Part shown: one piece after another, positions 1-64,000 of the stretch
How the letters are laid out: every line of letters starts with the position of its first letter
How positions within the stretch are numbered: position 1 is the first letter of the stretch
Assembly (NCBI GenBank): GCA_036231405.1
Contig: JAZAHK010000028.1
Coordinates: 575-64,574 of the forward strand
Direction: 5' to 3'
DNA length: 64,000 nt
Source: Nitrospinota bacterium
GTDB taxonomy: Bacteria > UBA8248
The notes under the pieces: generated by a model
The model's database searches: none
Told to the model about the DNA's origin: nothing
The model's input: the letters and a program-made list of their open reading frames with translations, nothing else
Made by a program: the position numbers and the translations under genes

Positions 1-512
1 ATCTTCAGCCCGGCGCCGTTTTCTCCTATGTGGTGAATTGATTCCCCGATAACTTCAAGAACATCTTTGTGCTTTTCCATTTCCTCCCTATCTCCTCCTA
101 CCATAATTGCGAGTGTTCCTTCGATTGCGTGGGGTGCACTCCCACTCACTGGAGTATCAAGAAAGACAACACCATATTTTTTTGCTTCTTCTGCAATTTT
201 TACACTGCCTTCAGGTGTAATGGTTGATAGGTCAAAACAAACCGTTCCCTTAGATGCGCTTATTAATGCCCCTTTTTCTCCTAAATAAGCTTCGGTAACA
301 TCATTTGTTTCAGGGACAGAACTTAATATTACATCGACTTCCTTACATGCTTCGGCAGGTGATGAAAAAGTTTCTATACCGTTTTGTTGAGCTTTCTGAC
401 ACGCTTCGTCAAAGGGGTCATAGCCGTTTACCTCAAACCCTGCTTTTGAAAGATTATTTGCCATCGCACCGCCCATGGTTCCTAATCCGAGGAATGCTAT
501 TTTTTTACTCAT
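1..512 (-). CDS. NAD(P)-binding 3-hydroxyisobutyrate/6-phosphogluconate dehydrogenase-family oxidoreductase, N-terminal ~170 aa (C-terminus beyond window start)
   Basis: Manual minus-strand translation from ATG at 512..510: MSKKIAFLGLGTMGGAMANNLSKAGFEV...VLEVIGESIHHIGENGAGLK. It has a Rossmann GxGxxG motif and is open to position 1. A GGAGG RBS lies 8 nt upstream. It is absent from the ORF track because it runs off the window. Confidence 0.8.
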   Translation of the reverse strand, partial: MSKKIAFLGLGTMGGAMANNLSKAGFEVNGYDPFDEACQKAQQNGIETFSSPAEACKEVDVILSSVPETNDVTEAYLGEKGALISASKGTVCFDLSTITPEGSVKIAEEAKKYGVVFLDTPVSGSAPHAIEGTLAIMVGGDREEMEKHKDVLEVIGESIHHIGENGAGLK

Positions 513-577
513 TATATATCCCCTCCAAGGTAAAACTCTTTATATAGGTTTAAAAATGTCTTGTAAGTTTTGTTGAA

Positions 578-874
578 TTATAGACTGCTTTCTCCTCCGT
601 AAACTTTATGTCTAGGCCTGTCTTTTAATACTTCTGCTTTTCCCCAATCTGTGACGTTTTTAAAAGCGTCGCTTCTAATAAAAGTAGTAAAATCTTCTTT
701 TGTTTCCCATTCTGAAATTATCGTATAAGAATTTGGTTTTTTGACTTGATGATATAATAAACTTTGAACGTGGCCTGGAAGATCTTGAAGTACATTAGAC
801 ACTGCCTCAAATTTTTCTTCAAAAACGTGTTCTTTCCCTTCTATAATTTCATAGTACATGCCTACAGTTATCAC
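578..874 (-). CDS. antibiotic-biosynthesis-monooxygenase (ABM/Dabb) domain protein
   Basis: 98-aa ORF. The MYYEIIEGKEHVFEEKF ... ISEWETKEDFTTFIRSDAF pattern is typical of the ABM ferredoxin-like fold. Confidence 0.6.
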   Translation of the reverse strand: MITVGMYYEIIEGKEHVFEEKFEAVSNVLQDLPGHVQSLLYHQVKKPNSYTIISEWETKEDFTTFIRSDAFKNVTDWGKAEVLKDRPRHKVYGGESSL

Positions 875-901
875 GATTTCTCCTTCTATTTCAAAAATTG
901 T

Positions 902-1768
902 TTAAAGATATTTTTCTGTTAATTTGTCGAAACTTTCTTTCCCTAATAACTCATTATATTCGCTGAATGTTGACATCAGGTGGCTCTTCGATTTTACAGA
1001 ATTCTCTTCTCTTAAGGTATCAAGTATTTCAGAAATTGATTTTAAATATGTACATCTAATGATTCCAGGAAAGATAATTAATTTAAACCCCATCTTTCCT
1101 AGTTCTTCGACTGAAAAAGCAGGCTCTTTTCTAGATTCATCTATTGTGGTTGCATATTTTCCAGGTACATTGCGGCTGATGTTCTCAAAATCTTCTGCAT
1201 CACCTTCTATTTCAATGAAAGTTAGATCTGCACCGACTTCCTCAAATAGAATAGCCCTTTTAATTGCCTCTTCAATCCCGTGATCTGCAGCTGCATCTGT
1301 TCGGGCAATGATTAAAAGATTTTCATCTCTTCTGGTGTCAAGAGCGGCTTTCAGCTTTCCTAGTTGTTCATCGATAGATACGACAGGTTTTGACCCAGGG
1401 AAGTGACCGCAACGTTTGGGCGTGACCTGGTCTTCTAATTGTATACACGAGACCCCTACAGTTTCTAGTTCCTGCACGGTTCTTATAACATTTAACGCAT
1501 TGCCATAACCTGTATCTGCGTCTGCAATAAGTGGGATTTTTGTAGCTTTGACAATATTTCCACAAATTGTTGTCATTTGACTCATCGTCATGAGTCCTAT
1601 ATCAGGTTGCCCTAGAATAGAAGCGGATGCTCCGTTACCTGAAAGGTAGTTAGCATGGAATCCCGATTTTTCAACCATTTTTGCGCTAAATGCATCTATA
1701 CATCCAGGCACGATAATAGGTTTTTCATTTTCTATTAGATTTCGTAGATTTTTATTTTTCTCTTCCAT
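902..1768 (-). CDS. isocitrate lyase/PEP mutase family enzyme (methylisocitrate lyase or carboxyvinyl-carboxyphosphonate phosphorylmutase-like)
   Basis: 288-aa ORF containing GCIDAFSAKMVEKSGFHANYLSG...IPLIADADTGYGNALNVIRTVQELETVGVSCIQLEDQ...KRCGH, the PEP-mutase/ICL signature. Confidence 0.8.
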   Translation of the reverse strand: MEEKNKNLRNLIENEKPIIVPGCIDAFSAKMVEKSGFHANYLSGNGASASILGQPDIGLMTMSQMTTICGNIVKATKIPLIADADTGYGNALNVIRTVQELETVGVSCIQLEDQVTPKRCGHFPGSKPVVSIDEQLGKLKAALDTRRDENLLIIARTDAAADHGIEEAIKRAILFEEVGADLTFIEIEGDAEDFENISRNVPGKYATTIDESRKEPAFSVEELGKMGFKLIIFPGIIRCTYLKSISEILDTLREENSVKSKSHLMSTFSEYNELLGKESFDKLTEKYL

Positions 1769-1965
1769 GCGACCTTCATATTATAAAAATGAGAGACTTA
1801 TCAGACGTTCTCTTATACTCTATTTTATGTCAAGTATTAGTAATGAAAGTATAATTTATAAATTAGTTAAAGTATGATTTATTTGTTTTTATGATTTCTT
1901 CTATCCGAGGTAAACTTAGCCCAGAGAATTTTAAGTGAACTTTTGATTTCGGAGAATGGTTTTAT

Positions 1966-3399
1966 ATGTCCCTTATACATCATGCCGCATCAAATTCTTT
2001 ATGGGTTTTTTTAGGCAGAGTATCCGAGAGAATTGTCAGAATTGTGGTTGTAATTTTTCTGGCTAGAATCATCGGCCCAAATAAATTTGGGATATATTCT
2101 TACGCATTTGCAATCGCTGAAATTTTTGCGGTAATCGCTGAAGCAGGCATGCAAAGAATTGTTGTCAGGGAGATCGCTTCAGATTCAGAAAACTCCTCGG
2201 ACATTTTTGGGGCTGGATTGATCCTCAGAATGGTTTTTTCTTTTATTAGTTGGCTTGCAATTTGTGTAGTCGCGATTTTGTTTGTTTCTTCCCCTCTTCA
2301 GCGATGGTCTATTTTGTCTGCCTCGTTAATTGTATTTGTTTCTTTTAGGGTTGCTTCTTTGAGACAAGTTTTTGATGCTCCATTTGAAGCAAAATTAGAA
2401 ATGGGATTACCCTCTTGTGTTTTTGTTCTCAGCGAATTGGTTGCAGGCTTGGCCCTTGTTCTCTTTGCTAGTATGAATTTCTCTATACCATCAATAATTT
2501 TCATTGAACTTTTTTTTCTTGGAATTGGTTCTTTGGTTTTGTTCTTCTTTTCGATAAGAAAATTAAAACCAAATTGGAATTTTAATTTTCCGATGTGGAA
2601 ACGGTTGTTGAGTTTTTCATTCCCTATCGCAGTTGCTAATTTTTTTCTGATTGCATACACACGCGGCGATCTTTTAATGCTCGAATGGATTAAGGGTTCA
2701 GACTCTGTGGGCATATATTCGTCTGCTATAAGACTTACTGGTTCACTCCAAATTCTTCCGATGGCTCTCACAACCACTCTGTTACCCATTATAAGTTATA
2801 AGTTTGTCTCTTCTGAGACAGAAAATATAAGAGAGATATATAGGGGAGTCTTCTCTATTTTACTCGTATTTGGAGTGTTTGTAGGTTTTTCTTTATACTT
2901 CATGTCTTCAAAAGTTATACAGTTAATGTATGGTTCCGATTATATTGCTGCAGTGGTTCCTTTGCAGATTTCAGGTTGGACGCAGATTTTTAGTTTCTTA
3001 TTATACCTTCTGACAACTATGATAATTGGCATCGGATATGAAAAATACTTCATGATTTATGGAGCGTTTCTTTTTTTATTGAAAATAATTTTAAATCTCA
3101 TCCTAATCCCTGATTACGATTATGTGGGTGCAAGTTTGTCTTCTTTCATTACTGAATTTTTATTAATGATAGCTGTGATTGTTTTTCTTGGAAAAAGAGT
3201 TTCATATCCTTCAATTAGGGCATCTGGAGTAGTAGTTTTAAGTACTATTTTTGCTTGGTCGATATCTAATTATGTTCCAGTGATACCATTAATTCAGTTT
3301 TTGTTAGCAGTGCTAGTTTATTTTGTGTCTGTTTTTTCTTTAGGTGGAATTACTGGAGAAGGTCTTAATGCTATTCGACGTCTTTTATATAAGAGTTAA
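1966..3399 (+). CDS. polysaccharide/O-antigen flippase (Wzx-like, MOP superfamily) membrane protein
   Basis: 477 aa, highly hydrophobic with about 12-14 predicted TM segments. It heads a glycosyltransferase cluster. Confidence 0.7.
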   Translation: MSLIHHAASNSLWVFLGRVSERIVRIVVVIFLARIIGPNKFGIYSYAFAIAEIFAVIAEAGMQRIVVREIASDSENSSDIFGAGLILRMVFSFISWLAICVVAILFVSSPLQRWSILSASLIVFVSFRVASLRQVFDAPFEAKLEMGLPSCVFVLSELVAGLALVLFASMNFSIPSIIFIELFFLGIGSLVLFFFSIRKLKPNWNFNFPMWKRLLSFSFPIAVANFFLIAYTRGDLLMLEWIKGSDSVGIYSSAIRLTGSLQILPMALTTTLLPIISYKFVSSETENIREIYRGVFSILLVFGVFVGFSLYFMSSKVIQLMYGSDYIAAVVPLQISGWTQIFSFLLYLLTTMIIGIGYEKYFMIYGAFLFLLKIILNLILIPDYDYVGASLSSFITEFLLMIAVIVFLGKRVSYPSIRASGVVVLSTIFAWSISNYVPVIPLIQFLLAVLVYFVSVFSLGGITGEGLNAIRRLLYKS

Positions 3400-3438
3400 T
3401 TAATTTAGTAAAAATAGAATTTTATGTAGAGGAAAACT

Positions 3439-4608
3439 TTGGTTAGAACAAATCTTAGAAAATACAGTTACAAGAAGGTTTTTCCTAGATTTTGTTTTGG
3501 CATACTCGATTTTATAGGATTTTTATTTTTTTCAAGAAAAAGAGACATCCCCAAAAATATTTCTAATATATTAGTTTTTCGTCCTGACCATTTAGGCGAT
3601 GTAGTTTTTTCCATCCCATCATTAGAAATTTTAAAAGAGAAATTTCCTGATGCGCAAATTGATATTTTAATAGGGCCTTGGTCTTCATCTCTGATAAAAA
3701 ACACTACTCAATTTGATAGTAATAATTTTCATATTTTAGAGTACGCATGTCCCTGGCTCAATCGCCCGAAGATTGTGAAATTTGGTTTTTTATCCATTTT
3801 TCAGATAGTTAAATTACTCAAGGATAGAATGCTTGAAATAGGGAGAACTTACGATATTGCGATAGATTTAAGAGGTGATTTTCAACTGATCATGGCCGCA
3901 CGTATCGCTCGAATTCCATTTTTGGCGGGACGAGGATCGACAGGTTTAGGTTTCCTACTTGATACAGATGTCCGAATTTTTGAAGACAGACACCTTGTAG
4001 AAAGTAATCTATTTCTTCTAGAAAAATCTGGTCTCGGTGAATTTCCGTTTAAGGAACCAGAGATAAAAATTTCTTCAGAAAATAAAGACAGAGGGAGTTC
4101 TATACTTCGCGAAAATGGAGCTAATTTTTTAAAGCCTCTAATTGGGATTCACCCCGGCGCAGGCCTTGGAGATAAAAGATGGCCATCTGAAAAAATGGCT
4201 GCACTGGTGGAGAGGTTTTTGCTCAAGAAAAGATATCAAGTTGTTTTATTGGGTGGACCTGACGACAAACAACTTATCCAAAAACTTTTAGAATTTCTTC
4301 CTCCACTTTTGAAAGAAGAGGTGATTGATTTGTCTGGCAAAGTTAATTCCCTTAGAACCTTTATGGGAGTTATTAAAAATATCAATCTATACATTGGGAA
4401 TGATTCTGGTCCTACACACATTGCTTCTGCTATAAATGTACCTGTAGTTTGTATTTTTCAGGGAACGAATGATCCTTCTATATGTCGTCCGCTTGGGAAT
4501 TCCGCATTTACAGTTTCTGCAGAGCCTAAAAATCGAAAAAGGATTCAGAAGGAGTATCCCCCTCCTTCTTTTGAAGAGGTTTGTAAGGTGGTTGATCGAT
4601 GCGTATAG
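3439..4608 (+). CDS. glycosyltransferase family 9 (ADP-heptose:LPS heptosyltransferase-like)
   Basis: Motifs LVFRPDHLGDVVFSIPSL, GIHPGAGLGDKRWP and YIGNDSGPTHIASAINVPVVCIF are typical of RfaF/RfaC-type GT9. The TTG start is taken from the ORF track, so the N-terminus is uncertain. Confidence 0.75.
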   Translation: MVRTNLRKYSYKKVFPRFCFGILDFIGFLFFSRKRDIPKNISNILVFRPDHLGDVVFSIPSLEILKEKFPDAQIDILIGPWSSSLIKNTTQFDSNNFHILEYACPWLNRPKIVKFGFLSIFQIVKLLKDRMLEIGRTYDIAIDLRGDFQLIMAARIARIPFLAGRGSTGLGFLLDTDVRIFEDRHLVESNLFLLEKSGLGEFPFKEPEIKISSENKDRGSSILRENGANFLKPLIGIHPGAGLGDKRWPSEKMAALVERFLLKKRYQVVLLGGPDDKQLIQKLLEFLPPLLKEEVIDLSGKVNSLRTFMGVIKNINLYIGNDSGPTHIASAINVPVVCIFQGTNDPSICRPLGNSAFTVSAEPKNRKRIQKEYPPPSFEEVCKVVDRCV

Positions 4609-5702
4609 GAATTGATACTCGAATGTTTTCCATGAGCGGTATCGGAACTTATTTGAGAAATTTGATCGAAGGGCTCGGAGAATTAGACAGAAATAACGAG
4701 TATATACTGATTATGCATCCATCAGACATTATAAACTTTACATTACCCGGTTCAAATTTCACTATAATACCATCTAGTGCTCGCCCTTATTCGCTTTCTG
4801 AGCAAATTGTCTTGCCAAGGGTAGTTCACAAGTTAGGGCTTGACCTTATTCATTATCCCCATTATTTTCAGCCTGTTTTTGGAAGAACTCCGGTTGTTGT
4901 TACGATTCACGATATGATTCATCAATTATTTCCAGAATTCTGTCCCTCATATCTACATTGGAAGATCTCTTGGCTGATGATAAAGAGAGTAGTGAGGAGG
5001 TCTCGCATTGTTTTAACTGTTTCTAAAAATTCTGCTAATGACCTCACTGAGAGGCTTGAAGTCAGTAAAGAAAAAGTGAGAGTAATCTATAATTCATTAC
5101 CAAAAAATTGGGGAAGTAGTAGTGACAAGACAATTCCTTTGAGTTTAAAGGATTTTCTCGCAGAACGACCATATTTCTTGTACGTAGGTAATCATAAATT
5201 ACATAAGAATATTCCCTTTTTGCTCAAAGCTTTTTCGAACTTAAAGATGAAAAATGAACATATAACTCTAGTGTTAACTGGTGATTCTAAAAGTTTTCAG
5301 CCTTTGATTTCTAGTCTTTCTCTCAGTTCGCACGTTTTTTTTCTTGGAAATATTAATTTAGAAAGTCTCCAGAGTATTTATTCTAATGCGCATGCTCTTG
5401 TTTTACCTTCTTTTTACGAGGGTTTTGGATTGCCTGCTCTTGAGGCAATGAGTTTGGGGATTCCTCCCATTGTATCTGATGCAGGTTCCTTACCCGAAGT
5501 AGTTGCAGATGCTGGTATTGTTTTTCCTGTTTCTGATATGCCTGCTCTCGAGAGGGCAATGTTTGAAATCATCGAAGATGCTAAACTGAGAAATGATTTG
5601 TCAAAGAAATGTTTAGAAAGAGCAGCATCTTTTTCTTTGTCTGAGTCAGCAAGACAGACTTTATCTTCTTATAGAGATGCTGTAGAAAATTACAAAGGAT
5701 AA
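4599..5702 (+). CDS. glycosyltransferase family 4 (GT-B fold)
   Basis: C-terminal EGFGLPALEAMSLGIPPIVSDAGSLPEVV motif (the E-x7-E region of GT4). Overlaps the upstream gene by 10 nt. Confidence 0.8.
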   Translation: MRIGIDTRMFSMSGIGTYLRNLIEGLGELDRNNEYILIMHPSDIINFTLPGSNFTIIPSSARPYSLSEQIVLPRVVHKLGLDLIHYPHYFQPVFGRTPVVVTIHDMIHQLFPEFCPSYLHWKISWLMIKRVVRRSRIVLTVSKNSANDLTERLEVSKEKVRVIYNSLPKNWGSSSDKTIPLSLKDFLAERPYFLYVGNHKLHKNIPFLLKAFSNLKMKNEHITLVLTGDSKSFQPLISSLSLSSHVFFLGNINLESLQSIYSNAHALVLPSFYEGFGLPALEAMSLGIPPIVSDAGSLPEVVADAGIVFPVSDMPALERAMFEIIEDAKLRNDLSKKCLERAASFSLSESARQTLSSYRDAVENYKG

Positions 5703-5706
5703 TATC

Positions 5707-6885
5707 TTGCGAGTTGCAATCATACATGACTGGCTTACAGGGATGAGAGGTGGGGAAAATTGCCTAGAAGTTTTTTGTGAAATCTTTCCGGATGCAGATC
5801 TTTTCACATTAATTCACATCCCTGGTTCAGTATCTCCTACTATTGAGAAATTAAACATACAAACAAGTTTTCTTCAGCATTTGCCAATGTCTTATTCCCA
5901 CTACAGAGAGATGCTTCCGTTGATGCCAAATGCAATTCGAATGTTTGAACTAAGAGACTACGACTTTATTCTTTCCAGTAGCCACTGTGTTGCAAAAGGA
6001 GTGTTGGGAGGGCCAAATACATACCATCTATGTTACTGTTACACTCCAATGAGATACGCTTGGAGCGCGTATGAAGAATATTTTGGAGATGGTAGGGTCA
6101 AATGGCCTATGACACTTTTTATCCCTAAAATAATGAAATATTTGAGACGATGGGATTTTGAGTCCAACTCTGGTGTAAATGATTTTGTGGCAATAAGCCA
6201 TGCAGTTTCTGAAAGGATACAGAAATATTATGAAAGAAGTTCTAAAATTTTATATTGTCCAGTAAATACAGATCTTTTTCGACCTACGAGTGAAAGTCGA
6301 GATGATTATTATCTAGTTGTTTCTGCATTTGCCCCTTATAAGAGAATTGATCTTGCAGTTAAGGCATTTAACTTCTTAGGGTTACCCCTTAAAGTGGTGG
6401 GGGGCGGACAGGACTTTGAAGCTGTTCGAAAAATTGCGAATTCAAATATAGAATTTCTAGGGTGGAAGACAGGCAAGCCGCTCGTGGATCTCTATTCGAA
6501 GTGTCGTGCTTTCATTTTCCCTGGAGAAGAAGATTTTGGTATTACTCCATTGGAGGCACAGGCCTGTGGAAGGCCCGTTATTGCCCTAGGTGCTGGTGGG
6601 GCTCTTGAGACTGTGATAGGTGTAAATAGGGAAGATTTTTCAATACCGATTGGAGAGAATACGTCTCATCAATCTGAAAGTAGTCCTACAGGTCTTTTTT
6701 TTAAAAGCCCTGAAGTAGAAGATTTAGTAGAAGCTATTAAGTATTTCGAGAAGCATGAATTTCTTTTTAGCTTTGAGGGTGCTCGTGCTCAAGCTGAACA
6801 TTTTAGCCGTCATAAATTTAAGAAAGATGCAACGGAAATGTTTATGAGTTCATTTGAAACTCATAAGATAAAAAACAAAGTTTAA
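5707..6885 (+). CDS. glycosyltransferase (GT4-like)
   Basis: N-terminal MRVAIIHDWLTGMRGGE and C-terminal FIFPGEEDFGITPLEAQACGRPVIA motifs. TTG start from ORF track. Confidence 0.7.
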   Translation: MRVAIIHDWLTGMRGGENCLEVFCEIFPDADLFTLIHIPGSVSPTIEKLNIQTSFLQHLPMSYSHYREMLPLMPNAIRMFELRDYDFILSSSHCVAKGVLGGPNTYHLCYCYTPMRYAWSAYEEYFGDGRVKWPMTLFIPKIMKYLRRWDFESNSGVNDFVAISHAVSERIQKYYERSSKILYCPVNTDLFRPTSESRDDYYLVVSAFAPYKRIDLAVKAFNFLGLPLKVVGGGQDFEAVRKIANSNIEFLGWKTGKPLVDLYSKCRAFIFPGEEDFGITPLEAQACGRPVIALGAGGALETVIGVNREDFSIPIGENTSHQSESSPTGLFFKSPEVEDLVEAIKYFEKHEFLFSFEGARAQAEHFSRHKFKKDATEMFMSSFETHKIKNKV

Positions 6886-6902
6886 TTTCAAGGGGATTCG
6901 TT

Positions 6903-8306
6903 TTGATTTTAAAACGTTATGGGCAATTGAATGTTTTTTTGCTCTGTGTTTCTGACATCATAGCGCTAATTCTAACTTGGTTTTTTTCATTTTACCTCCG
7001 CTTTACGGTGGAGATAATTCCTGTCCGACTGGGACATCCTTATTTTTTTGATTATTTAATTTTATTGCCCTATGTTTTATTTTTATGGTTCATATCTGCA
7101 AGGATTACACATCTCTACGAATTTAGAATCGGTTTAAAAAGCACTCAAGAGATACTTCGTTTATCGGCAACAATTTTTTTAACTGTTCTTTTAATGATCG
7201 CAATAACATTTTTTTATAGGGAAACAAGTTATAGCCGGGTAATGTTTTTACTCTTTCTCATCATAAGTCCGGGTTTCTTATTTTTAATACGTCGTTTGTT
7301 TTGGTCGTTAATTCGCCGATTCCGAAGGCTTGAGATTGATTTCAAGAAAATCTTGATTGTGGGGACCTCTTCCCTTGCAACTAAGGTCGCAGAGCAACTT
7401 GAAGAGTTCCGTTATTTGGGCTTTCAGGTTGTTGGTTATATATCTGAGATTGAACCACCCCCTAATGCCATAGGTGGTTTTCCTGTTCTTGGTTCTTTAT
7501 CAGATGTTAAAGAGATAGTTGAATCTAATAAAATTGCAGAGGTTTACGTTGCGCTGACTTCTGGTTTCAATTCGGAACGGGAGAAATTGTTAAAGTCTCT
7601 CAATGATTCAAGTGTTGACCTCAGACTAGTTCCAGATTTAGTTGAGCATATGAGATTAAATGCAGGGATAGAACAACTTGGCGGACTCCCTGTGATTTTA
7701 TTGTCTCAATCTCCTCTTTTCGGTTGGAATACGTTTGTAAAACGTTTTATGGATATCATCATTTCATTTCTACTTGTGATCATTTTGTCTCCAATCTTAC
7801 TTTTGACTGCTCTTCTAGTTAAATTGGGCAGTTCTGGTCCGATTTTTTATGTGCAAGAGAGAATGGGATTAGACGGCATTTCTTTTCAGATGTATAAGTT
7901 TCGTTCTATGAGAATTGGTGCTGAATCAGAGACTGGACCTGTTTGGGCAAAATCTGATGATAATAGACGTACTTTTTTTGGATCTTTTCTTAGGAAATTA
8001 AATCTTGACGAACTTCCTCAATTGTTCAATGTTTTAAGAGGAGAGATGAGTTTAGTCGGTCCGAGGCCGGAAAGACCTTTTTTTGTTGAACAATTTAGAA
8101 GTACCGTTCCTGGATATATGCTACGACATAAGATGAAAAGCGGGATCACAGGTTGGGCGCAGGTAAATGGTTGGAGAGGAGATACTTCTCTTGAAAAAAG
8201 GATCGAGTTCGATTTATTTTATATAGAGAATTGGTCTGTTGGATTTGATTTGAAAATTTTATGGCTTACTCTATGGAAGAGTTTTTTGGATAAGAATGCG
8301 TACTAA
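6903..8306 (+). CDS. undecaprenyl-phosphate sugar phosphotransferase (WbaP/exopolysaccharide polyprenyl glycosylphosphotransferase family)
   Basis: TM N-terminus plus the conserved C-terminal block KFRSMRIGAE...DELPQLFNVLRGEMSLVGPRPERPFFV of bacterial sugar transferases. Confidence 0.85.
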   Translation: MILKRYGQLNVFLLCVSDIIALILTWFFSFYLRFTVEIIPVRLGHPYFFDYLILLPYVLFLWFISARITHLYEFRIGLKSTQEILRLSATIFLTVLLMIAITFFYRETSYSRVMFLLFLIISPGFLFLIRRLFWSLIRRFRRLEIDFKKILIVGTSSLATKVAEQLEEFRYLGFQVVGYISEIEPPPNAIGGFPVLGSLSDVKEIVESNKIAEVYVALTSGFNSEREKLLKSLNDSSVDLRLVPDLVEHMRLNAGIEQLGGLPVILLSQSPLFGWNTFVKRFMDIIISFLLVIILSPILLLTALLVKLGSSGPIFYVQERMGLDGISFQMYKFRSMRIGAESETGPVWAKSDDNRRTFFGSFLRKLNLDELPQLFNVLRGEMSLVGPRPERPFFVEQFRSTVPGYMLRHKMKSGITGWAQVNGWRGDTSLEKRIEFDLFYIENWSVGFDLKILWLTLWKSFLDKNAY

Positions 8307-8339
8307 AAATTATTTCACAAAAACAATCTTGGTTTTGGT

Positions 8340-10756
<2,417 letters not shown>

Positions 10757-10804
10757 TTTTCGTTAATCTTTTTATAGTTAATATTTTAAAAAGAGGGGGA
10801 TAAT

Positions 10805-11635
10805 TTGAGTTTGTCTCGACAAATTAAAATTGGAGATTCTGTAATTGGAGGAGATGCTTTTCCTTTCTTAATTGCAGGTCCCTGTGTTATAGAAAGTAAA
10901 GAAATTACGTTAGAGTGCGCTGAAGTACTAAAGCAGATTTCTTTAGACTTAAAAATAAATATAATTTTCAAATCATCTTTCGATAAGGCAAATAGGAGTT
11001 CTTCCTCTTCCTATCGAGGTCCTGGATTGAAGAAGGGAATGCAAATTCTTTCAGAAGTTAAACAAAAAACAGGGTTGCCAATTTTATCTGATGTACATTC
11101 TGTTTCTGATGTTGCTCATTCGAGTGAGGTTCTTGATGTTTTACAAATACCCGCTTTCTTATCTAGACAGACTGACTTAATTAAATCGGCCGCAGAATGT
11201 GGAAAAATCATTAACGTAAAAAAAGGCCAATTTCTATCTCCTTCAGATATAAAAAACGTAGTTTTAAAATTTGAAACATATGGCTGCCATGATGTTTTAA
11301 TCACAGAGAGAGGAACTACCTTCGGGTATAATGATTTGGTTTCCGATATGCGAGCTATTGTGAAAATGAGAGAAACTGGATGTCCAATTATTTTTGATGC
11401 ATCTCACAGTGTTCAAAGTCCTGGCTCTATGGGTAATAAAAGTGGTGGTGATAGGGATATGATTTTTCCATTAGCAAGAGCTGCGGCCGCTGTTGGTGTA
11501 GATGGATTTTTTATTGAATGTCATCCATCTCCGGAAAATGCACTGTCTGATGGACCTAGTATGTTGCGCTTAGAAGATTTGTACGAAGTGACAAAGACAC
11601 TTCTTGCGATAGATAATATAAGTCGAAATTTGTAG
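10805..11635 (+). CDS. kdsA: 3-deoxy-8-phosphooctulonate (KDO8P) synthase
   Basis: FLIAGPCVIES, QIPAFLSRQTDL and IFDASHSVQ motifs of the DAHP/KDO8P synthase family. Confidence 0.9.
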   Translation: MSLSRQIKIGDSVIGGDAFPFLIAGPCVIESKEITLECAEVLKQISLDLKINIIFKSSFDKANRSSSSSYRGPGLKKGMQILSEVKQKTGLPILSDVHSVSDVAHSSEVLDVLQIPAFLSRQTDLIKSAAECGKIINVKKGQFLSPSDIKNVVLKFETYGCHDVLITERGTTFGYNDLVSDMRAIVKMRETGCPIIFDASHSVQSPGSMGNKSGGDRDMIFPLARAAAAVGVDGFFIECHPSPENALSDGPSMLRLEDLYEVTKTLLAIDNISRNL

Positions 11636-11711
11636 ATTGTAGGGAAGTGAGTTTTAGCAGAAATTTAAAAACTGTTTGGTATACATTTTATAAATTAATA
11701 AAAGTGATTTC

Positions 11712-13043
11712 ATGCGATTTTATAGGAAGTCAATCTTTACAATCGTTTTTCTAACTTTTTGTATTTATTCTCCTTTCTCTTTTGATATCAGTTCGTTTTG
11801 TTTCTTTGAAAATGAAAATTGTTCTTTGTTCCACTTTAATATCCTCGAGTGTAGAACTAATCGTGAAAATAAAATTATAAACGATGAAATCAAGGTATTA
11901 GAAAAAAAAATCCAATTCCTACTAAATAAAGGAAAAAGAAAAGAAGCCATACAGGTTTTGAAAAAAGCATCGTCACTTGTAAGTGATAGGCAATCGATCT
12001 TGAAGCTTAAACTTGCAAATCTCTATTTTTTGCAATCTAAATTCTCTAAAGCCCTTGTCTCTCTGCGTGAGTTGTTATTTACAGAGCCCAAGAATGTTGA
12101 GGCGTGGATTCTCGCTGGAGATATTTACTTCAAGAGAAAAGATTTTCGAAAAGCTTTGGAAAACTACAAGAGTGCCTTGAATTACGATCAGAAAGATACA
12201 GTTGTTCGCGGGAGAATCAATTTAATCAAATCGATCATTTTAAAACAAAATTTTCCAAAACAAAAAGCTTCAAATGGGTCACATCCTATTGTTATTTCAA
12301 TAGAAGTTGAAAGATTATTTTTCTTAAAAAACTATGAAAAGGCAAAGCTGTTAATCGAAAAAAATTTAAAGTTTAATCCTAAGAGTCCTAAGCTTTTACT
12401 CTTAAAGGCAAAGACATATGAAAAACTGGGCTTTAGGAGTAAAGCAATTAAAGGATATAAAAACGTATTGAAAATTAATCCCGATTGGTTAGATGTCTAT
12501 GATAGTCTAGCTGGACTTTACCTTCGTGCCGGAATGTTTCGAAAAGCAATTAATGTTTATAAGGTCGCCGGTGCAATCCATAAAACAAATGTTGATATGT
12601 ATTTAAAAGCGGCCAAACTTTACCAAAAGAAAGGTCTATTCAAAGGTTCTCGGCAATTTCTTGAAAAAATTTTGAAAAAACATCCAGATTCGAAATTGCT
12701 GTTATCAGAATTGGGAGAACTGTTTTGGAAGGCAAAACAGATAGATAAATCAAAGAAGTACTATGAAAAGCTTCTTTTAAATTTTCCTGATTCTCATCGT
12801 GCTATGAATCGACTCGCCTGGTTTTGTTCTTTGAAAATGAATTGTTTAGATGAGGGGATTAAGATGTCTAGAAAATCTTTAGAACTGTCTCCGGACAATC
12901 CATCTTACTTTGATACTCTGGCAGAATTACACTACAAAAAGGGGGAACTTAAAAAGTCATATCAGTACATTAAGAAGGCAATTTTAATTGAGCCCAAGAA
13001 TATGTATTACAGATTACAACTTAGAAAGTTCAAAAAAAAATAA
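11712..13043 (+). CDS. TPR-repeat protein
   Basis: 443 aa of repeated 34-aa tetratricopeptide-like units, e.g. AWILAGDIYFKRKDFRKALENYKSALNYD. Confidence 0.7.
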   Translation: MRFYRKSIFTIVFLTFCIYSPFSFDISSFCFFENENCSLFHFNILECRTNRENKIINDEIKVLEKKIQFLLNKGKRKEAIQVLKKASSLVSDRQSILKLKLANLYFLQSKFSKALVSLRELLFTEPKNVEAWILAGDIYFKRKDFRKALENYKSALNYDQKDTVVRGRINLIKSIILKQNFPKQKASNGSHPIVISIEVERLFFLKNYEKAKLLIEKNLKFNPKSPKLLLLKAKTYEKLGFRSKAIKGYKNVLKINPDWLDVYDSLAGLYLRAGMFRKAINVYKVAGAIHKTNVDMYLKAAKLYQKKGLFKGSRQFLEKILKKHPDSKLLLSELGELFWKAKQIDKSKKYYEKLLLNFPDSHRAMNRLAWFCSLKMNCLDEGIKMSRKSLELSPDNPSYFDTLAELHYKKGELKKSYQYIKKAILIEPKNMYYRLQLRKFKKK

Positions 13044-13103
13044 TGACATTTTGATTTTTTTTTAATAAAATTCAATCATATTCTTAATTATGGGGGAATC
13101 AAA

Positions 13104-13937
13104 ATGGGTATTCTCGCTGTTTCTAGGCAGTTGGGAAGTGGTGGCGACATCATTGCTAAGTTGGTTGCTCAAGAACTTGGATGGAATCTTTTAGACAACG
13201 AGGCATTCTCTAAATCAGCTGAAGAGTTTGGTTACGTTCGTGATGAACTTGAACATATTGATGAAAGAAAACCAGGACTGATTGAACGTTTCTTTAGAGA
13301 TAGTCAATTAGTTTATCACGATGTAGTTCGATCTATAATGTACGAGTACGCTATCAAAGGAAATTGCGTTTTGCTTGGCAGGGGAGGTAACATAATCATG
13401 TCAGATATCCCCGGGGTGTTGAAAGTTAGAGTAATAGCTCCCGTAAGTGTAAGGTCAAAACGTTTGGTGGAAAATGAAGAAATAACAAAAAGTATGGCCG
13501 AAAAATTTATTGAGCACAATGATCAAGAGCGAACCTCTTACACCAGACATTTCTTTAATGCCGAATGGGGTGAAGCAGTAAATTTTGATTTAGTGATTAA
13601 TACAGAAAATGTATCTTTTGAGGATGCAAGGGACACCATTCTCGAACTTTTAAAAGAAAATAGAAAATTCCATATTGATTCTTCTGCCTTAAACCATTTA
13701 AAAGACCTTTCCTATTCTCAGAAAATCAAGGCTAAATTAATGGCAGATGATCGGATTGATGCGACAGGTGTTACTGTTTTTCTTAAGGGAGAAAGCAAAC
13801 TCTTAGTTTCGGGTAGAGTAAACAGTGAAGAAGAGAAAGAAATAGTCAACGAAATATGTAGCGGATTACATCTTGATGGAGAACTTGAAAATGAAATTCT
13901 CATCATCCCACCAATAGAGGGATGGTATCCTGTGTAA
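13104..13937 (+). CDS. cytidylate-kinase-like family protein with C-terminal BON-like domain
   Basis: MGILAVSRQLGSGGDIIAKLVAQELGWNLLDNE N-terminus typical of the cytidylate kinase-like family. Confidence 0.6.
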   Translation: MGILAVSRQLGSGGDIIAKLVAQELGWNLLDNEAFSKSAEEFGYVRDELEHIDERKPGLIERFFRDSQLVYHDVVRSIMYEYAIKGNCVLLGRGGNIIMSDIPGVLKVRVIAPVSVRSKRLVENEEITKSMAEKFIEHNDQERTSYTRHFFNAEWGEAVNFDLVINTENVSFEDARDTILELLKENRKFHIDSSALNHLKDLSYSQKIKAKLMADDRIDATGVTVFLKGESKLLVSGRVNSEEEKEIVNEICSGLHLDGELENEILIIPPIEGWYPV

Positions 13938-13955
13938 TAGTAATTTATTTATGTT

Positions 13956-15116
13956 TCAACAATTTTTTAAAGAATCATTGATATCATCTCTAAGGATTTC
14001 GAAATCATCTAGCCCTACAGAAAAACGGACTAATCCTTGTGGGATACCTCTTAAGAGTGAACTTTTCTCATCAAGATCGGAGTATGCCATTTTAACATGG
14101 TGTTCTGCTTGACTCTCTACTCCACCAAACCCTGCAGCAAGAATTGCCACTTTAAGATTATCAATAAATCTATCAGTCATTGAACGATCTTCTAGTTCGA
14201 AACTTATGAGACCTCCAAAGGATTCTTTTAGGTATTTTAAAGCGTTTTTATGGTTGGGATGGCTTTTTAATCCAGGGTAGAAAACGGTTTTTATTTTTTT
14301 GTGTTCCTCTAGGAATTCTGCCAATTTAAATGCAGTTTCAGAAATTTTAGACATACGAATTGAAAGTGTTTTCATTCCTCTATGTAACAAGAATGATTCG
14401 TTTATCCCTAAGGTAGAACCTAATAGGATTCTTTGTTCTTTCAAAGCATCTATAAGATGTTCCTCCCCGGAAATCGAACCGGCAACAATGTCATTATGTC
14501 CTGATAAGTACTTAGTTGCGCTATGTATGACTAGGTTTGCGCCGTATTCTAAGGGATTGAGAATTGCAGGAGAGGCTATGGTTGAATCAACAATAAAATG
14601 AATTTCATTTTTATGCGTCCAATTTGCTAATTCTTCTATATCAGGTATCGATAGGAATGGATTTGATGGAATTTCAGCGAAGAGCACTCTTACGTTCTCT
14701 GCCGGAATTTTTTCTAAAGTATTTAAATTGAAATCTGGCACAGTAAATATTTCAACTCCATAACGAGAGAGAATGGTATCAGCAAGATCTCTTGTATGAC
14801 GATATGAAGATATAGGCAAAATCAATTTTTTCCCTGGCGCAAGTAAAGAAATCAAAGAGCAAGTTATTGCTGCCATTCCACTTGAGAATAAAAGTGAAGA
14901 TTCAGATTTTTCAAGGGAAGACAAGTATGATTCTGTTGCAAGTGTAGTAGGATTTTCAAATCGAGTGTATAGAAATTTATTTTTTCCTTTGCCTTCGTGA
15001 AACTTTGCAAGTTCTTCAGTATTTTCAAAGGGAAATGTTGCGGTTTGAAAAATTGGCGGCACAAGAGGATTATTAGAAGAGTGGTTTTTTGAACTGTTTG
15101 ATTTTTTTTTGGCCAT
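13956..15116 (-). CDS. Cys/Met-metabolism PLP-dependent enzyme (cystathionine gamma-synthase/beta-lyase/O-acylhomoserine sulfhydrylase family)
   Basis: SATKYLSGHNDIVAGS PLP-lysine motif. Lies downstream of thrC on the same strand. Confidence 0.8.
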   Translation of the reverse strand: MAKKKSNSSKNHSSNNPLVPPIFQTATFPFENTEELAKFHEGKGKNKFLYTRFENPTTLATESYLSSLEKSESSLLFSSGMAAITCSLISLLAPGKKLILPISSYRHTRDLADTILSRYGVEIFTVPDFNLNTLEKIPAENVRVLFAEIPSNPFLSIPDIEELANWTHKNEIHFIVDSTIASPAILNPLEYGANLVIHSATKYLSGHNDIVAGSISGEEHLIDALKEQRILLGSTLGINESFLLHRGMKTLSIRMSKISETAFKLAEFLEEHKKIKTVFYPGLKSHPNHKNALKYLKESFGGLISFELEDRSMTDRFIDNLKVAILAAGFGGVESQAEHHVKMAYSDLDEKSSLLRGIPQGLVRFSVGLDDFEILRDDINDSLKNC

Positions 15117-15127
15117 AGTAGTTTTCT

Positions 15128-16477
15128 CTAGGTGAAAAAATCATTTTTTTCTTTGAAATATTTATCTAGTGTTTTTAAAATTTTGTCTAGATCATTTGGT
15201 AAATTGACAGGTTTATTAGAGTAAACATTTGAAATTCCTTCAATTTCATCTTGGTGATATCTAATTTTCGCTTCTGTGAATTTGAGACCATGCGCAGTTG
15301 ATATCACAACAATTTTTTCCTTTTTGTCAATCTTTCCTTTTTTAATTAATTTTTCGAGTACTGCGAGTGCTACTCCAGTCTGAGGACAGTTATACATTCC
15401 TGTTTTGTCAGCTCTTGCCATAGCATTAGCTAATTCTTCTTCAGTTGCTTCTTCTACAATTCCATCAAAGGATTTAAGAATTTTAATTGCACGTTTAAAA
15501 CTTACTGGATTGCCAATTTGTATAGCAGTAGCGAGTGTGGGTTCTGCTTTTATGGATTCAAAAGTATCGAAACTATTTAAATAAGAACGATACAGAGGAT
15601 TAGCATTTTTTGCCTGTGCACATATAAGGCGTGGCAGTTTGTCAATAAGTCCTAGCTGTTGCATTTGAAGAAATCCTTTTCCTAATGCACTGATATTTCC
15701 AAGATTACCCCCAGGAATTATTATTACATCAGGTACTTCCCAATTGAATTGCTGTGTAAGTTCTATGCTTACAGTTTTCTGCCCTTCTAATCGGATTGAA
15801 TTTATACTGTTCGCAAGATACACAGGGTGTTTCTCACAGACTTTTTGAACAATTTCCATGCAGCCGTCAAAATCGGTATCAATAGACAAAACAAGAGCGC
15901 CGTTTGTAATTGGTTGTATTAATTGTGCGATAGAAACTTTATCTTTAGGAAGGAAAATTAAAGATGGAATATCAGCCGCAGCCGCGTAAGCTGCAAGTGC
16001 GGCTGAAGTGTCTCCTGTTGAGGCACAGGCAAGAGCCTTTATTTCTTTCCCATCATTAATCATCTGTTTTGCAGCGGAAACTAAGACAGTCATTCCCAAA
16101 TCTTTGAATGAGCCGGTATGACTGTTCCCACACTGTTTTATCCAAAGTTCTGATAGTCCAAGTTCTTTTTCAAGACGATCTGCCCAAAATAAGTTTGTTC
16201 CACCTTCATAAAAAGAAATGATATTTTCATTCTCAACATTTGGAAAAATCCATTCCTTTTTTCCCCAAACTCCACTGCCGTGTGGCCAACTATTTCTCTT
16301 GTAACGATCATCAAACAAGTGTCTCCATTCGGAAGCACTTTTTGATTGAAGTTCCTGTAAATCGTGTTCTACTTCGAGCAGTTCTCCACATTGGCGACAT
16401 CTGTAAATATTCTCGAAGACAGAATAAGAAGTCTCGCAACTTTCATTTGTACACTTTAACCAGCAATTATAATTCAT
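15128..16477 (-). CDS. thrC: threonine synthase (long form with N-terminal zinc-ribbon)
   Basis: HTGSFKDLGMTV PLP fold-II motif. N-terminal CxxC...CxxC (CTNESCETSY...CRQCGE). Confidence 0.85.
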   Translation of the reverse strand: MNYNCWLKCTNESCETSYSVFENIYRCRQCGELLEVEHDLQELQSKSASEWRHLFDDRYKRNSWPHGSGVWGKKEWIFPNVENENIISFYEGGTNLFWADRLEKELGLSELWIKQCGNSHTGSFKDLGMTVLVSAAKQMINDGKEIKALACASTGDTSAALAAYAAAADIPSLIFLPKDKVSIAQLIQPITNGALVLSIDTDFDGCMEIVQKVCEKHPVYLANSINSIRLEGQKTVSIELTQQFNWEVPDVIIIPGGNLGNISALGKGFLQMQQLGLIDKLPRLICAQAKNANPLYRSYLNSFDTFESIKAEPTLATAIQIGNPVSFKRAIKILKSFDGIVEEATEEELANAMARADKTGMYNCPQTGVALAVLEKLIKKGKIDKKEKIVVISTAHGLKFTEAKIRYHQDEIEGISNVYSNKPVNLPNDLDKILKTLDKYFKEKNDFFT

Positions 16478-16601
16478 ATGACACCAATCTTAATGTCAAA
16501 AGATTTTTGAAAACCAAACTGTTTCTTAGACAATATTCAGGAACTTTAATGTTATACACGATATTTGTAAACAACGTTGAGAGGAATGGCTACTTGTTTT
16601 T

Positions 16602-17843
16602 TTATGTGGTTGCCTGTTGTCTCATTTGTAGAACTTCTTTTTCGTTTATGAAACAAACAATTACGGCAGCTTGAATACATAAGTATGCGGCTAACATGAA
16701 AGCAATGTTGTAACTTCCAGTGACATCATAAATATAGCCGCACAACCATGCACTTAATCCTGCTCCTAATTGATGGCTCAACATTATTAACCCAAGAAGT
16801 ATCGCGACGTTTTTACTTCCAAAAAAATCCACTGTGAGCGCAGAAGTTAAGGGAACTGTAGCTATCCATGTTAACCCAATTATTAACGGTGTTGCCCATA
16901 GTGTGTATTCATTTTTGTACAGGATGAATAAAATAAAGCCTAAGCTTCGTATGGCATATACCAAACTTAGAGGGATTTTGCGTCCCAGTTTGTCTGATAG
17001 TGGACCAACAATTAAAGTCCCAATTGTGTTTAGTCCTCCCCCTACAGCAAAAGCCAATGCGGCTGTAGTAGCAGCGAAATTTAAGTCAGTCGCAAAAGGA
17101 ATCCAGTGGACAGTGATAACCGTAATTGTAAACCCACACGTGAAAAAGCTTGACGTTAAAAGTATAAAAGGTTTTTTGTGAAGGCATTCAACCCAAGGAA
17201 TATCGTATGGAAAAGGAATTTTTTGAATCTTGTTCACTTTTTTGTCATTAGGATCTTTCGAGTTATTCGAAGGGTTATCTTTTATTATGAAAAAAGAAAT
17301 TGGAAGGATCGTCAATGCAAAAAGTATTCCTATGTAAAGTAACGCAGTTCTCCATGTGACCATTTCAACTAAAAAAGCGAAAACAGGAATTAAGAATAAT
17401 TGTCCTAGGCTTGAACCTGCACTCATTATAGAGAGAGCCATCCCTTTTCGACTTTCAAACCAGTTTGATAAGACAGGAGTCAGGGCAACGAAACTATTGC
17501 CCGTTCCCCCTAATCCCAAAAGAAAACCGTAAAAAAAATAGATGCCCCAAATTGAACTAACTTGAGACATCCCTAAAACACCTATCGTTGTTATTATCGA
17601 ACCAAAAGCAATTACTTTCTTTGCTCCAAAACGATTGATCATCAAGCCGCCTATGGGTTGGGAGATACCAAATAAAATTAAAGATAATGAGGCAGGGAGG
17701 GAAAGAGCGGCCCTACTCAATTGGAATTCTTCCATCATAGGTTTGAAAAAAATTCCGAAAGATTGCCGCGCACTCATTCCCATAAAAACAAGTATGAATG
17801 CACCTGCTAATACAAACCAACCATAATAAATTTTCTTAGCCAT
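16602..17843 (-). CDS. MFS transporter (OFA-like)
   Basis: 413 aa with 12 TM-like hydrophobic segments. MAKKIYYGWFVLAGAFILVFMGMSARQSFGIFF N-terminus. Confidence 0.8.
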   Translation of the reverse strand: MAKKIYYGWFVLAGAFILVFMGMSARQSFGIFFKPMMEEFQLSRAALSLPASLSLILFGISQPIGGLMINRFGAKKVIAFGSIITTIGVLGMSQVSSIWGIYFFYGFLLGLGGTGNSFVALTPVLSNWFESRKGMALSIMSAGSSLGQLFLIPVFAFLVEMVTWRTALLYIGILFALTILPISFFIIKDNPSNNSKDPNDKKVNKIQKIPFPYDIPWVECLHKKPFILLTSSFFTCGFTITVITVHWIPFATDLNFAATTAALAFAVGGGLNTIGTLIVGPLSDKLGRKIPLSLVYAIRSLGFILFILYKNEYTLWATPLIIGLTWIATVPLTSALTVDFFGSKNVAILLGLIMLSHQLGAGLSAWLCGYIYDVTGSYNIAFMLAAYLCIQAAVIVCFINEKEVLQMRQQATT

Positions 17844-18015
17844 TTTTGTACTCTAGAGTGAGAGACTGTTGTGATACAATTTTTTGAACTTGTTTACTAA
17901 GTTATATATTTAGTCTCCAATTGACAAGCAAACTATGTTTTGAAGTTGTTTTTAGTAATTTGATATATCCTCTCTTATTTTTGCATAATGTTGTCTATTC
18001 TTAGAGGAGTTAAAG

Positions 18016-19356
18016 ATGTCAGTTCCTAATTTTATTCATAATCATCCGGGTCCAAAAACTCTGGATGCAATTTCTCGACTCAGAGATGTAGAAATGAAAG
18101 CTTCTCTAAGTTTTGGAATTAGTAAAGATGCTCTAGTGGTTAAGAAAGCATCTGGTTCTACAATTGAAGATGTAGATGGAAATCTTTTCTTAGATTTTGT
18201 TGCAGGTTACGGATCCCTAAATGCCGGGCATTGTCATCCTGAGATTGTAGATGCTGTTTGCAAACAATCTGCTCAAGTACACCAGGCTATGTCTATGGGA
18301 TCAGAAGTTAGGATACAAATGCAAGAAAAATTGCTTTCACTATTCGAGGGTCCTAAAAGAAATGTAATTTTAGGAACTGGGGGAAGTGAAGCTGCTGAGA
18401 TTGCGTTAAAAATTGCACGAAGAGAGACAGGCAAATCGGAGATAATCGCTTTTACGGGCGCATTTCATGGAAGGACTCTTGGTTCACTTGCACTGATAGG
18501 AAGAAAAAACCAAAGAGAAGGTATTGGTTCTCTGATTCCAGGCATACATCATATTCCTTATCCGTATATGTATAGGAGTATTTTTGGAGATGATGAGAAG
18601 TTATGCATAGAAGGTACTATTTCATTAATTGATGAATTCTTATCTAATCCGAGTAGTGGATGGGGAGAAATTGCTGCAGTAATAATTGAGCCAGTTCAAG
18701 GAAATGGAGGGATGATTCCAGCGCCGATTGGTTTTTTAAAGAGGCTAAGAGACTTATGTAGCAAATACGGAATTGTATTAATTTTTGATGAGGTCATGAG
18801 TGGATTCTGTAGGACTGGACAGATTTTTGCTTATCAACATGAAGCAAATATTGAGCCTGATATAGTCATTTTGGGGAAATCAATTTCAGGAGGATTTCCT
18901 CTTTCAGCTTGTGTAGTAAATAATGAAATTGTTTCATCTAATCCTGGCACTGAGGGTAGTACTTACGGAGGAAACTTAGTTTCTTGCGCTGCGTCTCTAG
19001 CTGCAATGAAAATTTATGAGGAAGAATCTTATGTGGAACGCGCTAAAAATATGGGGGAGTACTTTTTAGAAAGATTAAACACTCTTAAGGACAAGCATGA
19101 AATTGTCGGCGATATTCGTGGGAGAGGTTTGATGGTGGGTATTGAGATGGTAAAAGATAGGAATACAAAAATTCCACTCACTGAAGCAAAAAAAGGTAGT
19201 CAAAAAGCGCTGCAGAAAGGCCTACTTCTATATCCTGGAGGTCATAACTCTAACGTTCTTGCTTTTTTACCCCCGATTGTTATTGGCAAAGAAGAAGTCG
19301 ATGTTGCAGTCTCTATTATAGATGATGTTTTATATGAAATTTCAAAAGATACGTAG
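18016..19356 (+). CDS. class-III (omega) aminotransferase, PLP-dependent
   Basis: LIFDEVMSGFCRTGQIFA ... ILGKSISGGFPL motifs of acetylornithine/GABA aminotransferase family. Confidence 0.85.
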   Translation: MSVPNFIHNHPGPKTLDAISRLRDVEMKASLSFGISKDALVVKKASGSTIEDVDGNLFLDFVAGYGSLNAGHCHPEIVDAVCKQSAQVHQAMSMGSEVRIQMQEKLLSLFEGPKRNVILGTGGSEAAEIALKIARRETGKSEIIAFTGAFHGRTLGSLALIGRKNQREGIGSLIPGIHHIPYPYMYRSIFGDDEKLCIEGTISLIDEFLSNPSSGWGEIAAVIIEPVQGNGGMIPAPIGFLKRLRDLCSKYGIVLIFDEVMSGFCRTGQIFAYQHEANIEPDIVILGKSISGGFPLSACVVNNEIVSSNPGTEGSTYGGNLVSCAASLAAMKIYEEESYVERAKNMGEYFLERLNTLKDKHEIVGDIRGRGLMVGIEMVKDRNTKIPLTEAKKGSQKALQKGLLLYPGGHNSNVLAFLPPIVIGKEEVDVAVSIIDDVLYEISKDT

Positions 19357-19376
19357 ATCTGCATTTATATTTTTTC

Positions 19377-19880
19377 CTAAAAGTTCTTCCAGATTCCTTT
19401 AGAATGCTTCTTCGCTATTTTTTCAGCGTTTTCAAGTTTTTTCTGATATCGGATATTTGGATATTTAATTACTGCCCTTGTGAATCCTCTGAGAATGAGC
19501 AATAAATTCACGAATGTCCCATCCTCTAGAAAGACATAGTACTGTACCTGTCCATAACGGTCTATTAATTTTTTGTCGATTTCCAATTTTACTATTTGTC
19601 CTTCCATTAAATTTTTGAGGAATTTAAAACAGTTATTTGTAATTGGATTTTTTCTTTGGCTTTTTGAAATCCCAATGAGTGTTGATCTTTGTCCTCCTCC
19701 AATTAGGAAAGTAGAGCAGTCTAAAACTTTTCTTATTTTTGTCGTCAGTCTAGGATATTGATTTTCTATAAATCTTGATTGAGCAAAAGATTTTTCCAAT
19801 GGGAAGAATGATGGTAACATGCAAAAGGAGATAGAAAGGGTAATGATGCAGATCCAAACAGGCTTTAACTTATGCCGCAT
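19377..19880 (-). CDS. secreted thermonuclease (SNase-like) family protein
   Basis: Signal-peptide-like N-terminus followed by an SNase-like core (IDRYGQVQYYVFLEDGTFVNLLLILRGFTRA). Confidence 0.55.
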   Translation of the reverse strand: MRHKLKPVWICIITLSISFCMLPSFFPLEKSFAQSRFIENQYPRLTTKIRKVLDCSTFLIGGGQRSTLIGISKSQRKNPITNNCFKFLKNLMEGQIVKLEIDKKLIDRYGQVQYYVFLEDGTFVNLLLILRGFTRAVIKYPNIRYQKKLENAEKIAKKHSKGIWKNF

Positions 19881-20004
19881 TATCTATTCTCTCTGTGAGT
19901 CACTAATAACAAATCACTTGAGAAGGTTATCTCTTTGTACCCCTTTTAGCAATTTATAGTTTTAATGGGTTTTTGTAGTTATAAAGTATTTTTTCTTAAT
20001 TACG

Positions 20005-20976
20005 ATGGGAAAAATTATGACTCAAATTAGGGATTTGGAAGATGGAAAGGAGGGATTTGGTTTTTATTATTTGCGTGAAAAACTAAATAAAGTGACACGA
20101 CAAGGAAAAGATTACTTTGATCTTGTATTAGAAGATGAGACAGGGACGATCCTCGCGAGAGTTTGGGAAATCGATAAACAGGTCAAAGGTGATCTAACTT
20201 CAGATACTTATGTCAAAGCTGAATATCTAGCTGACACATACAACGAGCAATTACAGTTAAAAATCCTGATGATCCGTGAAATTCAAGACAGTGACTATGA
20301 CGAAGGATTTGATGAGAGTTCTTGTCACAGATCTAGCCCTTTCCCCATAGATAAAATGTGGGAAGAAATTAGAAAAATCTCTTCTGAGTGTTCTTCGAAA
20401 GTGTCAGAACTTCTGTTTTCTGTTCTTGATGAATATTCTGATAGCTTGCGAGCATGGCCTGCAGCTTCTAAAATGCACCACGCGTACTTTGGAGGCCTTC
20501 TGGAACACACGCTTTCAGTAACAAAAACTTGTATCTATTTTGCTAAAAAGTATCGTGTTTCAAGAGACCTAATTGTTAGTGGAGCGATTCTGCACGATAT
20601 TGGAAAGTTAGAAGAACTTTCTAGGGCTAGTGGAGGCGAATATACAAAGAAGGGTCGACTTGTAGGACATATAGTCTTGGGAAGAGATATTGTAAGGAAA
20701 TTCGCTTCTAAAATACCTGATTTTCCCGAAGATTTTCTGCTTGAGTTAGAACACTTAATTTTATCTCATCAAGGTCAACCTGAATGGGGTACCGTAAAGG
20801 TTCCAATGAGTAAAGAAGCATTACTACTTCATTATGCAGACGATACTGATGCTAAATTTAATTTGGTTTCCAATTATATCGCTGATGACAAGAGTGAGGG
20901 TTCATTTACAAACTATTATCCCAATATGAACAGAGTTTTTCTAAAGGGAACCAAAAGTGCTGAAGATCAGGATTAA
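20005..20976 (+). CDS. OB-fold + HD-domain phosphohydrolase (YhaM-like 3'-5' exonuclease family)
   Basis: HAYFGGLLEHTLSV ... ILHDIGKLEE HD motif. N-terminal OB-like region. Confidence 0.7.
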   Translation: MGKIMTQIRDLEDGKEGFGFYYLREKLNKVTRQGKDYFDLVLEDETGTILARVWEIDKQVKGDLTSDTYVKAEYLADTYNEQLQLKILMIREIQDSDYDEGFDESSCHRSSPFPIDKMWEEIRKISSECSSKVSELLFSVLDEYSDSLRAWPAASKMHHAYFGGLLEHTLSVTKTCIYFAKKYRVSRDLIVSGAILHDIGKLEELSRASGGEYTKKGRLVGHIVLGRDIVRKFASKIPDFPEDFLLELEHLILSHQGQPEWGTVKVPMSKEALLLHYADDTDAKFNLVSNYIADDKSEGSFTNYYPNMNRVFLKGTKSAEDQD

Positions 20977-20993
20977 ATTTTTTTTAGAACTGA

Positions 20994-21878
20994 ATGGTAG
21001 GAGTTTTTGAGAATATGACAAATTTATTAAAAGATAATGGAAAAATGGTTATGCTAGCTCTAGATCATGGTTATTTTCAGGGCCCAACTTCTGGGTTGGA
21101 GGATCCAAAAGAAACATTAGAGAAGCTTATTCCTTTCTGCGATGCAGTAAGTCCGACCAAGGGTATTTTCTTGCATTGTATGCCAAAAGAAGTAAATGTG
21201 CCGGTTATCTTACGTGCTTCTGGAGGTAATAGTATTGTGTATGCAGACCCACTTGAACTTGAGAGAGAGGTTTCACTGCGTTCTTTAGGAAATGTGGAGA
21301 TGAATCGAGATGAGATTCGAAAGGAGATAGATGGGCAGATCGTTGATAGAGAGCTATCAAATGAGGGAATTACAGTTTCTTGTGAGGAGGCAAAAAGTTT
21401 GGGTGTTGAGGGTGTGTCAATCTCTATTTATGTAGGAACTAGATATCAGAAGGAAAGTATTCTGAATTTGTCAAAAATGTCTGAAGGAACTAGAAATAAT
21501 GGTCTTGAACTACTTGGTATTACCGCAGTTGGAAAAGAAATGAAGAGGGATGCTCGTTACTTAGGTCTCGCTTCACGCATCGCTGCGGAACATGGCGCAG
21601 ATATTGTAAAGACTTACTATTGTGATGATTTCCAAAAGGTAGTGAATGGTTGTTTTGTTCCAATTGTGATTGCCGGTGGGAAGAAGATCCCTGAAGAGGA
21701 TGCTTTAGATTTATGTTACAGGGCAATTAGTGATGGTGCAGTTGGTGTTGATATGGGTAGAAATATCTTTCAGAGTCGTTTCCCAGTTGCAATGATGAAA
21801 GCAGTAGGTGCGGTTGTACATAAGGGTGTAAAACCAGATGTTGCCCTCGAACTTTTTAAAGATGAAAGCTCTAGCTAA
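20994..21878 (+). CDS. DhnA-type class I aldolase family protein (FbaB/LsrF-like)
   Basis: MVMLALDHGYFQGP ... ADIVKTYYCDDF motifs of the DeoC/DhnA aldolase family. The true start may be the ATG at 21015. Confidence 0.65.
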   Translation: MVGVFENMTNLLKDNGKMVMLALDHGYFQGPTSGLEDPKETLEKLIPFCDAVSPTKGIFLHCMPKEVNVPVILRASGGNSIVYADPLELEREVSLRSLGNVEMNRDEIRKEIDGQIVDRELSNEGITVSCEEAKSLGVEGVSISIYVGTRYQKESILNLSKMSEGTRNNGLELLGITAVGKEMKRDARYLGLASRIAAEHGADIVKTYYCDDFQKVVNGCFVPIVIAGGKKIPEEDALDLCYRAISDGAVGVDMGRNIFQSRFPVAMMKAVGAVVHKGVKPDVALELFKDESSS

Positions 21879-21916
21879 TTATAAATTTGCGATTCTTTTT
21901 TGAGAATTAAAACATT

Positions 21917-22933
21917 ATGAAAGCTGCATTTTATTATAACAATCAAGATATTAGATTGGAAGATATTCCAAAACCCCCTTTGGAGAAAGGCGATCTCTTA
22001 ATAAAAACGGTTTCAAGTGGAATTTGTGGTAGTGATGTAATGGAATGGTATCGTGTTCCTAAAGCCCCGGTAGTTCTTGGCCATGAAGTTGCTGGTGATG
22101 TTGTTCAGGTTGACAGTGAAGTTAGTAATTTCCAAGAAGGAGACCGCGTAGTTGTATCTCATCATGTCCCATGCAATGAATGTGAATATTGTAGAAAGAA
22201 CTTACATACGGCTTGTGACACCTTGAGGAAAACAAATTTTGATCCAGGGGGATTTTGTGAATTCATCAGAGTTCCTTCTGCTAATGTATTAACGGGGACC
22301 TTTCATCTTCCTGATGAGATCTCTTATGACGAGGGAGTCTTCGTAGAACCTTTAGGATGTGTTTTAAGATCCCAGAGGGTTGCAAACTTAGGGTCTGAAG
22401 ATAAAGTTTTGGTCATAGGTGCAGGGATTAGTGGTTTATTACATATAAAACTTGCCTTAGCTAAAGGTTGTAAAAGAGTTTTTGCCTCAGATATTAACGA
22501 ATATCGTTTACAAAAAGCCAAAGATTTTGGCGCAGAAATCGTCGATTCTGGAACAGAAATTCCAAATTTTCTAAGGGAAAATTTGGAAGGAAAATTAGCA
22601 GATCAGGTTATCTTGTGTACTGGTTCCCCTAGCGCACTAGGATCTGCCATTCAGTGTCTAGATCGAGGTGGAGTATTACAGTTGTTTGCTCCTCCTCCTC
22701 CTGGTTTTATTCCCGAGATTGATTTAAATCTTGTTTGGAAGGATCAAATTTCTTTGTCTACTTCCTATGGTGCTGCCCCTTACGACCTAGAAGAGGCAAT
22801 AAATCTAATAGAAGGAAGAAACCTCGTTGTGGAAGATATGATCACACACAAATTGCCTTTAGTGGAAATAAAGGAGGGATTTCAACTTGTTTCAGCCGCA
22901 GGAGATTCACTTAAAGTTGTCATTAGACCTTGA
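21917..22933 (+). CDS. zinc-dependent medium-chain alcohol/threonine/sorbitol dehydrogenase family
   Basis: GICGSDVMEWY, VLGHEVAGDV and the GxGxxG Rossmann motif (VLVIGAGISG). Confidence 0.85.
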   Translation: MKAAFYYNNQDIRLEDIPKPPLEKGDLLIKTVSSGICGSDVMEWYRVPKAPVVLGHEVAGDVVQVDSEVSNFQEGDRVVVSHHVPCNECEYCRKNLHTACDTLRKTNFDPGGFCEFIRVPSANVLTGTFHLPDEISYDEGVFVEPLGCVLRSQRVANLGSEDKVLVIGAGISGLLHIKLALAKGCKRVFASDINEYRLQKAKDFGAEIVDSGTEIPNFLRENLEGKLADQVILCTGSPSALGSAIQCLDRGGVLQLFAPPPPGFIPEIDLNLVWKDQISLSTSYGAAPYDLEEAINLIEGRNLVVEDMITHKLPLVEIKEGFQLVSAAGDSLKVVIRP

Positions 22934-22935
22934 TT

Positions 22936-25392
22936 CTAACTCTCTAGTGGATGGTAAGTTAATTCGTTGCCATCAGAAAAATCGTTTTTACTAGCTAACT
23001 TCCTATCTGTATTAATCTTTAGTCTTTTTGACAAAAGACTGTATCTTTGTTTCACGTCTCCATTTCGAACTGCGATCGACATAGCTTTTTTTGTTCCCAC
23101 AAAAACTACGAGTTTCTTTGCTCTGGTCAATGCCGTATAGACCAAGTTTCGTTGTAGCATTGGATAATGTTGCGTGTGTAAAGGAATAATTACTGCAGGG
23201 TATTCGCTTCCTTGACTTTTGTGAACGGTAATCGCAAAAGCATGAGTTAATTCATCAAGTTCGTTGAATGAGTATTCAATTAAATTTGAATCGTATGCAA
23301 TTTTGATATTTGTGTTAGATATGTCGCAACTTTGAATGACGCCTATGTCTCCATTGAAAACATTTTTTTCATAGTTATTTCTGCCCTGTATTAATTTATC
23401 TCCGATTCGAAAAGAACGCTCTCCAATATTGAAACTCTCACTTCCCGTCGAAGGATTCAGAACGTCTTGAAGCAGTATATTTAAATTTTTCACTCCAAGA
23501 GTTCCACGTTGCATTGGGGAGATAACTTGAATTTCATGGATAGGATTAAGGTTGTATTGAATTGGGATACGATTCTTACATAGTTCCATTATTTTGTTGG
23601 CGCAATTTTCAGGGTCTGATTCTTCTATGAAAAGATAATTAGGCATGGCATTATTTTTGAAATCCGTTATTCCTTCAATAGGCGGATTTCCTTCGTTGAT
23701 TCGATGCGCGTTTTGAACGAGTAAACTTTTTTCATTTTGTCTGTAAATTTGCGTAAGTCGAACGACTGTCAAACTGCCGGATTTAATAATATCACTGAGT
23801 ACGTTCCCCGGCCCCACAGAAGGCAACTGATCCACATCTCCAACCATGATCAAAGTACAATTGTCTGGGATTGCTTTAAGCAAACTTGAGGTTAAATAGA
23901 TATCCAACATGGAGGATTCATCTATTATTACACAATCAGCAGTAAGTGGATTAGATGAATCCTTAAGGAAGCCACCAGACCCCCAATCATATTCTAGCAT
24001 CCTATGTATGGTGGTTGCCTTATGGTTCGCAACTTCCGAAAGTCTTTTTGAAGCCCTTCCAGTTGGGGCTCCTAATAAAATTTCTAAACCTAATTCGGTG
24101 TAGAGATTTGTAACCGCCTTGATTACAGTTGTCTTTCCTGTTCCTGGTCCACCGGTTATAACAAGTACCTTGTCCAAAAGGGATTTTTCTATCGCTATAC
24201 TTTGTTCTTTATTTGCTAGTCCTTTTTCTAAAGCTTGTTTCGCATAATTTAATAGTTTCTGATCAGTCGAATTCCCAGACAAACCTCTTTTTTGGATAGC
24301 TAGGTTGATCCTTATAGTGTCTTTTCTATTTTCAAAAAGTATCCGTACACGTTTTGCCACTTCATCTTCAGCAACGTGCAGAGGATGTAAATAGATAGAA
24401 GGATTGTCTTTGTTCTTGTCTAAAGAGATTTGTTTTTCTGTAAAAATCAATTCTCTTTTTTCAAGTTCTTGAATAACGTTGCTAATTTGAAAAATTTCTA
24501 CTCCAAGTAAAGAAGAAGCCTTTGATTCAAGTTCTCTCTGTGGAAGGAGGACATGACCTTCTCTCTCGGAATTTTCTTTCAGTACGAACATTGCCCCTGC
24601 AGCACAACGGGAAGGGTCGTCAAATTTTGTCCCCATACTTAATGCTATTTTATCTGCTGTTTGAAATCCTACGCCAAAGATATCTGAAACAAGGCGATAC
24701 GGATTTTCTTTAAGAATCCGAATAGTATCTGGTCCGTATGTTTGAAAAATTCTCCCTGAAAGATTGATTGGAACATCGTATTTTCTAAGGAAAATCATAA
24801 CTTCTTTCATTTCGCTTTGGGTCTCCCAAGAATCCTTTATTTCTTCGAGTTTTTTTTCTCCTATTCCTGGAATCTTTAGTAATTGTTTTGGATTTTTTTC
24901 CATAACATCTAAAGTTTTTTCCCCAAAAACTTTGATAATTCTTTTGGCTAGAGCAGGTCCTATATTTTTGATGATTCCTGATGAAAGATATTTTTCTATT
25001 TCTTCGGATGTAGTTGGTTTGATTTCTGTATACGAATTTGCCTGTAACTGTTTTCCAAAACGAGGGTGATCCTTCCAATATCCCTGAAATCTGACGCGCT
25101 CGCCAACTTTTATACTGTTTAAACTTCCTACAACTGTAATTGGATCTCTCGTGTCATTGTCAAGTTGGACTATTAAAACAGCAAAACCAGAATCATCAGA
25201 TTGGAAACGGATCCTTTGTACTATTCCGGTTAGGATATTATCTTCATTTTCAAAAAGCTTGTTTTGTGTGTTTTTATCTCTGATTGATGTTTTCTTTTTA
25301 TGGAAATTTTTCAATTCGAGACCTTTAAGAAAGTAGAAATTAGGGCATGAGTGTTTATATTTTATTTTTTGACTCATCCCAAAGGTTCTCAA
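22936..25392 (-). CDS. RecD2-like ATP-dependent DNA helicase (RecD/TraA family, SF1B)
   Basis: Walker A ITGGPGTGKTT. HhH N-terminal region (IPGIGEKKLEEI). 818 aa. Confidence 0.85.
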   Translation of the reverse strand: MRTFGMSQKIKYKHSCPNFYFLKGLELKNFHKKKTSIRDKNTQNKLFENEDNILTGIVQRIRFQSDDSGFAVLIVQLDNDTRDPITVVGSLNSIKVGERVRFQGYWKDHPRFGKQLQANSYTEIKPTTSEEIEKYLSSGIIKNIGPALAKRIIKVFGEKTLDVMEKNPKQLLKIPGIGEKKLEEIKDSWETQSEMKEVMIFLRKYDVPINLSGRIFQTYGPDTIRILKENPYRLVSDIFGVGFQTADKIALSMGTKFDDPSRCAAGAMFVLKENSEREGHVLLPQRELESKASSLLGVEIFQISNVIQELEKRELIFTEKQISLDKNKDNPSIYLHPLHVAEDEVAKRVRILFENRKDTIRINLAIQKRGLSGNSTDQKLLNYAKQALEKGLANKEQSIAIEKSLLDKVLVITGGPGTGKTTVIKAVTNLYTELGLEILLGAPTGRASKRLSEVANHKATTIHRMLEYDWGSGGFLKDSSNPLTADCVIIDESSMLDIYLTSSLLKAIPDNCTLIMVGDVDQLPSVGPGNVLSDIIKSGSLTVVRLTQIYRQNEKSLLVQNAHRINEGNPPIEGITDFKNNAMPNYLFIEESDPENCANKIMELCKNRIPIQYNLNPIHEIQVISPMQRGTLGVKNLNILLQDVLNPSTGSESFNIGERSFRIGDKLIQGRNNYEKNVFNGDIGVIQSCDISNTNIKIAYDSNLIEYSFNELDELTHAFAITVHKSQGSEYPAVIIPLHTQHYPMLQRNLVYTALTRAKKLVVFVGTKKAMSIAVRNGDVKQRYSLLSKRLKINTDRKLASKNDFSDGNELTYHPLES

Positions 25393-26143
25393 GTTTTTCT
25401 ATTGAAACTTTTTCTGGAGAGAGTCCCTCTTCGTCAAGTTTTTCTTCAATATAATGGAAACGTTTAGTGAATTTGATTGAACTTTTTTTTATTGATTCTT
25501 CAGCATTCAATCCTAATTTTCTTGCTAAATTTACAACCGAGAAAAGAAGATCTCCTAATTCATTTTCTATTGTTCTTCTGTCTTGTAATCCAATTGCTTT
25601 TTTAAGTTCCACAAGTTCCTCTTTAATTTTATTTTCAGGTCCCTCTGAATCCTTCCAGTCGAAGCCTACCCGTGATGCTTTATCTTGAAGCCTTTCTGCC
25701 TGTTGTAGGCCAGGCATTGATTTTGGAACGCCGTCTAAAATAGAATTTTTTTCTTTTTTCGAGTTTCTTTCGTTACGTTTTTTTACTTCCCAATTTTGTA
25801 AGATAGTATTTGCGTTATTTTCTTTTAGTTCTTTAAACACATGCGGATGTCTATCTATCAATTTTTTTGAGAGAAAATCTACAACATCAAACATATCGAA
25901 TTTTCCTTTTTCAGAAGCAATTTGCGAATGAAAAACTACTTGCAAAAAAAGATCTCCCAATTCTTCCTTTAAAAGTTCTGGGTCTGATGAATCTATAGCT
26001 TCTATCACTTCGTATACCTCTTCGATTAGATAGGGTTTTAAACTCTCATGGTCCTGTTTCATATCCCAAGGACAACCATCATCGGAACGAAGTTTTGACA
26101 TTACCTGGATTACTCTTTTCAATGGATCAGTTTCTTTTTTCAA
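25355..26143 (-). CDS. mazG: nucleoside triphosphate pyrophosphohydrolase
   Basis: Tandem MazG EExxE motifs (LIEEVYEVIEAID ... EELGDLLF). Confidence 0.85.
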   Translation of the reverse strand: MKKETDPLKRVIQVMSKLRSDDGCPWDMKQDHESLKPYLIEEVYEVIEAIDSSDPELLKEELGDLFLQVVFHSQIASEKGKFDMFDVVDFLSKKLIDRHPHVFKELKENNANTILQNWEVKKRNERNSKKEKNSILDGVPKSMPGLQQAERLQDKASRVGFDWKDSEGPENKIKEELVELKKAIGLQDRRTIENELGDLLFSVVNLARKLGLNAEESIKKSSIKFTKRFHYIEEKLDEEGLSPEKVSIEKLENLWDESKNKI

Positions 26144-26320
26144 TTTTCCTCCATGTTTATGTCTCAGTAATTCACTTATAACATACTATCGCTTTTCTTT
26201 GCTATTTTGAAAATTTTTCTATGTATAAATATCCCTACATATACAAAATGTAGTGGTATGTGATTGACAATGGCACAATATTCAGTGATTATAGCTTTTA
26301 GTTAATTTAAAGGAAAATCT

Positions 26321-28177
26321 ATGGGAACTCGTAGCATTATTCGCATTTTGCCAGAAAATGTTTCCAACCAAATTGCAGCTGGTGAAGTTGTACAGAGACC
26401 AGCATCGATAGTAAAAGAATTGGTTGAAAATAGTCTGGATGCAGGTGCAAAAAGAATTTCAATATTTCTGAAGTCAGGAGGCAGGAGAGGTATTTCTGTT
26501 GTTGATGATGGAATTGGAATGTCGAGAGATGACGCACTTCTTTCTTTAGAACGTCACGCAACTAGCAAAATAAGTACTGAAATTGATTTGCATAATATCG
26601 CAACGATGGGTTTTCGTGGTGAAGCGCTTCCAAGTATTTCTTCTGTGTCTAAAGTAACCTTGAAAACAAAGCGGGAAGTTGAAGAGGACGGTACTGAAAT
26701 TCGAATTGAGGGAGGACGTATTCTCAAAGTTAGTGAAGTCGGTATTCCTTTAGGTACTGAGATAGAAGTATCTTCCCTTTTCTATAATTTGCCAGCCCGT
26801 AGAAAATTTTTAAAGAGAAGAGAAACTGAATTTGCTCGTTGTTCGGAAATTGTAAATAGATTGTCTCTTTCGAGACCAGATGTTGGATTTCGATTTTTTC
26901 ATGATGATAGAAAAATTTTAGATTTAGGTAAAGATATGGATCGTTTTGAGAGACTTTCTTCACTTTTAGGGAAAGAGACACTTCCATTCTTAATAGAGTT
27001 GCCGGATTCTGGAAAAGGGGAAGATCTTTCTTTCTCTGGTTGGACGAGTGCTCCTGTGATTAATCGTTCAAACAGAAATTCTCAGTATTTATTTGTTAAC
27101 GGTAGAGCGGTTCGTGATCGTCTTCTTTCTCACGCTGTTTTTGAAGCCTACCGTAGTTTTCTTCCATTGAAGCGTTTCCCACTGTATTGTTTTTTTATAG
27201 ACTTGCCCTGTGGAGATGTAGATGTAAACGTGCACCCTGCAAAAGAGGAGGTGCGTTTTAGAAATCCTTCCGAGATTTATGAAACATTACGTAACTTGAT
27301 TGTTTCTTCACTAGAGGCAAAAGCTTCTCCAAGAAAACAATTCAGGCAATTTGCGTCCGTTAGTATGCGAGAGGATACCAGCTATGACCATGGCACAGCT
27401 GTAGTCGAACCCAAACATGAACCCTTGCTTACAAGGGGAGGATACTTCAAAACAGAAAATTCTCTTCCTAATACGGATTTTGTGCCTGAGCAAAGTCAGC
27501 AAAGTACCTCTGATGTTTTGAAAGAACCTTCCGAAGAAAGCAATGAATTCAGTTATGAATCATTTCTTGAGCCACCTCATCCTAAAGACCCAGTGATTCT
27601 TAGTCAGTCCAGGTATCTTGGCCAATGGAGAGGTTGTTTTTTAATGTTTGCTGCAAAACAGGGTCTTGTTTTTGTAGATCAGCATGCTGCCCATGAACGA
27701 GTTCTATATAATAAATTTAGACATCAGTTTCGTGATAGTAACGTTGAGAGTCAAGGATTACTTGTTCCACATGAGATGTCATTTAATCCAGAGGAATCCG
27801 CCTGTATTGAAGTCCATAAAGAGACTTTATTACGTTCTGGTTTTTCAATTGAAATGGTAGGTCCCGGTGAGTTTTTTATTCATTCGATGCCTGCCTTATT
27901 GAAGAATCAAGATCCCTCAGAAGTGATTCGCACAGTTGTCGAAAATCTCAGTCGTTCAGAGGGACCCATCAGTTTCCCAGATATGATAGATGGAATCATT
28001 GCACGTATGAGTTGTCGTAGATCGGTCAAAGCTGAAAAAATAATGCACGCAGAAGAAGTTTCTTCCTTGATCGACTCTTTAGAAAAGACCCCTGCACAGT
28101 GGACATGTCCACACGGAAGGCCTCTAATGTTGGTATTGAGTGAATCCCTCGTGAGAAAAAAATTTTTACGTACATAG
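26321..28177 (+). CDS. mutL: DNA mismatch repair protein MutL
   Basis: IRILPENVSNQIAAGEVVQRPASIVKELVENSLDAGA GHKL ATPase N-terminus. Confidence 0.95.
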   Translation: MGTRSIIRILPENVSNQIAAGEVVQRPASIVKELVENSLDAGAKRISIFLKSGGRRGISVVDDGIGMSRDDALLSLERHATSKISTEIDLHNIATMGFRGEALPSISSVSKVTLKTKREVEEDGTEIRIEGGRILKVSEVGIPLGTEIEVSSLFYNLPARRKFLKRRETEFARCSEIVNRLSLSRPDVGFRFFHDDRKILDLGKDMDRFERLSSLLGKETLPFLIELPDSGKGEDLSFSGWTSAPVINRSNRNSQYLFVNGRAVRDRLLSHAVFEAYRSFLPLKRFPLYCFFIDLPCGDVDVNVHPAKEEVRFRNPSEIYETLRNLIVSSLEAKASPRKQFRQFASVSMREDTSYDHGTAVVEPKHEPLLTRGGYFKTENSLPNTDFVPEQSQQSTSDVLKEPSEESNEFSYESFLEPPHPKDPVILSQSRYLGQWRGCFLMFAAKQGLVFVDQHAAHERVLYNKFRHQFRDSNVESQGLLVPHEMSFNPEESACIEVHKETLLRSGFSIEMVGPGEFFIHSMPALLKNQDPSEVIRTVVENLSRSEGPISFPDMIDGIIARMSCRRSVKAEKIMHAEEVSSLIDSLEKTPAQWTCPHGRPLMLVLSESLVRKKFLRT

Positions 28178-28206
28178 TTTCTTGACACTTTCGTTTTACC
28201 GCATAA

Positions 28207-29754
<1,548 letters not shown>

Positions 29755-29784
29755 GGCAAAATTGGTTATGGGAGTGTTTCTACA

Positions 29785-31320
29785 TTGCGAGAACACATAC
29801 TTATAGTAGATTTTGGTTCCCAGTATACACAGCTCATCGCTCGACGTGTCCGTGAGATGAATGTCTATTCACAGATACAACCTTGTACGGCCAATCTTTT
29901 TCATCTCATTGAGGTAAGTACAAAAGGGATTATTCTTTCAGGAGGTCCATCGAGTGTTTATGAAGAAGACGCTCCGCTTGTAGATAAGAAATTATTTGAG
30001 AAAGAGATACCGATTCTCGGTGTTTGTTACGGTATGCAACTTATGACTCATTTGCTTGGAGGAAGTGTACTACCTGTAGAAAACCGTGAGTACGGAAGAG
30101 CTAAACTTGCGATTGATAAAATGGAAGGTATCTTCACGGATATCCCAACCGATGAAACGGTTTGGATGAGTCACGGGGATGCCATTGAGATCCCTCCTGA
30201 GGGATTTGAATCTATAGCACACTCACAAAATTCCAAAGTGGCCGCGATTGCCTCAAAATCTGGGAAACAATTTGGGATTCAATTTCATCCTGAAGTAGTT
30301 CACACAACATTCGGAAAACAAATCTTGAAAAACTTTGTATCTGGTGTATGTAGTTGCCAACCTACATGGACGCCCCGTTCTTTCGTCGAAGATGCTATCG
30401 AGGAAATTCAGAAAAAAGTAGGGGATGGAAATGTAATATGCGGCCTTTCTGGGGGAGTGGATTCTTCAGTTACTGCAATGTTGGTACACCGCGCGATTGG
30501 TGATCGTTTGACCTGCGTATTTGTAGACAATGGATGCTTGAGAAAAGGTGAGGCAAAAGAGGTTGTTGACTTGTTCGGAAAAGAATTAGGAGTAAACCTT
30601 CAATTTGCCGATGAAAAGGATCTTTTTTATGAAAAACTTTCGGGAGTAACCGATCCTGAAGAAAAAAGAAAAATGATAGGAGAAACTTTTATTCGTGTTT
30701 TTGAAAGAGAAGCGAAAGAAATAGGGGAAGTGAAGTATTTAGCACAAGGAACGCTGTATCCAGATGTGATAGAGAGTGTTTCTTTTAAAGGTCCCTCTGT
30801 CACCATTAAAAGTCATCACAATGTGGGTGGACTCCCAGAACATATGGATCTTGATGTGCTGGAACCACTGCGTGAGTTGTTTAAAGATGAAGTGCGTTCT
30901 GTGGGAAAAGAACTGGGATTATCAGAAAAGCTTTTATGGAGGCATCCTTTCCCTGGCCCAGGGCTTGCTGTCAGAATTTTAGGTGAAATTACAAAAGAGA
31001 GAGTGGTTGTTTTACAGGAAGCAGATTACATTTTTATTGAAGAACTACGAAATTCCAATTTATACGAAAAAGTTTGGCAGGCCTTTGCTGTTCTTCTTCC
31101 TGTAAATACAGTAGGGGTGATGGGAGATTCTAGAACGTATGAAAATGCGCTCGTTCTTAGAGCGGTTACAAGCCAAGACGGGATGACGGCCGATTGGGCG
31201 CACCTTCCGCATGAATTTCTTGCAGATGTTTCTAATCGTATCATCAATGAAGTTCCTGGAATTAATCGTGTAGCGTACGATGTTTCGTCAAAGCCTCCTG
31301 CTACGATAGAGTGGGAATAG
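29785..31320 (+). CDS. guaA: GMP synthase (glutamine-hydrolysing)
   Basis: ILGVCYGMQ GATase motif and the [10 protein letters not shown]-loop. Confidence 0.95.
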
Positions 31321-31557
31321 TAGCAGCAAAGAAAATCTCAACAAAAACAATCACTTACAGACATTAATGGTTTGCATACTACTTACATACTGTCTAATGA
31401 TTTCAATAGTTTAAGTTTTTTACTTACATACTATTGATACTATTGTAAAGAGTAGTCGCAGTTGAGAGGAAAACTCTCCAGAACACAGTTTTTACGAAAT
31501 CTGATAGTTACATACAAAGATTTTATTTCTTATCCAACGACTACGAACTAATCTTCA

Positions 31558-31680
31558 AATAACTACCTTAAGATAGAGATATCCAATAAGTGCCAAAACA
31601 ACAATACGTTCATAATACAGTTTCTTTTTAGATGTTTCAGATTCTTCTTCTAACTTCTTCACTCTTTCTTCTAACTCCAT
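31558..31680 (-). CDS. small ORF (41 aa): charged helical N-terminus plus C-terminal TM segment. Hypothetical.
   Basis: Manual minus-strand translation MELEERVKKLEEESETSKKKLYYERIVVLALIGYLYLKVVI*. A strong GGAGGG RBS lies 4-5 nt upstream of the ATG. It is absent from the ORF track because it is shorter than 60 aa. Confidence 0.4.
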
Positions 31681-31880
31681 AGTTCCCTCCAGAAAGTGAT
31701 TAGATAGAACTACGATACCACAATCCCTTTTCAGTTTCCTTTTAGAATGATTTATTACCTGCAGAACTTACAAAAGAAATGAAGTTCTCAGACTGAGACA
31801 TTTCATGCTGTGTAGGTTAATTTAAATTTTTTTCATTTCTGCTACAATATAGAAAAATAATTTTATAAAGGATTCCCACC

Positions 31881-32303
31881 ATGCACTCTTTGAGACCGTG
31901 TTTGACTGTGTTCGCCATTGTGTTCGCACTGTGCATCGGTGCAACACAGAGTGCGGAAGGGTATGACATAAACATTAAAAAAGGTTTGGAGAGACTAAAG
32001 ACAACAAAAAATTGTCCTAAATGTGATCTGCGTCAGGCAGACCTAGAAGATGCAGACCTGCGTGGTGCAAACCTGACTGGTGCGGACCTGAGTGGTACAG
32101 ACCTGAGTTATACAAACCTGAAAGATGCAAACCTGCGTGGTGCAAACCTGTCTGGTGTGAAAGTTACTAATACAAATTGGACTGGTGCAAAGGGAGTCGA
32201 GGAAATAGGGAGAGAGCAGGAGAGACTGGCAAGAGAAGCAAGAGAAACAAAAGAGAGACTGGCAAGAGAAGAAAAAGAGAGAAAAGAGAATATTGCAGAA
32301 TGA
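31881..32303 (+). CDS. secreted pentapeptide-repeat protein with K/E/R-rich repeated C-terminal tail
   Basis: Signal peptide [25 protein letters not shown], then tandem A(D/N)LxG pentapeptides ([40 protein letters not shown]), then a duplicated ERLAREA/ERLAREE tail. Confidence 0.75.
32020..32165. repeat. tandem 15-bp coding repeats (pentapeptide-repeat codons, gcagacctg/gcaaacctg units)
   Basis: Visible direct repetition of (g)c(a/g)(a/g)acctg(a/c)(g/c)t ggt units. This explains the many low-complexity antisense ORFs at 32043..32520. Confidence 0.8.
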
Positions 32304-32464
32304 ATAAAGCGAGTGAGCGGAAAATAGAAATTCTCGAAATTCTTTCGGAAGGGTGCCGAAAACATCCCGCATATCGTGCGCGTCGACCTGCTACAGGACG
32401 GTGCGAAGAGTGCGTTGTAGTATGGAATGCTCGATTTGAGTTGAAGGAAATGTCTGACAGATAG
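32300..32464 (+). CDS. small Cys-containing protein (54 aa), ATGA-coupled to the pentapeptide-repeat gene. Hypothetical.
   Basis: The ATG at 32300 overlaps the TGA stop (32301..32303) of the upstream gene. Translation is [56 protein letters not shown] content is about 60%. The ORF track shows a longer alternate-frame extension. Confidence 0.4.
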
Positions 32465-32555
32465 TGATTCATCATCTGTGTTGGTGTTGAGTAATGTGCC
32501 CAGGAACTATTGATTTGCATAGTCCCCGTAGATTCAAACTAAGGATACTAATGCT

Positions 32556-34739
32556 ATGACGCCATCAGAAAAAATTATTGATAAAGCCATTAAACAAGGA
32601 CGAAATACCCTCACTGAAGTTGAGGGGAAAGCACTTTTATCTAAATTTGGTATCACTGTTCCTCGTTCTGGAGTTATCAGGCTTGGTGAGGATATAGAAT
32701 CATCCTTACAGGAATTAAAACCGCCACTAGCAGTAAAAGTACTTTCTTCTGAAATAATGCATAAGAGTGAAACTGGCGGTGTTAGGTTAAGCCTGATGTC
32801 AGCGACTGAGGTAGCTAAATCAATAGAAGAAATGTCAGTATTGCCAGATATAAAAAATAAGGCGCTCGACGGATTTCTAGTTGAAGAGATGGTGGCAAAT
32901 CCAGGAAAGGAGCTTGTAATTGGAGGCCTCCACGATAAGCAATTTGGCACAATGATAATGGTCGGTCTTGGTGGGATTTTTGTAGAGATACTCAAGGACA
33001 TATCTTTTCGGCTCTGCCCCATTAATCGAGACGACGCACACTCGATGTTAGAAGAATTAAAAGGTAAACCGATCCTAGAAGGTGTTAGAGGCGAAAGCAG
33101 TGTTTCGATTAAATCGATCGTTGATTTGTTACTAAAGTTCGGTGGGAAAGATGGACTTTTAATGCAAAACAGTGGTGCTATTTCCGAATTCGATCTCAAT
33201 CCCGTAATTGTCAGTTCTGATAAAGCAGTAGCTGTCGATGCAACTGCTGTATTGTTTAGAGAAAACAAATTACAAACCGATATACCTAGAGATAAAAACA
33301 CTAGTGCTGTTGATATATTTGGTCCTCTGTTCAAACCTAAAACAATAGCAGTTGTCGGCGCCTCGACAACCACAATTATCATAGCCAATACTTTTATACG
33401 GCGCATGAAAGCTTTCGGATATCCCGGAGAAATTTATCCAATCCACCCAAAGGCATCGGAAGTAGAAGGTCTGCCAGCTTATAAAAGTTTGGGAGAAACA
33501 CCAAAAAAAATTGATTATGCCTATATTGCAACCCGAGCTGATCGTATCCCAGAGTTAATTGGTGCTGCAAAAGGGAATGTGAAATTTGCTCAAGTCATCT
33601 CAAGCGGTTTTCGAGAAGTACATGAAGGGATTGCCCTTGAAGCCAACCTTGTTACCAAAGCCAAAGAAGCTGGGTGTCGGCTAATTGGACCAAATTGTCT
33701 GGGAATATATTCGCCACGCGGTGGTGTGACTTTTCCTGTAGATGCACCAAAAGAACTAGGATCCGTTGGTGTTGTAACACAGAGCGGTGGACTAGGCACT
33801 GATATTATAAAACGTGGCCAATCACGCGGGCTGCGTTTCAGTGGTTTTGTTACCGTCGGTAATTGCGCGGACATAGGTCCTGCAGACCTACTTGAGTTTT
33901 ATCTTGAAGACAAAGTAACTTCTGTAATTGGGTTTTATCTTGAAGATATAGGTGATGGTCGACGCTTTTTTGAATTGCTGCACAATAGCAAAACCGCAAA
34001 ACCGGTCATCATTATGAAAGGTGGCAGGTCAGAACTGGGCCGTATAGCTGCCGCATCTCACACCGGTGCACTCGCTGATAATATGGCAGCTTGGAGAGCG
34101 CTTGCACTGCAAACACCTTGTGCTTTAGTCGAAACTGTAGATCAATTTATAAATTCATTACTCGCTTTGCAGCAACTTAAACCTAGGCCTAAAAGACCAA
34201 CGAAAAGAGTTGTTTTATTTGGTAATGGAGGCGGCACTAGTGTATTAGCTACAGATTTTTTCGCCGAACAAGATCTCGAAGTAATGCCATTTGAGCTAGA
34301 CACAAAAGAAAAACTAGAGGCTTTACAATTGCCACCGGGCACTAGTGTTGCAAATCCAATCGACACACCTGTCAGAACTTTGCAACTGGAAGAGGGCCGT
34401 GTCGCGGATCGGATATTAAACATTGTTTATCAAAGTGCTAAACCAGATGCTGTGGTAATGCACTTGAATCTTACCGCATTTATAGGACGAGGAGATATAG
34501 ATCCCATAGAAAATTTATTTCAAGTTGCAGTCAATATTAATACAAAATTCCCCAATCAAACACACTTTGTCCTTGCTCTTCGTTCGGATGGATCGGCTGA
34601 AGTGGATGATCGCAAACGTCTCTATTGGGATCGTGCTCTGGAAAATGGAATGCCAGTATTTGATGAATTGCCAGATGCCGCTTACGCACTTTCTACTCTA
34701 AGCCACATTGAACAGAATTTGTTTAAAGCTGGAAATTAA
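32556..34739 (+). CDS. NDP-forming acyl-CoA synthetase family protein, fused ATP-grasp (N-terminal) and CoA-binding (C-terminal) domains
   Basis: N-terminal LTEVEGKALLSKFGITVP ATP-grasp region. C-terminal KPKTIAVVGAS...GYPGEIYPIHPK CoA-binding region and NCLGIYSP ligase-CoA region. Confidence 0.75.
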   Translation: MTPSEKIIDKAIKQGRNTLTEVEGKALLSKFGITVPRSGVIRLGEDIESSLQELKPPLAVKVLSSEIMHKSETGGVRLSLMSATEVAKSIEEMSVLPDIKNKALDGFLVEEMVANPGKELVIGGLHDKQFGTMIMVGLGGIFVEILKDISFRLCPINRDDAHSMLEELKGKPILEGVRGESSVSIKSIVDLLLKFGGKDGLLMQNSGAISEFDLNPVIVSSDKAVAVDATAVLFRENKLQTDIPRDKNTSAVDIFGPLFKPKTIAVVGASTTTIIIANTFIRRMKAFGYPGEIYPIHPKASEVEGLPAYKSLGETPKKIDYAYIATRADRIPELIGAAKGNVKFAQVISSGFREVHEGIALEANLVTKAKEAGCRLIGPNCLGIYSPRGGVTFPVDAPKELGSVGVVTQSGGLGTDIIKRGQSRGLRFSGFVTVGNCADIGPADLLEFYLEDKVTSVIGFYLEDIGDGRRFFELLHNSKTAKPVIIMKGGRSELGRIAAASHTGALADNMAAWRALALQTPCALVETVDQFINSLLALQQLKPRPKRPTKRVVLFGNGGGTSVLATDFFAEQDLEVMPFELDTKEKLEALQLPPGTSVANPIDTPVRTLQLEEGRVADRILNIVYQSAKPDAVVMHLNLTAFIGRGDIDPIENLFQVAVNINTKFPNQTHFVLALRSDGSAEVDDRKRLYWDRALENGMPVFDELPDAAYALSTLSHIEQNLFKAGN

Positions 34740-34936
34740 AAACCTGCCCGTATCTCTTCATTCGTGACAGTCGGTCCCTTCCCAACTAGTGTTGTACGGA
34801 GCACTGCAACGGTCAATCCTCTGGCTAAAACCGAGATAGATAATCGCAGGCTATTTCCGCTGTCGCTGATCGGTGATAGACTGGGGGTAGAAATTGAACA
34901 TCGGCAACGCGCGTCGAAATAGGGAGGAAGCGGGGT

Positions 34937-35905
34937 ATGACGAATAACCGGGGTCAGCAAATAATCGCGCTCGAAGAACATAACAGCGACCAAGGGCTCT
35001 TGGAACTTCCCGCCGAACAGGGTGGTCGAAGCCATAGTGGTCCGACCCTAGATCGCCTCATGGATATTGGTGAGCAGCGGATAAAAAAAATGGACGAATC
35101 CGGAATTGATATCCAGGTGTTGTCTCAGGCCTCGCCTTCGACACAGCGGCTCAACCCGACAGATGCTGCTGAGATTACCCGAGGCGTCAACGACCGTCTA
35201 TTTGAGAGCATGAAGGCGAACCCTGATCGGTTTGAGGCCTTCGCGGCGCTGCCGACGATCGTACCCGATGCCGCCGCCGACGAGATTGATCGATGTGTCA
35301 GTGAGTTAGGTTTCAAAGGCGCGATGATCCATGGCCTGACCAACGGCGCCTTTATTGATGAGCAGCGGTTTTGGCCGATCTTTGAGCGCGCGGAAAAACT
35401 CAACGTACCGATCTATCTGCACCCCGCGGCCCCTCATCCTGACGTGGTGAAGGCCTACTATTCAGACTATGCGGAGAAATTTCCCACAATCCTTGGGCCA
35501 GCTTGGGGCTATACCGTCGAGACGGCAACCCAGGGGTTGCGACTCATCCTTTCCGGGCTTTTCGACAAGGTGCCGGACGTAAAAATAATCATCGGCCATC
35601 TGGGCGAAAGTCTGCCTTTCATGGTGTGGCGTATCGATCAATCGATCAACCGCCCCGGCAGTGCGGGCGTCGCCTTCCGAGATATCTTTTGCAAAAATTT
35701 TTATACCACCACCAGCGGATTTTTCTCTGACCCCGCTATGCTGTGCTGCCTCCAAGAGATGGGCGTGGAGCATGTACTGTTTTCTGTCGACTGGCCCTTT
35801 GTCGAGAACAAGCCGGGGACGGACTGGATGGAATCTATTTCGCTTTCGACGTCGGATAAGGAACTCATCCTGAACGGCAATGCGAAGCGTATCCTGAACC
35901 TCTGA
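34937..35905 (+). CDS. amidohydrolase_2 (ACMSD/LigJ/TIM-barrel metal-dependent hydrolase) family protein. GC-rich, probably horizontally acquired.
   Basis: 322-aa ORF with GC about 58%, versus about 37% in flanking core genes. Motifs IALEEH...IHGL...IIIGHLGE...FSVDWP resemble PF04909. Confidence 0.65.
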   Translation: MTNNRGQQIIALEEHNSDQGLLELPAEQGGRSHSGPTLDRLMDIGEQRIKKMDESGIDIQVLSQASPSTQRLNPTDAAEITRGVNDRLFESMKANPDRFEAFAALPTIVPDAAADEIDRCVSELGFKGAMIHGLTNGAFIDEQRFWPIFERAEKLNVPIYLHPAAPHPDVVKAYYSDYAEKFPTILGPAWGYTVETATQGLRLILSGLFDKVPDVKIIIGHLGESLPFMVWRIDQSINRPGSAGVAFRDIFCKNFYTTTSGFFSDPAMLCCLQEMGVEHVLFSVDWPFVENKPGTDWMESISLSTSDKELILNGNAKRILNL

Positions 35906-36065
35906 GGGTGATGATAAGCTTGTTTTATCCTGGGCATTTCGGGCCAAATGAATACGTAGCTGATGATTGCCAGTAACCCAACCGATGACATTATTAAGAC
36001 GGCAATATCGGCTCGATTCCGATGCACATGAAATTAGTACCGTGCTGCCCGTGTATCTGTATGAG

Positions 36066-36114
36066 ATACAAAGGGTGTTGAATAAAGTGCACAAGAACTA
36101 CTGATTTGCTATAA
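36066..36114. repeat. 49-bp imperfect direct repeat (copy 1) containing internal inverted repeat AACTACT...AGTAGTT
   Basis: atacaaagggtgttgaataaagtgcacaagaactactgatttgctataa matches 36691..36739 at 40 of 49 positions. Confidence 0.7.
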
Positions 36115-36266
36115 AAATGCTGAATTGTAAAGTAGTTGTAAACTAAAAAATAGTTCAATATGATCAATGACTTACAGGATATTTTTTATTGAACAGGAGT
36201 GATTCTTTTCCCGTAAGTTTTCGATATCAAGTGATTTTCATTTACAAAGCAAAGGAAATTTAAAGT

Positions 36267-36659
36267 ATGCTAACTTCAATAGATCACATCGTTCTAATAG
36301 CAAATGATATGGACAAAACAATTTCCTTTTACTGCGACGTTTTAGGGATGACTTTAGAAGACTTCACTCCCTCTGGTGGAGGGGAAGCAAGAAAGTCTTT
36401 GAAGTTTGGTGACCAGAAAATAAATCTACACCACGCAAAGCTACCCTATAAGCCACACGCACATAACCCTGTCTCTGGGGCAGTTGATATTTGTTTCTTG
36501 AGTTTTACAACAATCAAAGAGTGGGAGAATATTTTCTCCAAAAATAATGTTGTGATTGAAGGTGGACCCATTCAAAAGACAGGAGCAACTGGTCCCATTA
36601 TATCTCTTTATGTGAGAGACCCAGATCAGAATTTGATAGAGATTTCTAACAAAATATAA
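36267..36659 (+). CDS. VOC/glyoxalase-bleomycin resistance-dioxygenase family protein
   Basis: 130 aa. IDHIVLIANDMDKTISFYCDVLGM ... ISLYVRDPDQNLIEI pattern of the glyoxalase I fold. Low GC (about 35%). Confidence 0.75.
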   Translation: MLTSIDHIVLIANDMDKTISFYCDVLGMTLEDFTPSGGGEARKSLKFGDQKINLHHAKLPYKPHAHNPVSGAVDICFLSFTTIKEWENIFSKNNVVIEGGPIQKTGATGPIISLYVRDPDQNLIEISNKI

Positions 36660-36690
36660 ATCAGCTTGCCAATGAATGTGCTCGTAAGCA

Positions 36691-36739
36691 ATACAAAAGG
36701 TGTTCAATAATGTACTCGAGAACTACTAATTTATTATAA
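36691..36739. repeat. 49-bp imperfect direct repeat (copy 2)
   Basis: atacaaaaggtgttcaataatgtactcgagaactactaatttattataa. See copy 1. Confidence 0.7.
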
Positions 36740-36853
36740 TATTGATGAGTAGAAAATAAAAATGAGTTCATATGTTTCAATTATTTACAGAAATGACATC
36801 ATTGAGTGGTAGTGAACCTTAAAGCTAATAACACTGGACAAAAGGAGAAAATA

Positions 36854-37594
36854 ATGGATCGTGGCATCTGGGCAGTTTGGTACGACCTACCGAAAGAGGG
36901 CGAGGATGAATACCTTTCCTGGCTACATGAAGAGTACATCCCTCAAACTCTCAAACGTCCTGGATTCCTTTGGGCTGCACATTACAGATCCATTAGGAGC
37001 GAATACCATAATTCAAGCCCTGTACAGATGGCCAAAAGGTTCATGGATGAACCCGAACTGGGACGGGGAGGAGAATACTTCCTATTATTCGGGGCAGACA
37101 GCGCCCATTCATTTCTCGACCCTGCTCCCGAAGACCTACTGAACAGTTATGACGATCGTTCTCGCGAAATGATTGCCCGTCGACAAGGAGACCGAAGCGC
37201 CTATTTCACTGAGGTAGGTCGTGTAGATGGTCCAGAGATCGCGCGGCGCGGCCCTGGTCTTACTCCTGCTCCCATGGTCCAAATGGGCGCCTATCGGTCC
37301 GACGACGAAAATTACAACATCGATGTGGAAAGCTGGTACGTCCACCATCGCCTCGCCTCTTTGCCAGAGATGGAAGGATGCGTCGGGGCACGCAAACTCA
37401 TTTCCTTGGGAGGCTGGGCCCGACATGCTATCCTCTACGAATTCATTTCACCCGAAGCGCGGGAACACTACTATCAAATCCAAGAAGCTCCCGGTGGCGA
37501 CGCAAACCATCCTACCGGTGGTGTTGTCCGAAAACTCATCCATTCACCGGACTCACCGTCTTTAGGCGTGCGCATATGGCCAGAAGTGAAGTAG
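36854..37594 (+). CDS. hypothetical protein, GC-rich, apparent internal tandem duplication of an approximately 110-aa domain
   Basis: Start chosen at the ATG at 36854 behind an AGGAG RBS. The track ORF begins earlier, at 36806. The two halves share SW(L/Y)HEE/HH..P..pGf/eGc..A. GC reaches about 60% in the 3' half. Confidence 0.5.
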   Translation: MDRGIWAVWYDLPKEGEDEYLSWLHEEYIPQTLKRPGFLWAAHYRSIRSEYHNSSPVQMAKRFMDEPELGRGGEYFLLFGADSAHSFLDPAPEDLLNSYDDRSREMIARRQGDRSAYFTEVGRVDGPEIARRGPGLTPAPMVQMGAYRSDDENYNIDVESWYVHHRLASLPEMEGCVGARKLISLGGWARHAILYEFISPEAREHYYQIQEAPGGDANHPTGGVVRKLIHSPDSPSLGVRIWPEVK

Positions 37595-37643
37595 AGGGAA
37601 GATGGCTCAAAATCAGAACAGAGACGATAAATAACAGGTTGAG

Positions 37644-38439
37644 AATGAATAAAAAAAATAAAGAACTTACTACAGCAGATATTCTTAGGAATAAATTCTA
37701 TTCTGAATCTTCAGTTTTTCAACCTGCAAATCTTTTGAGGGAGTCTAGAAGACAGAATCGAATACCTCTTGGAGATGTCCCTCCTGTTTGTATTCTGGAT
37801 CCTGATGGTAATTTGGTGGACTATCTGAAGAATAAAAATCAGACCGTAAAAAATAAATATTGGGCTTGTTACCACTCAAACTTGTACACATTTGAAGTTA
37901 ATGGATTAACAGTAGGTATAATTCCGCGCGCCGTAGGATCTTCATACGCTGTATTAATAGCTGAACAGCTGTTTGTATCAGGCTGTGAACTTTTAATTAG
38001 TATCACTTCTGCCGGTGTCATCAAGGAATTAAATTTTGACAAACAATTTGCATTGATTACTCAAGCAATCAGAGATGAAGGAACGAGTTATCACTATTTA
38101 CCAAAAAATGAACCGTCAGTGCTTTGCCAAAAGTTACTCAGTAAATTAAGAAAAAATGGGAGTCTCTGGGTAGAAGTAAATAGCTGGACGACGGATGCTC
38201 CTTACAGAGAAACACAATTCGCAATAAATGCAATGAAGAAAGAAAATGTAACCTGTGTAGAAATGGAGGCTTCTGCATTGTATGCATTCGCAAAAGCAAA
38301 AGATAAAAAAGTCATTTGTTTTGCGCACCTAACAAACACAATGGCACAAGAAGAAGGTGATTTTGAGAAGGGAGATGATTTCGGGAGCTTGGAAATGATC
38401 AAGTTAATTGAAGAGATTCTTGAAAAATTGGGACAGTGA
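37644..38439 (+). CDS. nucleoside phosphorylase (PNP/UDP/MTA phosphorylase superfamily)
   Basis: VGIIPRAVGSSYAVLIAEQL and VEMEASALYAFAKA motifs. Start reassigned to the ATG at 37644 (MNKKNKELTT). The track ORF at 37378 overlaps the upstream gene in another frame. Low GC. Confidence 0.7.
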
Positions 38440-38442
38440 AAG

Positions 38443-38600
38443 ATGCAGATTTGTAAATTCGCCATAGATCTTACTTTGACAATATTTGTTGCAAGTTGTT
38501 CTTATCCAGCGAGAATACTAGGCAAACTTTGACATCATACTTCCAAAGGATTTCATAACCCAAAAGGTAGCCTAAAGAAAAATTTCTGGTTCAGGTGTGT
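38443..38600 (+). pseudogene. 5' fragment of an MBL-fold lipoprotein gene (decayed paralog of the 41697..42752 gene), interrupted by TGA where the intact copy has TGG
   Basis: About 75% nucleotide identity over about 155 bp to 41697..41855. Compare atgcagatttgtaaattc...gcaagttgttct...cacttccaaaggatttc with atgcagaattgtaaattc...gcaagttgctct...cacttccaaaggatttc. The frame reads MQICKFAIDLTLTIFVASCSYPARILGKL*. Confidence 0.7.
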
Positions 38601-38765
38601 TCCTTAGTTTTTAAGCAGACCTTTAAAATTAATTTTTTTCAATGCCTAGAAAGTGCCGTCTAATCATGTAACGCCAAAGACAGATGCATGAGTGTGGAAC
38701 GCCATAGTTGTTATTTGAAATTGTTTCTAGTAGTCTACCGGCACACAATCAAATGAGGAGAAAAA

Positions 38766-39761
38766 ATGAAAAGATTTATGTATTCCCTATTGGCAATAGT
38801 TTTTCTATTTTTTGCGACGTCTAATGTAGATGCTAGGAAATTGAAAGATATTAAGATAACGCAGGCAGTGGCCTCCTTTGCGTTTCTGCCTATTAGTTAT
38901 GCCAAGGCTGCAGGTTTCTATGCAGCTGAGGGACTAAACGTTACGCAGATAAAGACTCGTGGTGGTGGACCAGATCTCGTTGCTTTGATGTCTGGAAATG
39001 TACAATTCAACGCTAATGCAGGGACCTACCAAATAGGGGCTCTTAAGAAGAAACGTAAATTATTAAATGTCTATAATTTCTATAAACGGAATCTAATCAG
39101 TGTTGTGATTAGCGCGAAGAAACAGAAGGAGCTTGGTGTTTCACCGTCAGCGCCTTTAGTTAAACGTGCGGCGGTTTTGAAGGGCCTACGTATGGGTATG
39201 ACACGTCCTGGTTCTCTTACTCATAAGCAGTTAAAACATTTAGCACGTGTTGGTGGACTGGGAGAAAAGGATGTTAGGATCATAGCAATTGGTGGACCTC
39301 CTTCTCTTTTGGCAGCACTAAAGAGAGATCAGATCGATGGATTTGCTATATCTCCTCCGGCTGATCGTATTGCAATTTCTCGTGGTTTGGCTGTTATGTG
39401 GGTTGATAATGCAGCAGGAGCTGATCCATCCATTGATCCATTTATGATGGAAAGTATTGTGACCACGCAGGAGTATGCTGACGCGAACCCAGATGTAGTT
39501 CGTGCTATGATAAGGGCTACTCGGAAGGCTGTTTCTGAAATCAGTAAGAAGAGTGCCAAAGAGGTTTTTGATGTTATTAAGGGGGAGTTCAAAAAAGTTA
39601 AACCTGACGTTGGAGAACTTGCTATAAAGGCAGTGAAACCTGCACTGAATCTTAAGGGAAACGTCACAAAAAAAATGGCTGAGAACACCATGCGCTTAGA
39701 TGGGCGTAAAGAAGTCAGTGCGGATGAACTCTTCTCCACATATACAGCGAAGTTTCAATAA
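38766..39761 (+). CDS. ABC transporter periplasmic substrate-binding protein (NMT1/SsuA/TauA-like; sulfonate/nitrate/bicarbonate family)
   Basis: Signal peptide MKRFMYSLLAIVFLFFATSNVDA. NMT1-like core. GC about 47-50%. Confidence 0.75.
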   Translation: MKRFMYSLLAIVFLFFATSNVDARKLKDIKITQAVASFAFLPISYAKAAGFYAAEGLNVTQIKTRGGGPDLVALMSGNVQFNANAGTYQIGALKKKRKLLNVYNFYKRNLISVVISAKKQKELGVSPSAPLVKRAAVLKGLRMGMTRPGSLTHKQLKHLARVGGLGEKDVRIIAIGGPPSLLAALKRDQIDGFAISPPADRIAISRGLAVMWVDNAAGADPSIDPFMMESIVTTQEYADANPDVVRAMIRATRKAVSEISKKSAKEVFDVIKGEFKKVKPDVGELAIKAVKPALNLKGNVTKKMAENTMRLDGRKEVSADELFSTYTAKFQ

Positions 39762-39793
39762 TCACCGATTCTTTTGTTTGAAAGTTATTTTGT

Positions 39794-40588
39794 ATGAGTA
39801 AAAACGATCCAGCAATATCCCTGCAGGGAGTGTCTCGTATCTTTCACGCACAGCGTGGTGATGTGGTGGCTCTTGCGGATGTTGAACTTGACATTCAGGA
39901 TGGTGAGTTTATCACTATGGTAGGCCCGTCTGGTTGTGGCAAGTCAACAGCTCTCAATCTTGTAGCGGGTCTTTTGGAACCGTCTGGCGGCAATGTTTTA
40001 TTCAGAGGTTCCCCAACTAGTGGCATTAATCGAGAAATTGGCTACGTTACACAGTCTGATAACCTGTTCCCATGGCGAACAGTGATTGAAAATGTGATGT
40101 TTGGTATGGAAATGCGTGGTATTGGCACCAAGGAGGAGCGTCGAGATAAGGCTTTGGCGCTCCTTGATAGAGTCAACCTGACGGGTTTTCAAGATCACTA
40201 TAGACATGAGTTGTCTGGTGGTATGCGCCAAAGGGTAAATATTGTTCGCACTCTTGCTTATGATCCTAAAGTTCTTTTGTTGGATGAGCCGTTCGGGCCA
40301 CTTGATGCGCAAACTCGATTACAATTACAAGATTTGTTACTTAAACTCTGGCATGAAAGAGAAGGGATTACCGTAATTTTTATAACACATGAATTGAATG
40401 AAGCCATAGCTTTGGCTGATAGGGTGGTTGTAATGTCTGCGCGTCCTGGCCGAGTTCGTGAAGTGGTACCTGTAGATATCCCACGCCCGCGTGATATTTA
40501 TAGTATTCATTCTGATCCAAGTTTCCGTGATATATATGATCAAATTTGGAAGCATCTTGGAGAGGAAATGAAAGAGAGTTCACTGTGA
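39794..40588 (+). CDS. ABC transporter ATP-binding protein (SsuB/TauB/NrtD-like)
   Basis: Walker A GPSGCGKST, ABC signature LSGGMRQRV, Walker B LLLDEPF. Confidence 0.9.
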   Translation: MSKNDPAISLQGVSRIFHAQRGDVVALADVELDIQDGEFITMVGPSGCGKSTALNLVAGLLEPSGGNVLFRGSPTSGINREIGYVTQSDNLFPWRTVIENVMFGMEMRGIGTKEERRDKALALLDRVNLTGFQDHYRHELSGGMRQRVNIVRTLAYDPKVLLLDEPFGPLDAQTRLQLQDLLLKLWHEREGITVIFITHELNEAIALADRVVVMSARPGRVREVVPVDIPRPRDIYSIHSDPSFRDIYDQIWKHLGEEMKESSL

Positions 40589-41346
40589 ATGTGTTCCAAC
40601 TAACTGGTTGGCGAATTCTGGTTGCATTTGTTCTCCTTGCTTCGTGGCAACTGTTTGGCGGTGATTTGTTGTCAAATCCATACGAAATTGCTGAGTATTT
40701 ATGGGAATATATTGTGACCGGAGGCGATTTCTGGCTTGATATTACCTCTACTTTTAAAGCTACAGTGATCGGTTATTTTATAGGTGCAATTGCAGGTTTG
40801 CTCTTTGGACTTTTGCTGTCGCAGAGCGAGAAAGCCTCACTAATTTTCAAACCATATGTTCTTGCAGTCTATGGAATCCCACGAATTGCGCTGGCCCCAG
40901 TTTTCATTGCTTGGTTTGGTATTGCACTCCTATCAAAAGTAATGATGGCGGGGATGGTTACTTTCATGTTGGTGTTTTTTAATACCTATGAAGGAATTCG
41001 TTCGGTTGATTTAGATCTGCACAATACTGCCCGTGTCCTTGGTGCCGATCGCTGGCAACTGTTTTTTTACGTAACATTACCTAACGCAAGTCCATGGATA
41101 ACAGCAGGTCTCAGGATCGCGATCCCTCAAGCGTTGGTGGGCGCAGTAGTTGCGGAATTTATTGCTTCGGAGCACGGTCTGGGTTTTCGTATGATGGAAA
41201 ATACCGGACAGCTTGCAATGGAAGGAGTTATGGCCGGTGTTCTTATCTTAATGTTGATTGTTGTTCTTCTAAATTCTATTCTTGATAGAGTGGAGGATTA
41301 TATCTTGCGCTGGCGCCCAAAGATAACCGATACAGAGATCGTGTAA
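40546..41346 (+). CDS. ABC transporter permease (SsuC/TauC-like, BPD_transp_1)
   Basis: Six hydrophobic segments with an EAA-like loop. The true start may be the in-frame GTG at 40585, which overlaps the ATPase stop as GTGA. Confidence 0.8.
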   Translation: MEASWRGNEREFTVNVFQLTGWRILVAFVLLASWQLFGGDLLSNPYEIAEYLWEYIVTGGDFWLDITSTFKATVIGYFIGAIAGLLFGLLLSQSEKASLIFKPYVLAVYGIPRIALAPVFIAWFGIALLSKVMMAGMVTFMLVFFNTYEGIRSVDLDLHNTARVLGADRWQLFFYVTLPNASPWITAGLRIAIPQALVGAVVAEFIASEHGLGFRMMENTGQLAMEGVMAGVLILMLIVVLLNSILDRVEDYILRWRPKITDTEIV

Positions 41347-41696
41347 AGGTTATGTTGAAAGTTAAAATAGAAAGCGTGAGGCAGAGTTTAAATTTATTGA
41401 AAGAAAAATTTGAAAATGAAAACGATTGATTGCCCTCTTGTGATTTTCGCTTCAAACATGCAAATCCTGATTGTTGTACTGCTTGTAATCAACCTCATTA
41501 TAGAAACTGCTTGAAAGCTTTTCGAGACAAAATGGAAGAGAGTCCAGAAGCACGTTTTATAGCTTTGTGTCCATCGTGTATAGATTCTATTTCGTGGCGA
41601 ATAGATGCTCAAGAGGTCGTATCTTCAAGTTGGAATGAGTGGGAGTTAGAAACATAGGAGTAATGAGAGAAGTGACGGAGAGGGCTTTAATCTAAA

Positions 41697-42752
41697 ATGC
41701 AGAATTGTAAATTCTTTATATTTTTTTTGTTGTCAATATTTATAGCAAGTTGCTCTGATGCAGCGAAAATTCCTGATAAGCCTTGGCATCACACTTCCAA
41801 AGGATTTCGCAATCCCGAAGGTAGTCCTAAAAAAAAATCCTGGATTAATCGTTTTCCTTGGATTGTGAGTAGACCCTTTAAATTGATGTTTTTTGGCATT
41901 CCAAAACTACCTCCTGAACATGTAATGAAAAAGAAAGAAGTAGTGCATGGATTAAAGGCAACTGCAGGAAAAGATACAGTAACTTGGTTGGGCCATATGA
42001 CGGCCTTACTTCGTATTGACGGCAAGTCTATTTTAACTGATCCCTGGCTTACCAGTCATGCTTCTCCGGTTCGTCCGCTCGGTCCAAAACGTTATGTCAA
42101 ACCAGCTTTGACAACTTCAGAACTCCCTCCAATAAATTTTATTGTTATTTCCCACAGTCATTTTGATCATCTTGATCTTCCCACAATCGAGGCGATTCCG
42201 AACCGAGAAAAAATCACTGCAATCGTGCCTCTCGGAATTGGCAAATATTTCAAAGAATATGGATATAAAAAAATTATTGAATTGGATTGGGAGAAATCTG
42301 TTACTGAAGACGGAATAAGTTTCACTGCGCTTCCAGTTATACACTGGTCTAAAAGATCGGTTTTTTCTACAAATGATACACTTTGGACCGGTTGGGCGAT
42401 AAAGGGTGCTGGTGGGACTCGTGTTTTTTTTGCTGGAGATGCAGAATACAGTTCCGTTTACCAAGATATTGCTAAAAGACATGGTGGTTTTGATCTTTCT
42501 TTGCTTTCTATAGGTGCTTTTTTACCAAGGGTCGTGATGCACGGTTCACATTGTGTCCCGGAAGATTGTATTAAAATAGGAAATGATATGGGAGCAAAAA
42601 ATCATCTTGGAATGCACTGGGGTACTGCTCCACTTGGAGATGATACCCCGTTAGAGGCTCTTCGACGTTTTCGAAATGGGGCTAAGACATTAGGGATACC
42701 TGCAGGACGGGTATGGATTATGAAAATCGGTGAGACGCGTATTATTGAATGA
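41697..42752 (+). CDS. MBL-fold metallo-hydrolase lipoprotein
   Basis: Lipobox LSIFIASC. VISHSHFDHLD metallo-beta-lactamase motif. Confidence 0.8.
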   Translation: MQNCKFFIFFLLSIFIASCSDAAKIPDKPWHHTSKGFRNPEGSPKKKSWINRFPWIVSRPFKLMFFGIPKLPPEHVMKKKEVVHGLKATAGKDTVTWLGHMTALLRIDGKSILTDPWLTSHASPVRPLGPKRYVKPALTTSELPPINFIVISHSHFDHLDLPTIEAIPNREKITAIVPLGIGKYFKEYGYKKIIELDWEKSVTEDGISFTALPVIHWSKRSVFSTNDTLWTGWAIKGAGGTRVFFAGDAEYSSVYQDIAKRHGGFDLSLLSIGAFLPRVVMHGSHCVPEDCIKIGNDMGAKNHLGMHWGTAPLGDDTPLEALRRFRNGAKTLGIPAGRVWIMKIGETRIIE

Positions 42753-42806
42753 GTTATACTCAAACGATCGTGTGAAAGCTAGAGTTTAATGTATAGGAGG
42801 TTGTGT

Positions 42807-43673
42807 ATGTCCGAATATGATTTGAAAGGAAGAACGATAATTGTGACTGGTGCAGGTCGTGGTCTTGGTCGAGCTATGACCGAGGCACTTACAGAAGCAG
42901 GTGCGAATGTAGTTGCAGCAGCTCATATAACAGAAGATTTTCCAGAACTTCAAGAAGCATGTTCGAGTCATCCTGGTGACCTATATTGTATAATGGGAGA
43001 TATTCGAAAATCAGACGATTGCGACAGAATTATTTCCGCGACTTTAGAGGTATTTGGTGATGTCCATGGCCTTGTTAATAATGCAGGACTAACTTTTACC
43101 TATATTACTCCGGATGCGTACAGACGAGATGCTTTTAAACAGAGAAAAGAATATCCAAAATTTTATGAAGCAAGTGATGAGGTTATACAAAACGTGATCG
43201 ATACTAATTTCGTAGGTGCAGATAAGCTATGCCGACGAGTAGTTCCTCTAATGATTGATCAGGGTTGGGGTCGTATCGTCAACGTCACAACCATGTATCG
43301 AACAATGACACGTCAGGGAGCGTCGCCATACGGTCCTTCCAAGGCCGCACTTGAATGTGCAACTGAAATTTGGGCAAAAGATTTAGCAGAGACCGGAGTA
43401 ACTGTAAATGTTTTAAATCCTGGTTCTGGTGCCGCTACTCCAGGAATGGCAGAGGAAATGAAGGAATATAGTAAGAGTTTAGAGAATCCTATCCTTATCG
43501 AGGCTGAATTAATGAAAGCTCCGATTGTCTGGCTTATTTCGGACGCAACCAATGAAATTACAGGAATGCGTTATGATGCAAAGCCTTGGGACCCAAATAA
43601 ATCTGCAGCCGAAGAAGCAGAACGAATTGGGGCTAAGGCAGGCGTTCTCCTCTACTCCATGCCAGACTACTAA
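42807..43673 (+). CDS. SDR-family oxidoreductase
   Basis: TGAGRGLGRAM glycine-rich NAD(P) motif. Start set at the ATG at 42807 behind a TAGGAGG RBS. The track ORF starts at 42789. Confidence 0.85.
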   Translation: MSEYDLKGRTIIVTGAGRGLGRAMTEALTEAGANVVAAAHITEDFPELQEACSSHPGDLYCIMGDIRKSDDCDRIISATLEVFGDVHGLVNNAGLTFTYITPDAYRRDAFKQRKEYPKFYEASDEVIQNVIDTNFVGADKLCRRVVPLMIDQGWGRIVNVTTMYRTMTRQGASPYGPSKAALECATEIWAKDLAETGVTVNVLNPGSGAATPGMAEEMKEYSKSLENPILIEAELMKAPIVWLISDATNEITGMRYDAKPWDPNKSAAEEAERIGAKAGVLLYSMPDY

Positions 43674-43684
43674 GTGGGTTATCT
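43466..43684. repeat. 219-bp direct repeat, copy 1 (native 3' end of the SDR gene)
   Basis: About 93% identical to 44982..45200. Runs from atatagtaagagtttagagaatcctatc through ctaagtgggttatct. Confidence 0.9.
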
Positions 43685-43783
43685 TCATTTCTTACCCACT
43701 TTATGTTACGATCACTGAATGAGCCGACTGCTGCCGTTATTTTGGTACGCATGTGTCGCTGCATTTATGCTAAAGGTATTTTT

Positions 43784-44959
43784 ATGTTTACAGCAACTAA
43801 AGATCGATCACTGCTTACTACCACTACGGGTGCCTTGCCACGTCCTACCTGGTATACTGAAAACCTTCGGGGGCAGCCATTATCCATAGGATTTTCACAG
43901 AAAGGTTATCGCGAACAACATTTTGATTGTCTCTCTTGTCATATTAGTGCGCAGAAGAGAGCAGGGATTGATATCTTTGTTGATGGTGATACAAGGCTCG
44001 ATGATGACGTCGCTGGTCGGAGCTGGGTGAGTTATGCCTATGAGCGGATAAAAGGTTTTGGTGTACCGGATATTTCTGTACAGCCCTATGCTGCAATGGC
44101 TGACAGTGGTCCTGGTGACTTCATATGGGAAGTTATAGAGACACGACTAACTCCTCATGTAGAGGATAAGATTGGTGAGACTTCGCTCCAACTCGATCGG
44201 GCATGGAAGGCGATTGCACCCATGACCAGTCGGCCCGTTAAGATTGGCTCAATCTCCGCCCAGGTTATTGCCCATATGTGCGTTAACGATCACTACACTA
44301 GCCGCTTTGACCTGCTAATGGCTTTATCGGAGGCATTGAATCATGAGTATCACGCTCTCGCCGATGCTGGAGCGCCAATTGTTCAAATAGAAGAACCCGC
44401 AATTCATCAATCGATGTACGCTCTCAACCCTGAAATTACTGCTGAACAGTATGTAGAAGCTTTTAACGTGGAAGTTGCTGGTTTGCGCGAAAAATGTGAA
44501 GTCTGGTGCCATGCTTGTTGGGGTAGCCCTGGTGCACAAAAAATGTTTCCTTCGGGAGCTTCCTACAAGGAGGCTCTACCATATTTTGATAAGCTCGACA
44601 TCGATGTCTTGACAGTCGAAGGTGCTACAAACGGCGGTATTGATGTCCCTCTATACGGTTCTATGATCTCCAAGGACAAAAAGATAGCGGTTGGAGTTAT
44701 CAGTCACCGCACAATGCAGATAGAAAGACCTGAAGAGGTTGCCAGTTTAATTCGTCTATGTCTCCAACATATTGAACCTGAGCGCTTGGTCCTCTCGAGT
44801 GATTGTGGATTTGGTCGTCAGTCAATGAGCCGTATGCATGCCTTCTATAAAATGGTGTCCCTGGTCCGGGGTGCAAATATTGTGCGTCGTGAGCTCGGAC
44901 TTGAGGAAGTTGCCGTTCCGGCAGCAGATCCCAACTTTTCTATGGTACCCATTCGTTAG
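43784..44959 (+). CDS. cobalamin-independent methionine synthase (MetE) C-terminal-domain-like / UroD-fold methyltransferase family protein
   Basis: Zn-ligand-like motifs VWCHACWG and LSSDCGFG as in Meth_synt_2. GC about 50%. Start set at the ATG at 43784. The track ORF starts at 43703. Confidence 0.65.
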   Translation: MFTATKDRSLLTTTTGALPRPTWYTENLRGQPLSIGFSQKGYREQHFDCLSCHISAQKRAGIDIFVDGDTRLDDDVAGRSWVSYAYERIKGFGVPDISVQPYAAMADSGPGDFIWEVIETRLTPHVEDKIGETSLQLDRAWKAIAPMTSRPVKIGSISAQVIAHMCVNDHYTSRFDLLMALSEALNHEYHALADAGAPIVQIEEPAIHQSMYALNPEITAEQYVEAFNVEVAGLREKCEVWCHACWGSPGAQKMFPSGASYKEALPYFDKLDIDVLTVEGATNGGIDVPLYGSMISKDKKIAVGVISHRTMQIERPEEVASLIRLCLQHIEPERLVLSSDCGFGRQSMSRMHAFYKMVSLVRGANIVRRELGLEEVAVPAADPNFSMVPIR

Positions 44960-44981
44960 TAATTGGTGTAAGAAAAAAATA

Positions 44982-45189
44982 ATATAGTAAGAGTTTAGAG
45001 AATCCTATCTTTCCCGAGCCAGAACTAATGAAGGCCCCAATTGTCTGGCTGATTTCCGATGCAACCAATGAAATTACAGGAATGCGTTATGATGCAAAGC
45101 CTTGGGACCCAAATAAACCTGCAGCCGAAGAAGCAGAACGAATTGGGGCTAAGGCAGGCGTTCTGCTCTACTCCATGCCAGACTACTAA
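44982..45189 (+). pseudogene. orphan 3' fragment of SDR gene (duplicate copy; last ~68 codons, ...KSLENPIFPEPELMKAPIVWLISDATNEITGMRYDAKPWDPNKPAAEEAERIGAKAGVLLYSMPDY*)
   Basis: Direct-repeat copy 2 (44982..45200) of the SDR 3' end. It has no 5' part or start codon. Confidence 0.85.
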
Positions 45190-45241
45190 GTGGGTTATCT
45201 GAAACATAGCTAACTACAAAATATGGTTGAATGATATGAAT

Positions 45242-46432
45242 TTACGGCAATCCACTTTGCTTAGAAAAAGTTTGCGTTAGTTCTAAAATATTTTCATCCA
45301 TTCCAGTGGATCCTAGAAATGATACTCCTACAGGGCAATCTTTAACTGTCAAAGCTGGCATAGATACTTGTGGAAATCCACCGAGACCAGCGATGCATGT
45401 TAATGCCATGGTTTTGGCTCTGAAGAGTTCAAGAGTTTTGCTGTCAGCTTGTTTTAGAGGAGCGATACAGGGTGCGGTTGGAAAAACAAGCACTGTTCCA
45501 GGTGGAATAATTTTGTCAATATGCTCCTTGATTTCGTTCCTTTTCTTCAGTGCTTCGTTAAATTCTGAATCAGTAATTGCTTCTGCAGTTTGAAATCGTT
45601 TATCTATACCCGGACCAAGGGAAGGATTATGTTCTCTGACCCATGGTAGATTGGTTATTTTAACTTCACCTGCTTGTATTATTCTGAACGTTTCCCACCA
45701 CTTATCGAGTCCTTCAGAAGAGACGGTAATTTGCTGGATATCTTTACCTAAAATCTCTTCAGTGAAATTTGTAAAAGCCAATTGGATTCCTGGGTCAGAG
45801 TTGTCGACGGCATCTTTGGCGACGATAATCCTGTTTATTGGTGTGTTTTCGCGTTTTCCTTTTAGTAATGAATGCCCAATTATAGGCATAAGGTTTGTTT
45901 TTGAGGAAAACCAACCTACTGTATCAAAGCTTGGTGCCATGGCACGTGCGCCATCAAGGCTTACACGTCCTATAGTAGGCCGAATCCCCCAAATTCCACA
46001 AAACGATGAAGGAATACGAACGGATCCCCCTGTGTCCGATCCTATTGAAAAATCTACAATCCCTGCTGCAACAGCTGCCGCTGAACCAGAAGATGAGCCA
46101 CCAGGTAATCGTTCGGGAGCTTTGCAATTAATCGGGGTGCCGTAATGTTTATTCGCACCTGTTAAGCTATAAAAAAACTCGTCGCAAATGTTCATTCCTA
46201 CTAAGGTTGCCCCGGAGTTTAATAGTTGAGTGATCGCTTTTGCGTTAACAGTAGAAGCCAGAGCGTGTTTATGAAATTCAGGGCTGCCATTTGAAGTTTT
46301 ATGTCCAATTACGTCGAATAGATCTTTCGCCATAAAATTAAGCCCAGCAAGGGGGCCAGTTTTTGAACCGGAAATAGGTTCTTTAAGGTTGTCTGGTACA
46401 AGACAGTTAACTGGATCTTCTAGAGGGAACAT
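45242..46432 (-). CDS. amidase-signature family amidase
   Basis: GGSSSGSAAAVAAGIVDFSIGSDTGGSVRIPSSFCGIWGIRPT, the AS signature with the Ser-cisSer-Lys triad. Confidence 0.85.
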   Translation of the reverse strand: MFPLEDPVNCLVPDNLKEPISGSKTGPLAGLNFMAKDLFDVIGHKTSNGSPEFHKHALASTVNAKAITQLLNSGATLVGMNICDEFFYSLTGANKHYGTPINCKAPERLPGGSSSGSAAAVAAGIVDFSIGSDTGGSVRIPSSFCGIWGIRPTIGRVSLDGARAMAPSFDTVGWFSSKTNLMPIIGHSLLKGKRENTPINRIIVAKDAVDNSDPGIQLAFTNFTEEILGKDIQQITVSSEGLDKWWETFRIIQAGEVKITNLPWVREHNPSLGPGIDKRFQTAEAITDSEFNEALKKRNEIKEHIDKIIPPGTVLVFPTAPCIAPLKQADSKTLELFRAKTMALTCIAGLGGFPQVSMPALTVKDCPVGVSFLGSTGMDENILELTQTFSKQSGLP

Positions 46433-47322
46433 TAAATTTTTGGTACCGGAATTTGGCCTGAAAACCAGTCAAGAATTTCTACGCCATCCCAGCATACTAC
46501 CCCAGGCTTAGAGAGGATTTTTTCAAAGGCCTCCCTAACATAAGGAATCCTATGTGGAGACCCAGAAAGGTATGTATGCATTGCTAAAGCCATAACTCTA
46601 GGTTGTCCATCTTCAGTTTCAGCATATATTGTGTCAAAATAGTCCAAGGCCCTATCTCGGTAGATGTGAGAGACGTTGTTTTGTATGTTCATCATTACAA
46701 TGTCATGAAGTTCATAATTATATGGAAGAGCTGCGACTGGTTTATGTTTAGTTCGTGCCCAGATGGGTTGGTCGTCTAAGACCCAGTCCCCTATATATTC
46801 GATCCCAGCTTCTGAAAGATGGTCTAAGGTGTCAAATGTTTGTGTTAGCCCAGGACCAAACCAACCCCGAGGCTGTGTGCCGGTAAAGTTTTTGATAACA
46901 TGCAATGAATGATCAATTACACTTCGTTCGTCTTCGAGTTTGTGCATTGGTAACTGCTCGTACGAATGTGCATTGAATTCCCATCCAGATTCAAGGCATG
47001 CCCCGGCAACTGCAGGATATTCTTCGCAAACTCGTGCATTTAGGGTTACCGTAGGTCTAATTCCCAAGTCATCCATCATTCTCTTTAAGCGCCAGAACCC
47101 CACGCGCATGCCGTATTCGTGCCAGGACCAATTTGGATGGTCAGGTGTCATTGGCAGACCTTGTGGTGGAGAAATTACCATTCGTGCCATAGCACGATCA
47201 ATATTCCAGACTTCAAGAGCAAGTATTGGCCAAATAATTACACGTCCATTGTCTGGCAAAGATAGTTGCTGCCTGCTCTCTATTGTTGAATAATCGATCC
47301 TTTCACTTGGCTTCATTTCCAC
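46432..47322 (-). CDS. polysaccharide deacetylase family protein (PuuE/allantoinase-like)
   Basis: 296-aa ORF. Its start overlaps the amidase stop by 1 nt. Deacetylase-like NodB pattern (TLDHLSEAGIEYIGDW...). Confidence 0.6.
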   Translation of the reverse strand: MEMKPSERIDYSTIESRQQLSLPDNGRVIIWPILALEVWNIDRAMARMVISPPQGLPMTPDHPNWSWHEYGMRVGFWRLKRMMDDLGIRPTVTLNARVCEEYPAVAGACLESGWEFNAHSYEQLPMHKLEDERSVIDHSLHVIKNFTGTQPRGWFGPGLTQTFDTLDHLSEAGIEYIGDWVLDDQPIWARTKHKPVAALPYNYELHDIVMMNIQNNVSHIYRDRALDYFDTIYAETEDGQPRVMALAMHTYLSGSPHRIPYVREAFEKILSKPGVVCWDGVEILDWFSGQIPVPKI

Positions 47323-47528
47323 AGGCTCCTTTATCCGATTTGAAATTCAAAGGGGTGTTCATGGCCCACATTTTGTATCTAGCGTCTATGAATTCGGTAT
47401 ACATGATGCAAGGCAAATTTACAATCACTTATAGTTTTTTTTGATGTGGTGATGTACATGTTATGGCAATAGTTGCTGTAATTCATTGAATAGGATGAAT
47501 AGTAAATTAAATGGGATAATTTTTTTAT

Positions 47529-48074
47529 ATGAAAAACGGGTTAGTGGTTGGGGTTTTCAGAAAAAAAGATCATAGCTTTTCGAAAGATGCTCAAAAAGAG
47601 TTGTCCTTAGTGGAAGGAAAGGGTGTTGAAGGAGATGCTCATTTTGGTGAAACCGTAAAGCATAGGTCGCGCGTTGCAGAAAATCCGAACCAACCAAATC
47701 TTCGACAAGTCCATTTGCTACCTATGGAGTTGTTAGAGGAATTGGAACGTGAAGGTTATAGCGTCAACCCTGGAGAATTAGGAGAGAATATTACTACGAA
47801 AGGGGTCGATCTTATAGAATTGCCGCTCGGTACACTTCTAAAGATTGGAGAAAGTGTTTCTTTGGAAGTTACTGGTTTGCGAGATCCATGTTACCAAATT
47901 GACAATTTCAAGAAGGGTTTGTTAAGTAAAGTTGTTTGCTGTGATGATGATGGAAACTTGGTTTTAAAAACAGGTGTTATGACTGTAGTGTTAAAGGGTG
48001 GACAGATAAAACCAAACGACAAAATTATCGTTAAATTACCTGAAAAACCCTTTGAAAAATTAGAGATAGTTTGA
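47529..48074 (+). CDS. MOSC-domain protein (YiiM-like)
   Basis: GVEGDAHFG ... GELGENITTKGVDL ... GLRDPCYQID, a MOSC beta-barrel with conserved Cys. Confidence 0.75.
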   Translation: MKNGLVVGVFRKKDHSFSKDAQKELSLVEGKGVEGDAHFGETVKHRSRVAENPNQPNLRQVHLLPMELLEELEREGYSVNPGELGENITTKGVDLIELPLGTLLKIGESVSLEVTGLRDPCYQIDNFKKGLLSKVVCCDDDGNLVLKTGVMTVVLKGGQIKPNDKIIVKLPEKPFEKLEIV

Positions 48075-48093
48075 CTGAATTGGATGTTTTTAA

Positions 48094-49284
48094 ATGTCAG
48101 ATAAAGAAACCCCCATTTTGAGTGTAGGTCAACTTGTCACCTTAGATATAGGTCCCGTTGCACATGGAGGTCATTTTATTGCTCGACATAATGGGAGGGT
48201 AATCTTTGTCAGGCATGCAATTTCGGGAGAAAAAACCGTTGTTCGAATTACTTCCGTTACTTCTAAACTAGCTCATGGTGATGCTGTAGAAATACTTGTA
48301 CCTTCTAAAGATCGTGTTTCTGCTCCTTGTGTATATGCAGTTCCCGGTGGTTGCGGCGGCTGTGATTTTCAACATGTCTCGATAGAAGCACAAAGGGATC
48401 TGAAAAAATTTATTATACAAGATCAATTCAAGCGAATTGCGAAAATGGATGTAAATCCAGAGTTTATTCATGTTGAGCCTGAAACGGGATTACACTGGCG
48501 AACTCGTTTTGATTTGTCTGTTTCACGAAATGGGAAAGCTGGTTTATTTTCTCATAGAACAAAAGAAGTGCAAGAAATAGACAAATGCTTGATAGCTGTT
48601 GATACAATTAATGCATCGGATTTGTTTTCTCGTAATTGGAAGGGCGACGAAAGATTACGTGTGTCGGTATCCAGTTTGAATCAAATAAATATAAATCGAG
48701 CAGGTAGAAGTATTTCTGGTCCCACCCAACTGCATGAAGTTGTCGAGGATTATCGTTACACCATTTCCCCTGAAAGTTTTTGGCAAAGTCATAAGAATGC
48801 TCCGCGCATATTGCTTGAATTAGCAATGAAATTTATGGATTTAAAATCAGGAGATCGAGTTTGCGATTTGTATGGTGGAGCTGGTTTTTTCACTTTACCC
48901 ATATCAAAAAATATTGGTGATGCTGGAGAAGTCCACTTAATCGAAAGTGATAAAAGATGTATTCAAGATGCAAAAAAAATGTTTAAAAAAAATAAAAATA
49001 TAATAATTCATGCAGGAAAAGTTGAGGAAAAATTATCAAATATTAATGATATAGATCTTATTCTATTGGATCCTCCTAGAAACGGTGCTGGGAACAAAAT
49101 CATAAGTGAAATTATAGAGAAAAAACCAAGATCTATTCTTTATATTTCATGTGATCCTGCTTCATTAGCAAGAGATGCAAAGCTTTTGATCGATGACTCA
49201 TATTCTTTAGAGCAAATTACTGGGATCGATTTATTCCCCATGACTCATCATATTGAGTGTGTATCTTGTTTTAGTCGAAAGTAA
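48094..49284 (+). CDS. TRAM-domain class-I SAM-dependent RNA (uracil-5) methyltransferase (RlmD/RumA-like)
   Basis: N-terminal TRAM OB-fold. Cys cluster PCVYAVPGGCGGCDFQH. C-terminal DLYGGAGFFTL...LDPPRNGAG motifs. Confidence 0.8.
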   Translation: MSDKETPILSVGQLVTLDIGPVAHGGHFIARHNGRVIFVRHAISGEKTVVRITSVTSKLAHGDAVEILVPSKDRVSAPCVYAVPGGCGGCDFQHVSIEAQRDLKKFIIQDQFKRIAKMDVNPEFIHVEPETGLHWRTRFDLSVSRNGKAGLFSHRTKEVQEIDKCLIAVDTINASDLFSRNWKGDERLRVSVSSLNQININRAGRSISGPTQLHEVVEDYRYTISPESFWQSHKNAPRILLELAMKFMDLKSGDRVCDLYGGAGFFTLPISKNIGDAGEVHLIESDKRCIQDAKKMFKKNKNIIIHAGKVEEKLSNINDIDLILLDPPRNGAGNKIISEIIEKKPRSILYISCDPASLARDAKLLIDDSYSLEQITGIDLFPMTHHIECVSCFSRK

Positions 49285-49291
49285 TTCCTCT

Positions 49292-49918
49292 TCAAATGAG
49301 ACTTGCCATTTTTTGAACATACGCCTGTAAGTCTTCTGGTTTCGCGCTTGCTCTTCCCCCTCGAGCTTGTACTTCTTCTCCTTCAAGTTCGATTTGTAAA
49401 GAATCCATGAAACGATTCATTAAACCACGGAAACAAGCCACCATGGTGATTTCTACAATTTCTGCCGAATTAAAGTGTTTGGAAAGTTTTTCATAGGTTT
49501 CGTCGTCATATCTTGCGGTGTTCCAAGTGACTAGTTCTGCCCATTTGATGACAGATTTCTCACGGTCATCAAAGAGAGGACTTTCTAGATAATTGTCCCC
49601 ACTTAAAGTGTCAAGTTGTTCTTCCGTCCAGCCCGCAGTTCGCCCAACTAGGCGATTGTGTTTTGTTCAATACTGACACTCGTTAAGGGTAGATACTTTG
49701 ATCATAGCTAATGCTCGTATTTTGCCATCGAGTTTGCATCCTAGGTCATCTTTTTGAAGCACAGTTTGTAATGGAAGAAGAAATTTTAAAATTGCGGGGG
49801 AATGGGCAAATGTGCGCATCGAATTGGCAACCCTTCCATTAATATTATCTGCAGTTTCGAATGCGTTTCGTATATCAGGGTTATCTGCGTTATCTTGGAT
49901 AAAAGGTAATCTTGCCAT
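49292..49918 (-). CDS. AhpD/carboxymuconolactone-decarboxylase-family protein with in-frame TGA at the catalytic Cys position. Candidate selenoprotein (CxxU).
   Basis: The track ORF 49667..49918 ends ...LNECQY at a TGA (49667..49669). Manual translation continues in frame for 124 more codons, TKHNRLVGRTAGWTEEQLDTL...DREKSVIKWAELVTWNTA...VQKMASLI*, to the stop at 49292..49294. Conservation continues after the TGA and matches the paralog at 52206..52862. Confidence 0.7.
49640..49655 (-). promoter_or_regulatory. hairpin 11 nt downstream of the in-frame UGA. Candidate bacterial SECIS element.
   Basis: The mRNA reads UGA-ACAAAACACAA-UCGCC UAGUUG GGCGA. It has a 5-bp GC-rich stem, a 6-nt loop containing GU, and the canonical 11-nt spacing. 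Confidence 0.4.
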
Positions 49919-50044
49919 AAATATTCTCCTCTTTGATTTGTGAGAAATTAGGGTAGCTTTGATATACTAATTCATCAAGAGAAACTATTGTGAAATATTA
50001 AAAAGATAAGGATGTAGAATAATTATAGAAAAAGGTTTTTTGAA

Positions 50045-50449
50045 ATGGGATATGTAGATAAGACTTTGGCTGAAAACGAAAAAATAGTTTTCCGTTTGAA
50101 ATATCATTGGTCCTATACTCTCACGGCATTCTTATGGCTTCTTTTTTTTGGTTTGTTAATAATAGGAGTCATTCAATTTCTAAGAATGATGATTAATAAA
50201 TGGACAACAGAAAGGGTTCTTACTGCATTCAGGCTTATTAAAAAGACGGGTTGGATAAGCAGGAAAATCGAAAAAATTCGTGTAGCTAGAATGGAAGAAA
50301 TTAATCTTAGTCAATCATTCTGGGGGCGTATTTTTGGAGTGGAAAAAGTGAAAGTTACTGGAGCAGGTCGTGGTACTGTTGATTTGGTTTGGTTATCCGA
50401 TCCTATTGGATTTCAAAAAACTCTAAACAACGCTAAATTCAAAAGCTAA
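50045..50449 (+). CDS. bacterial PH-domain (bPH_2/YdbS-like) membrane protein
   Basis: 134 aa. Two TM segments followed by a PH-like region. Confidence 0.5.
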   Translation: MGYVDKTLAENEKIVFRLKYHWSYTLTAFLWLLFFGLLIIGVIQFLRMMINKWTTERVLTAFRLIKKTGWISRKIEKIRVARMEEINLSQSFWGRIFGVEKVKVTGAGRGTVDLVWLSDPIGFQKTLNNAKFKS

Positions 50450-50482
50450 AAAAACAAAACCTTTATTTTCAAAGGAGATTTA

Positions 50483-51271
50483 ATGGATTGTCGAATGGAT
50501 GGTCGTAATGCTCTAATAACGGGAAGCAGCCGGGGCCTAGGGCGTGCGATGGCTTTGAACTTTGCTTCTTCTGGTGCGAATGTTGTGATTTGTGGAAGGC
50601 GAAGTGATGTTCTCAATAAAACACGAAAAGAAATTGAAAACATTTCTAATAACAAGGTCGTTGCTATTACTGCCGATGTTAGTACGGCAGATGGTGTGAA
50701 TTCTTTAATTAAAAGTGCTCAAGAAAAATTGGGTGATATAGATATTTTGGTTAATAACGCGGGCATTTCAAAACACGGGCCTTTCATAGAAATTACAGAT
50801 GAAGAGTGGACACAGGATTTTGAACTTAAGGTTTTTGGTGCGATTCGAAGTTGTCGATTACTTTTCCCAGGAATGGTAGAGAGGAAATGGGGAAGGATCA
50901 TCAACGTACTCAACCTTGGTGCAAAGGCTCCTCCTGCACTAGGTGCTCCAACAGCTGTTTCGCGTGCAGCAGGTATGGCGATTACAAAGGTGTTATCCAA
51001 GGAAGGTGCTCCGTATAATGTTCTTGTGAATGCATTGTTGGTTGGTCGTATTGAAAGCGATCAGTGGCTTAATCGATGGGAAAAGTCGGATCAATCGATT
51101 TCATATGATGAATATTTAGAGGACATGGCGAATCAACTGAATTTACCTATGGGAAGAGTGGGTACTGCAGAAGAATTTGGAAATTTAGCGAGTTTTTTAT
51201 GTTCGGAAGCAGGTTCCTACATTAGTGGAGTAGCGATTAATGTCGATGGCGGTACAAGTTCAGTCGTTTAG
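50483..51271 (+). CDS. SDR-family oxidoreductase
   Basis: ITGSSRGLGRAMA glycine-rich motif. NNAG. Confidence 0.85.
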   Translation: MDCRMDGRNALITGSSRGLGRAMALNFASSGANVVICGRRSDVLNKTRKEIENISNNKVVAITADVSTADGVNSLIKSAQEKLGDIDILVNNAGISKHGPFIEITDEEWTQDFELKVFGAIRSCRLLFPGMVERKWGRIINVLNLGAKAPPALGAPTAVSRAAGMAITKVLSKEGAPYNVLVNALLVGRIESDQWLNRWEKSDQSISYDEYLEDMANQLNLPMGRVGTAEEFGNLASFLCSEAGSYISGVAINVDGGTSSVV

Positions 51272-51390
51272 TACTAATTTATAGTCTAATTGATAAGGTT
51301 TATAGATTTTCAATAAAAATACATTGAACTGAAACAAAGAAATAGAACAATAAATCCTCATGAAAAAAACGAAGTAAGAGGGAGAAAAAT

Positions 51391-52146
51391 ATGGGTGAAT
51401 TAGAAAGAAAGGTAGCTCTTGTAACTGGTGCATCTCGAGGAATCGGACGAGCGGTTTCCATTCGTTTAGCTTCTGAGGGTGCTTCGATATATTTGGCAGC
51501 TGATGGTACCGAAGAGGAATTGTCAGAAACGGAAAGAGAATGTCATAAGGCAGGCGCAGTTAATGTTGCTTGGGGCATTCACGACATATCGAGTTCTGGA
51601 GAAGCAGAACTCATGGTTTTAGATGCTCATAAACGTATGGGTCGAATTGATATTCTCGTTAATAATGCAGGGATCAGGGTTCGGAAAAGTTTTGGTGATT
51701 TTTCTCAAGATGAATTTGATCGAGTTGTAGCAGTGAATCTCCGCGCACCTTTCATGGCAAGTCAGGCAGTAGTTTCCATTATGAAATCTCAGGGCGGTGG
51801 ACATATTATTCATATGGCTAGTCAACTGGGTATTGTAGCTTCTCGTTATGGTTCAGTTTATAGCCTTACTAAGGCAGGTCTGATCCAACTTACTCGTTCG
51901 ATGGCTCTTGAATTAGGGAAGGAAGGTATATCGGTAAATGCTATTTGCCCTGGTCCTATTTCGACTGATGGATTTATGGCAAATCGAAATCCTGGGGAAC
52001 TTGAACAACGTGCGCGTGATGTCCCTATAGGACGTTTTGGTACGGTAGAAGAGGTTGCCGCTATGGTTTCTTTTCTCGTTTCTAAAGATGCGGCTTTCAT
52101 TTTAGGTCATGCTTTGGTTATGGATGGAGGATATGTTGTTCACTAG
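51391..52146 (+). CDS. SDR-family oxidoreductase
   Basis: VTGASRGIGRAV. NNAG. YSLTKAGL catalytic YxxxK. Confidence 0.85.
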   Translation: MGELERKVALVTGASRGIGRAVSIRLASEGASIYLAADGTEEELSETERECHKAGAVNVAWGIHDISSSGEAELMVLDAHKRMGRIDILVNNAGIRVRKSFGDFSQDEFDRVVAVNLRAPFMASQAVVSIMKSQGGGHIIHMASQLGIVASRYGSVYSLTKAGLIQLTRSMALELGKEGISVNAICPGPISTDGFMANRNPGELEQRARDVPIGRFGTVEEVAAMVSFLVSKDAAFILGHALVMDGGYVVH

Positions 52147-52205
52147 TAAATTATAAATAGGAGAAAAGGATGTTCTTGATATAGATTAATAAAAGGAGAT
52201 ATGGA

Positions 52206-52862
52206 ATGGCATTAATTGAACTCATTTTACCAGAGAACGCCCAAGGGGAACAGAAGAAAACTTATGAGATTTTAGAGCATATTCGTGCAAAACATGTATT
52301 TTCGCAGATGGCAAGTGTAAATTCTCCATTCTTGTCTCGGATTATTTCTGCATTAGTTTATTCCTTGCGTGAAGGTATGGGGACTATCCTTCCTTCTAAG
52401 ATCAAACAAATGGCGATAATTAAGACTAGTCAAATTAATACTTGTGACTATTGACTTAATCATAATACTGCTCTCGGAAGAGCAACTGGGATAACTGATG
52501 AAGAGGCAGAAGTTGTTTTTTCTGAAGAATATTTAGATTCCGAAATTCTTACTGATCGAGAGAAGGCAGCAGTTCTTTGGGCGGAACATGTCACCCGAAA
52601 CACAGCAAAACTTCGTCCAGAAATACAAGAAGAGGTAAAGAAACATTTTGCAGATCAGGAACTATTTGAACTTACTTTTATAATTAGTTACTTTAATTTT
52701 AGAAATCGCCTACATGATTCATTACTATTGCCTTTAGATGGAGAAGACACTTTGCAAGACAATGTTGGTTTCCTTAAATTTGACCCTGGTAGTATGAAGA
52801 ACTATCTTCAGGCTGTAGTTGATAATTGGCCAGATGAATTTCCAAAACCTAATGTGAACTGA
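52206..52862 (+). CDS. AhpD/carboxymuconolactone-decarboxylase-family protein with in-frame TGA at the catalytic Cys position. Candidate selenoprotein (CxxU). Paralog of 49292..49918.
   Basis: The track ORF 52206..52454 ends ...INTCDY at TGA 52452..52454. The frame continues LNHNTALGRATGITDEEAEVV...DREKAAVLWAEHVTRNTA...KPNVN* to the stop at 52860..52862. It aligns column for column with the other paralog across the TGA. Confidence 0.7.
52469..52484 (+). promoter_or_regulatory. hairpin 14 nt downstream of in-frame UGA. Candidate SECIS element.
   Basis: tgctct cgga agagca, a 6-bp stem with a 4-nt loop. Confidence 0.3.
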
Positions 52863-52870
52863 GGAATTTC

Positions 52871-53929
52871 ATGTTTGATAATATTGCCGTTTTTGGTACT
52901 GGAGCCATAGGGAGTAGTACAGCTGCGGATCTTACTGACGCGGGGTATAACGTGACGATCGTGGATCAGTGGCCCGCACATGTTGAGGCAATGAAAAAAG
53001 GTGGTCTGCACATCCAAATGCCAGATCTTGATTTAAAGGTTAAGGTTAAAGCATTGCACATTTGTGAGCTTGCTTCGGAAAAGCCAGAATTTGATCTTAT
53101 TATTCTGGCAGTTAAATCTTTTGATACCCGTTGGATGGCTGAACTAATGTTCCCCTATTTGAGTGAGAATGGAGTGCTAGTTGGTTTGCAAAATAGTATG
53201 AATGAAGTAGAGATAACCTGCGATATCATTGGAAGGGAAAGAATAGTCGGAGCCTGTATCGAACTTTCTGGTGAGTTATTTACTCCTGGTTTTGTTCAGA
53301 GAAATACGCCAAGAACGGGCACTTGGTTTGCGGTTGGGGAACTTAATGGGAGTATTACCCCCCGACTTCAAGAAATTCAAAAAATCCTTAGTCATGTTGC
53401 AAAAGTAGAAATATCTGAAAATATCCTTGGTACAAAATGGACGAAGCTAATAATCAACTCTATGAGTATGGGTCCTTGGGGTTTGATTGGTTTATTAAAT
53501 CGTGAGGTGATGCAGTTGCCTGGCATGTTTGATTTGGCAGTTGATCTCGGAATGGAAACAGTTGCAGTGGGGACTGCGCTGGGCCTAAATGTAGAACCGG
53601 TGTTTGGATTAAGGGAAGACGATTTTACTGGAGACGAGGATAAAATGTTACTGAATGCTTTGAAAACGATGACTGGTCATACAGGTCCAAGAGCTCGTAC
53701 TGCACCGATTCACGATCATTTAAAGGACCGAAAAAATGAAATAGAGTTTATTAATGGACTCGTTTCACGTAAGGGGAAAGAGCTCGGAGTTCCTACTCCA
53801 TTTAATGATGTGATAAGTGAGCTAGCAAGGGAAATTAATCAAGGCAATCTAATTATGGATCCTTCAAACTATAATCTCATTAAGAAAAAATTGTCAGATA
53901 ACGGACTGAATGTCGACTATATGAAATGA
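52871..53929 (+). CDS. 2-dehydropantoate 2-reductase (ApbA/PanE) family oxidoreductase
   Basis: IAVFGTGAIGSSTAADL N-terminal Rossmann. ApbA_C-like C-terminus. Confidence 0.75.
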   Translation: MFDNIAVFGTGAIGSSTAADLTDAGYNVTIVDQWPAHVEAMKKGGLHIQMPDLDLKVKVKALHICELASEKPEFDLIILAVKSFDTRWMAELMFPYLSENGVLVGLQNSMNEVEITCDIIGRERIVGACIELSGELFTPGFVQRNTPRTGTWFAVGELNGSITPRLQEIQKILSHVAKVEISENILGTKWTKLIINSMSMGPWGLIGLLNREVMQLPGMFDLAVDLGMETVAVGTALGLNVEPVFGLREDDFTGDEDKMLLNALKTMTGHTGPRARTAPIHDHLKDRKNEIEFINGLVSRKGKELGVPTPFNDVISELAREINQGNLIMDPSNYNLIKKKLSDNGLNVDYMK

Positions 53930-53966
53930 TACATTTCTTAATTTTGAGCGAGAGTGAAGTTACATT

Positions 53967-54845
53967 ATGAGTAGAATAGCAATACTCGGAGTTGGTGCTA
54001 TAGGGAGTATCTATGGAGCAAGATTATATGAACTTGGAAAGCACGAAGTCGTTCTATGTGTGAGAAAAACATTTAAAAAATTTAAGATTGAAACTCCTTC
54101 TCGAGTTATAGAGACTCCGGTGCATTGTGTAACACTCCCCGAAACAGTAAGTTCGGTTGATTGGATCATTCTTGCTGTAAAGTGTCATCAAGTAGAATCT
54201 GTAGAGCCTTGGTTTAAGAATCTTGTTGGACCGAAGACGATTGTTGCCGTGTTGCAAAATGGAGTAGAGCATCTTGAGAATACAGAGCCTTTTGTTTGCG
54301 GTGCGGAGATTCTACCTGTCATTGTCCAATGTCCTGCAGATAGGCTTTCTCCAGGTCATGTTGTGCAAAACGCAATGTCGAGATTGGTTGTGCCTGATAA
54401 TGAATCAGGCCAAGTACTCTCGTCGCTTTATGAAGGAAGTGATATTGATGTAGAACTTACTTCTGATTTCACAACTGCAATGTGGAAAAAACTGTGTGGA
54501 AATATTGCCAGAAATCCTGCTACTGCTTTAACCAATCGAGGAAGAGGAGTTGTAAAAGATTCTGAGGTGTCAAAAGTTTGTCAAACTCTGGTAGGTGAAT
54601 GTGCAGAGGTTGGAAGAGCAGAAGGAGCCATTCTTTCTGATGATTTTCTTGAAAATGTGGTTTCTAACCAATCAGGTATCGAAGAAAATGCAACTACTTC
54701 CATGCTTGTTGATGTTCGTGCGGGTTTACCTCTTGAGTCTGAAGGAATGACAGGTGCTGTCATAAGGGCTGGTGTTAAACATGGTATCCCAACACCAACA
54801 ACTTGTGTCATACATTCTTTGCTGTCTGCTATCAATAGAGAATAA
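53967..54845 (+). CDS. ketopantoate reductase (ApbA/PanE) family oxidoreductase, second paralog
   Basis: IAILGVGAIGSIYGARL. Tandem to the first KPR-like gene. Confidence 0.7.
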   Translation: MSRIAILGVGAIGSIYGARLYELGKHEVVLCVRKTFKKFKIETPSRVIETPVHCVTLPETVSSVDWIILAVKCHQVESVEPWFKNLVGPKTIVAVLQNGVEHLENTEPFVCGAEILPVIVQCPADRLSPGHVVQNAMSRLVVPDNESGQVLSSLYEGSDIDVELTSDFTTAMWKKLCGNIARNPATALTNRGRGVVKDSEVSKVCQTLVGECAEVGRAEGAILSDDFLENVVSNQSGIEENATTSMLVDVRAGLPLESEGMTGAVIRAGVKHGIPTPTTCVIHSLLSAINRE

Positions 54846-54937
54846 ATATTTTCAAACAAAATAGTAACTCACGTTAGTGTAATTTGCTGTTTTTGATTTT
54901 TTATATAAATTTTTTTCTTTAAAAAATAATAGGAGAT

Positions 54938-56119
54938 ATGAATATGAGCGTTCAAAAAGTGAAACCGTCAGAATCTAGGAACGTTCGAAGAATTGGGCAT
55001 AGTGAAATTGATGGTTGGGGTGATGCTTTTCAGGTCATCGTACGAGAGAATAAATGGTGTTACGTTGCTGCATCTGGTATGGAAGGGCACGAAGGGACAA
55101 GCGTATTAAACGTTGAAGATCCTGCAAATCCCGTAGTAGTGAATCAAATACAAGCCCCTGAGGGGACACATTCGCATAAAGTTTTATTTTTAGATGACGT
55201 TATGATAGTTAATGCTGAACAAATTCGTGGTTGGGAAGGAGAAGGTTTTGTTGGTGGGATACGTTTATTTGATGCTTCAGTTCCTGCAAATCCAAAATTT
55301 ATCAAAGATTTTCCAATGTATGGTAGAGGAACTCATAGACCTGTCCTTGATGAGGAAAACCGTCTTTTATATTGTTCTTGTGGTGCAGAAGGATACCGCG
55401 GAAATATTCTTTGGATTCTAGATATTGATGATCCTGCTAATCCTAAAGTCGTCAGCCAGTTTGCCTTAGAGGGTCAAAGGGAAGATATTCCATTACCTCC
55501 GGGAGTGCATACCCTCCAAGTACATCAGGCTAATCGACGAGGAGATTTTCTATATCTTGGTTGTGCTGATTGGGGAATCGTTGTTCTTGATGTGAAGGAT
55601 ACTTCTAACCCAAAGCAGATTGCTCATTTCAATCCAACACCACCGTATCCAGGGCATTGTCATACGGTTTTTCCTGTTCCGGAGACTGATTATCTTGTAG
55701 TTACTCATGAATCTACATCGTTTGATGTATCTGAAGCTCCAGGATTTATTTTTATCTATGATGCACAATTACCGAGTAATCCAGTGCCTATTTCTACTTG
55801 GATGCCTTATCCAGTTGATCATAGACTGTATCCTAAGGAAGGAGATTGGACGACGCGTGGAGGTCGTTATGGAGCGCACAATATTTGGGAATTTATGGGT
55901 CCCAAAGATTTCGTGTATACGACATGGTTTAACGGTGGTCTTCGTATTGTGGATATCTCCGATCCTTTCAGACCAGAGGAAGTAGGATATTATATTCCAG
56001 AAGGTCGTAATGGAAAACCTACACCACAAAGTAATGATGTTTTTGTTGATGGTCGAAATCTAATATATGTTACCGATCGATGGGGTTGCGGTTTGGATAT
56101 TCTCGAATATACAGGTTAG
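54938..56119 (+). CDS. LVIVD-repeat beta-propeller protein
   Basis: Repeated hydrophobic-rich motifs (YVAASG, IMIVNAE, GIVVLDVKD, LRIVDISDP, LIYVTDRWGCGLDILEY) are characteristic of LVIVD repeats. Confidence 0.6.
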   Translation: MNMSVQKVKPSESRNVRRIGHSEIDGWGDAFQVIVRENKWCYVAASGMEGHEGTSVLNVEDPANPVVVNQIQAPEGTHSHKVLFLDDVMIVNAEQIRGWEGEGFVGGIRLFDASVPANPKFIKDFPMYGRGTHRPVLDEENRLLYCSCGAEGYRGNILWILDIDDPANPKVVSQFALEGQREDIPLPPGVHTLQVHQANRRGDFLYLGCADWGIVVLDVKDTSNPKQIAHFNPTPPYPGHCHTVFPVPETDYLVVTHESTSFDVSEAPGFIFIYDAQLPSNPVPISTWMPYPVDHRLYPKEGDWTTRGGRYGAHNIWEFMGPKDFVYTTWFNGGLRIVDISDPFRPEEVGYYIPEGRNGKPTPQSNDVFVDGRNLIYVTDRWGCGLDILEYTG

Positions 56120-56254
56120 TGCTAACTGAACTCAAAACTTAAGGTACTCCAGAGTGTTCATAATTTGAGGTTTTCACATAATTAGATAAACCGGGATGTC
56201 CTAAGACTAATTTTTTTAAATTCTAAATCAGACGATTTTAGGGGAGGGTATATA

Positions 56255-56782
56255 ATGTCACTCGAAGTAGAAAGTAATCAGGTTGACTACTATAAAGCAG
56301 GAGATGGTCGAATTATTGCAATTCATATTAAGGGAGACTTTAACGATCACTCAAAGTTCCCTCCTTATCTTGACTCTGAAGAAGCTAAAGAACACATCCG
56401 AACTGCTTATGCTGGTCAAAATATCGAAGAAGAACGTAATACCAAGGCACATATGACAGAAGATGAACTTCCTCTTCAGATCATTCTACTCGATAGACCT
56501 AAAGGAGCAATAACAAAGGCCCATTACCATATTGTTGAAGAACGTCCTACTATAAATACGACACGTCATCAAATACTTCTTTGTCAACGTGGTAAAGTTC
56601 GTGTAGGTATTTTCACGAAAGAAGGTGATGAAGTTGGAGAGGTTATATTACAACGTGATGATCTCATACTGATGTATGAGGGACATGAAGTTGAATTTTT
56701 AGAAGATAATACGAAAGTTATAGAAATCAAAGAGGGACCGTTCCCCGAGACAGATGAGCGTGACAAGGTCGATCTTAAATAA
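56255..56782 (+). CDS. hypothetical protein (possible cupin-like fold)
   Basis: 175 aa. The family is not recognised with confidence. Contains AHYHIVEERP...GHEVEFLEDN. Confidence 0.4.
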   Translation: MSLEVESNQVDYYKAGDGRIIAIHIKGDFNDHSKFPPYLDSEEAKEHIRTAYAGQNIEEERNTKAHMTEDELPLQIILLDRPKGAITKAHYHIVEERPTINTTRHQILLCQRGKVRVGIFTKEGDEVGEVILQRDDLILMYEGHEVEFLEDNTKVIEIKEGPFPETDERDKVDLK

Positions 56783-56808
56783 TTTCTGTAAATTAAAATG
56801 AGGGCAGA

Positions 56809-57816
56809 ATGAAACTGATTACATTTGAAGTGAAAACCCCCGTGGGACCTTTTAAACGTCTTGGCGCAGTTTTAAACAATGAAACTTTTTTGGATCTAAA
56901 CTTTGCAATGGCTGCAAAGTTGGCTGATGAAAATTCATCTCGCCCGCGTGAAATGGCAGATGCAATTATTCCTTCAGAGATGACCGATTTCGCTGCTGGA
57001 GGTGTGAATTCGATTGAAACTGCTGAGGAAGTACTGGAATTTATAAGTAAAAAACCTGAAATTGAGGGCCCTAACGAAGAAAAACTTATTTATCATCCTA
57101 ATGAGATAAAACTCCTTGCCCCAATAGAGAGACCTCCGATTATTCGAGGATTTGCTGGTTTTGAACGTCACCTAAAGGCAACATTTGAGAAAATGGGTCT
57201 CCAAATTCCGGATACTTGGTATGAAAGGCCACTTTGTTTTAAATCAAGTTGTGCACATATGGCTAGTGTAGGTGACACTATACCTTGGCCAAGTTATACG
57301 GAGAAAATGGATTTTGAACTTGAGTTTTGCGCTGTAGTAGGAAAACCTGGAAGGGATATTTCTGAAGATAAGGCGAGTGAGCATATATTAGGTTACGCAA
57401 TTTTAAATGATTGGAGTGCACGTGATGCGCAAACTGGTGAAATGGCGATGGGAACAGGTCCTTATAAGGGGAAGGATTGGTGCTGGAGTTTTGGCCCATG
57501 GATCGTAACTCCAGATGAACTAGGAAATCCTTCGAAAATTCCTATGGCTGCTCGGGTAAATGGAGAAACTTGGATCGAAGCGACCCCAGGGGAAATGTAC
57601 TGGACGTTTGAACAGATGCTTTCTTATACCTCGCGGGATGAAAATATGTTGACTGGAGATCTTCTTGGATCAGGTACAGTTCCAGGCGGTTGCGGGATGG
57701 AGATTGAACGATGGATTCAACCGGGCGATTTTGTTGAAATCGACATGGGTCCACTTGGGGTGTTATCGAACAAAATCGGAGAGAAAGGGGAAAGGAAACC
57801 TTTTACGTATAAATAA
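56809..57816 (+). CDS. fumarylacetoacetate hydrolase (FAH) family protein
   Basis: FELEFCAVVGKPGRDI ... ILNDWSARDAQ ... GDLLGSGT pattern of the FAH/HpcE fold. Confidence 0.75.
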   Translation: MKLITFEVKTPVGPFKRLGAVLNNETFLDLNFAMAAKLADENSSRPREMADAIIPSEMTDFAAGGVNSIETAEEVLEFISKKPEIEGPNEEKLIYHPNEIKLLAPIERPPIIRGFAGFERHLKATFEKMGLQIPDTWYERPLCFKSSCAHMASVGDTIPWPSYTEKMDFELEFCAVVGKPGRDISEDKASEHILGYAILNDWSARDAQTGEMAMGTGPYKGKDWCWSFGPWIVTPDELGNPSKIPMAARVNGETWIEATPGEMYWTFEQMLSYTSRDENMLTGDLLGSGTVPGGCGMEIERWIQPGDFVEIDMGPLGVLSNKIGEKGERKPFTYK

Positions 57817-57880
57817 ATTTATTTTTTTTGAGGAGAAATAAAAGATAGATCCTTTAACGCAGGGGGTAATAGGTGCGGCA

Positions 57881-58846
57881 TTGCCGCAATCCTTTTCCAA
57901 GAAAAAATTTGTGAGTGTTGCTGGTCTTTTCGGATTTTTTTCTGGTATCGTCGCAGATCTTGATATGTTTATTAGATCAACTGACGATCCTCTCCTGTAT
58001 CTAGAATTTCATCGGCAATTTACCCATTCGTTAATATTTATTCCTATCGGGGGGGTAATTTGTTCAGTTTTTTTCTTCTTGATTTTAGGAAAACGTTGGG
58101 AAATCTCTTTTAAACAGAGTGTTCTTTTTTGTACCTTAGGTTATGCAACCCATCCCTTATTAGATGCTTGTACTAGTTATGGCACCATGTTGTTATGGCC
58201 ATTTAGTTACGAAAGAATATCATGGGACAATATATCAATTATTGATCCCCTGTTTACAATTCCAATTCTAATTTTGATTTTAATTGCTGGATTTAAGAAG
58301 AAACAAATATTTGCGCGTATTGCTTTAACATGGGTAATTCTTTATTTGACGTTAGGTATCGTCTTCAGGAATTCTGTAATCGAAATAGGAAAAGAAATTG
58401 CCGTTAGTCGTGGACATACTCCTTTACGCTTAAAAGCAGAGCCTAGTTTTGGGAATATTTTCCTTTGGAAAATTATTTACGAGAATTCTGGAATGTACTA
58501 TGTTGATGCTGTGCGGACAGTACCTTCTTTCAAAATACTTTCAGGGGAATCAATTCAAAAATTAAATATTGCATCAAGTTTTCCTTGGTTAGATATGGAT
58601 TCTCAGCAGGCTAAAGACATAGAGCGTTTCAGATGGTTTAGCAATGATTATTTAGCACAGGACAAAGTTCACAAGAATAGAATAATTGATATTCGTTTTT
58701 CGAAGATTCCTAACAGGATTACTCCACTATGGTCAATTGAATTGTTTGAAAATGCAAGTTTTGACAAACATGTAATTTACAACAGGCATCGAAATCTATC
58801 AGATAATAGGTTCAGTTTGCTCTGGGAGATGTTGTGGAGCAAGTGA
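57881..58846 (+). CDS. membrane-bound metal-dependent hydrolase (YdjM/DUF457-like)
   Basis: Hydrophobic. His-rich motifs (FHRQFTHS, HPLLD). The annotated start is TTG. The conserved-looking N-terminal sequence DPLTQGVIGAA is encoded upstream with no canonical start codon. Confidence 0.55.
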   Translation: MPQSFSKKKFVSVAGLFGFFSGIVADLDMFIRSTDDPLLYLEFHRQFTHSLIFIPIGGVICSVFFFLILGKRWEISFKQSVLFCTLGYATHPLLDACTSYGTMLLWPFSYERISWDNISIIDPLFTIPILILILIAGFKKKQIFARIALTWVILYLTLGIVFRNSVIEIGKEIAVSRGHTPLRLKAEPSFGNIFLWKIIYENSGMYYVDAVRTVPSFKILSGESIQKLNIASSFPWLDMDSQQAKDIERFRWFSNDYLAQDKVHKNRIIDIRFSKIPNRITPLWSIELFENASFDKHVIYNRHRNLSDNRFSLLWEMLWSK

Positions 58847-58903
58847 AAATCTTTAGCCAAGAACTCTAGATGTAGAGTAACTCATCTCTTTGAAAGGAGA
58901 TTA

Positions 58904-60133
58904 TTGATGGAATGTCCAAATTATTTTTGGCCATGGTTTTCAGATGAAGAATATAAGAGGCGATACGCTCTCGTTCGGCGTGGGATGGAAGAGGAAGGTA
59001 TAGATTGTCTTCTAGTTTATGGAGTGAGTAGGGGAATGGGGATGGAGCCCGGTCAGACGAATCTGGTTTACTTAACTAGCGTTGCTTCCTGGAGCCAGAC
59101 ATACCTTGTTTTTCCGTTACACGGAGAACCTACTATGTTTATTATGAGTGCGAATCAAGTCAAGAACATCCGAGATAATTCAGTGATAAAAGATGTTCGT
59201 CCTGGAGGAACATTTACTCGGACTGGTGGAATGGGCGGTTCTGCGGGACCGGTAGCCGAACGTCTTAAGGAACTTGGGCTCAAAAATAAATGTATAGGAA
59301 TTGTTGGAGATTCAGGGTGGTTGAATATTAATTTGCCACATGAGGCTCATGTTTTGATAACAAGTGCGCTTCCTACTACGGAGTTTGAAGTTGTTACGAA
59401 GTGGTACGAAAATCTTCGCCTTCAGAAAAGTGAGGAAGAAATTGAACGTATGCGCCAATCTGCAGCCGTTACTGACGCAGTTTACGAAGTAATGGTAGAG
59501 GCTACAAAACCTGGAGTTCGTCCTTGCGATCTGTACAAGTTAATGGGAATTACAGCAATGCAAATGGACGCTAGGCTGACTCTCGGACATGTAGGTCGAA
59601 CGCCAATGAGTTCTCCTGATATGGATTACCCTCATTATTATCCTCTCACTACACCAATTGAGAAGGATGATGTGGTGATGACGGAAGTTTCGGCTGGCAT
59701 AGGAGGGTACTATGGAAAAATATGGGGTACATTTTTTATGGGAGAACCAACTCCTGAATATGAAACACTTTTTAATTTAGCAGTTAAGACGAGTCACGAT
59801 CTTCACGCAGCCATAAGGCCTGGTGTTCGGGTCGGTGATCTTACATCGATTTGTTTAGATGATACTCAGAATGCCGGATACAAGGCGAAGACCAGTATCA
59901 CTGGTTGGTCTACTTGGAATGAACCTCCTGATGTTCGAGGTGCAGGAGATAGCGTAACCGATTCGGATTTTATCTTTCGTAAAAATACGTGTCTTAGCGT
60001 TACCGGTTGGCCCTCAAACAAAGATGAGTCGATGGGTGTTTGGTTAGGGGATGTTTGCCTTGTGACTGAAAACGGTGCTGAGAACCTTCAAAAATATCCA
60101 ATACGTGAATTACACATAGTAAAACGTGTTTGA
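58904..60133 (+). CDS. M24-family metallopeptidase (creatinase/Xaa-Pro aminopeptidase-like)
   Basis: Creatinase_N-like N-terminus plus a pita-bread fold C-terminus (VVMTEVSAGIGGYYGKIWGTFFMGEP). Confidence 0.7.
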   Translation: MMECPNYFWPWFSDEEYKRRYALVRRGMEEEGIDCLLVYGVSRGMGMEPGQTNLVYLTSVASWSQTYLVFPLHGEPTMFIMSANQVKNIRDNSVIKDVRPGGTFTRTGGMGGSAGPVAERLKELGLKNKCIGIVGDSGWLNINLPHEAHVLITSALPTTEFEVVTKWYENLRLQKSEEEIERMRQSAAVTDAVYEVMVEATKPGVRPCDLYKLMGITAMQMDARLTLGHVGRTPMSSPDMDYPHYYPLTTPIEKDDVVMTEVSAGIGGYYGKIWGTFFMGEPTPEYETLFNLAVKTSHDLHAAIRPGVRVGDLTSICLDDTQNAGYKAKTSITGWSTWNEPPDVRGAGDSVTDSDFIFRKNTCLSVTGWPSNKDESMGVWLGDVCLVTENGAENLQKYPIRELHIVKRV

Positions 60134-60286
60134 ATGTGCTTCATTTTTTGTTTCAGTGAAGAATCTCAGAGTTTTTTATGTGTCTATGATGATAAATATC
60201 ATAGACCTTGATGCCATTTTTGAGATGATATTGACTTTTTGTTTTGTACAATTTAGGTGATTTTTAAATTTATGAAGGAGGGGATT

Positions 60287-61090
60287 ATGCGTCTTGAGGG
60301 AAAGACTGCGATTATTACGGGTGGAGGTGGTGATATTGGAAAAGGAATTGCAAGATGTTTTGCAAAAGAAGGAGCCCGTTTATTACTCGTGGATCTGAAA
60401 GAAGAGGCCGCGCAAAAGGCGGCAGAGGAAACTTCCTCGCTAGGAATAGAAGCGATCGCTATGGCGGCGGATTTAACGAAAGAAAATGAGGTGGAAAAGG
60501 TGTTTAGTGAGGCCGTTGGGAGACTAAAAAGTGTGGATGTTCTTGTCAACGCTCATGGAAGGGCTTCGCGAATGTTTGCCAATCCTCTTGAGCGTCTCAC
60601 TCTCGAAGAGTGGAACGACATGATGGCGGTTAACCTCACTAGTGTGTTTCTCATGACGCGTGCTGTCGTTGGACACATGCGGGAGCGCAAGAGCGGAAAG
60701 ATTATTAATCTGGCTTCTTTAGCCGGACGTCGCGCGAATGAAAATTTACCTCACTATAGCGCCTCAAAAGCAGCCCTTATTTCTTTTACTCAATCTATCG
60801 CCAAGGAGATGGCCCCCCATAACGTGAACGTGAACGCTATCAATCCTGGGTTTCTTTTTTCGCCAATATGGGAGTTTGGGCATGGCGTGCTTATGTCGAC
60901 TCAAAAAGAGGAATGGAAAGATCTTTCATCGAGAGAGATATACGACCAAATCGTTAAGTCGCTTGCCCCGTTAGGTCACGACCAGACTCCTGAAGAAATT
61001 GGTATGCTTGCTGTGTATCTCGGGTGTGATGAGTCCAAGAGTATGACTGGCCAATCGATAAGTCTCGACGGTGGTGTTTGGATGCTCTAA
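60287..61090 (+). CDS. SDR-family oxidoreductase
   Basis: ITGGGGDIGKGIA motif. YSASKAAL catalytic YxxxK. Start set at the ATG at 60287 behind an AGGAGGGG RBS. The track ORF begins at 60257. Confidence 0.85.
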   Translation: MRLEGKTAIITGGGGDIGKGIARCFAKEGARLLLVDLKEEAAQKAAEETSSLGIEAIAMAADLTKENEVEKVFSEAVGRLKSVDVLVNAHGRASRMFANPLERLTLEEWNDMMAVNLTSVFLMTRAVVGHMRERKSGKIINLASLAGRRANENLPHYSASKAALISFTQSIAKEMAPHNVNVNAINPGFLFSPIWEFGHGVLMSTQKEEWKDLSSREIYDQIVKSLAPLGHDQTPEEIGMLAVYLGCDESKSMTGQSISLDGGVWML

Positions 61091-61265
61091 CAATTCATGA
61101 ATTGATTGATTTTAACTCTGTGTTCCTTTGTGATCTTGCCACTATTGTTATGGTATGTGATGTAGGGTTTCAATTAAAATCGGTTTCCGATTTAGATCGA
61201 CATGAATTTCCTGCTTTATACTCATGAAAAAGTCATCGAGGAAAACTAAGTTGTTAATCGTATTT

Positions 61266-61652
61266 TCAGTCAATTGCGGCGATAGCTTCGACCTCTACTA
61301 GATATTCTTGACGAGCCAGCCGGCTAACTATAAGCAGAGTACTTGCAGGAACTACTCCATCCAAAATTTGCTTTTGTATTGTCCGATGTGCTTCGATATA
61401 ATCAGGGCTAGTCAAGAAAACAGCTATCTTTGCGAGATTTTCAAAGTTCATCCCACATTCTTTCAAAATTGTTTTGATGTTTTGATAGACTAATGTTACC
61501 TGCTCTTCAATTCCTTCTCCGATGGTACCATCAGGAGCTGTTCCGGTTTGCCCAGCCAAGTGAAACAATCGTGCATTAGATCCAATCTCTCCAATATGGC
61601 TGTAACGACCACCTGGAGAATGCACATTTTGAACATCATATCTCTTTACCAT
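61266..61652 (-). CDS. RidA/YjgF/TdcF family reactive-intermediate deaminase
   Basis: 128 aa. ...AGQTG...PDYIEA... the chorismate-mutase-like fold signature of the RidA family. Confidence 0.8.
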   Translation of the reverse strand: MVKRYDVQNVHSPGGRYSHIGEIGSNARLFHLAGQTGTAPDGTIGEGIEEQVTLVYQNIKTILKECGMNFENLAKIAVFLTSPDYIEAHRTIQKQILDGVVPASTLLIVSRLARQEYLVEVEAIAAID

Positions 61653-61860
61653 TTCGAATCACCTCCCTGTTAAAAGGAAAAATTTGATATTGCGCTACTA
61701 TTTTACACTACAAATACTTTCCCAACACTCGCAACAAAAATGTCACAATCAAAAAGCTTTTCATAGCATCTTAATTTTGATTATTTGGTGAAATGGATTA
61801 TCATATAACAAACACACACTTCTTTCTTTTATAAACCTTATAAACTTAGAAAGGTAAAAG

Positions 61861-63600
61861 ATGAGCGAATTCAAAAGCGAAGTAAAGGACGGCATGCGCA
61901 TTGATTGGAATGTTCCTCTCGAGATGAATGACGGAGTTATTTTACGATGTGATATTTATCGTCCGGATGATAACGGTAGGTATCCCTCGATACTTACATA
62001 TGGCATTTATGCTAAAGGCGTACCTTATCAGGAAGGGTATCCGTTCCATTGGAATAAAATGGTGGAGGATTACCCAGAAATTTTAGAAATGTCGACAAAT
62101 AAGTATCAAAACTGGGAAGTTACTGATCCAGAGTGCTGGGTACCTCACGGATACGCATGTGTTCGTTTTGATTCAAGGGGTGCTGGATGTTCTGAAGGAT
62201 TTATGGACCCTAATTGTCCAAGAGAAATCGAAGATTTGTATGATTGTATAGAGTGGGCAGGGACAAGGGAATGGAGTAACGGAAAAGTAGGAATGCTTGG
62301 AATCTCCTACTATTCTAGGAATCAATGGAGAATAGCGGAAAAGCATCCTCCTCATTTGACTGCTATCATCCCTTGGGAGGGTGGAAACGACCCATATAGA
62401 GATTCCGGGTATCATGGAGGAATTTTAAGTGAATTTCAAAAGCGTTGGGCAAAACATCAAATTGTAAATATTCAGCATGGACGTGGAGAAAATGGTGCAA
62501 AAAACCCAAACACAGGAGAATATGCGACGGGTCCTGTTACTTTATCAGAGGAAGAACTAGCTAAAAATCGTGTCGACGCTTTTGAAGAATCAAAAAAACG
62601 TCCCTTAGATGGGGAGTGGTGGGCTTCTCGAAGGGCAGACTTCTCAAAAATTACAATTCCTCTTCTTTCTTGTGCAAACTGGGGTGGCCAGGGTATTCAT
62701 CCTAGAGGAAATTTTAATGGATTTATCGAGTCAGCTTCGGAAGAAAAATGGCTCGAAGCTCACGGAGATTCGCACTGGTCTTTATTTTCAAGTGCCTATG
62801 GATTGGATCTTCAGAAACGATTCTTCGATCACTATTTGAAAGATATTGATAACGGATGGGAAAAAACTCCAAGAGTCATGCTTAACGTTCGTCATCCTGG
62901 TGAAAAATTTGAACGTCGTGATGAAAATGAATGGCCTCTCGAAAGAACACAATGGACGAAGTTTTATCTTGACGCAGAAAATAAGTCTCTCAATCCAGAT
63001 CCTGTATCGAATGAGAACTCAGTGGAATATGAAGCTCTCGGCGATGGAGTTACGTTTTGGATGCCTAAACTCGAATCTCCTATGGAGATTACCGGACCAA
63101 TGGCGGCAAAGATATTTGTTTCCTCCGCGACCGAAGATGCAGATTTATTCTTGGTATTGAGATTATTCGATCCAGATGGGAATGAAGAGACTTTCATGGG
63201 ATCAACTGACCCGAATACGGCTATTGCGAATGGTTGGCTTCGTGTTTCTCATAGAGCACTTTGTCCGGAGAAGAGTTCGTTCTACCGTCCTTATCATCCT
63301 CATGATAAAGCAGAAATGCTTACGCCAGACGAAGTATATGAGTGTGATATTGAAATAGTTTCATCTTGTATTGTAGTTCCCGCGGGATGGCAACTAGCTC
63401 TTTCGGTAAGAGGACAGGATTATATTTACCCTGGGGATTTAAGTGAATTTGCGAAACAGTTCTGGTATGGAACTCGTGGGACAGGTGGAATGACCCATAC
63501 TGATCCCGATAGCAGGCCAATGTCCATTTTTGGGGGGAAAGTTTCACTGTATACTGGTGGAGAGAGAGAGGCATATGTTTTATTACCGGTAATTCCGTAG
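61861..63600 (+). CDS. CocE/NonD-family alpha/beta hydrolase (X-Pro dipeptidyl-peptidase S15-like)
   Basis: 579 aa. N-terminal GVILRCDIYRPDDNGRYPSILTYGIYAKG and VRFDSRGAGCSEG nucleophile elbow. C-terminal beta-sandwich region. Confidence 0.8.
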   Translation: MSEFKSEVKDGMRIDWNVPLEMNDGVILRCDIYRPDDNGRYPSILTYGIYAKGVPYQEGYPFHWNKMVEDYPEILEMSTNKYQNWEVTDPECWVPHGYACVRFDSRGAGCSEGFMDPNCPREIEDLYDCIEWAGTREWSNGKVGMLGISYYSRNQWRIAEKHPPHLTAIIPWEGGNDPYRDSGYHGGILSEFQKRWAKHQIVNIQHGRGENGAKNPNTGEYATGPVTLSEEELAKNRVDAFEESKKRPLDGEWWASRRADFSKITIPLLSCANWGGQGIHPRGNFNGFIESASEEKWLEAHGDSHWSLFSSAYGLDLQKRFFDHYLKDIDNGWEKTPRVMLNVRHPGEKFERRDENEWPLERTQWTKFYLDAENKSLNPDPVSNENSVEYEALGDGVTFWMPKLESPMEITGPMAAKIFVSSATEDADLFLVLRLFDPDGNEETFMGSTDPNTAIANGWLRVSHRALCPEKSSFYRPYHPHDKAEMLTPDEVYECDIEIVSSCIVVPAGWQLALSVRGQDYIYPGDLSEFAKQFWYGTRGTGGMTHTDPDSRPMSIFGGKVSLYTGGEREAYVLLPVIP

Positions 63601-63610
63601 GAGGCAAAAG

Positions 63611-64000
63611 TTGAAAAAGAAGGCTCATATAAATGTTTTTATTGCGAGTCGTGGACATCATGAAGCTTCTTGGAGACATCCTGAGTCTTTTCCAAATGCC
63701 CTGACTGATATTGAATATTATCAAAACACTACGAAAAAAGCTGAGGAAGGTCTGCTGGATTCGATCTTTCTTGGAGATCATCTGTCTGTTCGCAGTGAAG
63801 TACGTCGTACAGCTCGTACTTGGCTAGAACCAATCACTGTACTATCTGCCCTTGCAGTGAATACGAGTAAGATTGGTTTGATTGCGACTGCCTCAACTAC
63901 TTATACAGAACCATTTAACTTGGCACGTCAATTTGCCTCTCTTGATCATATTAGCAATGGTCGTATCGGTTGGAATATTGTTACTTCTTGGTTGGTGGAG
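63611..64000 (+). CDS. LLM-class (luciferase-like) flavin-dependent monooxygenase, N-terminal 130 aa (continues beyond window)
   Basis: TTG at 63611 behind a TAGGAGG RBS. Sequence NVFIASRGHHEASWRHPES...IGLIATASTTYTEPFNLARQFASLDHISNGRIGWNIVTS is typical of the NtaA/SsuD/DszA family. Confidence 0.7.
   Translation, partial: MKKKAHINVFIASRGHHEASWRHPESFPNALTDIEYYQNTTKKAEEGLLDSIFLGDHLSVRSEVRRTARTWLEPITVLSALAVNTSKIGLIATASTTYTEPFNLARQFASLDHISNGRIGWNIVTSWLVE

Follow-up and report, generated by a model that had tools for sequence, protein, structure and literature searches.

Predicted AhpD-like selenoprotein paralogues and their neighbours at a divergent locus of a Nitrospinaceae-like chromosome

A divergent pair of AhpD-like genes with in-frame TGA codons

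Translation and profile matches across the window (the whole stretch of DNA analyzed, 64,000 nucleotides) bear out the gene layout proposed in the first-pass annotation. The two AhpD-like genes claimed there, A and B, are real, and each carries an in-frame TGA at the second position of a CxxC-type motif. They are arranged divergently on opposite strands, with genes for a bPH_2 protein and two short-chain dehydrogenase-family (SDR) proteins between them and two ketopantoate-reductase-like (KPR) genes after B, as follows:

49292..49918, minus strand: gene A, predicted AhpD-like (CMD-fold) selenoprotein, 208 codons, motif C81-Q-Y-U84-T-K-H (translation, Pfam CMD)
49667..49669, minus strand: predicted Sec codon (UGA) of gene A, its sole in-frame TGA
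49640..49655, minus strand: putative bSECIS-type hairpin of gene A, UCGCCU-AGUU-GGGCGA, beginning 11 nt past the UGA (fold)
50045..50449, plus strand: bPH_2 (bacterial PH domain) small membrane protein (Pfam PF03703, 39.9 bits, cut-off 22)
50483..51271, plus strand: SDR1, atypical short-chain dehydrogenase-family protein (Pfam)
51391..52146, plus strand: SDR2, canonical SDR (Pfam; YxxxK present)
52206..52862, plus strand: gene B, predicted AhpD-like (CMD-fold) selenoprotein, 218 codons, motif C80-D-Y-U83-L-N-H (translation, Pfam CMD)
52452..52454, plus strand: predicted Sec codon (UGA) of gene B, an in-frame TGA
52469..52484, plus strand: putative bSECIS-type hairpin of gene B, UGCUCU-CGGA-AGAGCA, beginning 14 nt past the UGA (fold)
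52871..53929, plus strand: KPR1, ketopantoate-reductase-family protein (Pfam ApbA and ApbA_C)
53967..54845, plus strand: KPR2, predicted 2-dehydropantoate 2-reductase (PanE; NCBIfam NF005091 equivalog)

The genes from bPH_2 to KPR2 (bPH_2-SDR1-SDR2-B-KPR1-KPR2) all point in the same direction, with successive gaps of 33, 119, 59, 8 and 37 nt. The A and B proteins share 33% identity, which argues for old paralogues rather than a recent duplication. Both score above the Pfam CMD cut-off of 23 bits (26.9 for A and 31.5 for B), and B also passes TIGR00778 ahpD_dom (28.7 vs. a cut-off of 27.8). Scores for the A/B pair fall well below the cut-offs of NF053654 (YciW-related; 68 and 50 bits vs. 310), NF041238 (AhpD_rel_CFYUT; 22 and 25 bits vs. 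175) and TIGR01926 (peroxidase-related; 46 and 41 bits vs. 81.8); A and B are related to these three families but are not members of them. A sequence search of the PDB returned Pseudomonas aeruginosa PA0269 as the best match (E = 5e-13 for B and 8e-10 for A), together with other CMD-family chains for A. With Cys substituted for the TGA in the query, this position aligns to the second Cys of the CxxC motif in PA0269 and these chains.

The codon homologous to this position is TGA in all 26 homologues of A, drawn from Nitrospinaceae and Betaproteobacteria MAGs, with the reading frame and full-length similarity maintained on both sides. It is likewise TGA in 93 of the 95 AhpD-like genes, similar over their full length, in the 80 metagenome loci fetched with B. 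Other homologues carry Cys at the Sec site, in the forms CGYC, CSYC, CDYC or CEYC (CxYC). A scan of the whole window for ORFs broken by one in-frame TGA but coding on either side of it yielded only two credible cases, A and B. Taken together, these comparisons identify A and B as predicted genuine selenoprotein genes.

A reading of the in-frame TGAs as real stops (in pseudogenes or split genes), or as the product of an alternative genetic code, is vanishingly improbable. It would agree with the treatment of B homologues by gene callers, which either divide them into two ORFs (83 + 124 aa) or place W at the Sec site, and with the outcome of a tRNA scan and domain searches of the 64-kb window, which found no tRNA, and hence no tRNA-Sec, and no sel domains. 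Against it stand the Cys forms of the same site, a reading frame that is intact on either side of the TGA in more than 110 distinct sequences, the synonymous constraint on the hairpin described below, and the use of TGA as an ordinary stop by other genes in the window, from which it follows that the standard code applies. Decoding of the UGA as Sec would require selA, selB, selC and selD, which would have to lie outside the window.

Hairpins downstream of the UGA codons and the known AhpD-like families

The codons forming the gene A hairpin (88-93) present the lowest synonymous-codon entropy of the gene (0.32 bits, compared to a mean of 1.28), and its CGC, GGG and CGA are invariant in 22/22 sequences from genomes spanning 36-67% GC, with only the loop varying. 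In other family members, the codons equivalent to those of the gene B hairpin likewise form a hairpin, of different sequence and with GGUC in the loop. Taken alone, the gene B hairpin has a single-sequence z-score of only -1.0; the mean 30-nt folding-energy profile of 109 distinct genes reaches its global minimum 12 nt past the UGA (-9.4 vs. -4.74 +/- 1.44 kcal/mol). As in the E. coli fdhF-type bacterial SECIS, these hairpins lie within the coding sequence, directly follow the UGA and display G/U-containing apical loops (AGUU, GGUC, CGGA) 16-20 nt from it. In contrast to fdhF-type elements, their stems are short (about 6 bp) and no Rfam model matched, and a SelB-binding role for them is putative. 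Decoding of the UGA as Sec would be helped by this short hairpin, acting as a bacterial SECIS 11-14 nt downstream.

These features correspond closely to the AhpD-like 1 and AhpD-like 2 families (COG2128 / PF02627, CxxU) described from Sargasso Sea and GOS metagenomes (PMC1088965, PMC2398784), which have in common with A and B the CMD/AhpD domain, a Sec at the second position of the CxxC motif, Cys homologues, marine abundance and a downstream hairpin. Nothing essential differs between them; A and B are two distinct subfamilies, with B carrying a conserved C-terminal DNWPDxFPxPN tail. In the GOS data, AhpD-like 1 (COG2128, CxxU) ranks fourth in abundance among selenoprotein families (PMC2398784), and 48-54 selenoproteins have been reported in Nitrospinota- or Nitrospinaceae-labelled MAGs (PMC13326102).

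Conservation of the neighbouring reductase genes

The first-pass annotation had further suggested that the whole block might serve as a dedicated module for detoxifying peroxides or electrophiles, with the SDR and KPR enzymes using NAD(P)H to provide both Sec-AhpD proteins with reducing equivalents. The co-directional and closely spaced genes, the redox-type domains throughout and the persistence of SDR1, B and KPR1 together in the close clade are all consistent with such a unit. In 12 contigs of close relatives, representing three populations with nucleotide identities of 79-90%, only A and the divergent SDR1-B-KPR1 segment are kept. The bPH and SDR2 genes are absent from all 12 contigs, the former corresponding to a clean indel of ~390 nt within the A-SDR1 intergenic region and the latter to one of ~880 nt between the SDR1 stop and the B ribosome-binding site. 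Given that in genes A and B the window groups with one type of relative (L045/L046), leaving the other (L047/L130) as outgroup, bPH and SDR2 are most parsimoniously interpreted as recent insertions gained in the window lineage.

SDR1 is syntenic in all close relatives, and KPR1 follows B in them after a spacer of 8, 38, ~200 or ~513 nt that sometimes holds another ORF. KPR2 is not syntenic, with a 213-aa membrane protein following KPR1 in the relatives instead, and several inserted gene blocks differ between the window and the 86-kb contig of L130. In the divergent intergenic region, the ~100 nt nearest to A are well conserved. The core of A and SDR1-B-KPR1 is kept in four genotypes at 10-20% nucleotide divergence, despite indels at every junction, and this persistence leaves room for a functional link specific to the clade.

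SDR2 presents the canonical S...YSLTK of classical SDRs, whereas SDR1, which is 26% identical to it, retains a TGSSRGLG NAD(P)-binding motif but has Asn/Ala/Arg in place of the Ser-Tyr-Lys triad (as aligned to SDR2 and PDB entries 3AI1 and 6JH7). This atypical segment is shared by all 11 SDR1 orthologues found, and SDR1 may be catalytically inactive. The two KPR proteins are 25% identical to each other: KPR2 passes the NF005091 equivalog (280 bits vs. a cut-off of 252), and KPR1 passes only the broad subfamily model TIGR00745, at a borderline score (143 bits vs. 141.35), and no equivalog. By this match KPR2 is a bona fide PanE, probably a housekeeping gene, and it lies outside the conserved set.

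Of 89 non-redundant, more distant loci, only 3 have an SDR or KPR gene 1.5 kb or less from their AhpD-like gene, and no SDR/KPR association was found in five distinct annotated contexts of B homologues. The density of NAD(P)H carbonyl reductases is 0.35 per 10 kb near the AhpD-like gene vs. 0.18 farther off (pooled), with 8 matches within 1.5 kb compared to about 4 expected. This roughly twofold enrichment is statistically weak, and the density is not clearly above background. KPR1 orthologues at 82% identity occur in unrelated settings, where A, B and SDR1 are missing from the vicinity. A KPR1-like gene adjoins the B homologue in L079/L081 (39% identity), another (55% identity) is located 4.8 kb from it in L099, and an aldo-keto reductase gene directly follows the B homologue in L067; four distant loci have a match to that reductase no more than 1.5 kb from their AhpD-like gene.

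The neighbourhood is conserved for A and SDR1-B-KPR1 in a narrow clade only; a conserved Sec-AhpD module with SDR and KPR genes was not found across diverse genomes, and bPH, SDR2 and KPR2 are never conserved. The dedicated-module reading is largely refuted by this poor conservation, and we consider it highly unlikely. The proposed role of the SDR and KPR enzymes as suppliers of reductant is further contradicted by the missing triad of SDR1. SDR adjacency is also cheap at this locus, because four SDR genes lie within 20 kb. By established enzymology, SDR and KPR enzymes catalyze hydride transfer to carbonyls; neither is known to act on disulfide or selenenylsulfide bonds, and AhpD depends on thiol systems of the lipoamide/Lpd type for its recycling. 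The 50 window ORFs scanned include no peroxiredoxin, thioredoxin, thioredoxin reductase, lipoamide dehydrogenase or flavin disulfide reductase. Of the original interpretation, the selenoprotein genes, their divergence and the neighbouring domains stand, and the detoxifying unit fed by SDR and KPR enzymes does not.

The persistence of the core could instead reflect a small-molecule pathway specific to this Nitrospinaceae-like clade, with a metabolic rather than an electron-donor link between the genes: the substrate of the AhpD-like selenoproteins would be an organic hydroperoxide, an electrophile or an organohalide, and KPR1, possibly with SDR1, would process the carbonyl or hydroxy product. 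The survival of synteny through nucleotide divergence and repeated junction indels, the conserved intergenic segment next to A, and the KPR1-like and aldo-keto reductase genes near B homologues all point in this direction. So does the inclusion in the CMD fold of Bmp8, a thiol-dependent reductive dehalogenase acting as tetrabromopyrrole debrominase (PDB 6OHI/6OHJ), which shares with A and B this fold and a redox Cys motif; its sequence match is nevertheless weak (E = 3e-5 to 5e-5; ~3e-5 for 6OHI) and no bmp genes are present at this locus. Bmp8 shows that the CMD fold sustains chemistry beyond peroxide reduction. The Bmp8 route has been likened to that of Sec-dependent deiodinases. We nonetheless deem this pathway unlikely, since conservation within a narrow clade is sufficiently explained by shared descent, the B-KPR1 spacer varies from 8 to 513 nt and may contain an extra ORF, the enrichment is weak, and SDR1 may be inactive.

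Predicted function and pairing of A and B

The evidence is best accommodated by an interpretation that we regard as likely, in which A and B are ancient paralogues of the known AhpD-like selenoprotein family, which has the carboxymuconolactone-decarboxylase (CMD) fold, with variable neighbours, and not parts of a dedicated AhpD-plus-reductase module. The locus would then be an ordinary member of a well-known selenoprotein family rather than a new dedicated redox machine. Based on their fold and CxxU motif, A and B are predicted to be thiol/selenol oxidoreductases of peroxidase or disulfide-reductase type. Their cycle would pass through a selenenylsulfide between Cys and Sec, and general thiol systems of thioredoxin or lipoamide type, encoded at other loci, would return them to the reduced form. 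On the marine Nitrospinaceae-like chromosome the two genes lie head to head, within a flexible stretch rich in oxidoreductases and hydrolases. SDR1-B-KPR1 probably forms a short transcription unit divergent from A, bPH and SDR2 are recent insertions, and KPR2 is an unrelated PanE.

The AhpC/AhpD/Lpd/DlaT relay of Mycobacterium tuberculosis, which features an AhpD-type fold and a redox-active CxxC-type motif as in A and B, is a likely mechanistic template for thiol-disulfide exchange and recycling by a thiol system. It differs in that no ahpC, lpd or dlaT gene lies beside A and B, and in that Sec replaces their second Cys. PA0269 and related "peroxidase-related" CMD structures (PDB 2IJC, 2O4D, 7XW1, 2OYO, 2PFX, 2PRR), whose CxxC aligns with the CxxU of A and B, are Cys proteins of 145-197 aa, whereas A (208 aa) and B (218 aa) exceed them in length and have additional segments at both ends. 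A conserved His is located 3 residues after U in A and B (CxxUxxH), compared to 4 after the second Cys in PA0269.

The pairing of A and B in the window is more than chance, because the only two read-through candidates of the 64 kb are members of the same family, separated by 2.3 kb, and because the pairing recurs elsewhere. One possible, if unlikely, reading is that an A-type (CxYU-T..H) and a B-type (CxYU-[LFI]..H) paralogue form a conserved unit, as a hetero-oligomer or redox relay, with the genes between them as interchangeable cargo. CMD proteins are usually homo-oligomers, a single AhpD-like gene is present in 104 of 130 loci, and clustering arises trivially through tandem duplication or joint horizontal transfer. 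Immediate adjacency is, even so, far commoner than the ~0.5% per locus expected by a rough estimate (about ten paralogues, randomly distributed over some 4,000 genes of a genome), and A-type and B-type neighbours recur in independent lineages with varied arrangement and cargo. SDR1 lies between them in the window clade, an HxlR regulator between divergent genes in L097/L098/L112, and a DUF4286-like gene between divergent genes in L117/L123; the two types are in tandem in L073 and L087, and neighbours that include A orthologues occur in L021, L031 and L032. This recurrence of A-type and B-type paralogues as neighbours in several lineages is a mildly interesting residue of the analysis.

TGA-encoded selenocysteine in two AhpD-like genes

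The first-pass annotation described two AhpD-like genes (A and B) with a selenocysteine (Sec, U) encoded by in-frame TGA, placed among short-chain dehydrogenase-family (SDR1, SDR2), ketopantoate-reductase-like (KPR1, KPR2) and bPH_2 membrane-protein (bPH) genes. The open reading frame (ORF) map and translations agreed with this description to the base:

49918..49292, minus strand: gene A, 208 codons, single in-frame TGA at 49669-49667, Pfam CMD (PF02627) match above threshold
50045..50449: bPH, between A and B
50483..51271: SDR1, between A and B
51391..52146: SDR2, between A and B
52206..52862, plus strand: gene B, 218 codons, TGA at 52452-52454, Pfam CMD (PF02627) match above threshold
52871..53929: KPR1, after B
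53967..54845: KPR2, after KPR1

The TGA codons lie in the contexts N-E-C-Q-Y-U-T-K-H (A) and N-T-C-D-Y-U-L-N-H (B), and the two products share 33% identity. Recent duplication of SDR1/SDR2 and KPR1/KPR2 was ruled out, since the members of these pairs are merely 26% and 25% identical, respectively.

In a big protein collection, many B homologues appear as 83-aa N-terminal and ~124-aa C-terminal pieces or with W at the site, alongside full-length Cys forms (CxYC), and N-terminal fragments of A homologues terminate at ...NEC[RKQ]Y. Since the fragmentary A homologues gave no usable conserved block, we used an alignment of the A C-terminus to scan one genome per GTDB species. The scan returned 26 loci, three in "uncultured Nitrospinaceae" MAGs (84-91% identity) and the others in Betaproteobacteria/Burkholderiales-type MAGs (about 70-76%). 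In all 26 the aligned codon is TGA and the reading frame is kept. A metagenome scan with B yielded 80 loci, whose AhpD-like genes have TGA in 93 of 95 cases and TGC in the other two. TGA is an ordinary stop for other genes in the window, and no other credible read-through ORFs were found in its 64 kb.

Both genes fold into a short hairpin downstream of the UGA, UCGCCU-AGUU-GGGCGA from +11 in A and UGCUCU-CGGA-AGAGCA from +14 in B. Single-sequence folding z-scores did not discriminate for hairpins this short; the decisive measures were instead synonymous-site entropy and a position-resolved mean energy profile. Synonymous-codon entropy over the hairpin codons of family A (88-93) is the lowest in the gene (0.32 bits, against an average of 1.28), with Arg-CGC, Gly-GGG and Arg-CGA invariant in 22/22 sequences from genomes of 36-67% GC and the loop alone varying. 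Averaged over 109 distinct genes with a TGA, the folding energy of 30-nt segments has its global minimum 12 nt past the UGA (-9.4 vs -4.74 +/- 1.44 kcal/mol). The family A hairpin is a clear case of a bacterial SECIS element, its nucleotides frozen across phyla of very different GC. Taken together, the conserved TGA and frame, the Cys forms, the hairpins and the synonymous constraint uphold the selenoprotein call and constitute strong evidence that A and B are genuine selenoprotein genes. In annotation, each split ORF should appear as a full-length AhpD-like selenoprotein; beyond this, the finding matters little. Two predicted "terminators" proved to be the reverse complements of these SECIS hairpins. 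Rfam and tRNA scans of the window gave no matches, and a promoter scan found promoter-like sites to be rarer than in shuffles.

The nearest solved structures for both proteins are those of PA0269 and further CMD/AhpD chains labelled "peroxidase-related". With Cys entered in the query at the TGA position, that position falls on the second Cys of their CxxC; these matches already fix the predicted CMD/AhpD fold. Two AhpD-like selenoprotein families, AhpD-like 1 (COG2128, CxxU) and AhpD-like 2 (PF02627, CxxU), have been described from Sargasso Sea and GOS data, where AhpD-like 1 ranks fourth in abundance among prokaryotic selenoprotein families (PMC2398784), and Nitrospinota/Nitrospinaceae-labelled MAGs, with 48-54 selenoproteins, are among the most selenoprotein-rich bacteria (PMC13326102). 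Because A and B score under the cut-offs of curated NCBIfam (seleno)protein models, they are, judged by these sequence scores, further subfamilies of an already known AhpD-like selenoprotein kind.

Gene order and gene turnover in close relatives

Close relatives of the window (L009-L011, L045-L048 and L130-L134) represent three populations at 79-90% nucleotide identity. All those with a long enough contig share the gene order MOSC - RlmD - A on the minus strand, followed divergently by SDR1 - B - KPR1, and bPH and SDR2 were found in none of them. In alignments, bPH is a clean indel of ~390 nt in the A-SDR1 intergenic region, and SDR2 one of ~880 nt running from the SDR1 stop to the ribosome-binding site of B; no flanking repeats were found around either. 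Because the window is nearest to the L045/L046 type for genes A and B, with the L047/L130 type as outgroup, the parsimonious reading is that bPH and SDR2 were gained in the window lineage. Exact-sequence look-ups of both returned no record in the collection queried, so the window's own population is evidently unsampled there.

The B-KPR1 spacer is 8 nt in the window and 38 nt, ~200 nt or ~513 nt in relatives. The longest form holds an intact His-rich, signal-peptide-like ORF of 154 aa (L010:2231-2695, minus strand; L046), and the ~200-nt form a decayed remnant of it (L009:1850-2030; L045), of which the window has none. Since the relatives have these longer spacers with intact or decayed ORFs, the tight junction in the window is, on this comparison, derived and secondary. 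KPR2 passes the PanE equivalog model, and at the corresponding position relatives encode a 213-aa membrane protein. The window also carries several additional gene blocks relative to the 86-kb relative L130, one of them bracketed by a direct repeat, and has four SDR genes within a 20-kb stretch. Gene content in this region turns over rapidly.

This 220-nt repeat (43465-43684 and 44981-45200, 94% identical) corresponds to the 3' end of an SDR gene (42789..43673), and its two copies flank a Meth_synt_2-like gene (43703..44959). L011 and L130 lack all of 43.7-47.3 kb, a block that also includes amidase and polysaccharide deacetylase genes, and the repeat-bracketed region looks like an insertion or duplication scar. 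On the other side of A and B, an LVIVD-repeat gene (54938-56119, plus strand) has no synteny in relatives; its sub-threshold match to PF05694, the 56-kDa selenium-binding protein family (19.6 bits, cut-off 34), probably reflects merely a common repeat/propeller architecture.

Despite indels at every junction, the compact divergent arrangement of A against SDR1-B-KPR1 is stable in this one clade, and a clade-specific functional or regulatory link within it is possible. The first ~100 nt of the divergent intergenic region beside A (49919-50020) are conserved among relatives nearly as well as coding sequence and contain three TTGAT half-sites, two direct and one inverted; this segment may serve both of the divergent genes as promoter and operator.

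SDR and KPR genes and the proposed electron supply

The first-pass annotation had further proposed that the selenoprotein pair and the SDR/KPR genes form a possible dedicated redox module, in which the latter could supply reducing equivalents. Support for this interpretation does not reach beyond the narrow clade and a reduced gene set, A and SDR1-B-KPR1. Neighbourhood conservation mostly fails both nearby, with bPH and SDR2 missing from close relatives, and at a distance, with an SDR or KPR gene within 1.5 kb of the AhpD-like gene in only 3 of 89 non-redundant distant loci. For B homologues of 40-59% identity, the annotated surroundings are of five or more unrelated kinds, all lacking SDR or KPR genes. 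Counted together, SDR, KPR, Zn-ADH and AKR genes reach 0.35 per 10 kb close to the AhpD-like gene vs a pooled 0.18 farther off: eight matches where about four were expected, with a single aldo-keto reductase type making up half of the eight. In the reverse test, none of A, B or SDR1 was found near KPR1 orthologues of 82% or 61% identity.

SDR1 is the one gene consistently located between A and B. It retains the TGxxxGxG cofactor motif, and in all 11 orthologues found the catalytic Ser, Tyr and Lys are replaced by Asn, Ala and Arg; 6JH7, the closest solved structure, likewise has neither Tyr nor Lys. SDR1 may have no catalytic activity or may be an SDR of an unconventional kind. SDR and KPR enzymes transfer hydride to carbonyls, the known reductant of AhpD is a lipoamide/Lpd thiol relay, and no peroxiredoxin, thioredoxin, thioredoxin reductase or lipoamide dehydrogenase domains were found in the 50 window ORFs scanned. 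The proposed feeding of electrons from SDR/KPR enzymes to the selenoproteins thus lacks comparative and chemical support alike. The case is a warning against deducing redox modules from gene order in genomes that are densely packed with oxidoreductase genes and quick to exchange gene content.

The KPR1 orthologues of 82% amino-acid identity (L125-L128) come from genomes of 54-58% GC, and the Betaproteobacteria-type MAGs with A orthologues (70-76%) have 55-67% GC, vs ~39% in the window. This patchy spread across genomes of unlike GC suggests horizontal transfer. The most widely conserved neighbour of the B family appears to be a ~238-aa protein with a weak DUF4286 match, recurrently encoded directly downstream or upstream of B homologues of 47-59% identity (L001-L008, L049-L057, L117/L123). 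The window holds a homologue of it (36851-37594, plus strand, 246 aa, 44% identity) 14.6 kb from B, and this protein too matches DUF4286 only weakly.

Pairing of AhpD-like paralogues and selenoprotein-gene neighbours

In several lineages, A-type (CxYU-T..H) and B-type (CxYU-[L/F/I]..H) paralogues are again found as neighbours:

L097/L098/L112: divergent, with an HxlR-family regulator gene (PF01638) between
L117/L123: divergent, with a DUF4286-like gene between
L073, L087: tandem
L021, L031, L032: B-type gene adjoining A orthologues

In the first group the divergent genes lie ~600 nt apart (L098:6607-8486), in a second, independent head-to-head paralogue arrangement with different cargo. It is possible, though unlikely, that the real conserved unit is the A-type/B-type pair, present in at least five lineages in divergent or tandem form with interchangeable genes between, such as the atypical SDR of the window. 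Were it so, the paralogues would act jointly as a hetero-oligomer or selenol relay, with a triad-less SDR and a KPR-like enzyme as recruits in the Nitrospinaceae-like clade, and the pair would open a first route to the function of a highly abundant, uncharacterised marine selenoprotein family.

A-like genes also often adjoin or lie near a GRDB/PrdB-like selenoprotein gene (PF07355), which carries its in-frame TGA within a U-P-x-C motif (L019:5083-6327; L098:5367-6656, minus strand; also L021, L026, L031 and L033). Since this proximity is seen in betaproteobacterial and marine loci alike, selenoprotein genes cluster, which is the sole mildly novel thread here; neighbouring selenoprotein genes in GOS reads had already been noted (PMC2398784). 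In three loci (L021:2754-4091, L031:4860-6200 and L032:1698-3032), a B-like Sec-AhpD domain is followed, apparently in one ORF, by a second CMD domain devoid of redox residues, with H-x-A-x-Y-L replacing C-x-Y-U; these ORFs would be a candidate two-domain selenoprotein variant.

What the first reader, a model, noticed from the sequence alone, without database searches (positions are those of the whole stretch)
52206..52862. Second AhpD-like paralog with TGA at the same alignment column: candidate selenoprotein #2
This plus-strand paralog stops in the track at TGA 52452..52454 after ...SQINTCDY. The frame continues LNHNTALGRATGITDEEAEVV...DREKAAVLWAEHVTRNTA... to 52862. The two paralogs align across the TGA (AMIKVSTLNECQY-U-TKHNRLVGRTAG vs AIIKTSQINTCDY-U-LNHNTALGRATG). 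Purifying selection on the sequence downstream of the TGA in two diverged copies argues strongly that the TGA is translated (Sec) and is not a nonsense mutation. A 6-bp-stem hairpin (tgctct cgga agagca) lies 14 nt downstream.
Basis: partly seen in the sequence, partly recalled or inferred. Interest (0 to 1): 0.85.

Follow-up and report, generated by a model that had tools for sequence, protein, structure and literature searches.

The report
AhpD-like selenoprotein gene, mis-annotated as truncated
This is almost certainly a real gene for a selenium-containing antioxidant-type enzyme whose internal TGA codes for selenocysteine; the family has been known since 2005, so the gene is ordinary except that the public record cuts it off at the TGA.

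Summary
A + strand gene starts at ATG 52206, has an in-frame TGA at 52452-52454 and stays open to a TGA stop at 52860-52862. The TGA is the last position of a C-D-Y-U (CxxU) motif. The reported hairpin TGCTCT-CGGA-AGAGCA starts 14 nt after it.

The selenocysteine reading is strongly supported.
- Among related genes from public genomes and metagenomes, 89 distinct sequences have TGA at this column and 17 have TGC/TGT (Cys).
- dN/dS is equally low before and after the TGA (0.04-0.09 and 0.07-0.09).
- TGA is an ordinary stop elsewhere in the window.
- No start codon could restart translation after the TGA.
- An independent assembly, 99% identical, has the same TGA.
- Across the family a hairpin with a GGUC loop follows the UGA. 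Its synonymous sites are frozen only in TGA forms.

The window's own hairpin is a variant (CGGA loop, shifted register) and is only weakly significant alone (p about 0.09).

The protein is an AhpD/CMD-fold thiol-selenol oxidoreductase. It fits the CxxU "AhpD-like" selenoproteins described in 2005, which are abundant in ocean metagenomes.

The source is a marine Nitrospinota MAG, where GenBank lists only an 82-aa "hypothetical protein". Sec machinery could not be checked. This is a new member of a known kind.

The parts
52194..52198 (+). Shine-Dalgarno-like AGGAG, 7 nt upstream of the start codon
   Evidence: Read directly from the sequence. The N-terminus MALI.LI.PE.A.GE is conserved in the closest orthologs.
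52206..52862 (+). Full selenoprotein coding sequence: 218 residues including Sec83, ending at TGA 52860-52862. AhpD/CMD-family protein.
   Evidence: Translation. Pfam CMD PF02627 scores 31.5 bits against a cut-off of 23. TIGR00778 AhpD core scores 28.7 against 27.8. dN/dS is 0.04-0.09 upstream and 0.07-0.09 downstream of the TGA. Orthologs are collinear over residues 1-216.
52443..52454 (+). Redox motif Cys80-Asp-Tyr-Sec83 (TGT GAC TAT TGA). The Sec codon is 52452-52454.
   Evidence: The motif aligns with the CxxC of Cys homologs such as P0002, P0005, P0013, P0020 and P0027. 89 distinct relatives have TGA and 17 have TGC/TGT at this column. It also aligns with the CxxC of solved AhpD-family proteins PA0269 and 2PFX.
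52469..52484 (+). Candidate bacterial SECIS hairpin: stem UGCUCU/AGAGCA (6 bp) and loop CGGA (52475-52478). It sits 14 nt after the UGA, with 20 nt between the UGA and the loop.
   Evidence: Fold results. The distance lies within the 16-37 nt range, and the small apical loop contains G, as described for bacterial SECIS (PMC10778597, PMC1088965). An identical element is present in an independent assembly, L135. In the closest relatives the element is CUGCU(C)U-UGGA-A(A)AGCAG. Alone it is weakly significant, p about 0.085.
49292..49918 (-). Paralog 1: a second AhpD-like gene with an in-frame TGA at 49669-49667 (motif C-Q-Y-U). Its hairpin UCGCCU-AGUU-GGGCGA lies at 49655-49640, starting 11 nt after the UGA.
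   Evidence: Six orthologs keep the TGA and an identical hairpin core while flanking synonymous sites vary.
50483..51271 (+). Short-chain dehydrogenase gene that lies between the two selenoprotein genes in all close relatives. Context only.
   Evidence: Pfam adh_short. The order TRAM, P1(-), SDR, P2, PanE is conserved in L001, L002, L080-L082, L133 and L135.
52871..53929 (+). PanE/ApbA-type NAD(P)H-dependent reductase gene starting 9 nt after the stop of the selenoprotein gene. It is probably co-transcribed. Context only.
   Evidence: Pfam ApbA and ApbA_C. It lies downstream of the P2 ortholog in L001, L080-L083 and L135 (12 nt in L135, 39 to about 510 nt in the others).

Best explanation
The region 52206-52862 is one gene for a 218-residue selenoprotein of the AhpD / carboxymuconolactone-decarboxylase fold.

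Recoding. The UGA at 52452-52454 is decoded as selenocysteine by the standard bacterial route. A SelB-Sec-tRNA(Sec) complex is held at the ribosome by a short hairpin inside the coding sequence, just downstream of the UGA (here 52469-52484). Translation then continues to the ordinary TGA stop at 52860.

Chemistry. Sec83 takes the place of the second cysteine of the AhpD-type CxxC redox pair, giving C80-x-x-U83. In a confident model of a Cys homolog this pair sits at the N-terminal end of a helix. The protein most likely works as a thiol/selenol oxidoreductase that cycles between a selenol-thiol form and a selenenylsulfide form. It would reduce a hydroperoxide, a peroxiredoxin or another oxidised substrate.

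What is shown: the gene structure, the Sec/Cys column, selection on both halves, and RNA-level constraint on the family hairpin.
What is inferred: decoding by SelB in this organism, the redox cycle, and the substrate.
For: 1. Sec/Cys pair at a redox motif. 75 of 84 homologous genes in reference genomes have TGA at this column and 9 have TGC/TGT. The metagenome set gives the same picture. After removing duplicates there are 89 Sec-type and 17 Cys-type sequences. The column is the second Cys of the CxxC in solved AhpD-family proteins.

2. Translation continues past the TGA. dN/dS against four orthologs at 88-92% identity is 0.068-0.091 downstream and 0.040-0.089 upstream. No in-frame ATG/GTG/TTG after the TGA leaves an ORF of 50 aa or more in that frame. 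The conserved WAEHVT.NT block therefore cannot come from a restart.

3. Not an error and not a changed code. L135, an independent ENA assembly, is 99% identical and has the same TGA. TGA ends 11 of 52 long ORFs in the window, including this gene.

4. RNA element across the family.
- In 90 distinct Sec-type sequences a 7-bp stem with a 4-nt loop lies at nt 18-35, counted from the U of UGA. 81% of cells are paired, against 33-58% when the partner column is slid.
- The closing pair is U-A in 57 sequences and C-G in 33, with none unpaired.
- The loop Gly codon is GGU in 70, GGC in 12 and GGA in 7 Sec forms. It is GGC in 16 and GGG in 1 Cys form, and never GGU.
- Among 49 Sec forms that encode the same peptide LGQAAG, the codons inside the hairpin are frozen: CTT 49/49, GGT 47/49, CAA 47/49, GCG 46/49. 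The next third position outside the stem varies freely.
- Cys forms with the same peptide use CTG GGC CAG GCC.

5. Window element. It is a 6-bp hairpin with loop CGGA and 20 nt between UGA and loop. This fits the published 16-37 nt range and the G-containing small apical loop (PMC10778597, PMC1088965).

6. Fold. The AlphaFold model of Cys homolog P0002 has pLDDT 92. Its best PDB matches are AhpD of D. radiodurans (6K40, TM 0.69/0.80) and other AhpD-core proteins.

7. Literature. CxxU AhpD-like selenoproteins are established (PMC1088965, PMC2398784, PMC13188914). A MAG that carries four family copies (L009, L016, L028, L034; FO_M_Nitrospinota_01) is listed with 54 selenoprotein genes in BSepDB, which only includes species with a Sec pathway (PMC13326102).
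Against: - No selA, selB, selD or tRNA-Sec was found in the 64-kb window or in the 135 fetched loci (tRNA-Sec only). The rest of the source genome could not be searched, so the machinery is assumed.
- The window's hairpin is not significant alone. 8.5% of synonymous recodings do as well.
- Its loop (CGGA) and register differ from the GGUC consensus of the family. Even its 77-78% identical relatives L084 and L085 have GGUC.
- No Rfam family matches the element.
- No NCBIfam selenoprotein model reaches its cut-off.
- There is no experimental evidence of selenium incorporation or of enzyme activity for any member examined here.
Confidence: 0.9

Rival explanations
1. The TGA is a true stop. The gene makes only the 82-residue N-terminal fragment, as annotated in GenBank, and the downstream frame is a decaying or non-functional remnant (pseudogene).
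For: NCBI annotates MED5579638.1 as an 82-aa hypothetical protein and leaves the downstream part unannotated. Many databases hold only N-terminal or C-terminal fragments.
Against: - Downstream dN/dS is 0.07-0.09, the same as upstream.
- The downstream frame is open and collinear in more than 100 homologs from Nitrospinota, Rhodospirillales, SAR324, Tectomicrobia and Burkholderiales.
- An 82-residue product would lack most of the AhpD core (Pfam match residues 61-127).
- Cys homologs are full length.
Confidence: 0.02
2. The UGA is read through without selenium. A near-cognate or suppressor tRNA inserts Trp, Cys or Gly, either at this site or through a reassigned genetic code.
For: Some gene callers translated the same column as W in ENA records (P0001, P0003, P0008). 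Sec machinery was not found in the window.
Against: - TGA ends 11 of 52 long ORFs in the window, including this gene and paralog 1, so there is no genome-wide reassignment.
- The position is the redox-active Cys of a CxxC, where Trp or Gly would destroy the site.
- UGA is tightly linked to a downstream hairpin with frozen synonymous sites that Cys forms lack. That is what SelB-dependent decoding predicts.
- Site-specific Cys insertion at UGA cannot be strictly excluded by sequence.
Confidence: 0.05
3. The TGA is an assembly or sequencing error in a metagenome-assembled genome, and the real codon is TGC or TGT.
For: The source is a MAG. TGA and TGC/TGT differ by a single base.
Against: - The same TGA is in L135, a 99% identical independent assembly.
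- It is also in L001, L002 and L080-L087 from different samples and projects, and in 89 distinct sequences overall.
Confidence: 0.01
4. A split gene: two separate polypeptides (1-82 and a restarted C-terminal piece) assemble into one enzyme.
For: Gene callers often predict a separate 124-138 aa C-terminal protein in relatives.
Against: - In the window no in-frame ATG/GTG/TTG after the TGA leaves an ORF of 50 aa or more.
- The called C-terminal fragments in relatives start at different, non-homologous positions and omit conserved residues such as HNTALG.
- A split would remove the second redox residue altogether.
Confidence: 0.02

Closest known systems
AhpD-like selenoproteins of marine metagenomes (Zhang, Fomenko and Gladyshev 2005, 'AhpD-like protein', COG2128, CxxU; 'AhpD-like 1' in the GOS analysis of 2008; listed under TIGR01926 in a 2026 review)
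   Same: - CMD/AhpD-core domain.
- Sec in a CxxU motif that aligns with the CxxC of Cys homologs.
- SECIS-like hairpin with a G-containing small loop directly after the UGA.
- Marine origin.
- JGI labels full-length homologs 'alkylhydroperoxidase family enzyme' or 'uncharacterized peroxidase-related enzyme' (PMC1088965, PMC2398784, PMC13188914).
   Different: - The window protein and all tested relatives score below the TIGR01926 cut-off: 40.9-71.6 bits against 81.8.
- The histidine after the motif is at +3 (CxxUxxH), not +4 as in 2PFX or PA0269.
- There is a conserved C-terminal extension of about 45 residues (..DNWPDxFPxPN) not covered by the solved structures that matched by sequence or by the NCBIfam family models.
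- I could not compare directly with the 2005 reference sequences.
Mycobacterium tuberculosis AhpD and other solved AhpD-core proteins (D. radiodurans AhpD 6K40, P. aeruginosa PA0269/AhpD 2O4D/7XW1, 2PFX, 2OYO, 3C1L)
   Same: - All-helical AhpD fold. A model of a 45-51% identical homolog gives TM 0.69/0.80 to 6K40.
- The redox pair sits at the start of a helix.
- In most family members a Glu lies 12 residues before the first Cys, as in the E-x11-C-x2-C motif of AhpD. That motif is quoted from my own knowledge.
   Different: - Sec replaces the second Cys.
- In the window's orthogroup the Glu is Gln (KIKQMAIIKTSQ).
- The His spacing is +3.
- No AhpC/peroxiredoxin gene is nearby. The conserved neighbours are NAD(P)H-dependent reductases.
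NCBIfam (seleno)protein models NF053654 'YciW-related (seleno)protein' and NF041238 'alkylhydroperoxidase-related (seleno)protein, CFYUT'
   Same: They are the best or near-best NCBIfam matches. They are AhpD-superfamily proteins that exist in Sec and Cys forms with a CxxU motif.
   Different: Scores are far below the cut-offs: 50 against 310 and 25 against 175. Domain length and architecture differ (NF041238 is 357 positions). The window protein is not a member.
Escherichia coli fdhF SECIS (SelB-binding hairpin)
   Same: - A hairpin inside the ORF directly after the UGA.
- The family consensus loop GGUC is, from my own knowledge and not verified here, the same tetranucleotide as the fdhF apical loop, whose G and U contact SelB.
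- The distance is within the published 16-37 nt (PMC10778597).
   Different: The window's own element has loop CGGA on a 6-bp stem in a register shifted by one nucleotide. Paralog 1 has loop AGUU. No bulged U is evident in the window element.

Membership tests
Bacterial selenoprotein gene (UGA-Sec with in-ORF SECIS) | In-frame UGA inside an ORF that is under purifying selection on both sides | tested here: met
   dN/dS is 0.040-0.089 upstream and 0.068-0.091 downstream against L001, L080, L081 and L082.
Bacterial selenoprotein gene (UGA-Sec with in-ORF SECIS) | Homologs with Cys aligned to the UGA | tested here: met
   17 distinct TGC/TGT forms and 89 distinct TGA forms at the same column. Protein homologs show CxxC.
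Bacterial selenoprotein gene (UGA-Sec with in-ORF SECIS) | Stem-loop directly downstream, apical loop 16-37 nt from the UGA, small loop containing G | tested here: met
   Window: 6-bp stem, loop CGGA, 20 nt from the UGA. Family: covariation and frozen synonymous sites. Caveat: the window hairpin alone has p about 0.085 against synonymous recodings.
Bacterial selenoprotein gene (UGA-Sec with in-ORF SECIS) | selA, selB, selC (tRNA-Sec) and selD in the same genome | not testable with these tools
   None in the window. The 139-kb source contig and the rest of the MAG could not be fetched. Indirect support only: the related MAG FO_M_Nitrospinota_01 is listed in BSepDB as Sec-utilising with 54 selenoprotein genes.
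Bacterial selenoprotein gene (UGA-Sec with in-ORF SECIS) | Selenium shown in the protein | not testable with these tools
   Needs 75Se labelling or mass spectrometry.
AhpD / carboxymuconolactone decarboxylase superfamily (PF02627, TIGR00778) | Domain model matched above the curated cut-off | tested here: met
   PF02627 scores 31.5 against 23. TIGR00778 scores 28.7 against 27.8. Both were run with U written as C.
AhpD / carboxymuconolactone decarboxylase superfamily (PF02627, TIGR00778) | All-helical AhpD fold | tested here: met
pLDDT is 92. The top PDB matches are all AhpD-core proteins, TM up to 0.69/0.80.
AhpD sensu stricto (M. tuberculosis type, E-x11-C-x2-C-x3-H proton relay) | Glu 12 residues before the first Cys, and His 4 residues after the second | tested here: not met
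   The window has Gln68 in place of Glu and His at +3 (C-D-Y-U-L-N-H). The motif definition is from my own knowledge.
AhpD-like selenoprotein family (COG2128 / TIGR01926, CxxU) | CxxU motif in an AhpD-core domain | tested here: met
   C80-D-Y-U83. The family motif is given as CxxU in PMC1088965 and PMC2398784.
AhpD-like selenoprotein family (COG2128 / TIGR01926, CxxU) | TIGR01926 score at or above its cut-off (81.8 bits) | tested here: not met
   40.9 bits for the window protein and 51-72 bits for seven homologs. The window protein is a related subfamily by this criterion, not a strict member.
AhpD-like selenoprotein family (COG2128 / TIGR01926, CxxU) | Assignment to COG2128 | tested here: inconclusive
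   No COG library was available. JGI names for homologs P0007, P0008, P0018 and P0037 correspond to the COG2128 and TIGR01926 descriptions.
NF053654 YciW-related (seleno)protein / NF041238 AhpD_rel_CFYUT | Score at or above the curated cut-off | tested here: not met
   50.1 against 310, and 24.6 against 175.

The most novel reading that the evidence does not exclude
The roughly 220-residue subfamily to which this gene belongs may be a functionally distinct selenoenzyme rather than a classical AhpC-recycling AhpD. Its features are:
- a CxxU-x2-H motif and a DNWPDxFPxPN tail;
- about 85% Sec forms, with Cys forms nested inside Sec clades;
- three to four copies per genome in Nitrospinota-labelled MAGs;
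- conserved linkage to NAD(P)H-dependent reductases or to a DUF4286-like protein.

In addition, the pelagic low-GC Nitrospinota clade of this window has replaced the family's GGUC SECIS loop by YGGA in a shifted register, and has replaced the proton-relay Glu by Gln. This would imply co-evolution of SelB with its RNA target and a catalytic site adapted to the low pKa of selenol.
Probability: 0.2. Interest if true: 0.45.

Novelty: new member of a known kind. Interest (0 to 1): 0.25.

Why it matters
Practical value. The public record for this genome, and for many related ones, cuts the gene at the UGA. GenBank has an 82-aa "hypothetical protein". Relatives are listed as 124-aa "carboxymuconolactone decarboxylase family" or "hypothetical" fragments. 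JGI even names the N-terminal fragments "DNA polymerase III psi subunit". No current NCBIfam model rescues the subfamily. Its selenium dependence is therefore invisible in standard annotation.

Biological value. The gene adds to evidence that marine Nitrospinota, which are important nitrite oxidisers, carry several Sec-dependent AhpD-like genes. If confirmed, this ties part of their redox defence to selenium supply.

It does not change what is known about selenocysteine decoding or about the existence of AhpD-like selenoproteins.

Tried and rejected
- Rfam. Scans at gathering threshold (whole window) and at E <= 10 (around the UGA here and in L066) gave no SECIS family match. Bacterial SECIS hairpins are too short for those models, so this says nothing either way.
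- tRNA-Sec. ARAGORN found none in the window or in the 135 fetched loci.
- Sec machinery in the window. Pfam scans of 50 long ORFs of the window (about ten short or uncertain ones were left unscanned) found no SelA, SelB or SelD.
- Source contig. Exact look-ups of window proteins found either nothing or only a 1.4-kb independent contig. The cluster look-up did identify the source as an NCBI Nitrospinota MAG with VX794_ locus tags.
- BSepDB supplements, to check the Sec trait in Nitrospinota, are not held.
A Cys homolog was modelled instead.
- Other read-through candidates. A scan for more in-frame TGA pairs gave one other long pair, 57881-58846 plus 58904-60133. These are two unrelated genes (YdjM and M24 peptidase) that merely share a frame.
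- Hairpin significance. I asked whether the hairpin alone proves a SECIS. The synonymous-recoding null shows it does not.
Full report
**1. What is in the sequence**

On the + strand an ORF starts at ATG 52206, 7 nt after an AGGAG. It reads 82 sense codons ending ...IIKTSQINTCDY and meets TGA at 52452-52454. It then stays open for 135 more codons (LNHNTALGRATGITDEEAEVV...REKAAVLWAEHVTRNTA...DNWPDEFPKPNVN) to a TGA at 52860-52862.

A paralog lies on the minus strand, from 49918 down to 49292. It has TGA at 49669-49667 after ...STLNECQY. The two proteins are 33% identical over 190 residues, with the TGA in the same column.

It is TGCTCT (52469-52474), CGGA, AGAGCA (52479-52484), and it starts 14 nt after the TGA.

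**2. What kind of protein**

With U written as C, both paralogs match Pfam CMD (PF02627) above the gathering score. The + strand protein also passes the AhpD core-domain model TIGR00778.

By sequence, the closest solved structures are P. aeruginosa PA0269/AhpD and several "peroxidase-related" AhpD-core proteins. The TGA column aligns with the second Cys of their CxxC.

A 45-51% identical Cys homolog (P0002) gave a confident model with pLDDT 92. Its best PDB matches are all AhpD-family proteins, led by D. radiodurans AhpD 6K40 with TM 0.69/0.80. Its CxxC sits at the start of a helix.

The motif here is therefore C80-x-x-U83. This is the redox pair of AhpD with the second cysteine replaced.

**3. 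Related sequences**

A protein search returned three groups:
- full-length homologs of about 220-230 residues with CxxC;
- a few with "W" at the column, which are TGA read in another genetic code;
- dozens of 124-138-residue fragments that begin just after the column. These are gene calls truncated by a TGA.

I fetched DNA for 79 loci from reference genomes and 55 from metagenomes. In the genome set 75 of 84 gene copies have TGA at the column and 9 have TGC or TGT. The metagenome set is similar. After removing duplicates there are 89 Sec-type and 17 Cys-type sequences.

The TGA forms come from Nitrospinota, Rhodospirillales, SAR324, Tectomicrobia and Burkholderiales-labelled MAGs. Many genomes carry three or four TGA copies, or tandem pairs. 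In a neighbour-joining tree the Cys forms make two clades nested among Sec forms. That tree is a rough one.

**4. Is the downstream part translated?**

- Against four orthologs at 88-92% identity, dN/dS is 0.040-0.089 for codons 1-82 and 0.068-0.091 for codons 84-216.
- After the TGA, no in-frame ATG/GTG/TTG leaves an ORF of 50 codons or more, so a restart cannot produce the conserved part.
- TGA is the ordinary stop of 11 of 52 long ORFs in the window, including this gene and its paralog. The genetic code is therefore not reassigned.
- An independent ENA assembly (L135) is 99% identical and carries the same TGA and the same hairpin. This excludes an assembly error.

**5. The RNA element**

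Family-wide the evidence is strong.

- The 90 distinct Sec-type sequences align without gaps.
- They show a 7-bp stem at nt 18-24 and 29-35, counted from the U of UGA, with a 4-nt loop at 25-28. 81% of cells are paired, against 33-58% when the 3' partners are slid.
- The closing pair is U-A in 57 sequences and C-G in 33, and none is unpaired. It links the synonymous third position of a Leu codon to the second position of a Gln/Arg codon.
- The loop is GGUC in 70 of 89 Sec forms, GGCC in 12, and GGAA or GGAC in 7.
- The Gly codon in the loop is GGU in 70 Sec forms and never in the 17 Cys forms, which have GGC in 16 and GGG in 1.
- The cleanest test uses 49 distinct Sec forms that all encode L-G-Q-A-A-G. 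Codons inside the hairpin are frozen: CTT 49/49, GGT 47/49, CAA 47/49, GCG 46/49. The first third-position outside the stem is free (GCT/GCC/GCG/GCA = 14/5/14/16). Cys forms encoding the same peptide use CTG GGC CAG GCC.

This is an RNA-level constraint that exists only when the codon is UGA. A SelB-binding SECIS predicts exactly that.

The geometry matches published descriptions of bacterial SECIS: 16-37 nt between the UGA and a small apical loop containing G (PMC10778597, PMC1088965). From my own knowledge, GGUC is also the apical loop of the E. coli fdhF SECIS. I did not verify this here.

**6. The window's own element is a variant**

The window and its closest relatives (L001, L002, L080-L083, L135) have GGA-A at nt 25-28. 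They fold in a register shifted by one nucleotide. In the window this gives 6 bp with loop CGGA. In the relatives it gives CUGCU(C)U-UGGA-A(A)AGCAG with a C-A mismatch. The next relatives out (L084, L085, 77-78% identity) still have GGUC.

Taken alone the window hairpin is weak evidence. 8.5% of synonymous recodings of the same peptide, drawn with the window's codon usage, give a single hairpin at least as stable in the allowed position. The figure is 10.7% for paralog 1.

Paralog 1's hairpin core is identical in six orthologs while flanking synonymous sites vary.

The case for a SECIS rests mainly on the family, not on this one stem.

**7. Source and context**

Exact matches to window proteins identify the source as an NCBI MAG labelled "Nitrospinota bacterium", with VX794_ locus tags and a 139-kb contig. 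There the gene is annotated only as MED5579638.1, an 82-aa hypothetical protein, and nothing is annotated after the TGA.

The closest genomes are uncultured "Nitrospinaceae" MAGs.

The gene order TRAM-methyltransferase, paralog 1 (minus strand), short-chain dehydrogenase, this gene, PanE-like reductase is conserved in seven related contigs. The window has two extra genes inserted, a bPH_2 gene and a second SDR.

No peroxiredoxin gene was found among the neighbouring genes scanned. In more distant relatives a DUF4286-like protein of about 241 aa is the adjacent gene in 41 loci. The window has a 44% identical homolog 15 kb away, at 36806-37594.

**8. What could not be shown**

No selA, selB, selD or tRNA-Sec lies in the window. 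The rest of the genome was out of reach.

The only support for the machinery is indirect. The MAG FO_M_Nitrospinota_01 carries four family copies (L009, L016, L028, L034). BSepDB lists it with 54 selenoprotein genes, and that database only includes species with at least two Sec-pathway genes. BSepDB places that MAG in GTDB lineage UBA8248, which is not necessarily the lineage of this window.

**9. Comparison with what is known**

CxxU "AhpD-like" selenoproteins (COG2128) were described from the Sargasso Sea in 2005, with 27 sequences. "AhpD-like 1" was the fourth most abundant selenoprotein family in the GOS data, with 299 Sec and 902 Cys forms. A 2026 review lists the family under TIGR01926 (PMC1088965, PMC2398784, PMC13188914).

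This gene works like those proteins and is very probably one of them, but strict membership tests are mixed.
- TIGR01926 is matched below its cut-off: 40.9 bits here and 51-72 bits in homologs, against 81.8.
- The two NCBIfam "(seleno)protein" AhpD-related models are far below cut-off.
- The His after the motif is at +3 rather than +4.
- The Glu that lies 12 residues before the first Cys in most of the family is Gln in this orthogroup.
- A conserved C-terminal tail of about 45 residues is not covered by the solved structures that matched by sequence or by the NCBIfam family models.

I file it as a new member of a known kind, possibly a distinct subfamily.

**10. Verdict**

The kind of thing is well known, so interest is low to moderate.

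Its main value is as an annotation correction. It is also one more indication that marine Nitrospinota carry several selenium-dependent AhpD-like genes.

Noticed in passing
window 49292-49918 (-), TGA at 49669-49667, hairpin 49640-49655: Paralog 1 is also a TGA-containing AhpD-like gene (C-Q-Y-U). Six orthologs (L001, L002, L080-L082, L133) keep the TGA and an identical hairpin core AAUCGCCUAGUUGGGCGAAC while neighbouring synonymous sites vary.
   Followed up: partly
window 48094-53929; L001, L002, L080-L082, L133, L135: The gene order TRAM-methyltransferase, paralog 1 (-), SDR, paralog 2, PanE-like reductase is conserved in the clade. The window alone has two extra genes inserted: bPH_2 at 50045-50449 and a second SDR at 51391-52146.
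   Followed up: partly
window 52206-52454 (GenBank MED5579638.1): The public record annotates only the 82-aa N-terminal fragment, as 'hypothetical protein VX794_06355'. JGI names identical fragments 'DNA polymerase III psi subunit', which is spurious. ENA calls for some relatives show W at the Sec column.
   Followed up: yes
window 36806-37594 (+); L003-L015, L017-L029 and others: A protein of about 241 aa with only a weak DUF4286 match lies directly next to the AhpD-like Sec gene in 41 fetched loci. The window has a 44% identical homolog, but it is 15 kb away from the selenoprotein genes.
   Followed up: partly
window 52407-52409 (Gln68): In this orthogroup (window, L080-L087) the residue 12 positions before the first Cys is Gln. 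Most of the family has Glu there, the position of the proton-relay Glu of AhpD. Paralog 1 has Ala there.
   Followed up: no
L064, L065, L067, L069, L119 (Rhodospirillales); L025; L092; L084/L087: Two or three TGA-containing paralogs sit in tandem or within 2 kb of each other. A small Cys-free CMD-family gene of about 126 aa lies beside them in the Rhodospirillales loci.
   Followed up: no
L038, L044, L046, L048, L050, L056, L074, L075, L079, L122, L130 and others: Cys forms fall into two clades nested inside Sec forms in a neighbour-joining tree. This suggests at least two Sec-to-Cys replacements, each accompanied by loss of the GGU loop codon and of the hairpin.
   Followed up: partly
window 57881-58846 and 58904-60133 (+): Two long ORFs share a frame and are separated by a TGA and a 57-nt gap. 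They are unrelated genes (YdjM membrane protein and M24 peptidase), so this is not a read-through candidate.
   Followed up: yes
window 32001-48000: G+C is higher here (0.41-0.46) than in the rest of the window (0.35-0.40).
   Followed up: no
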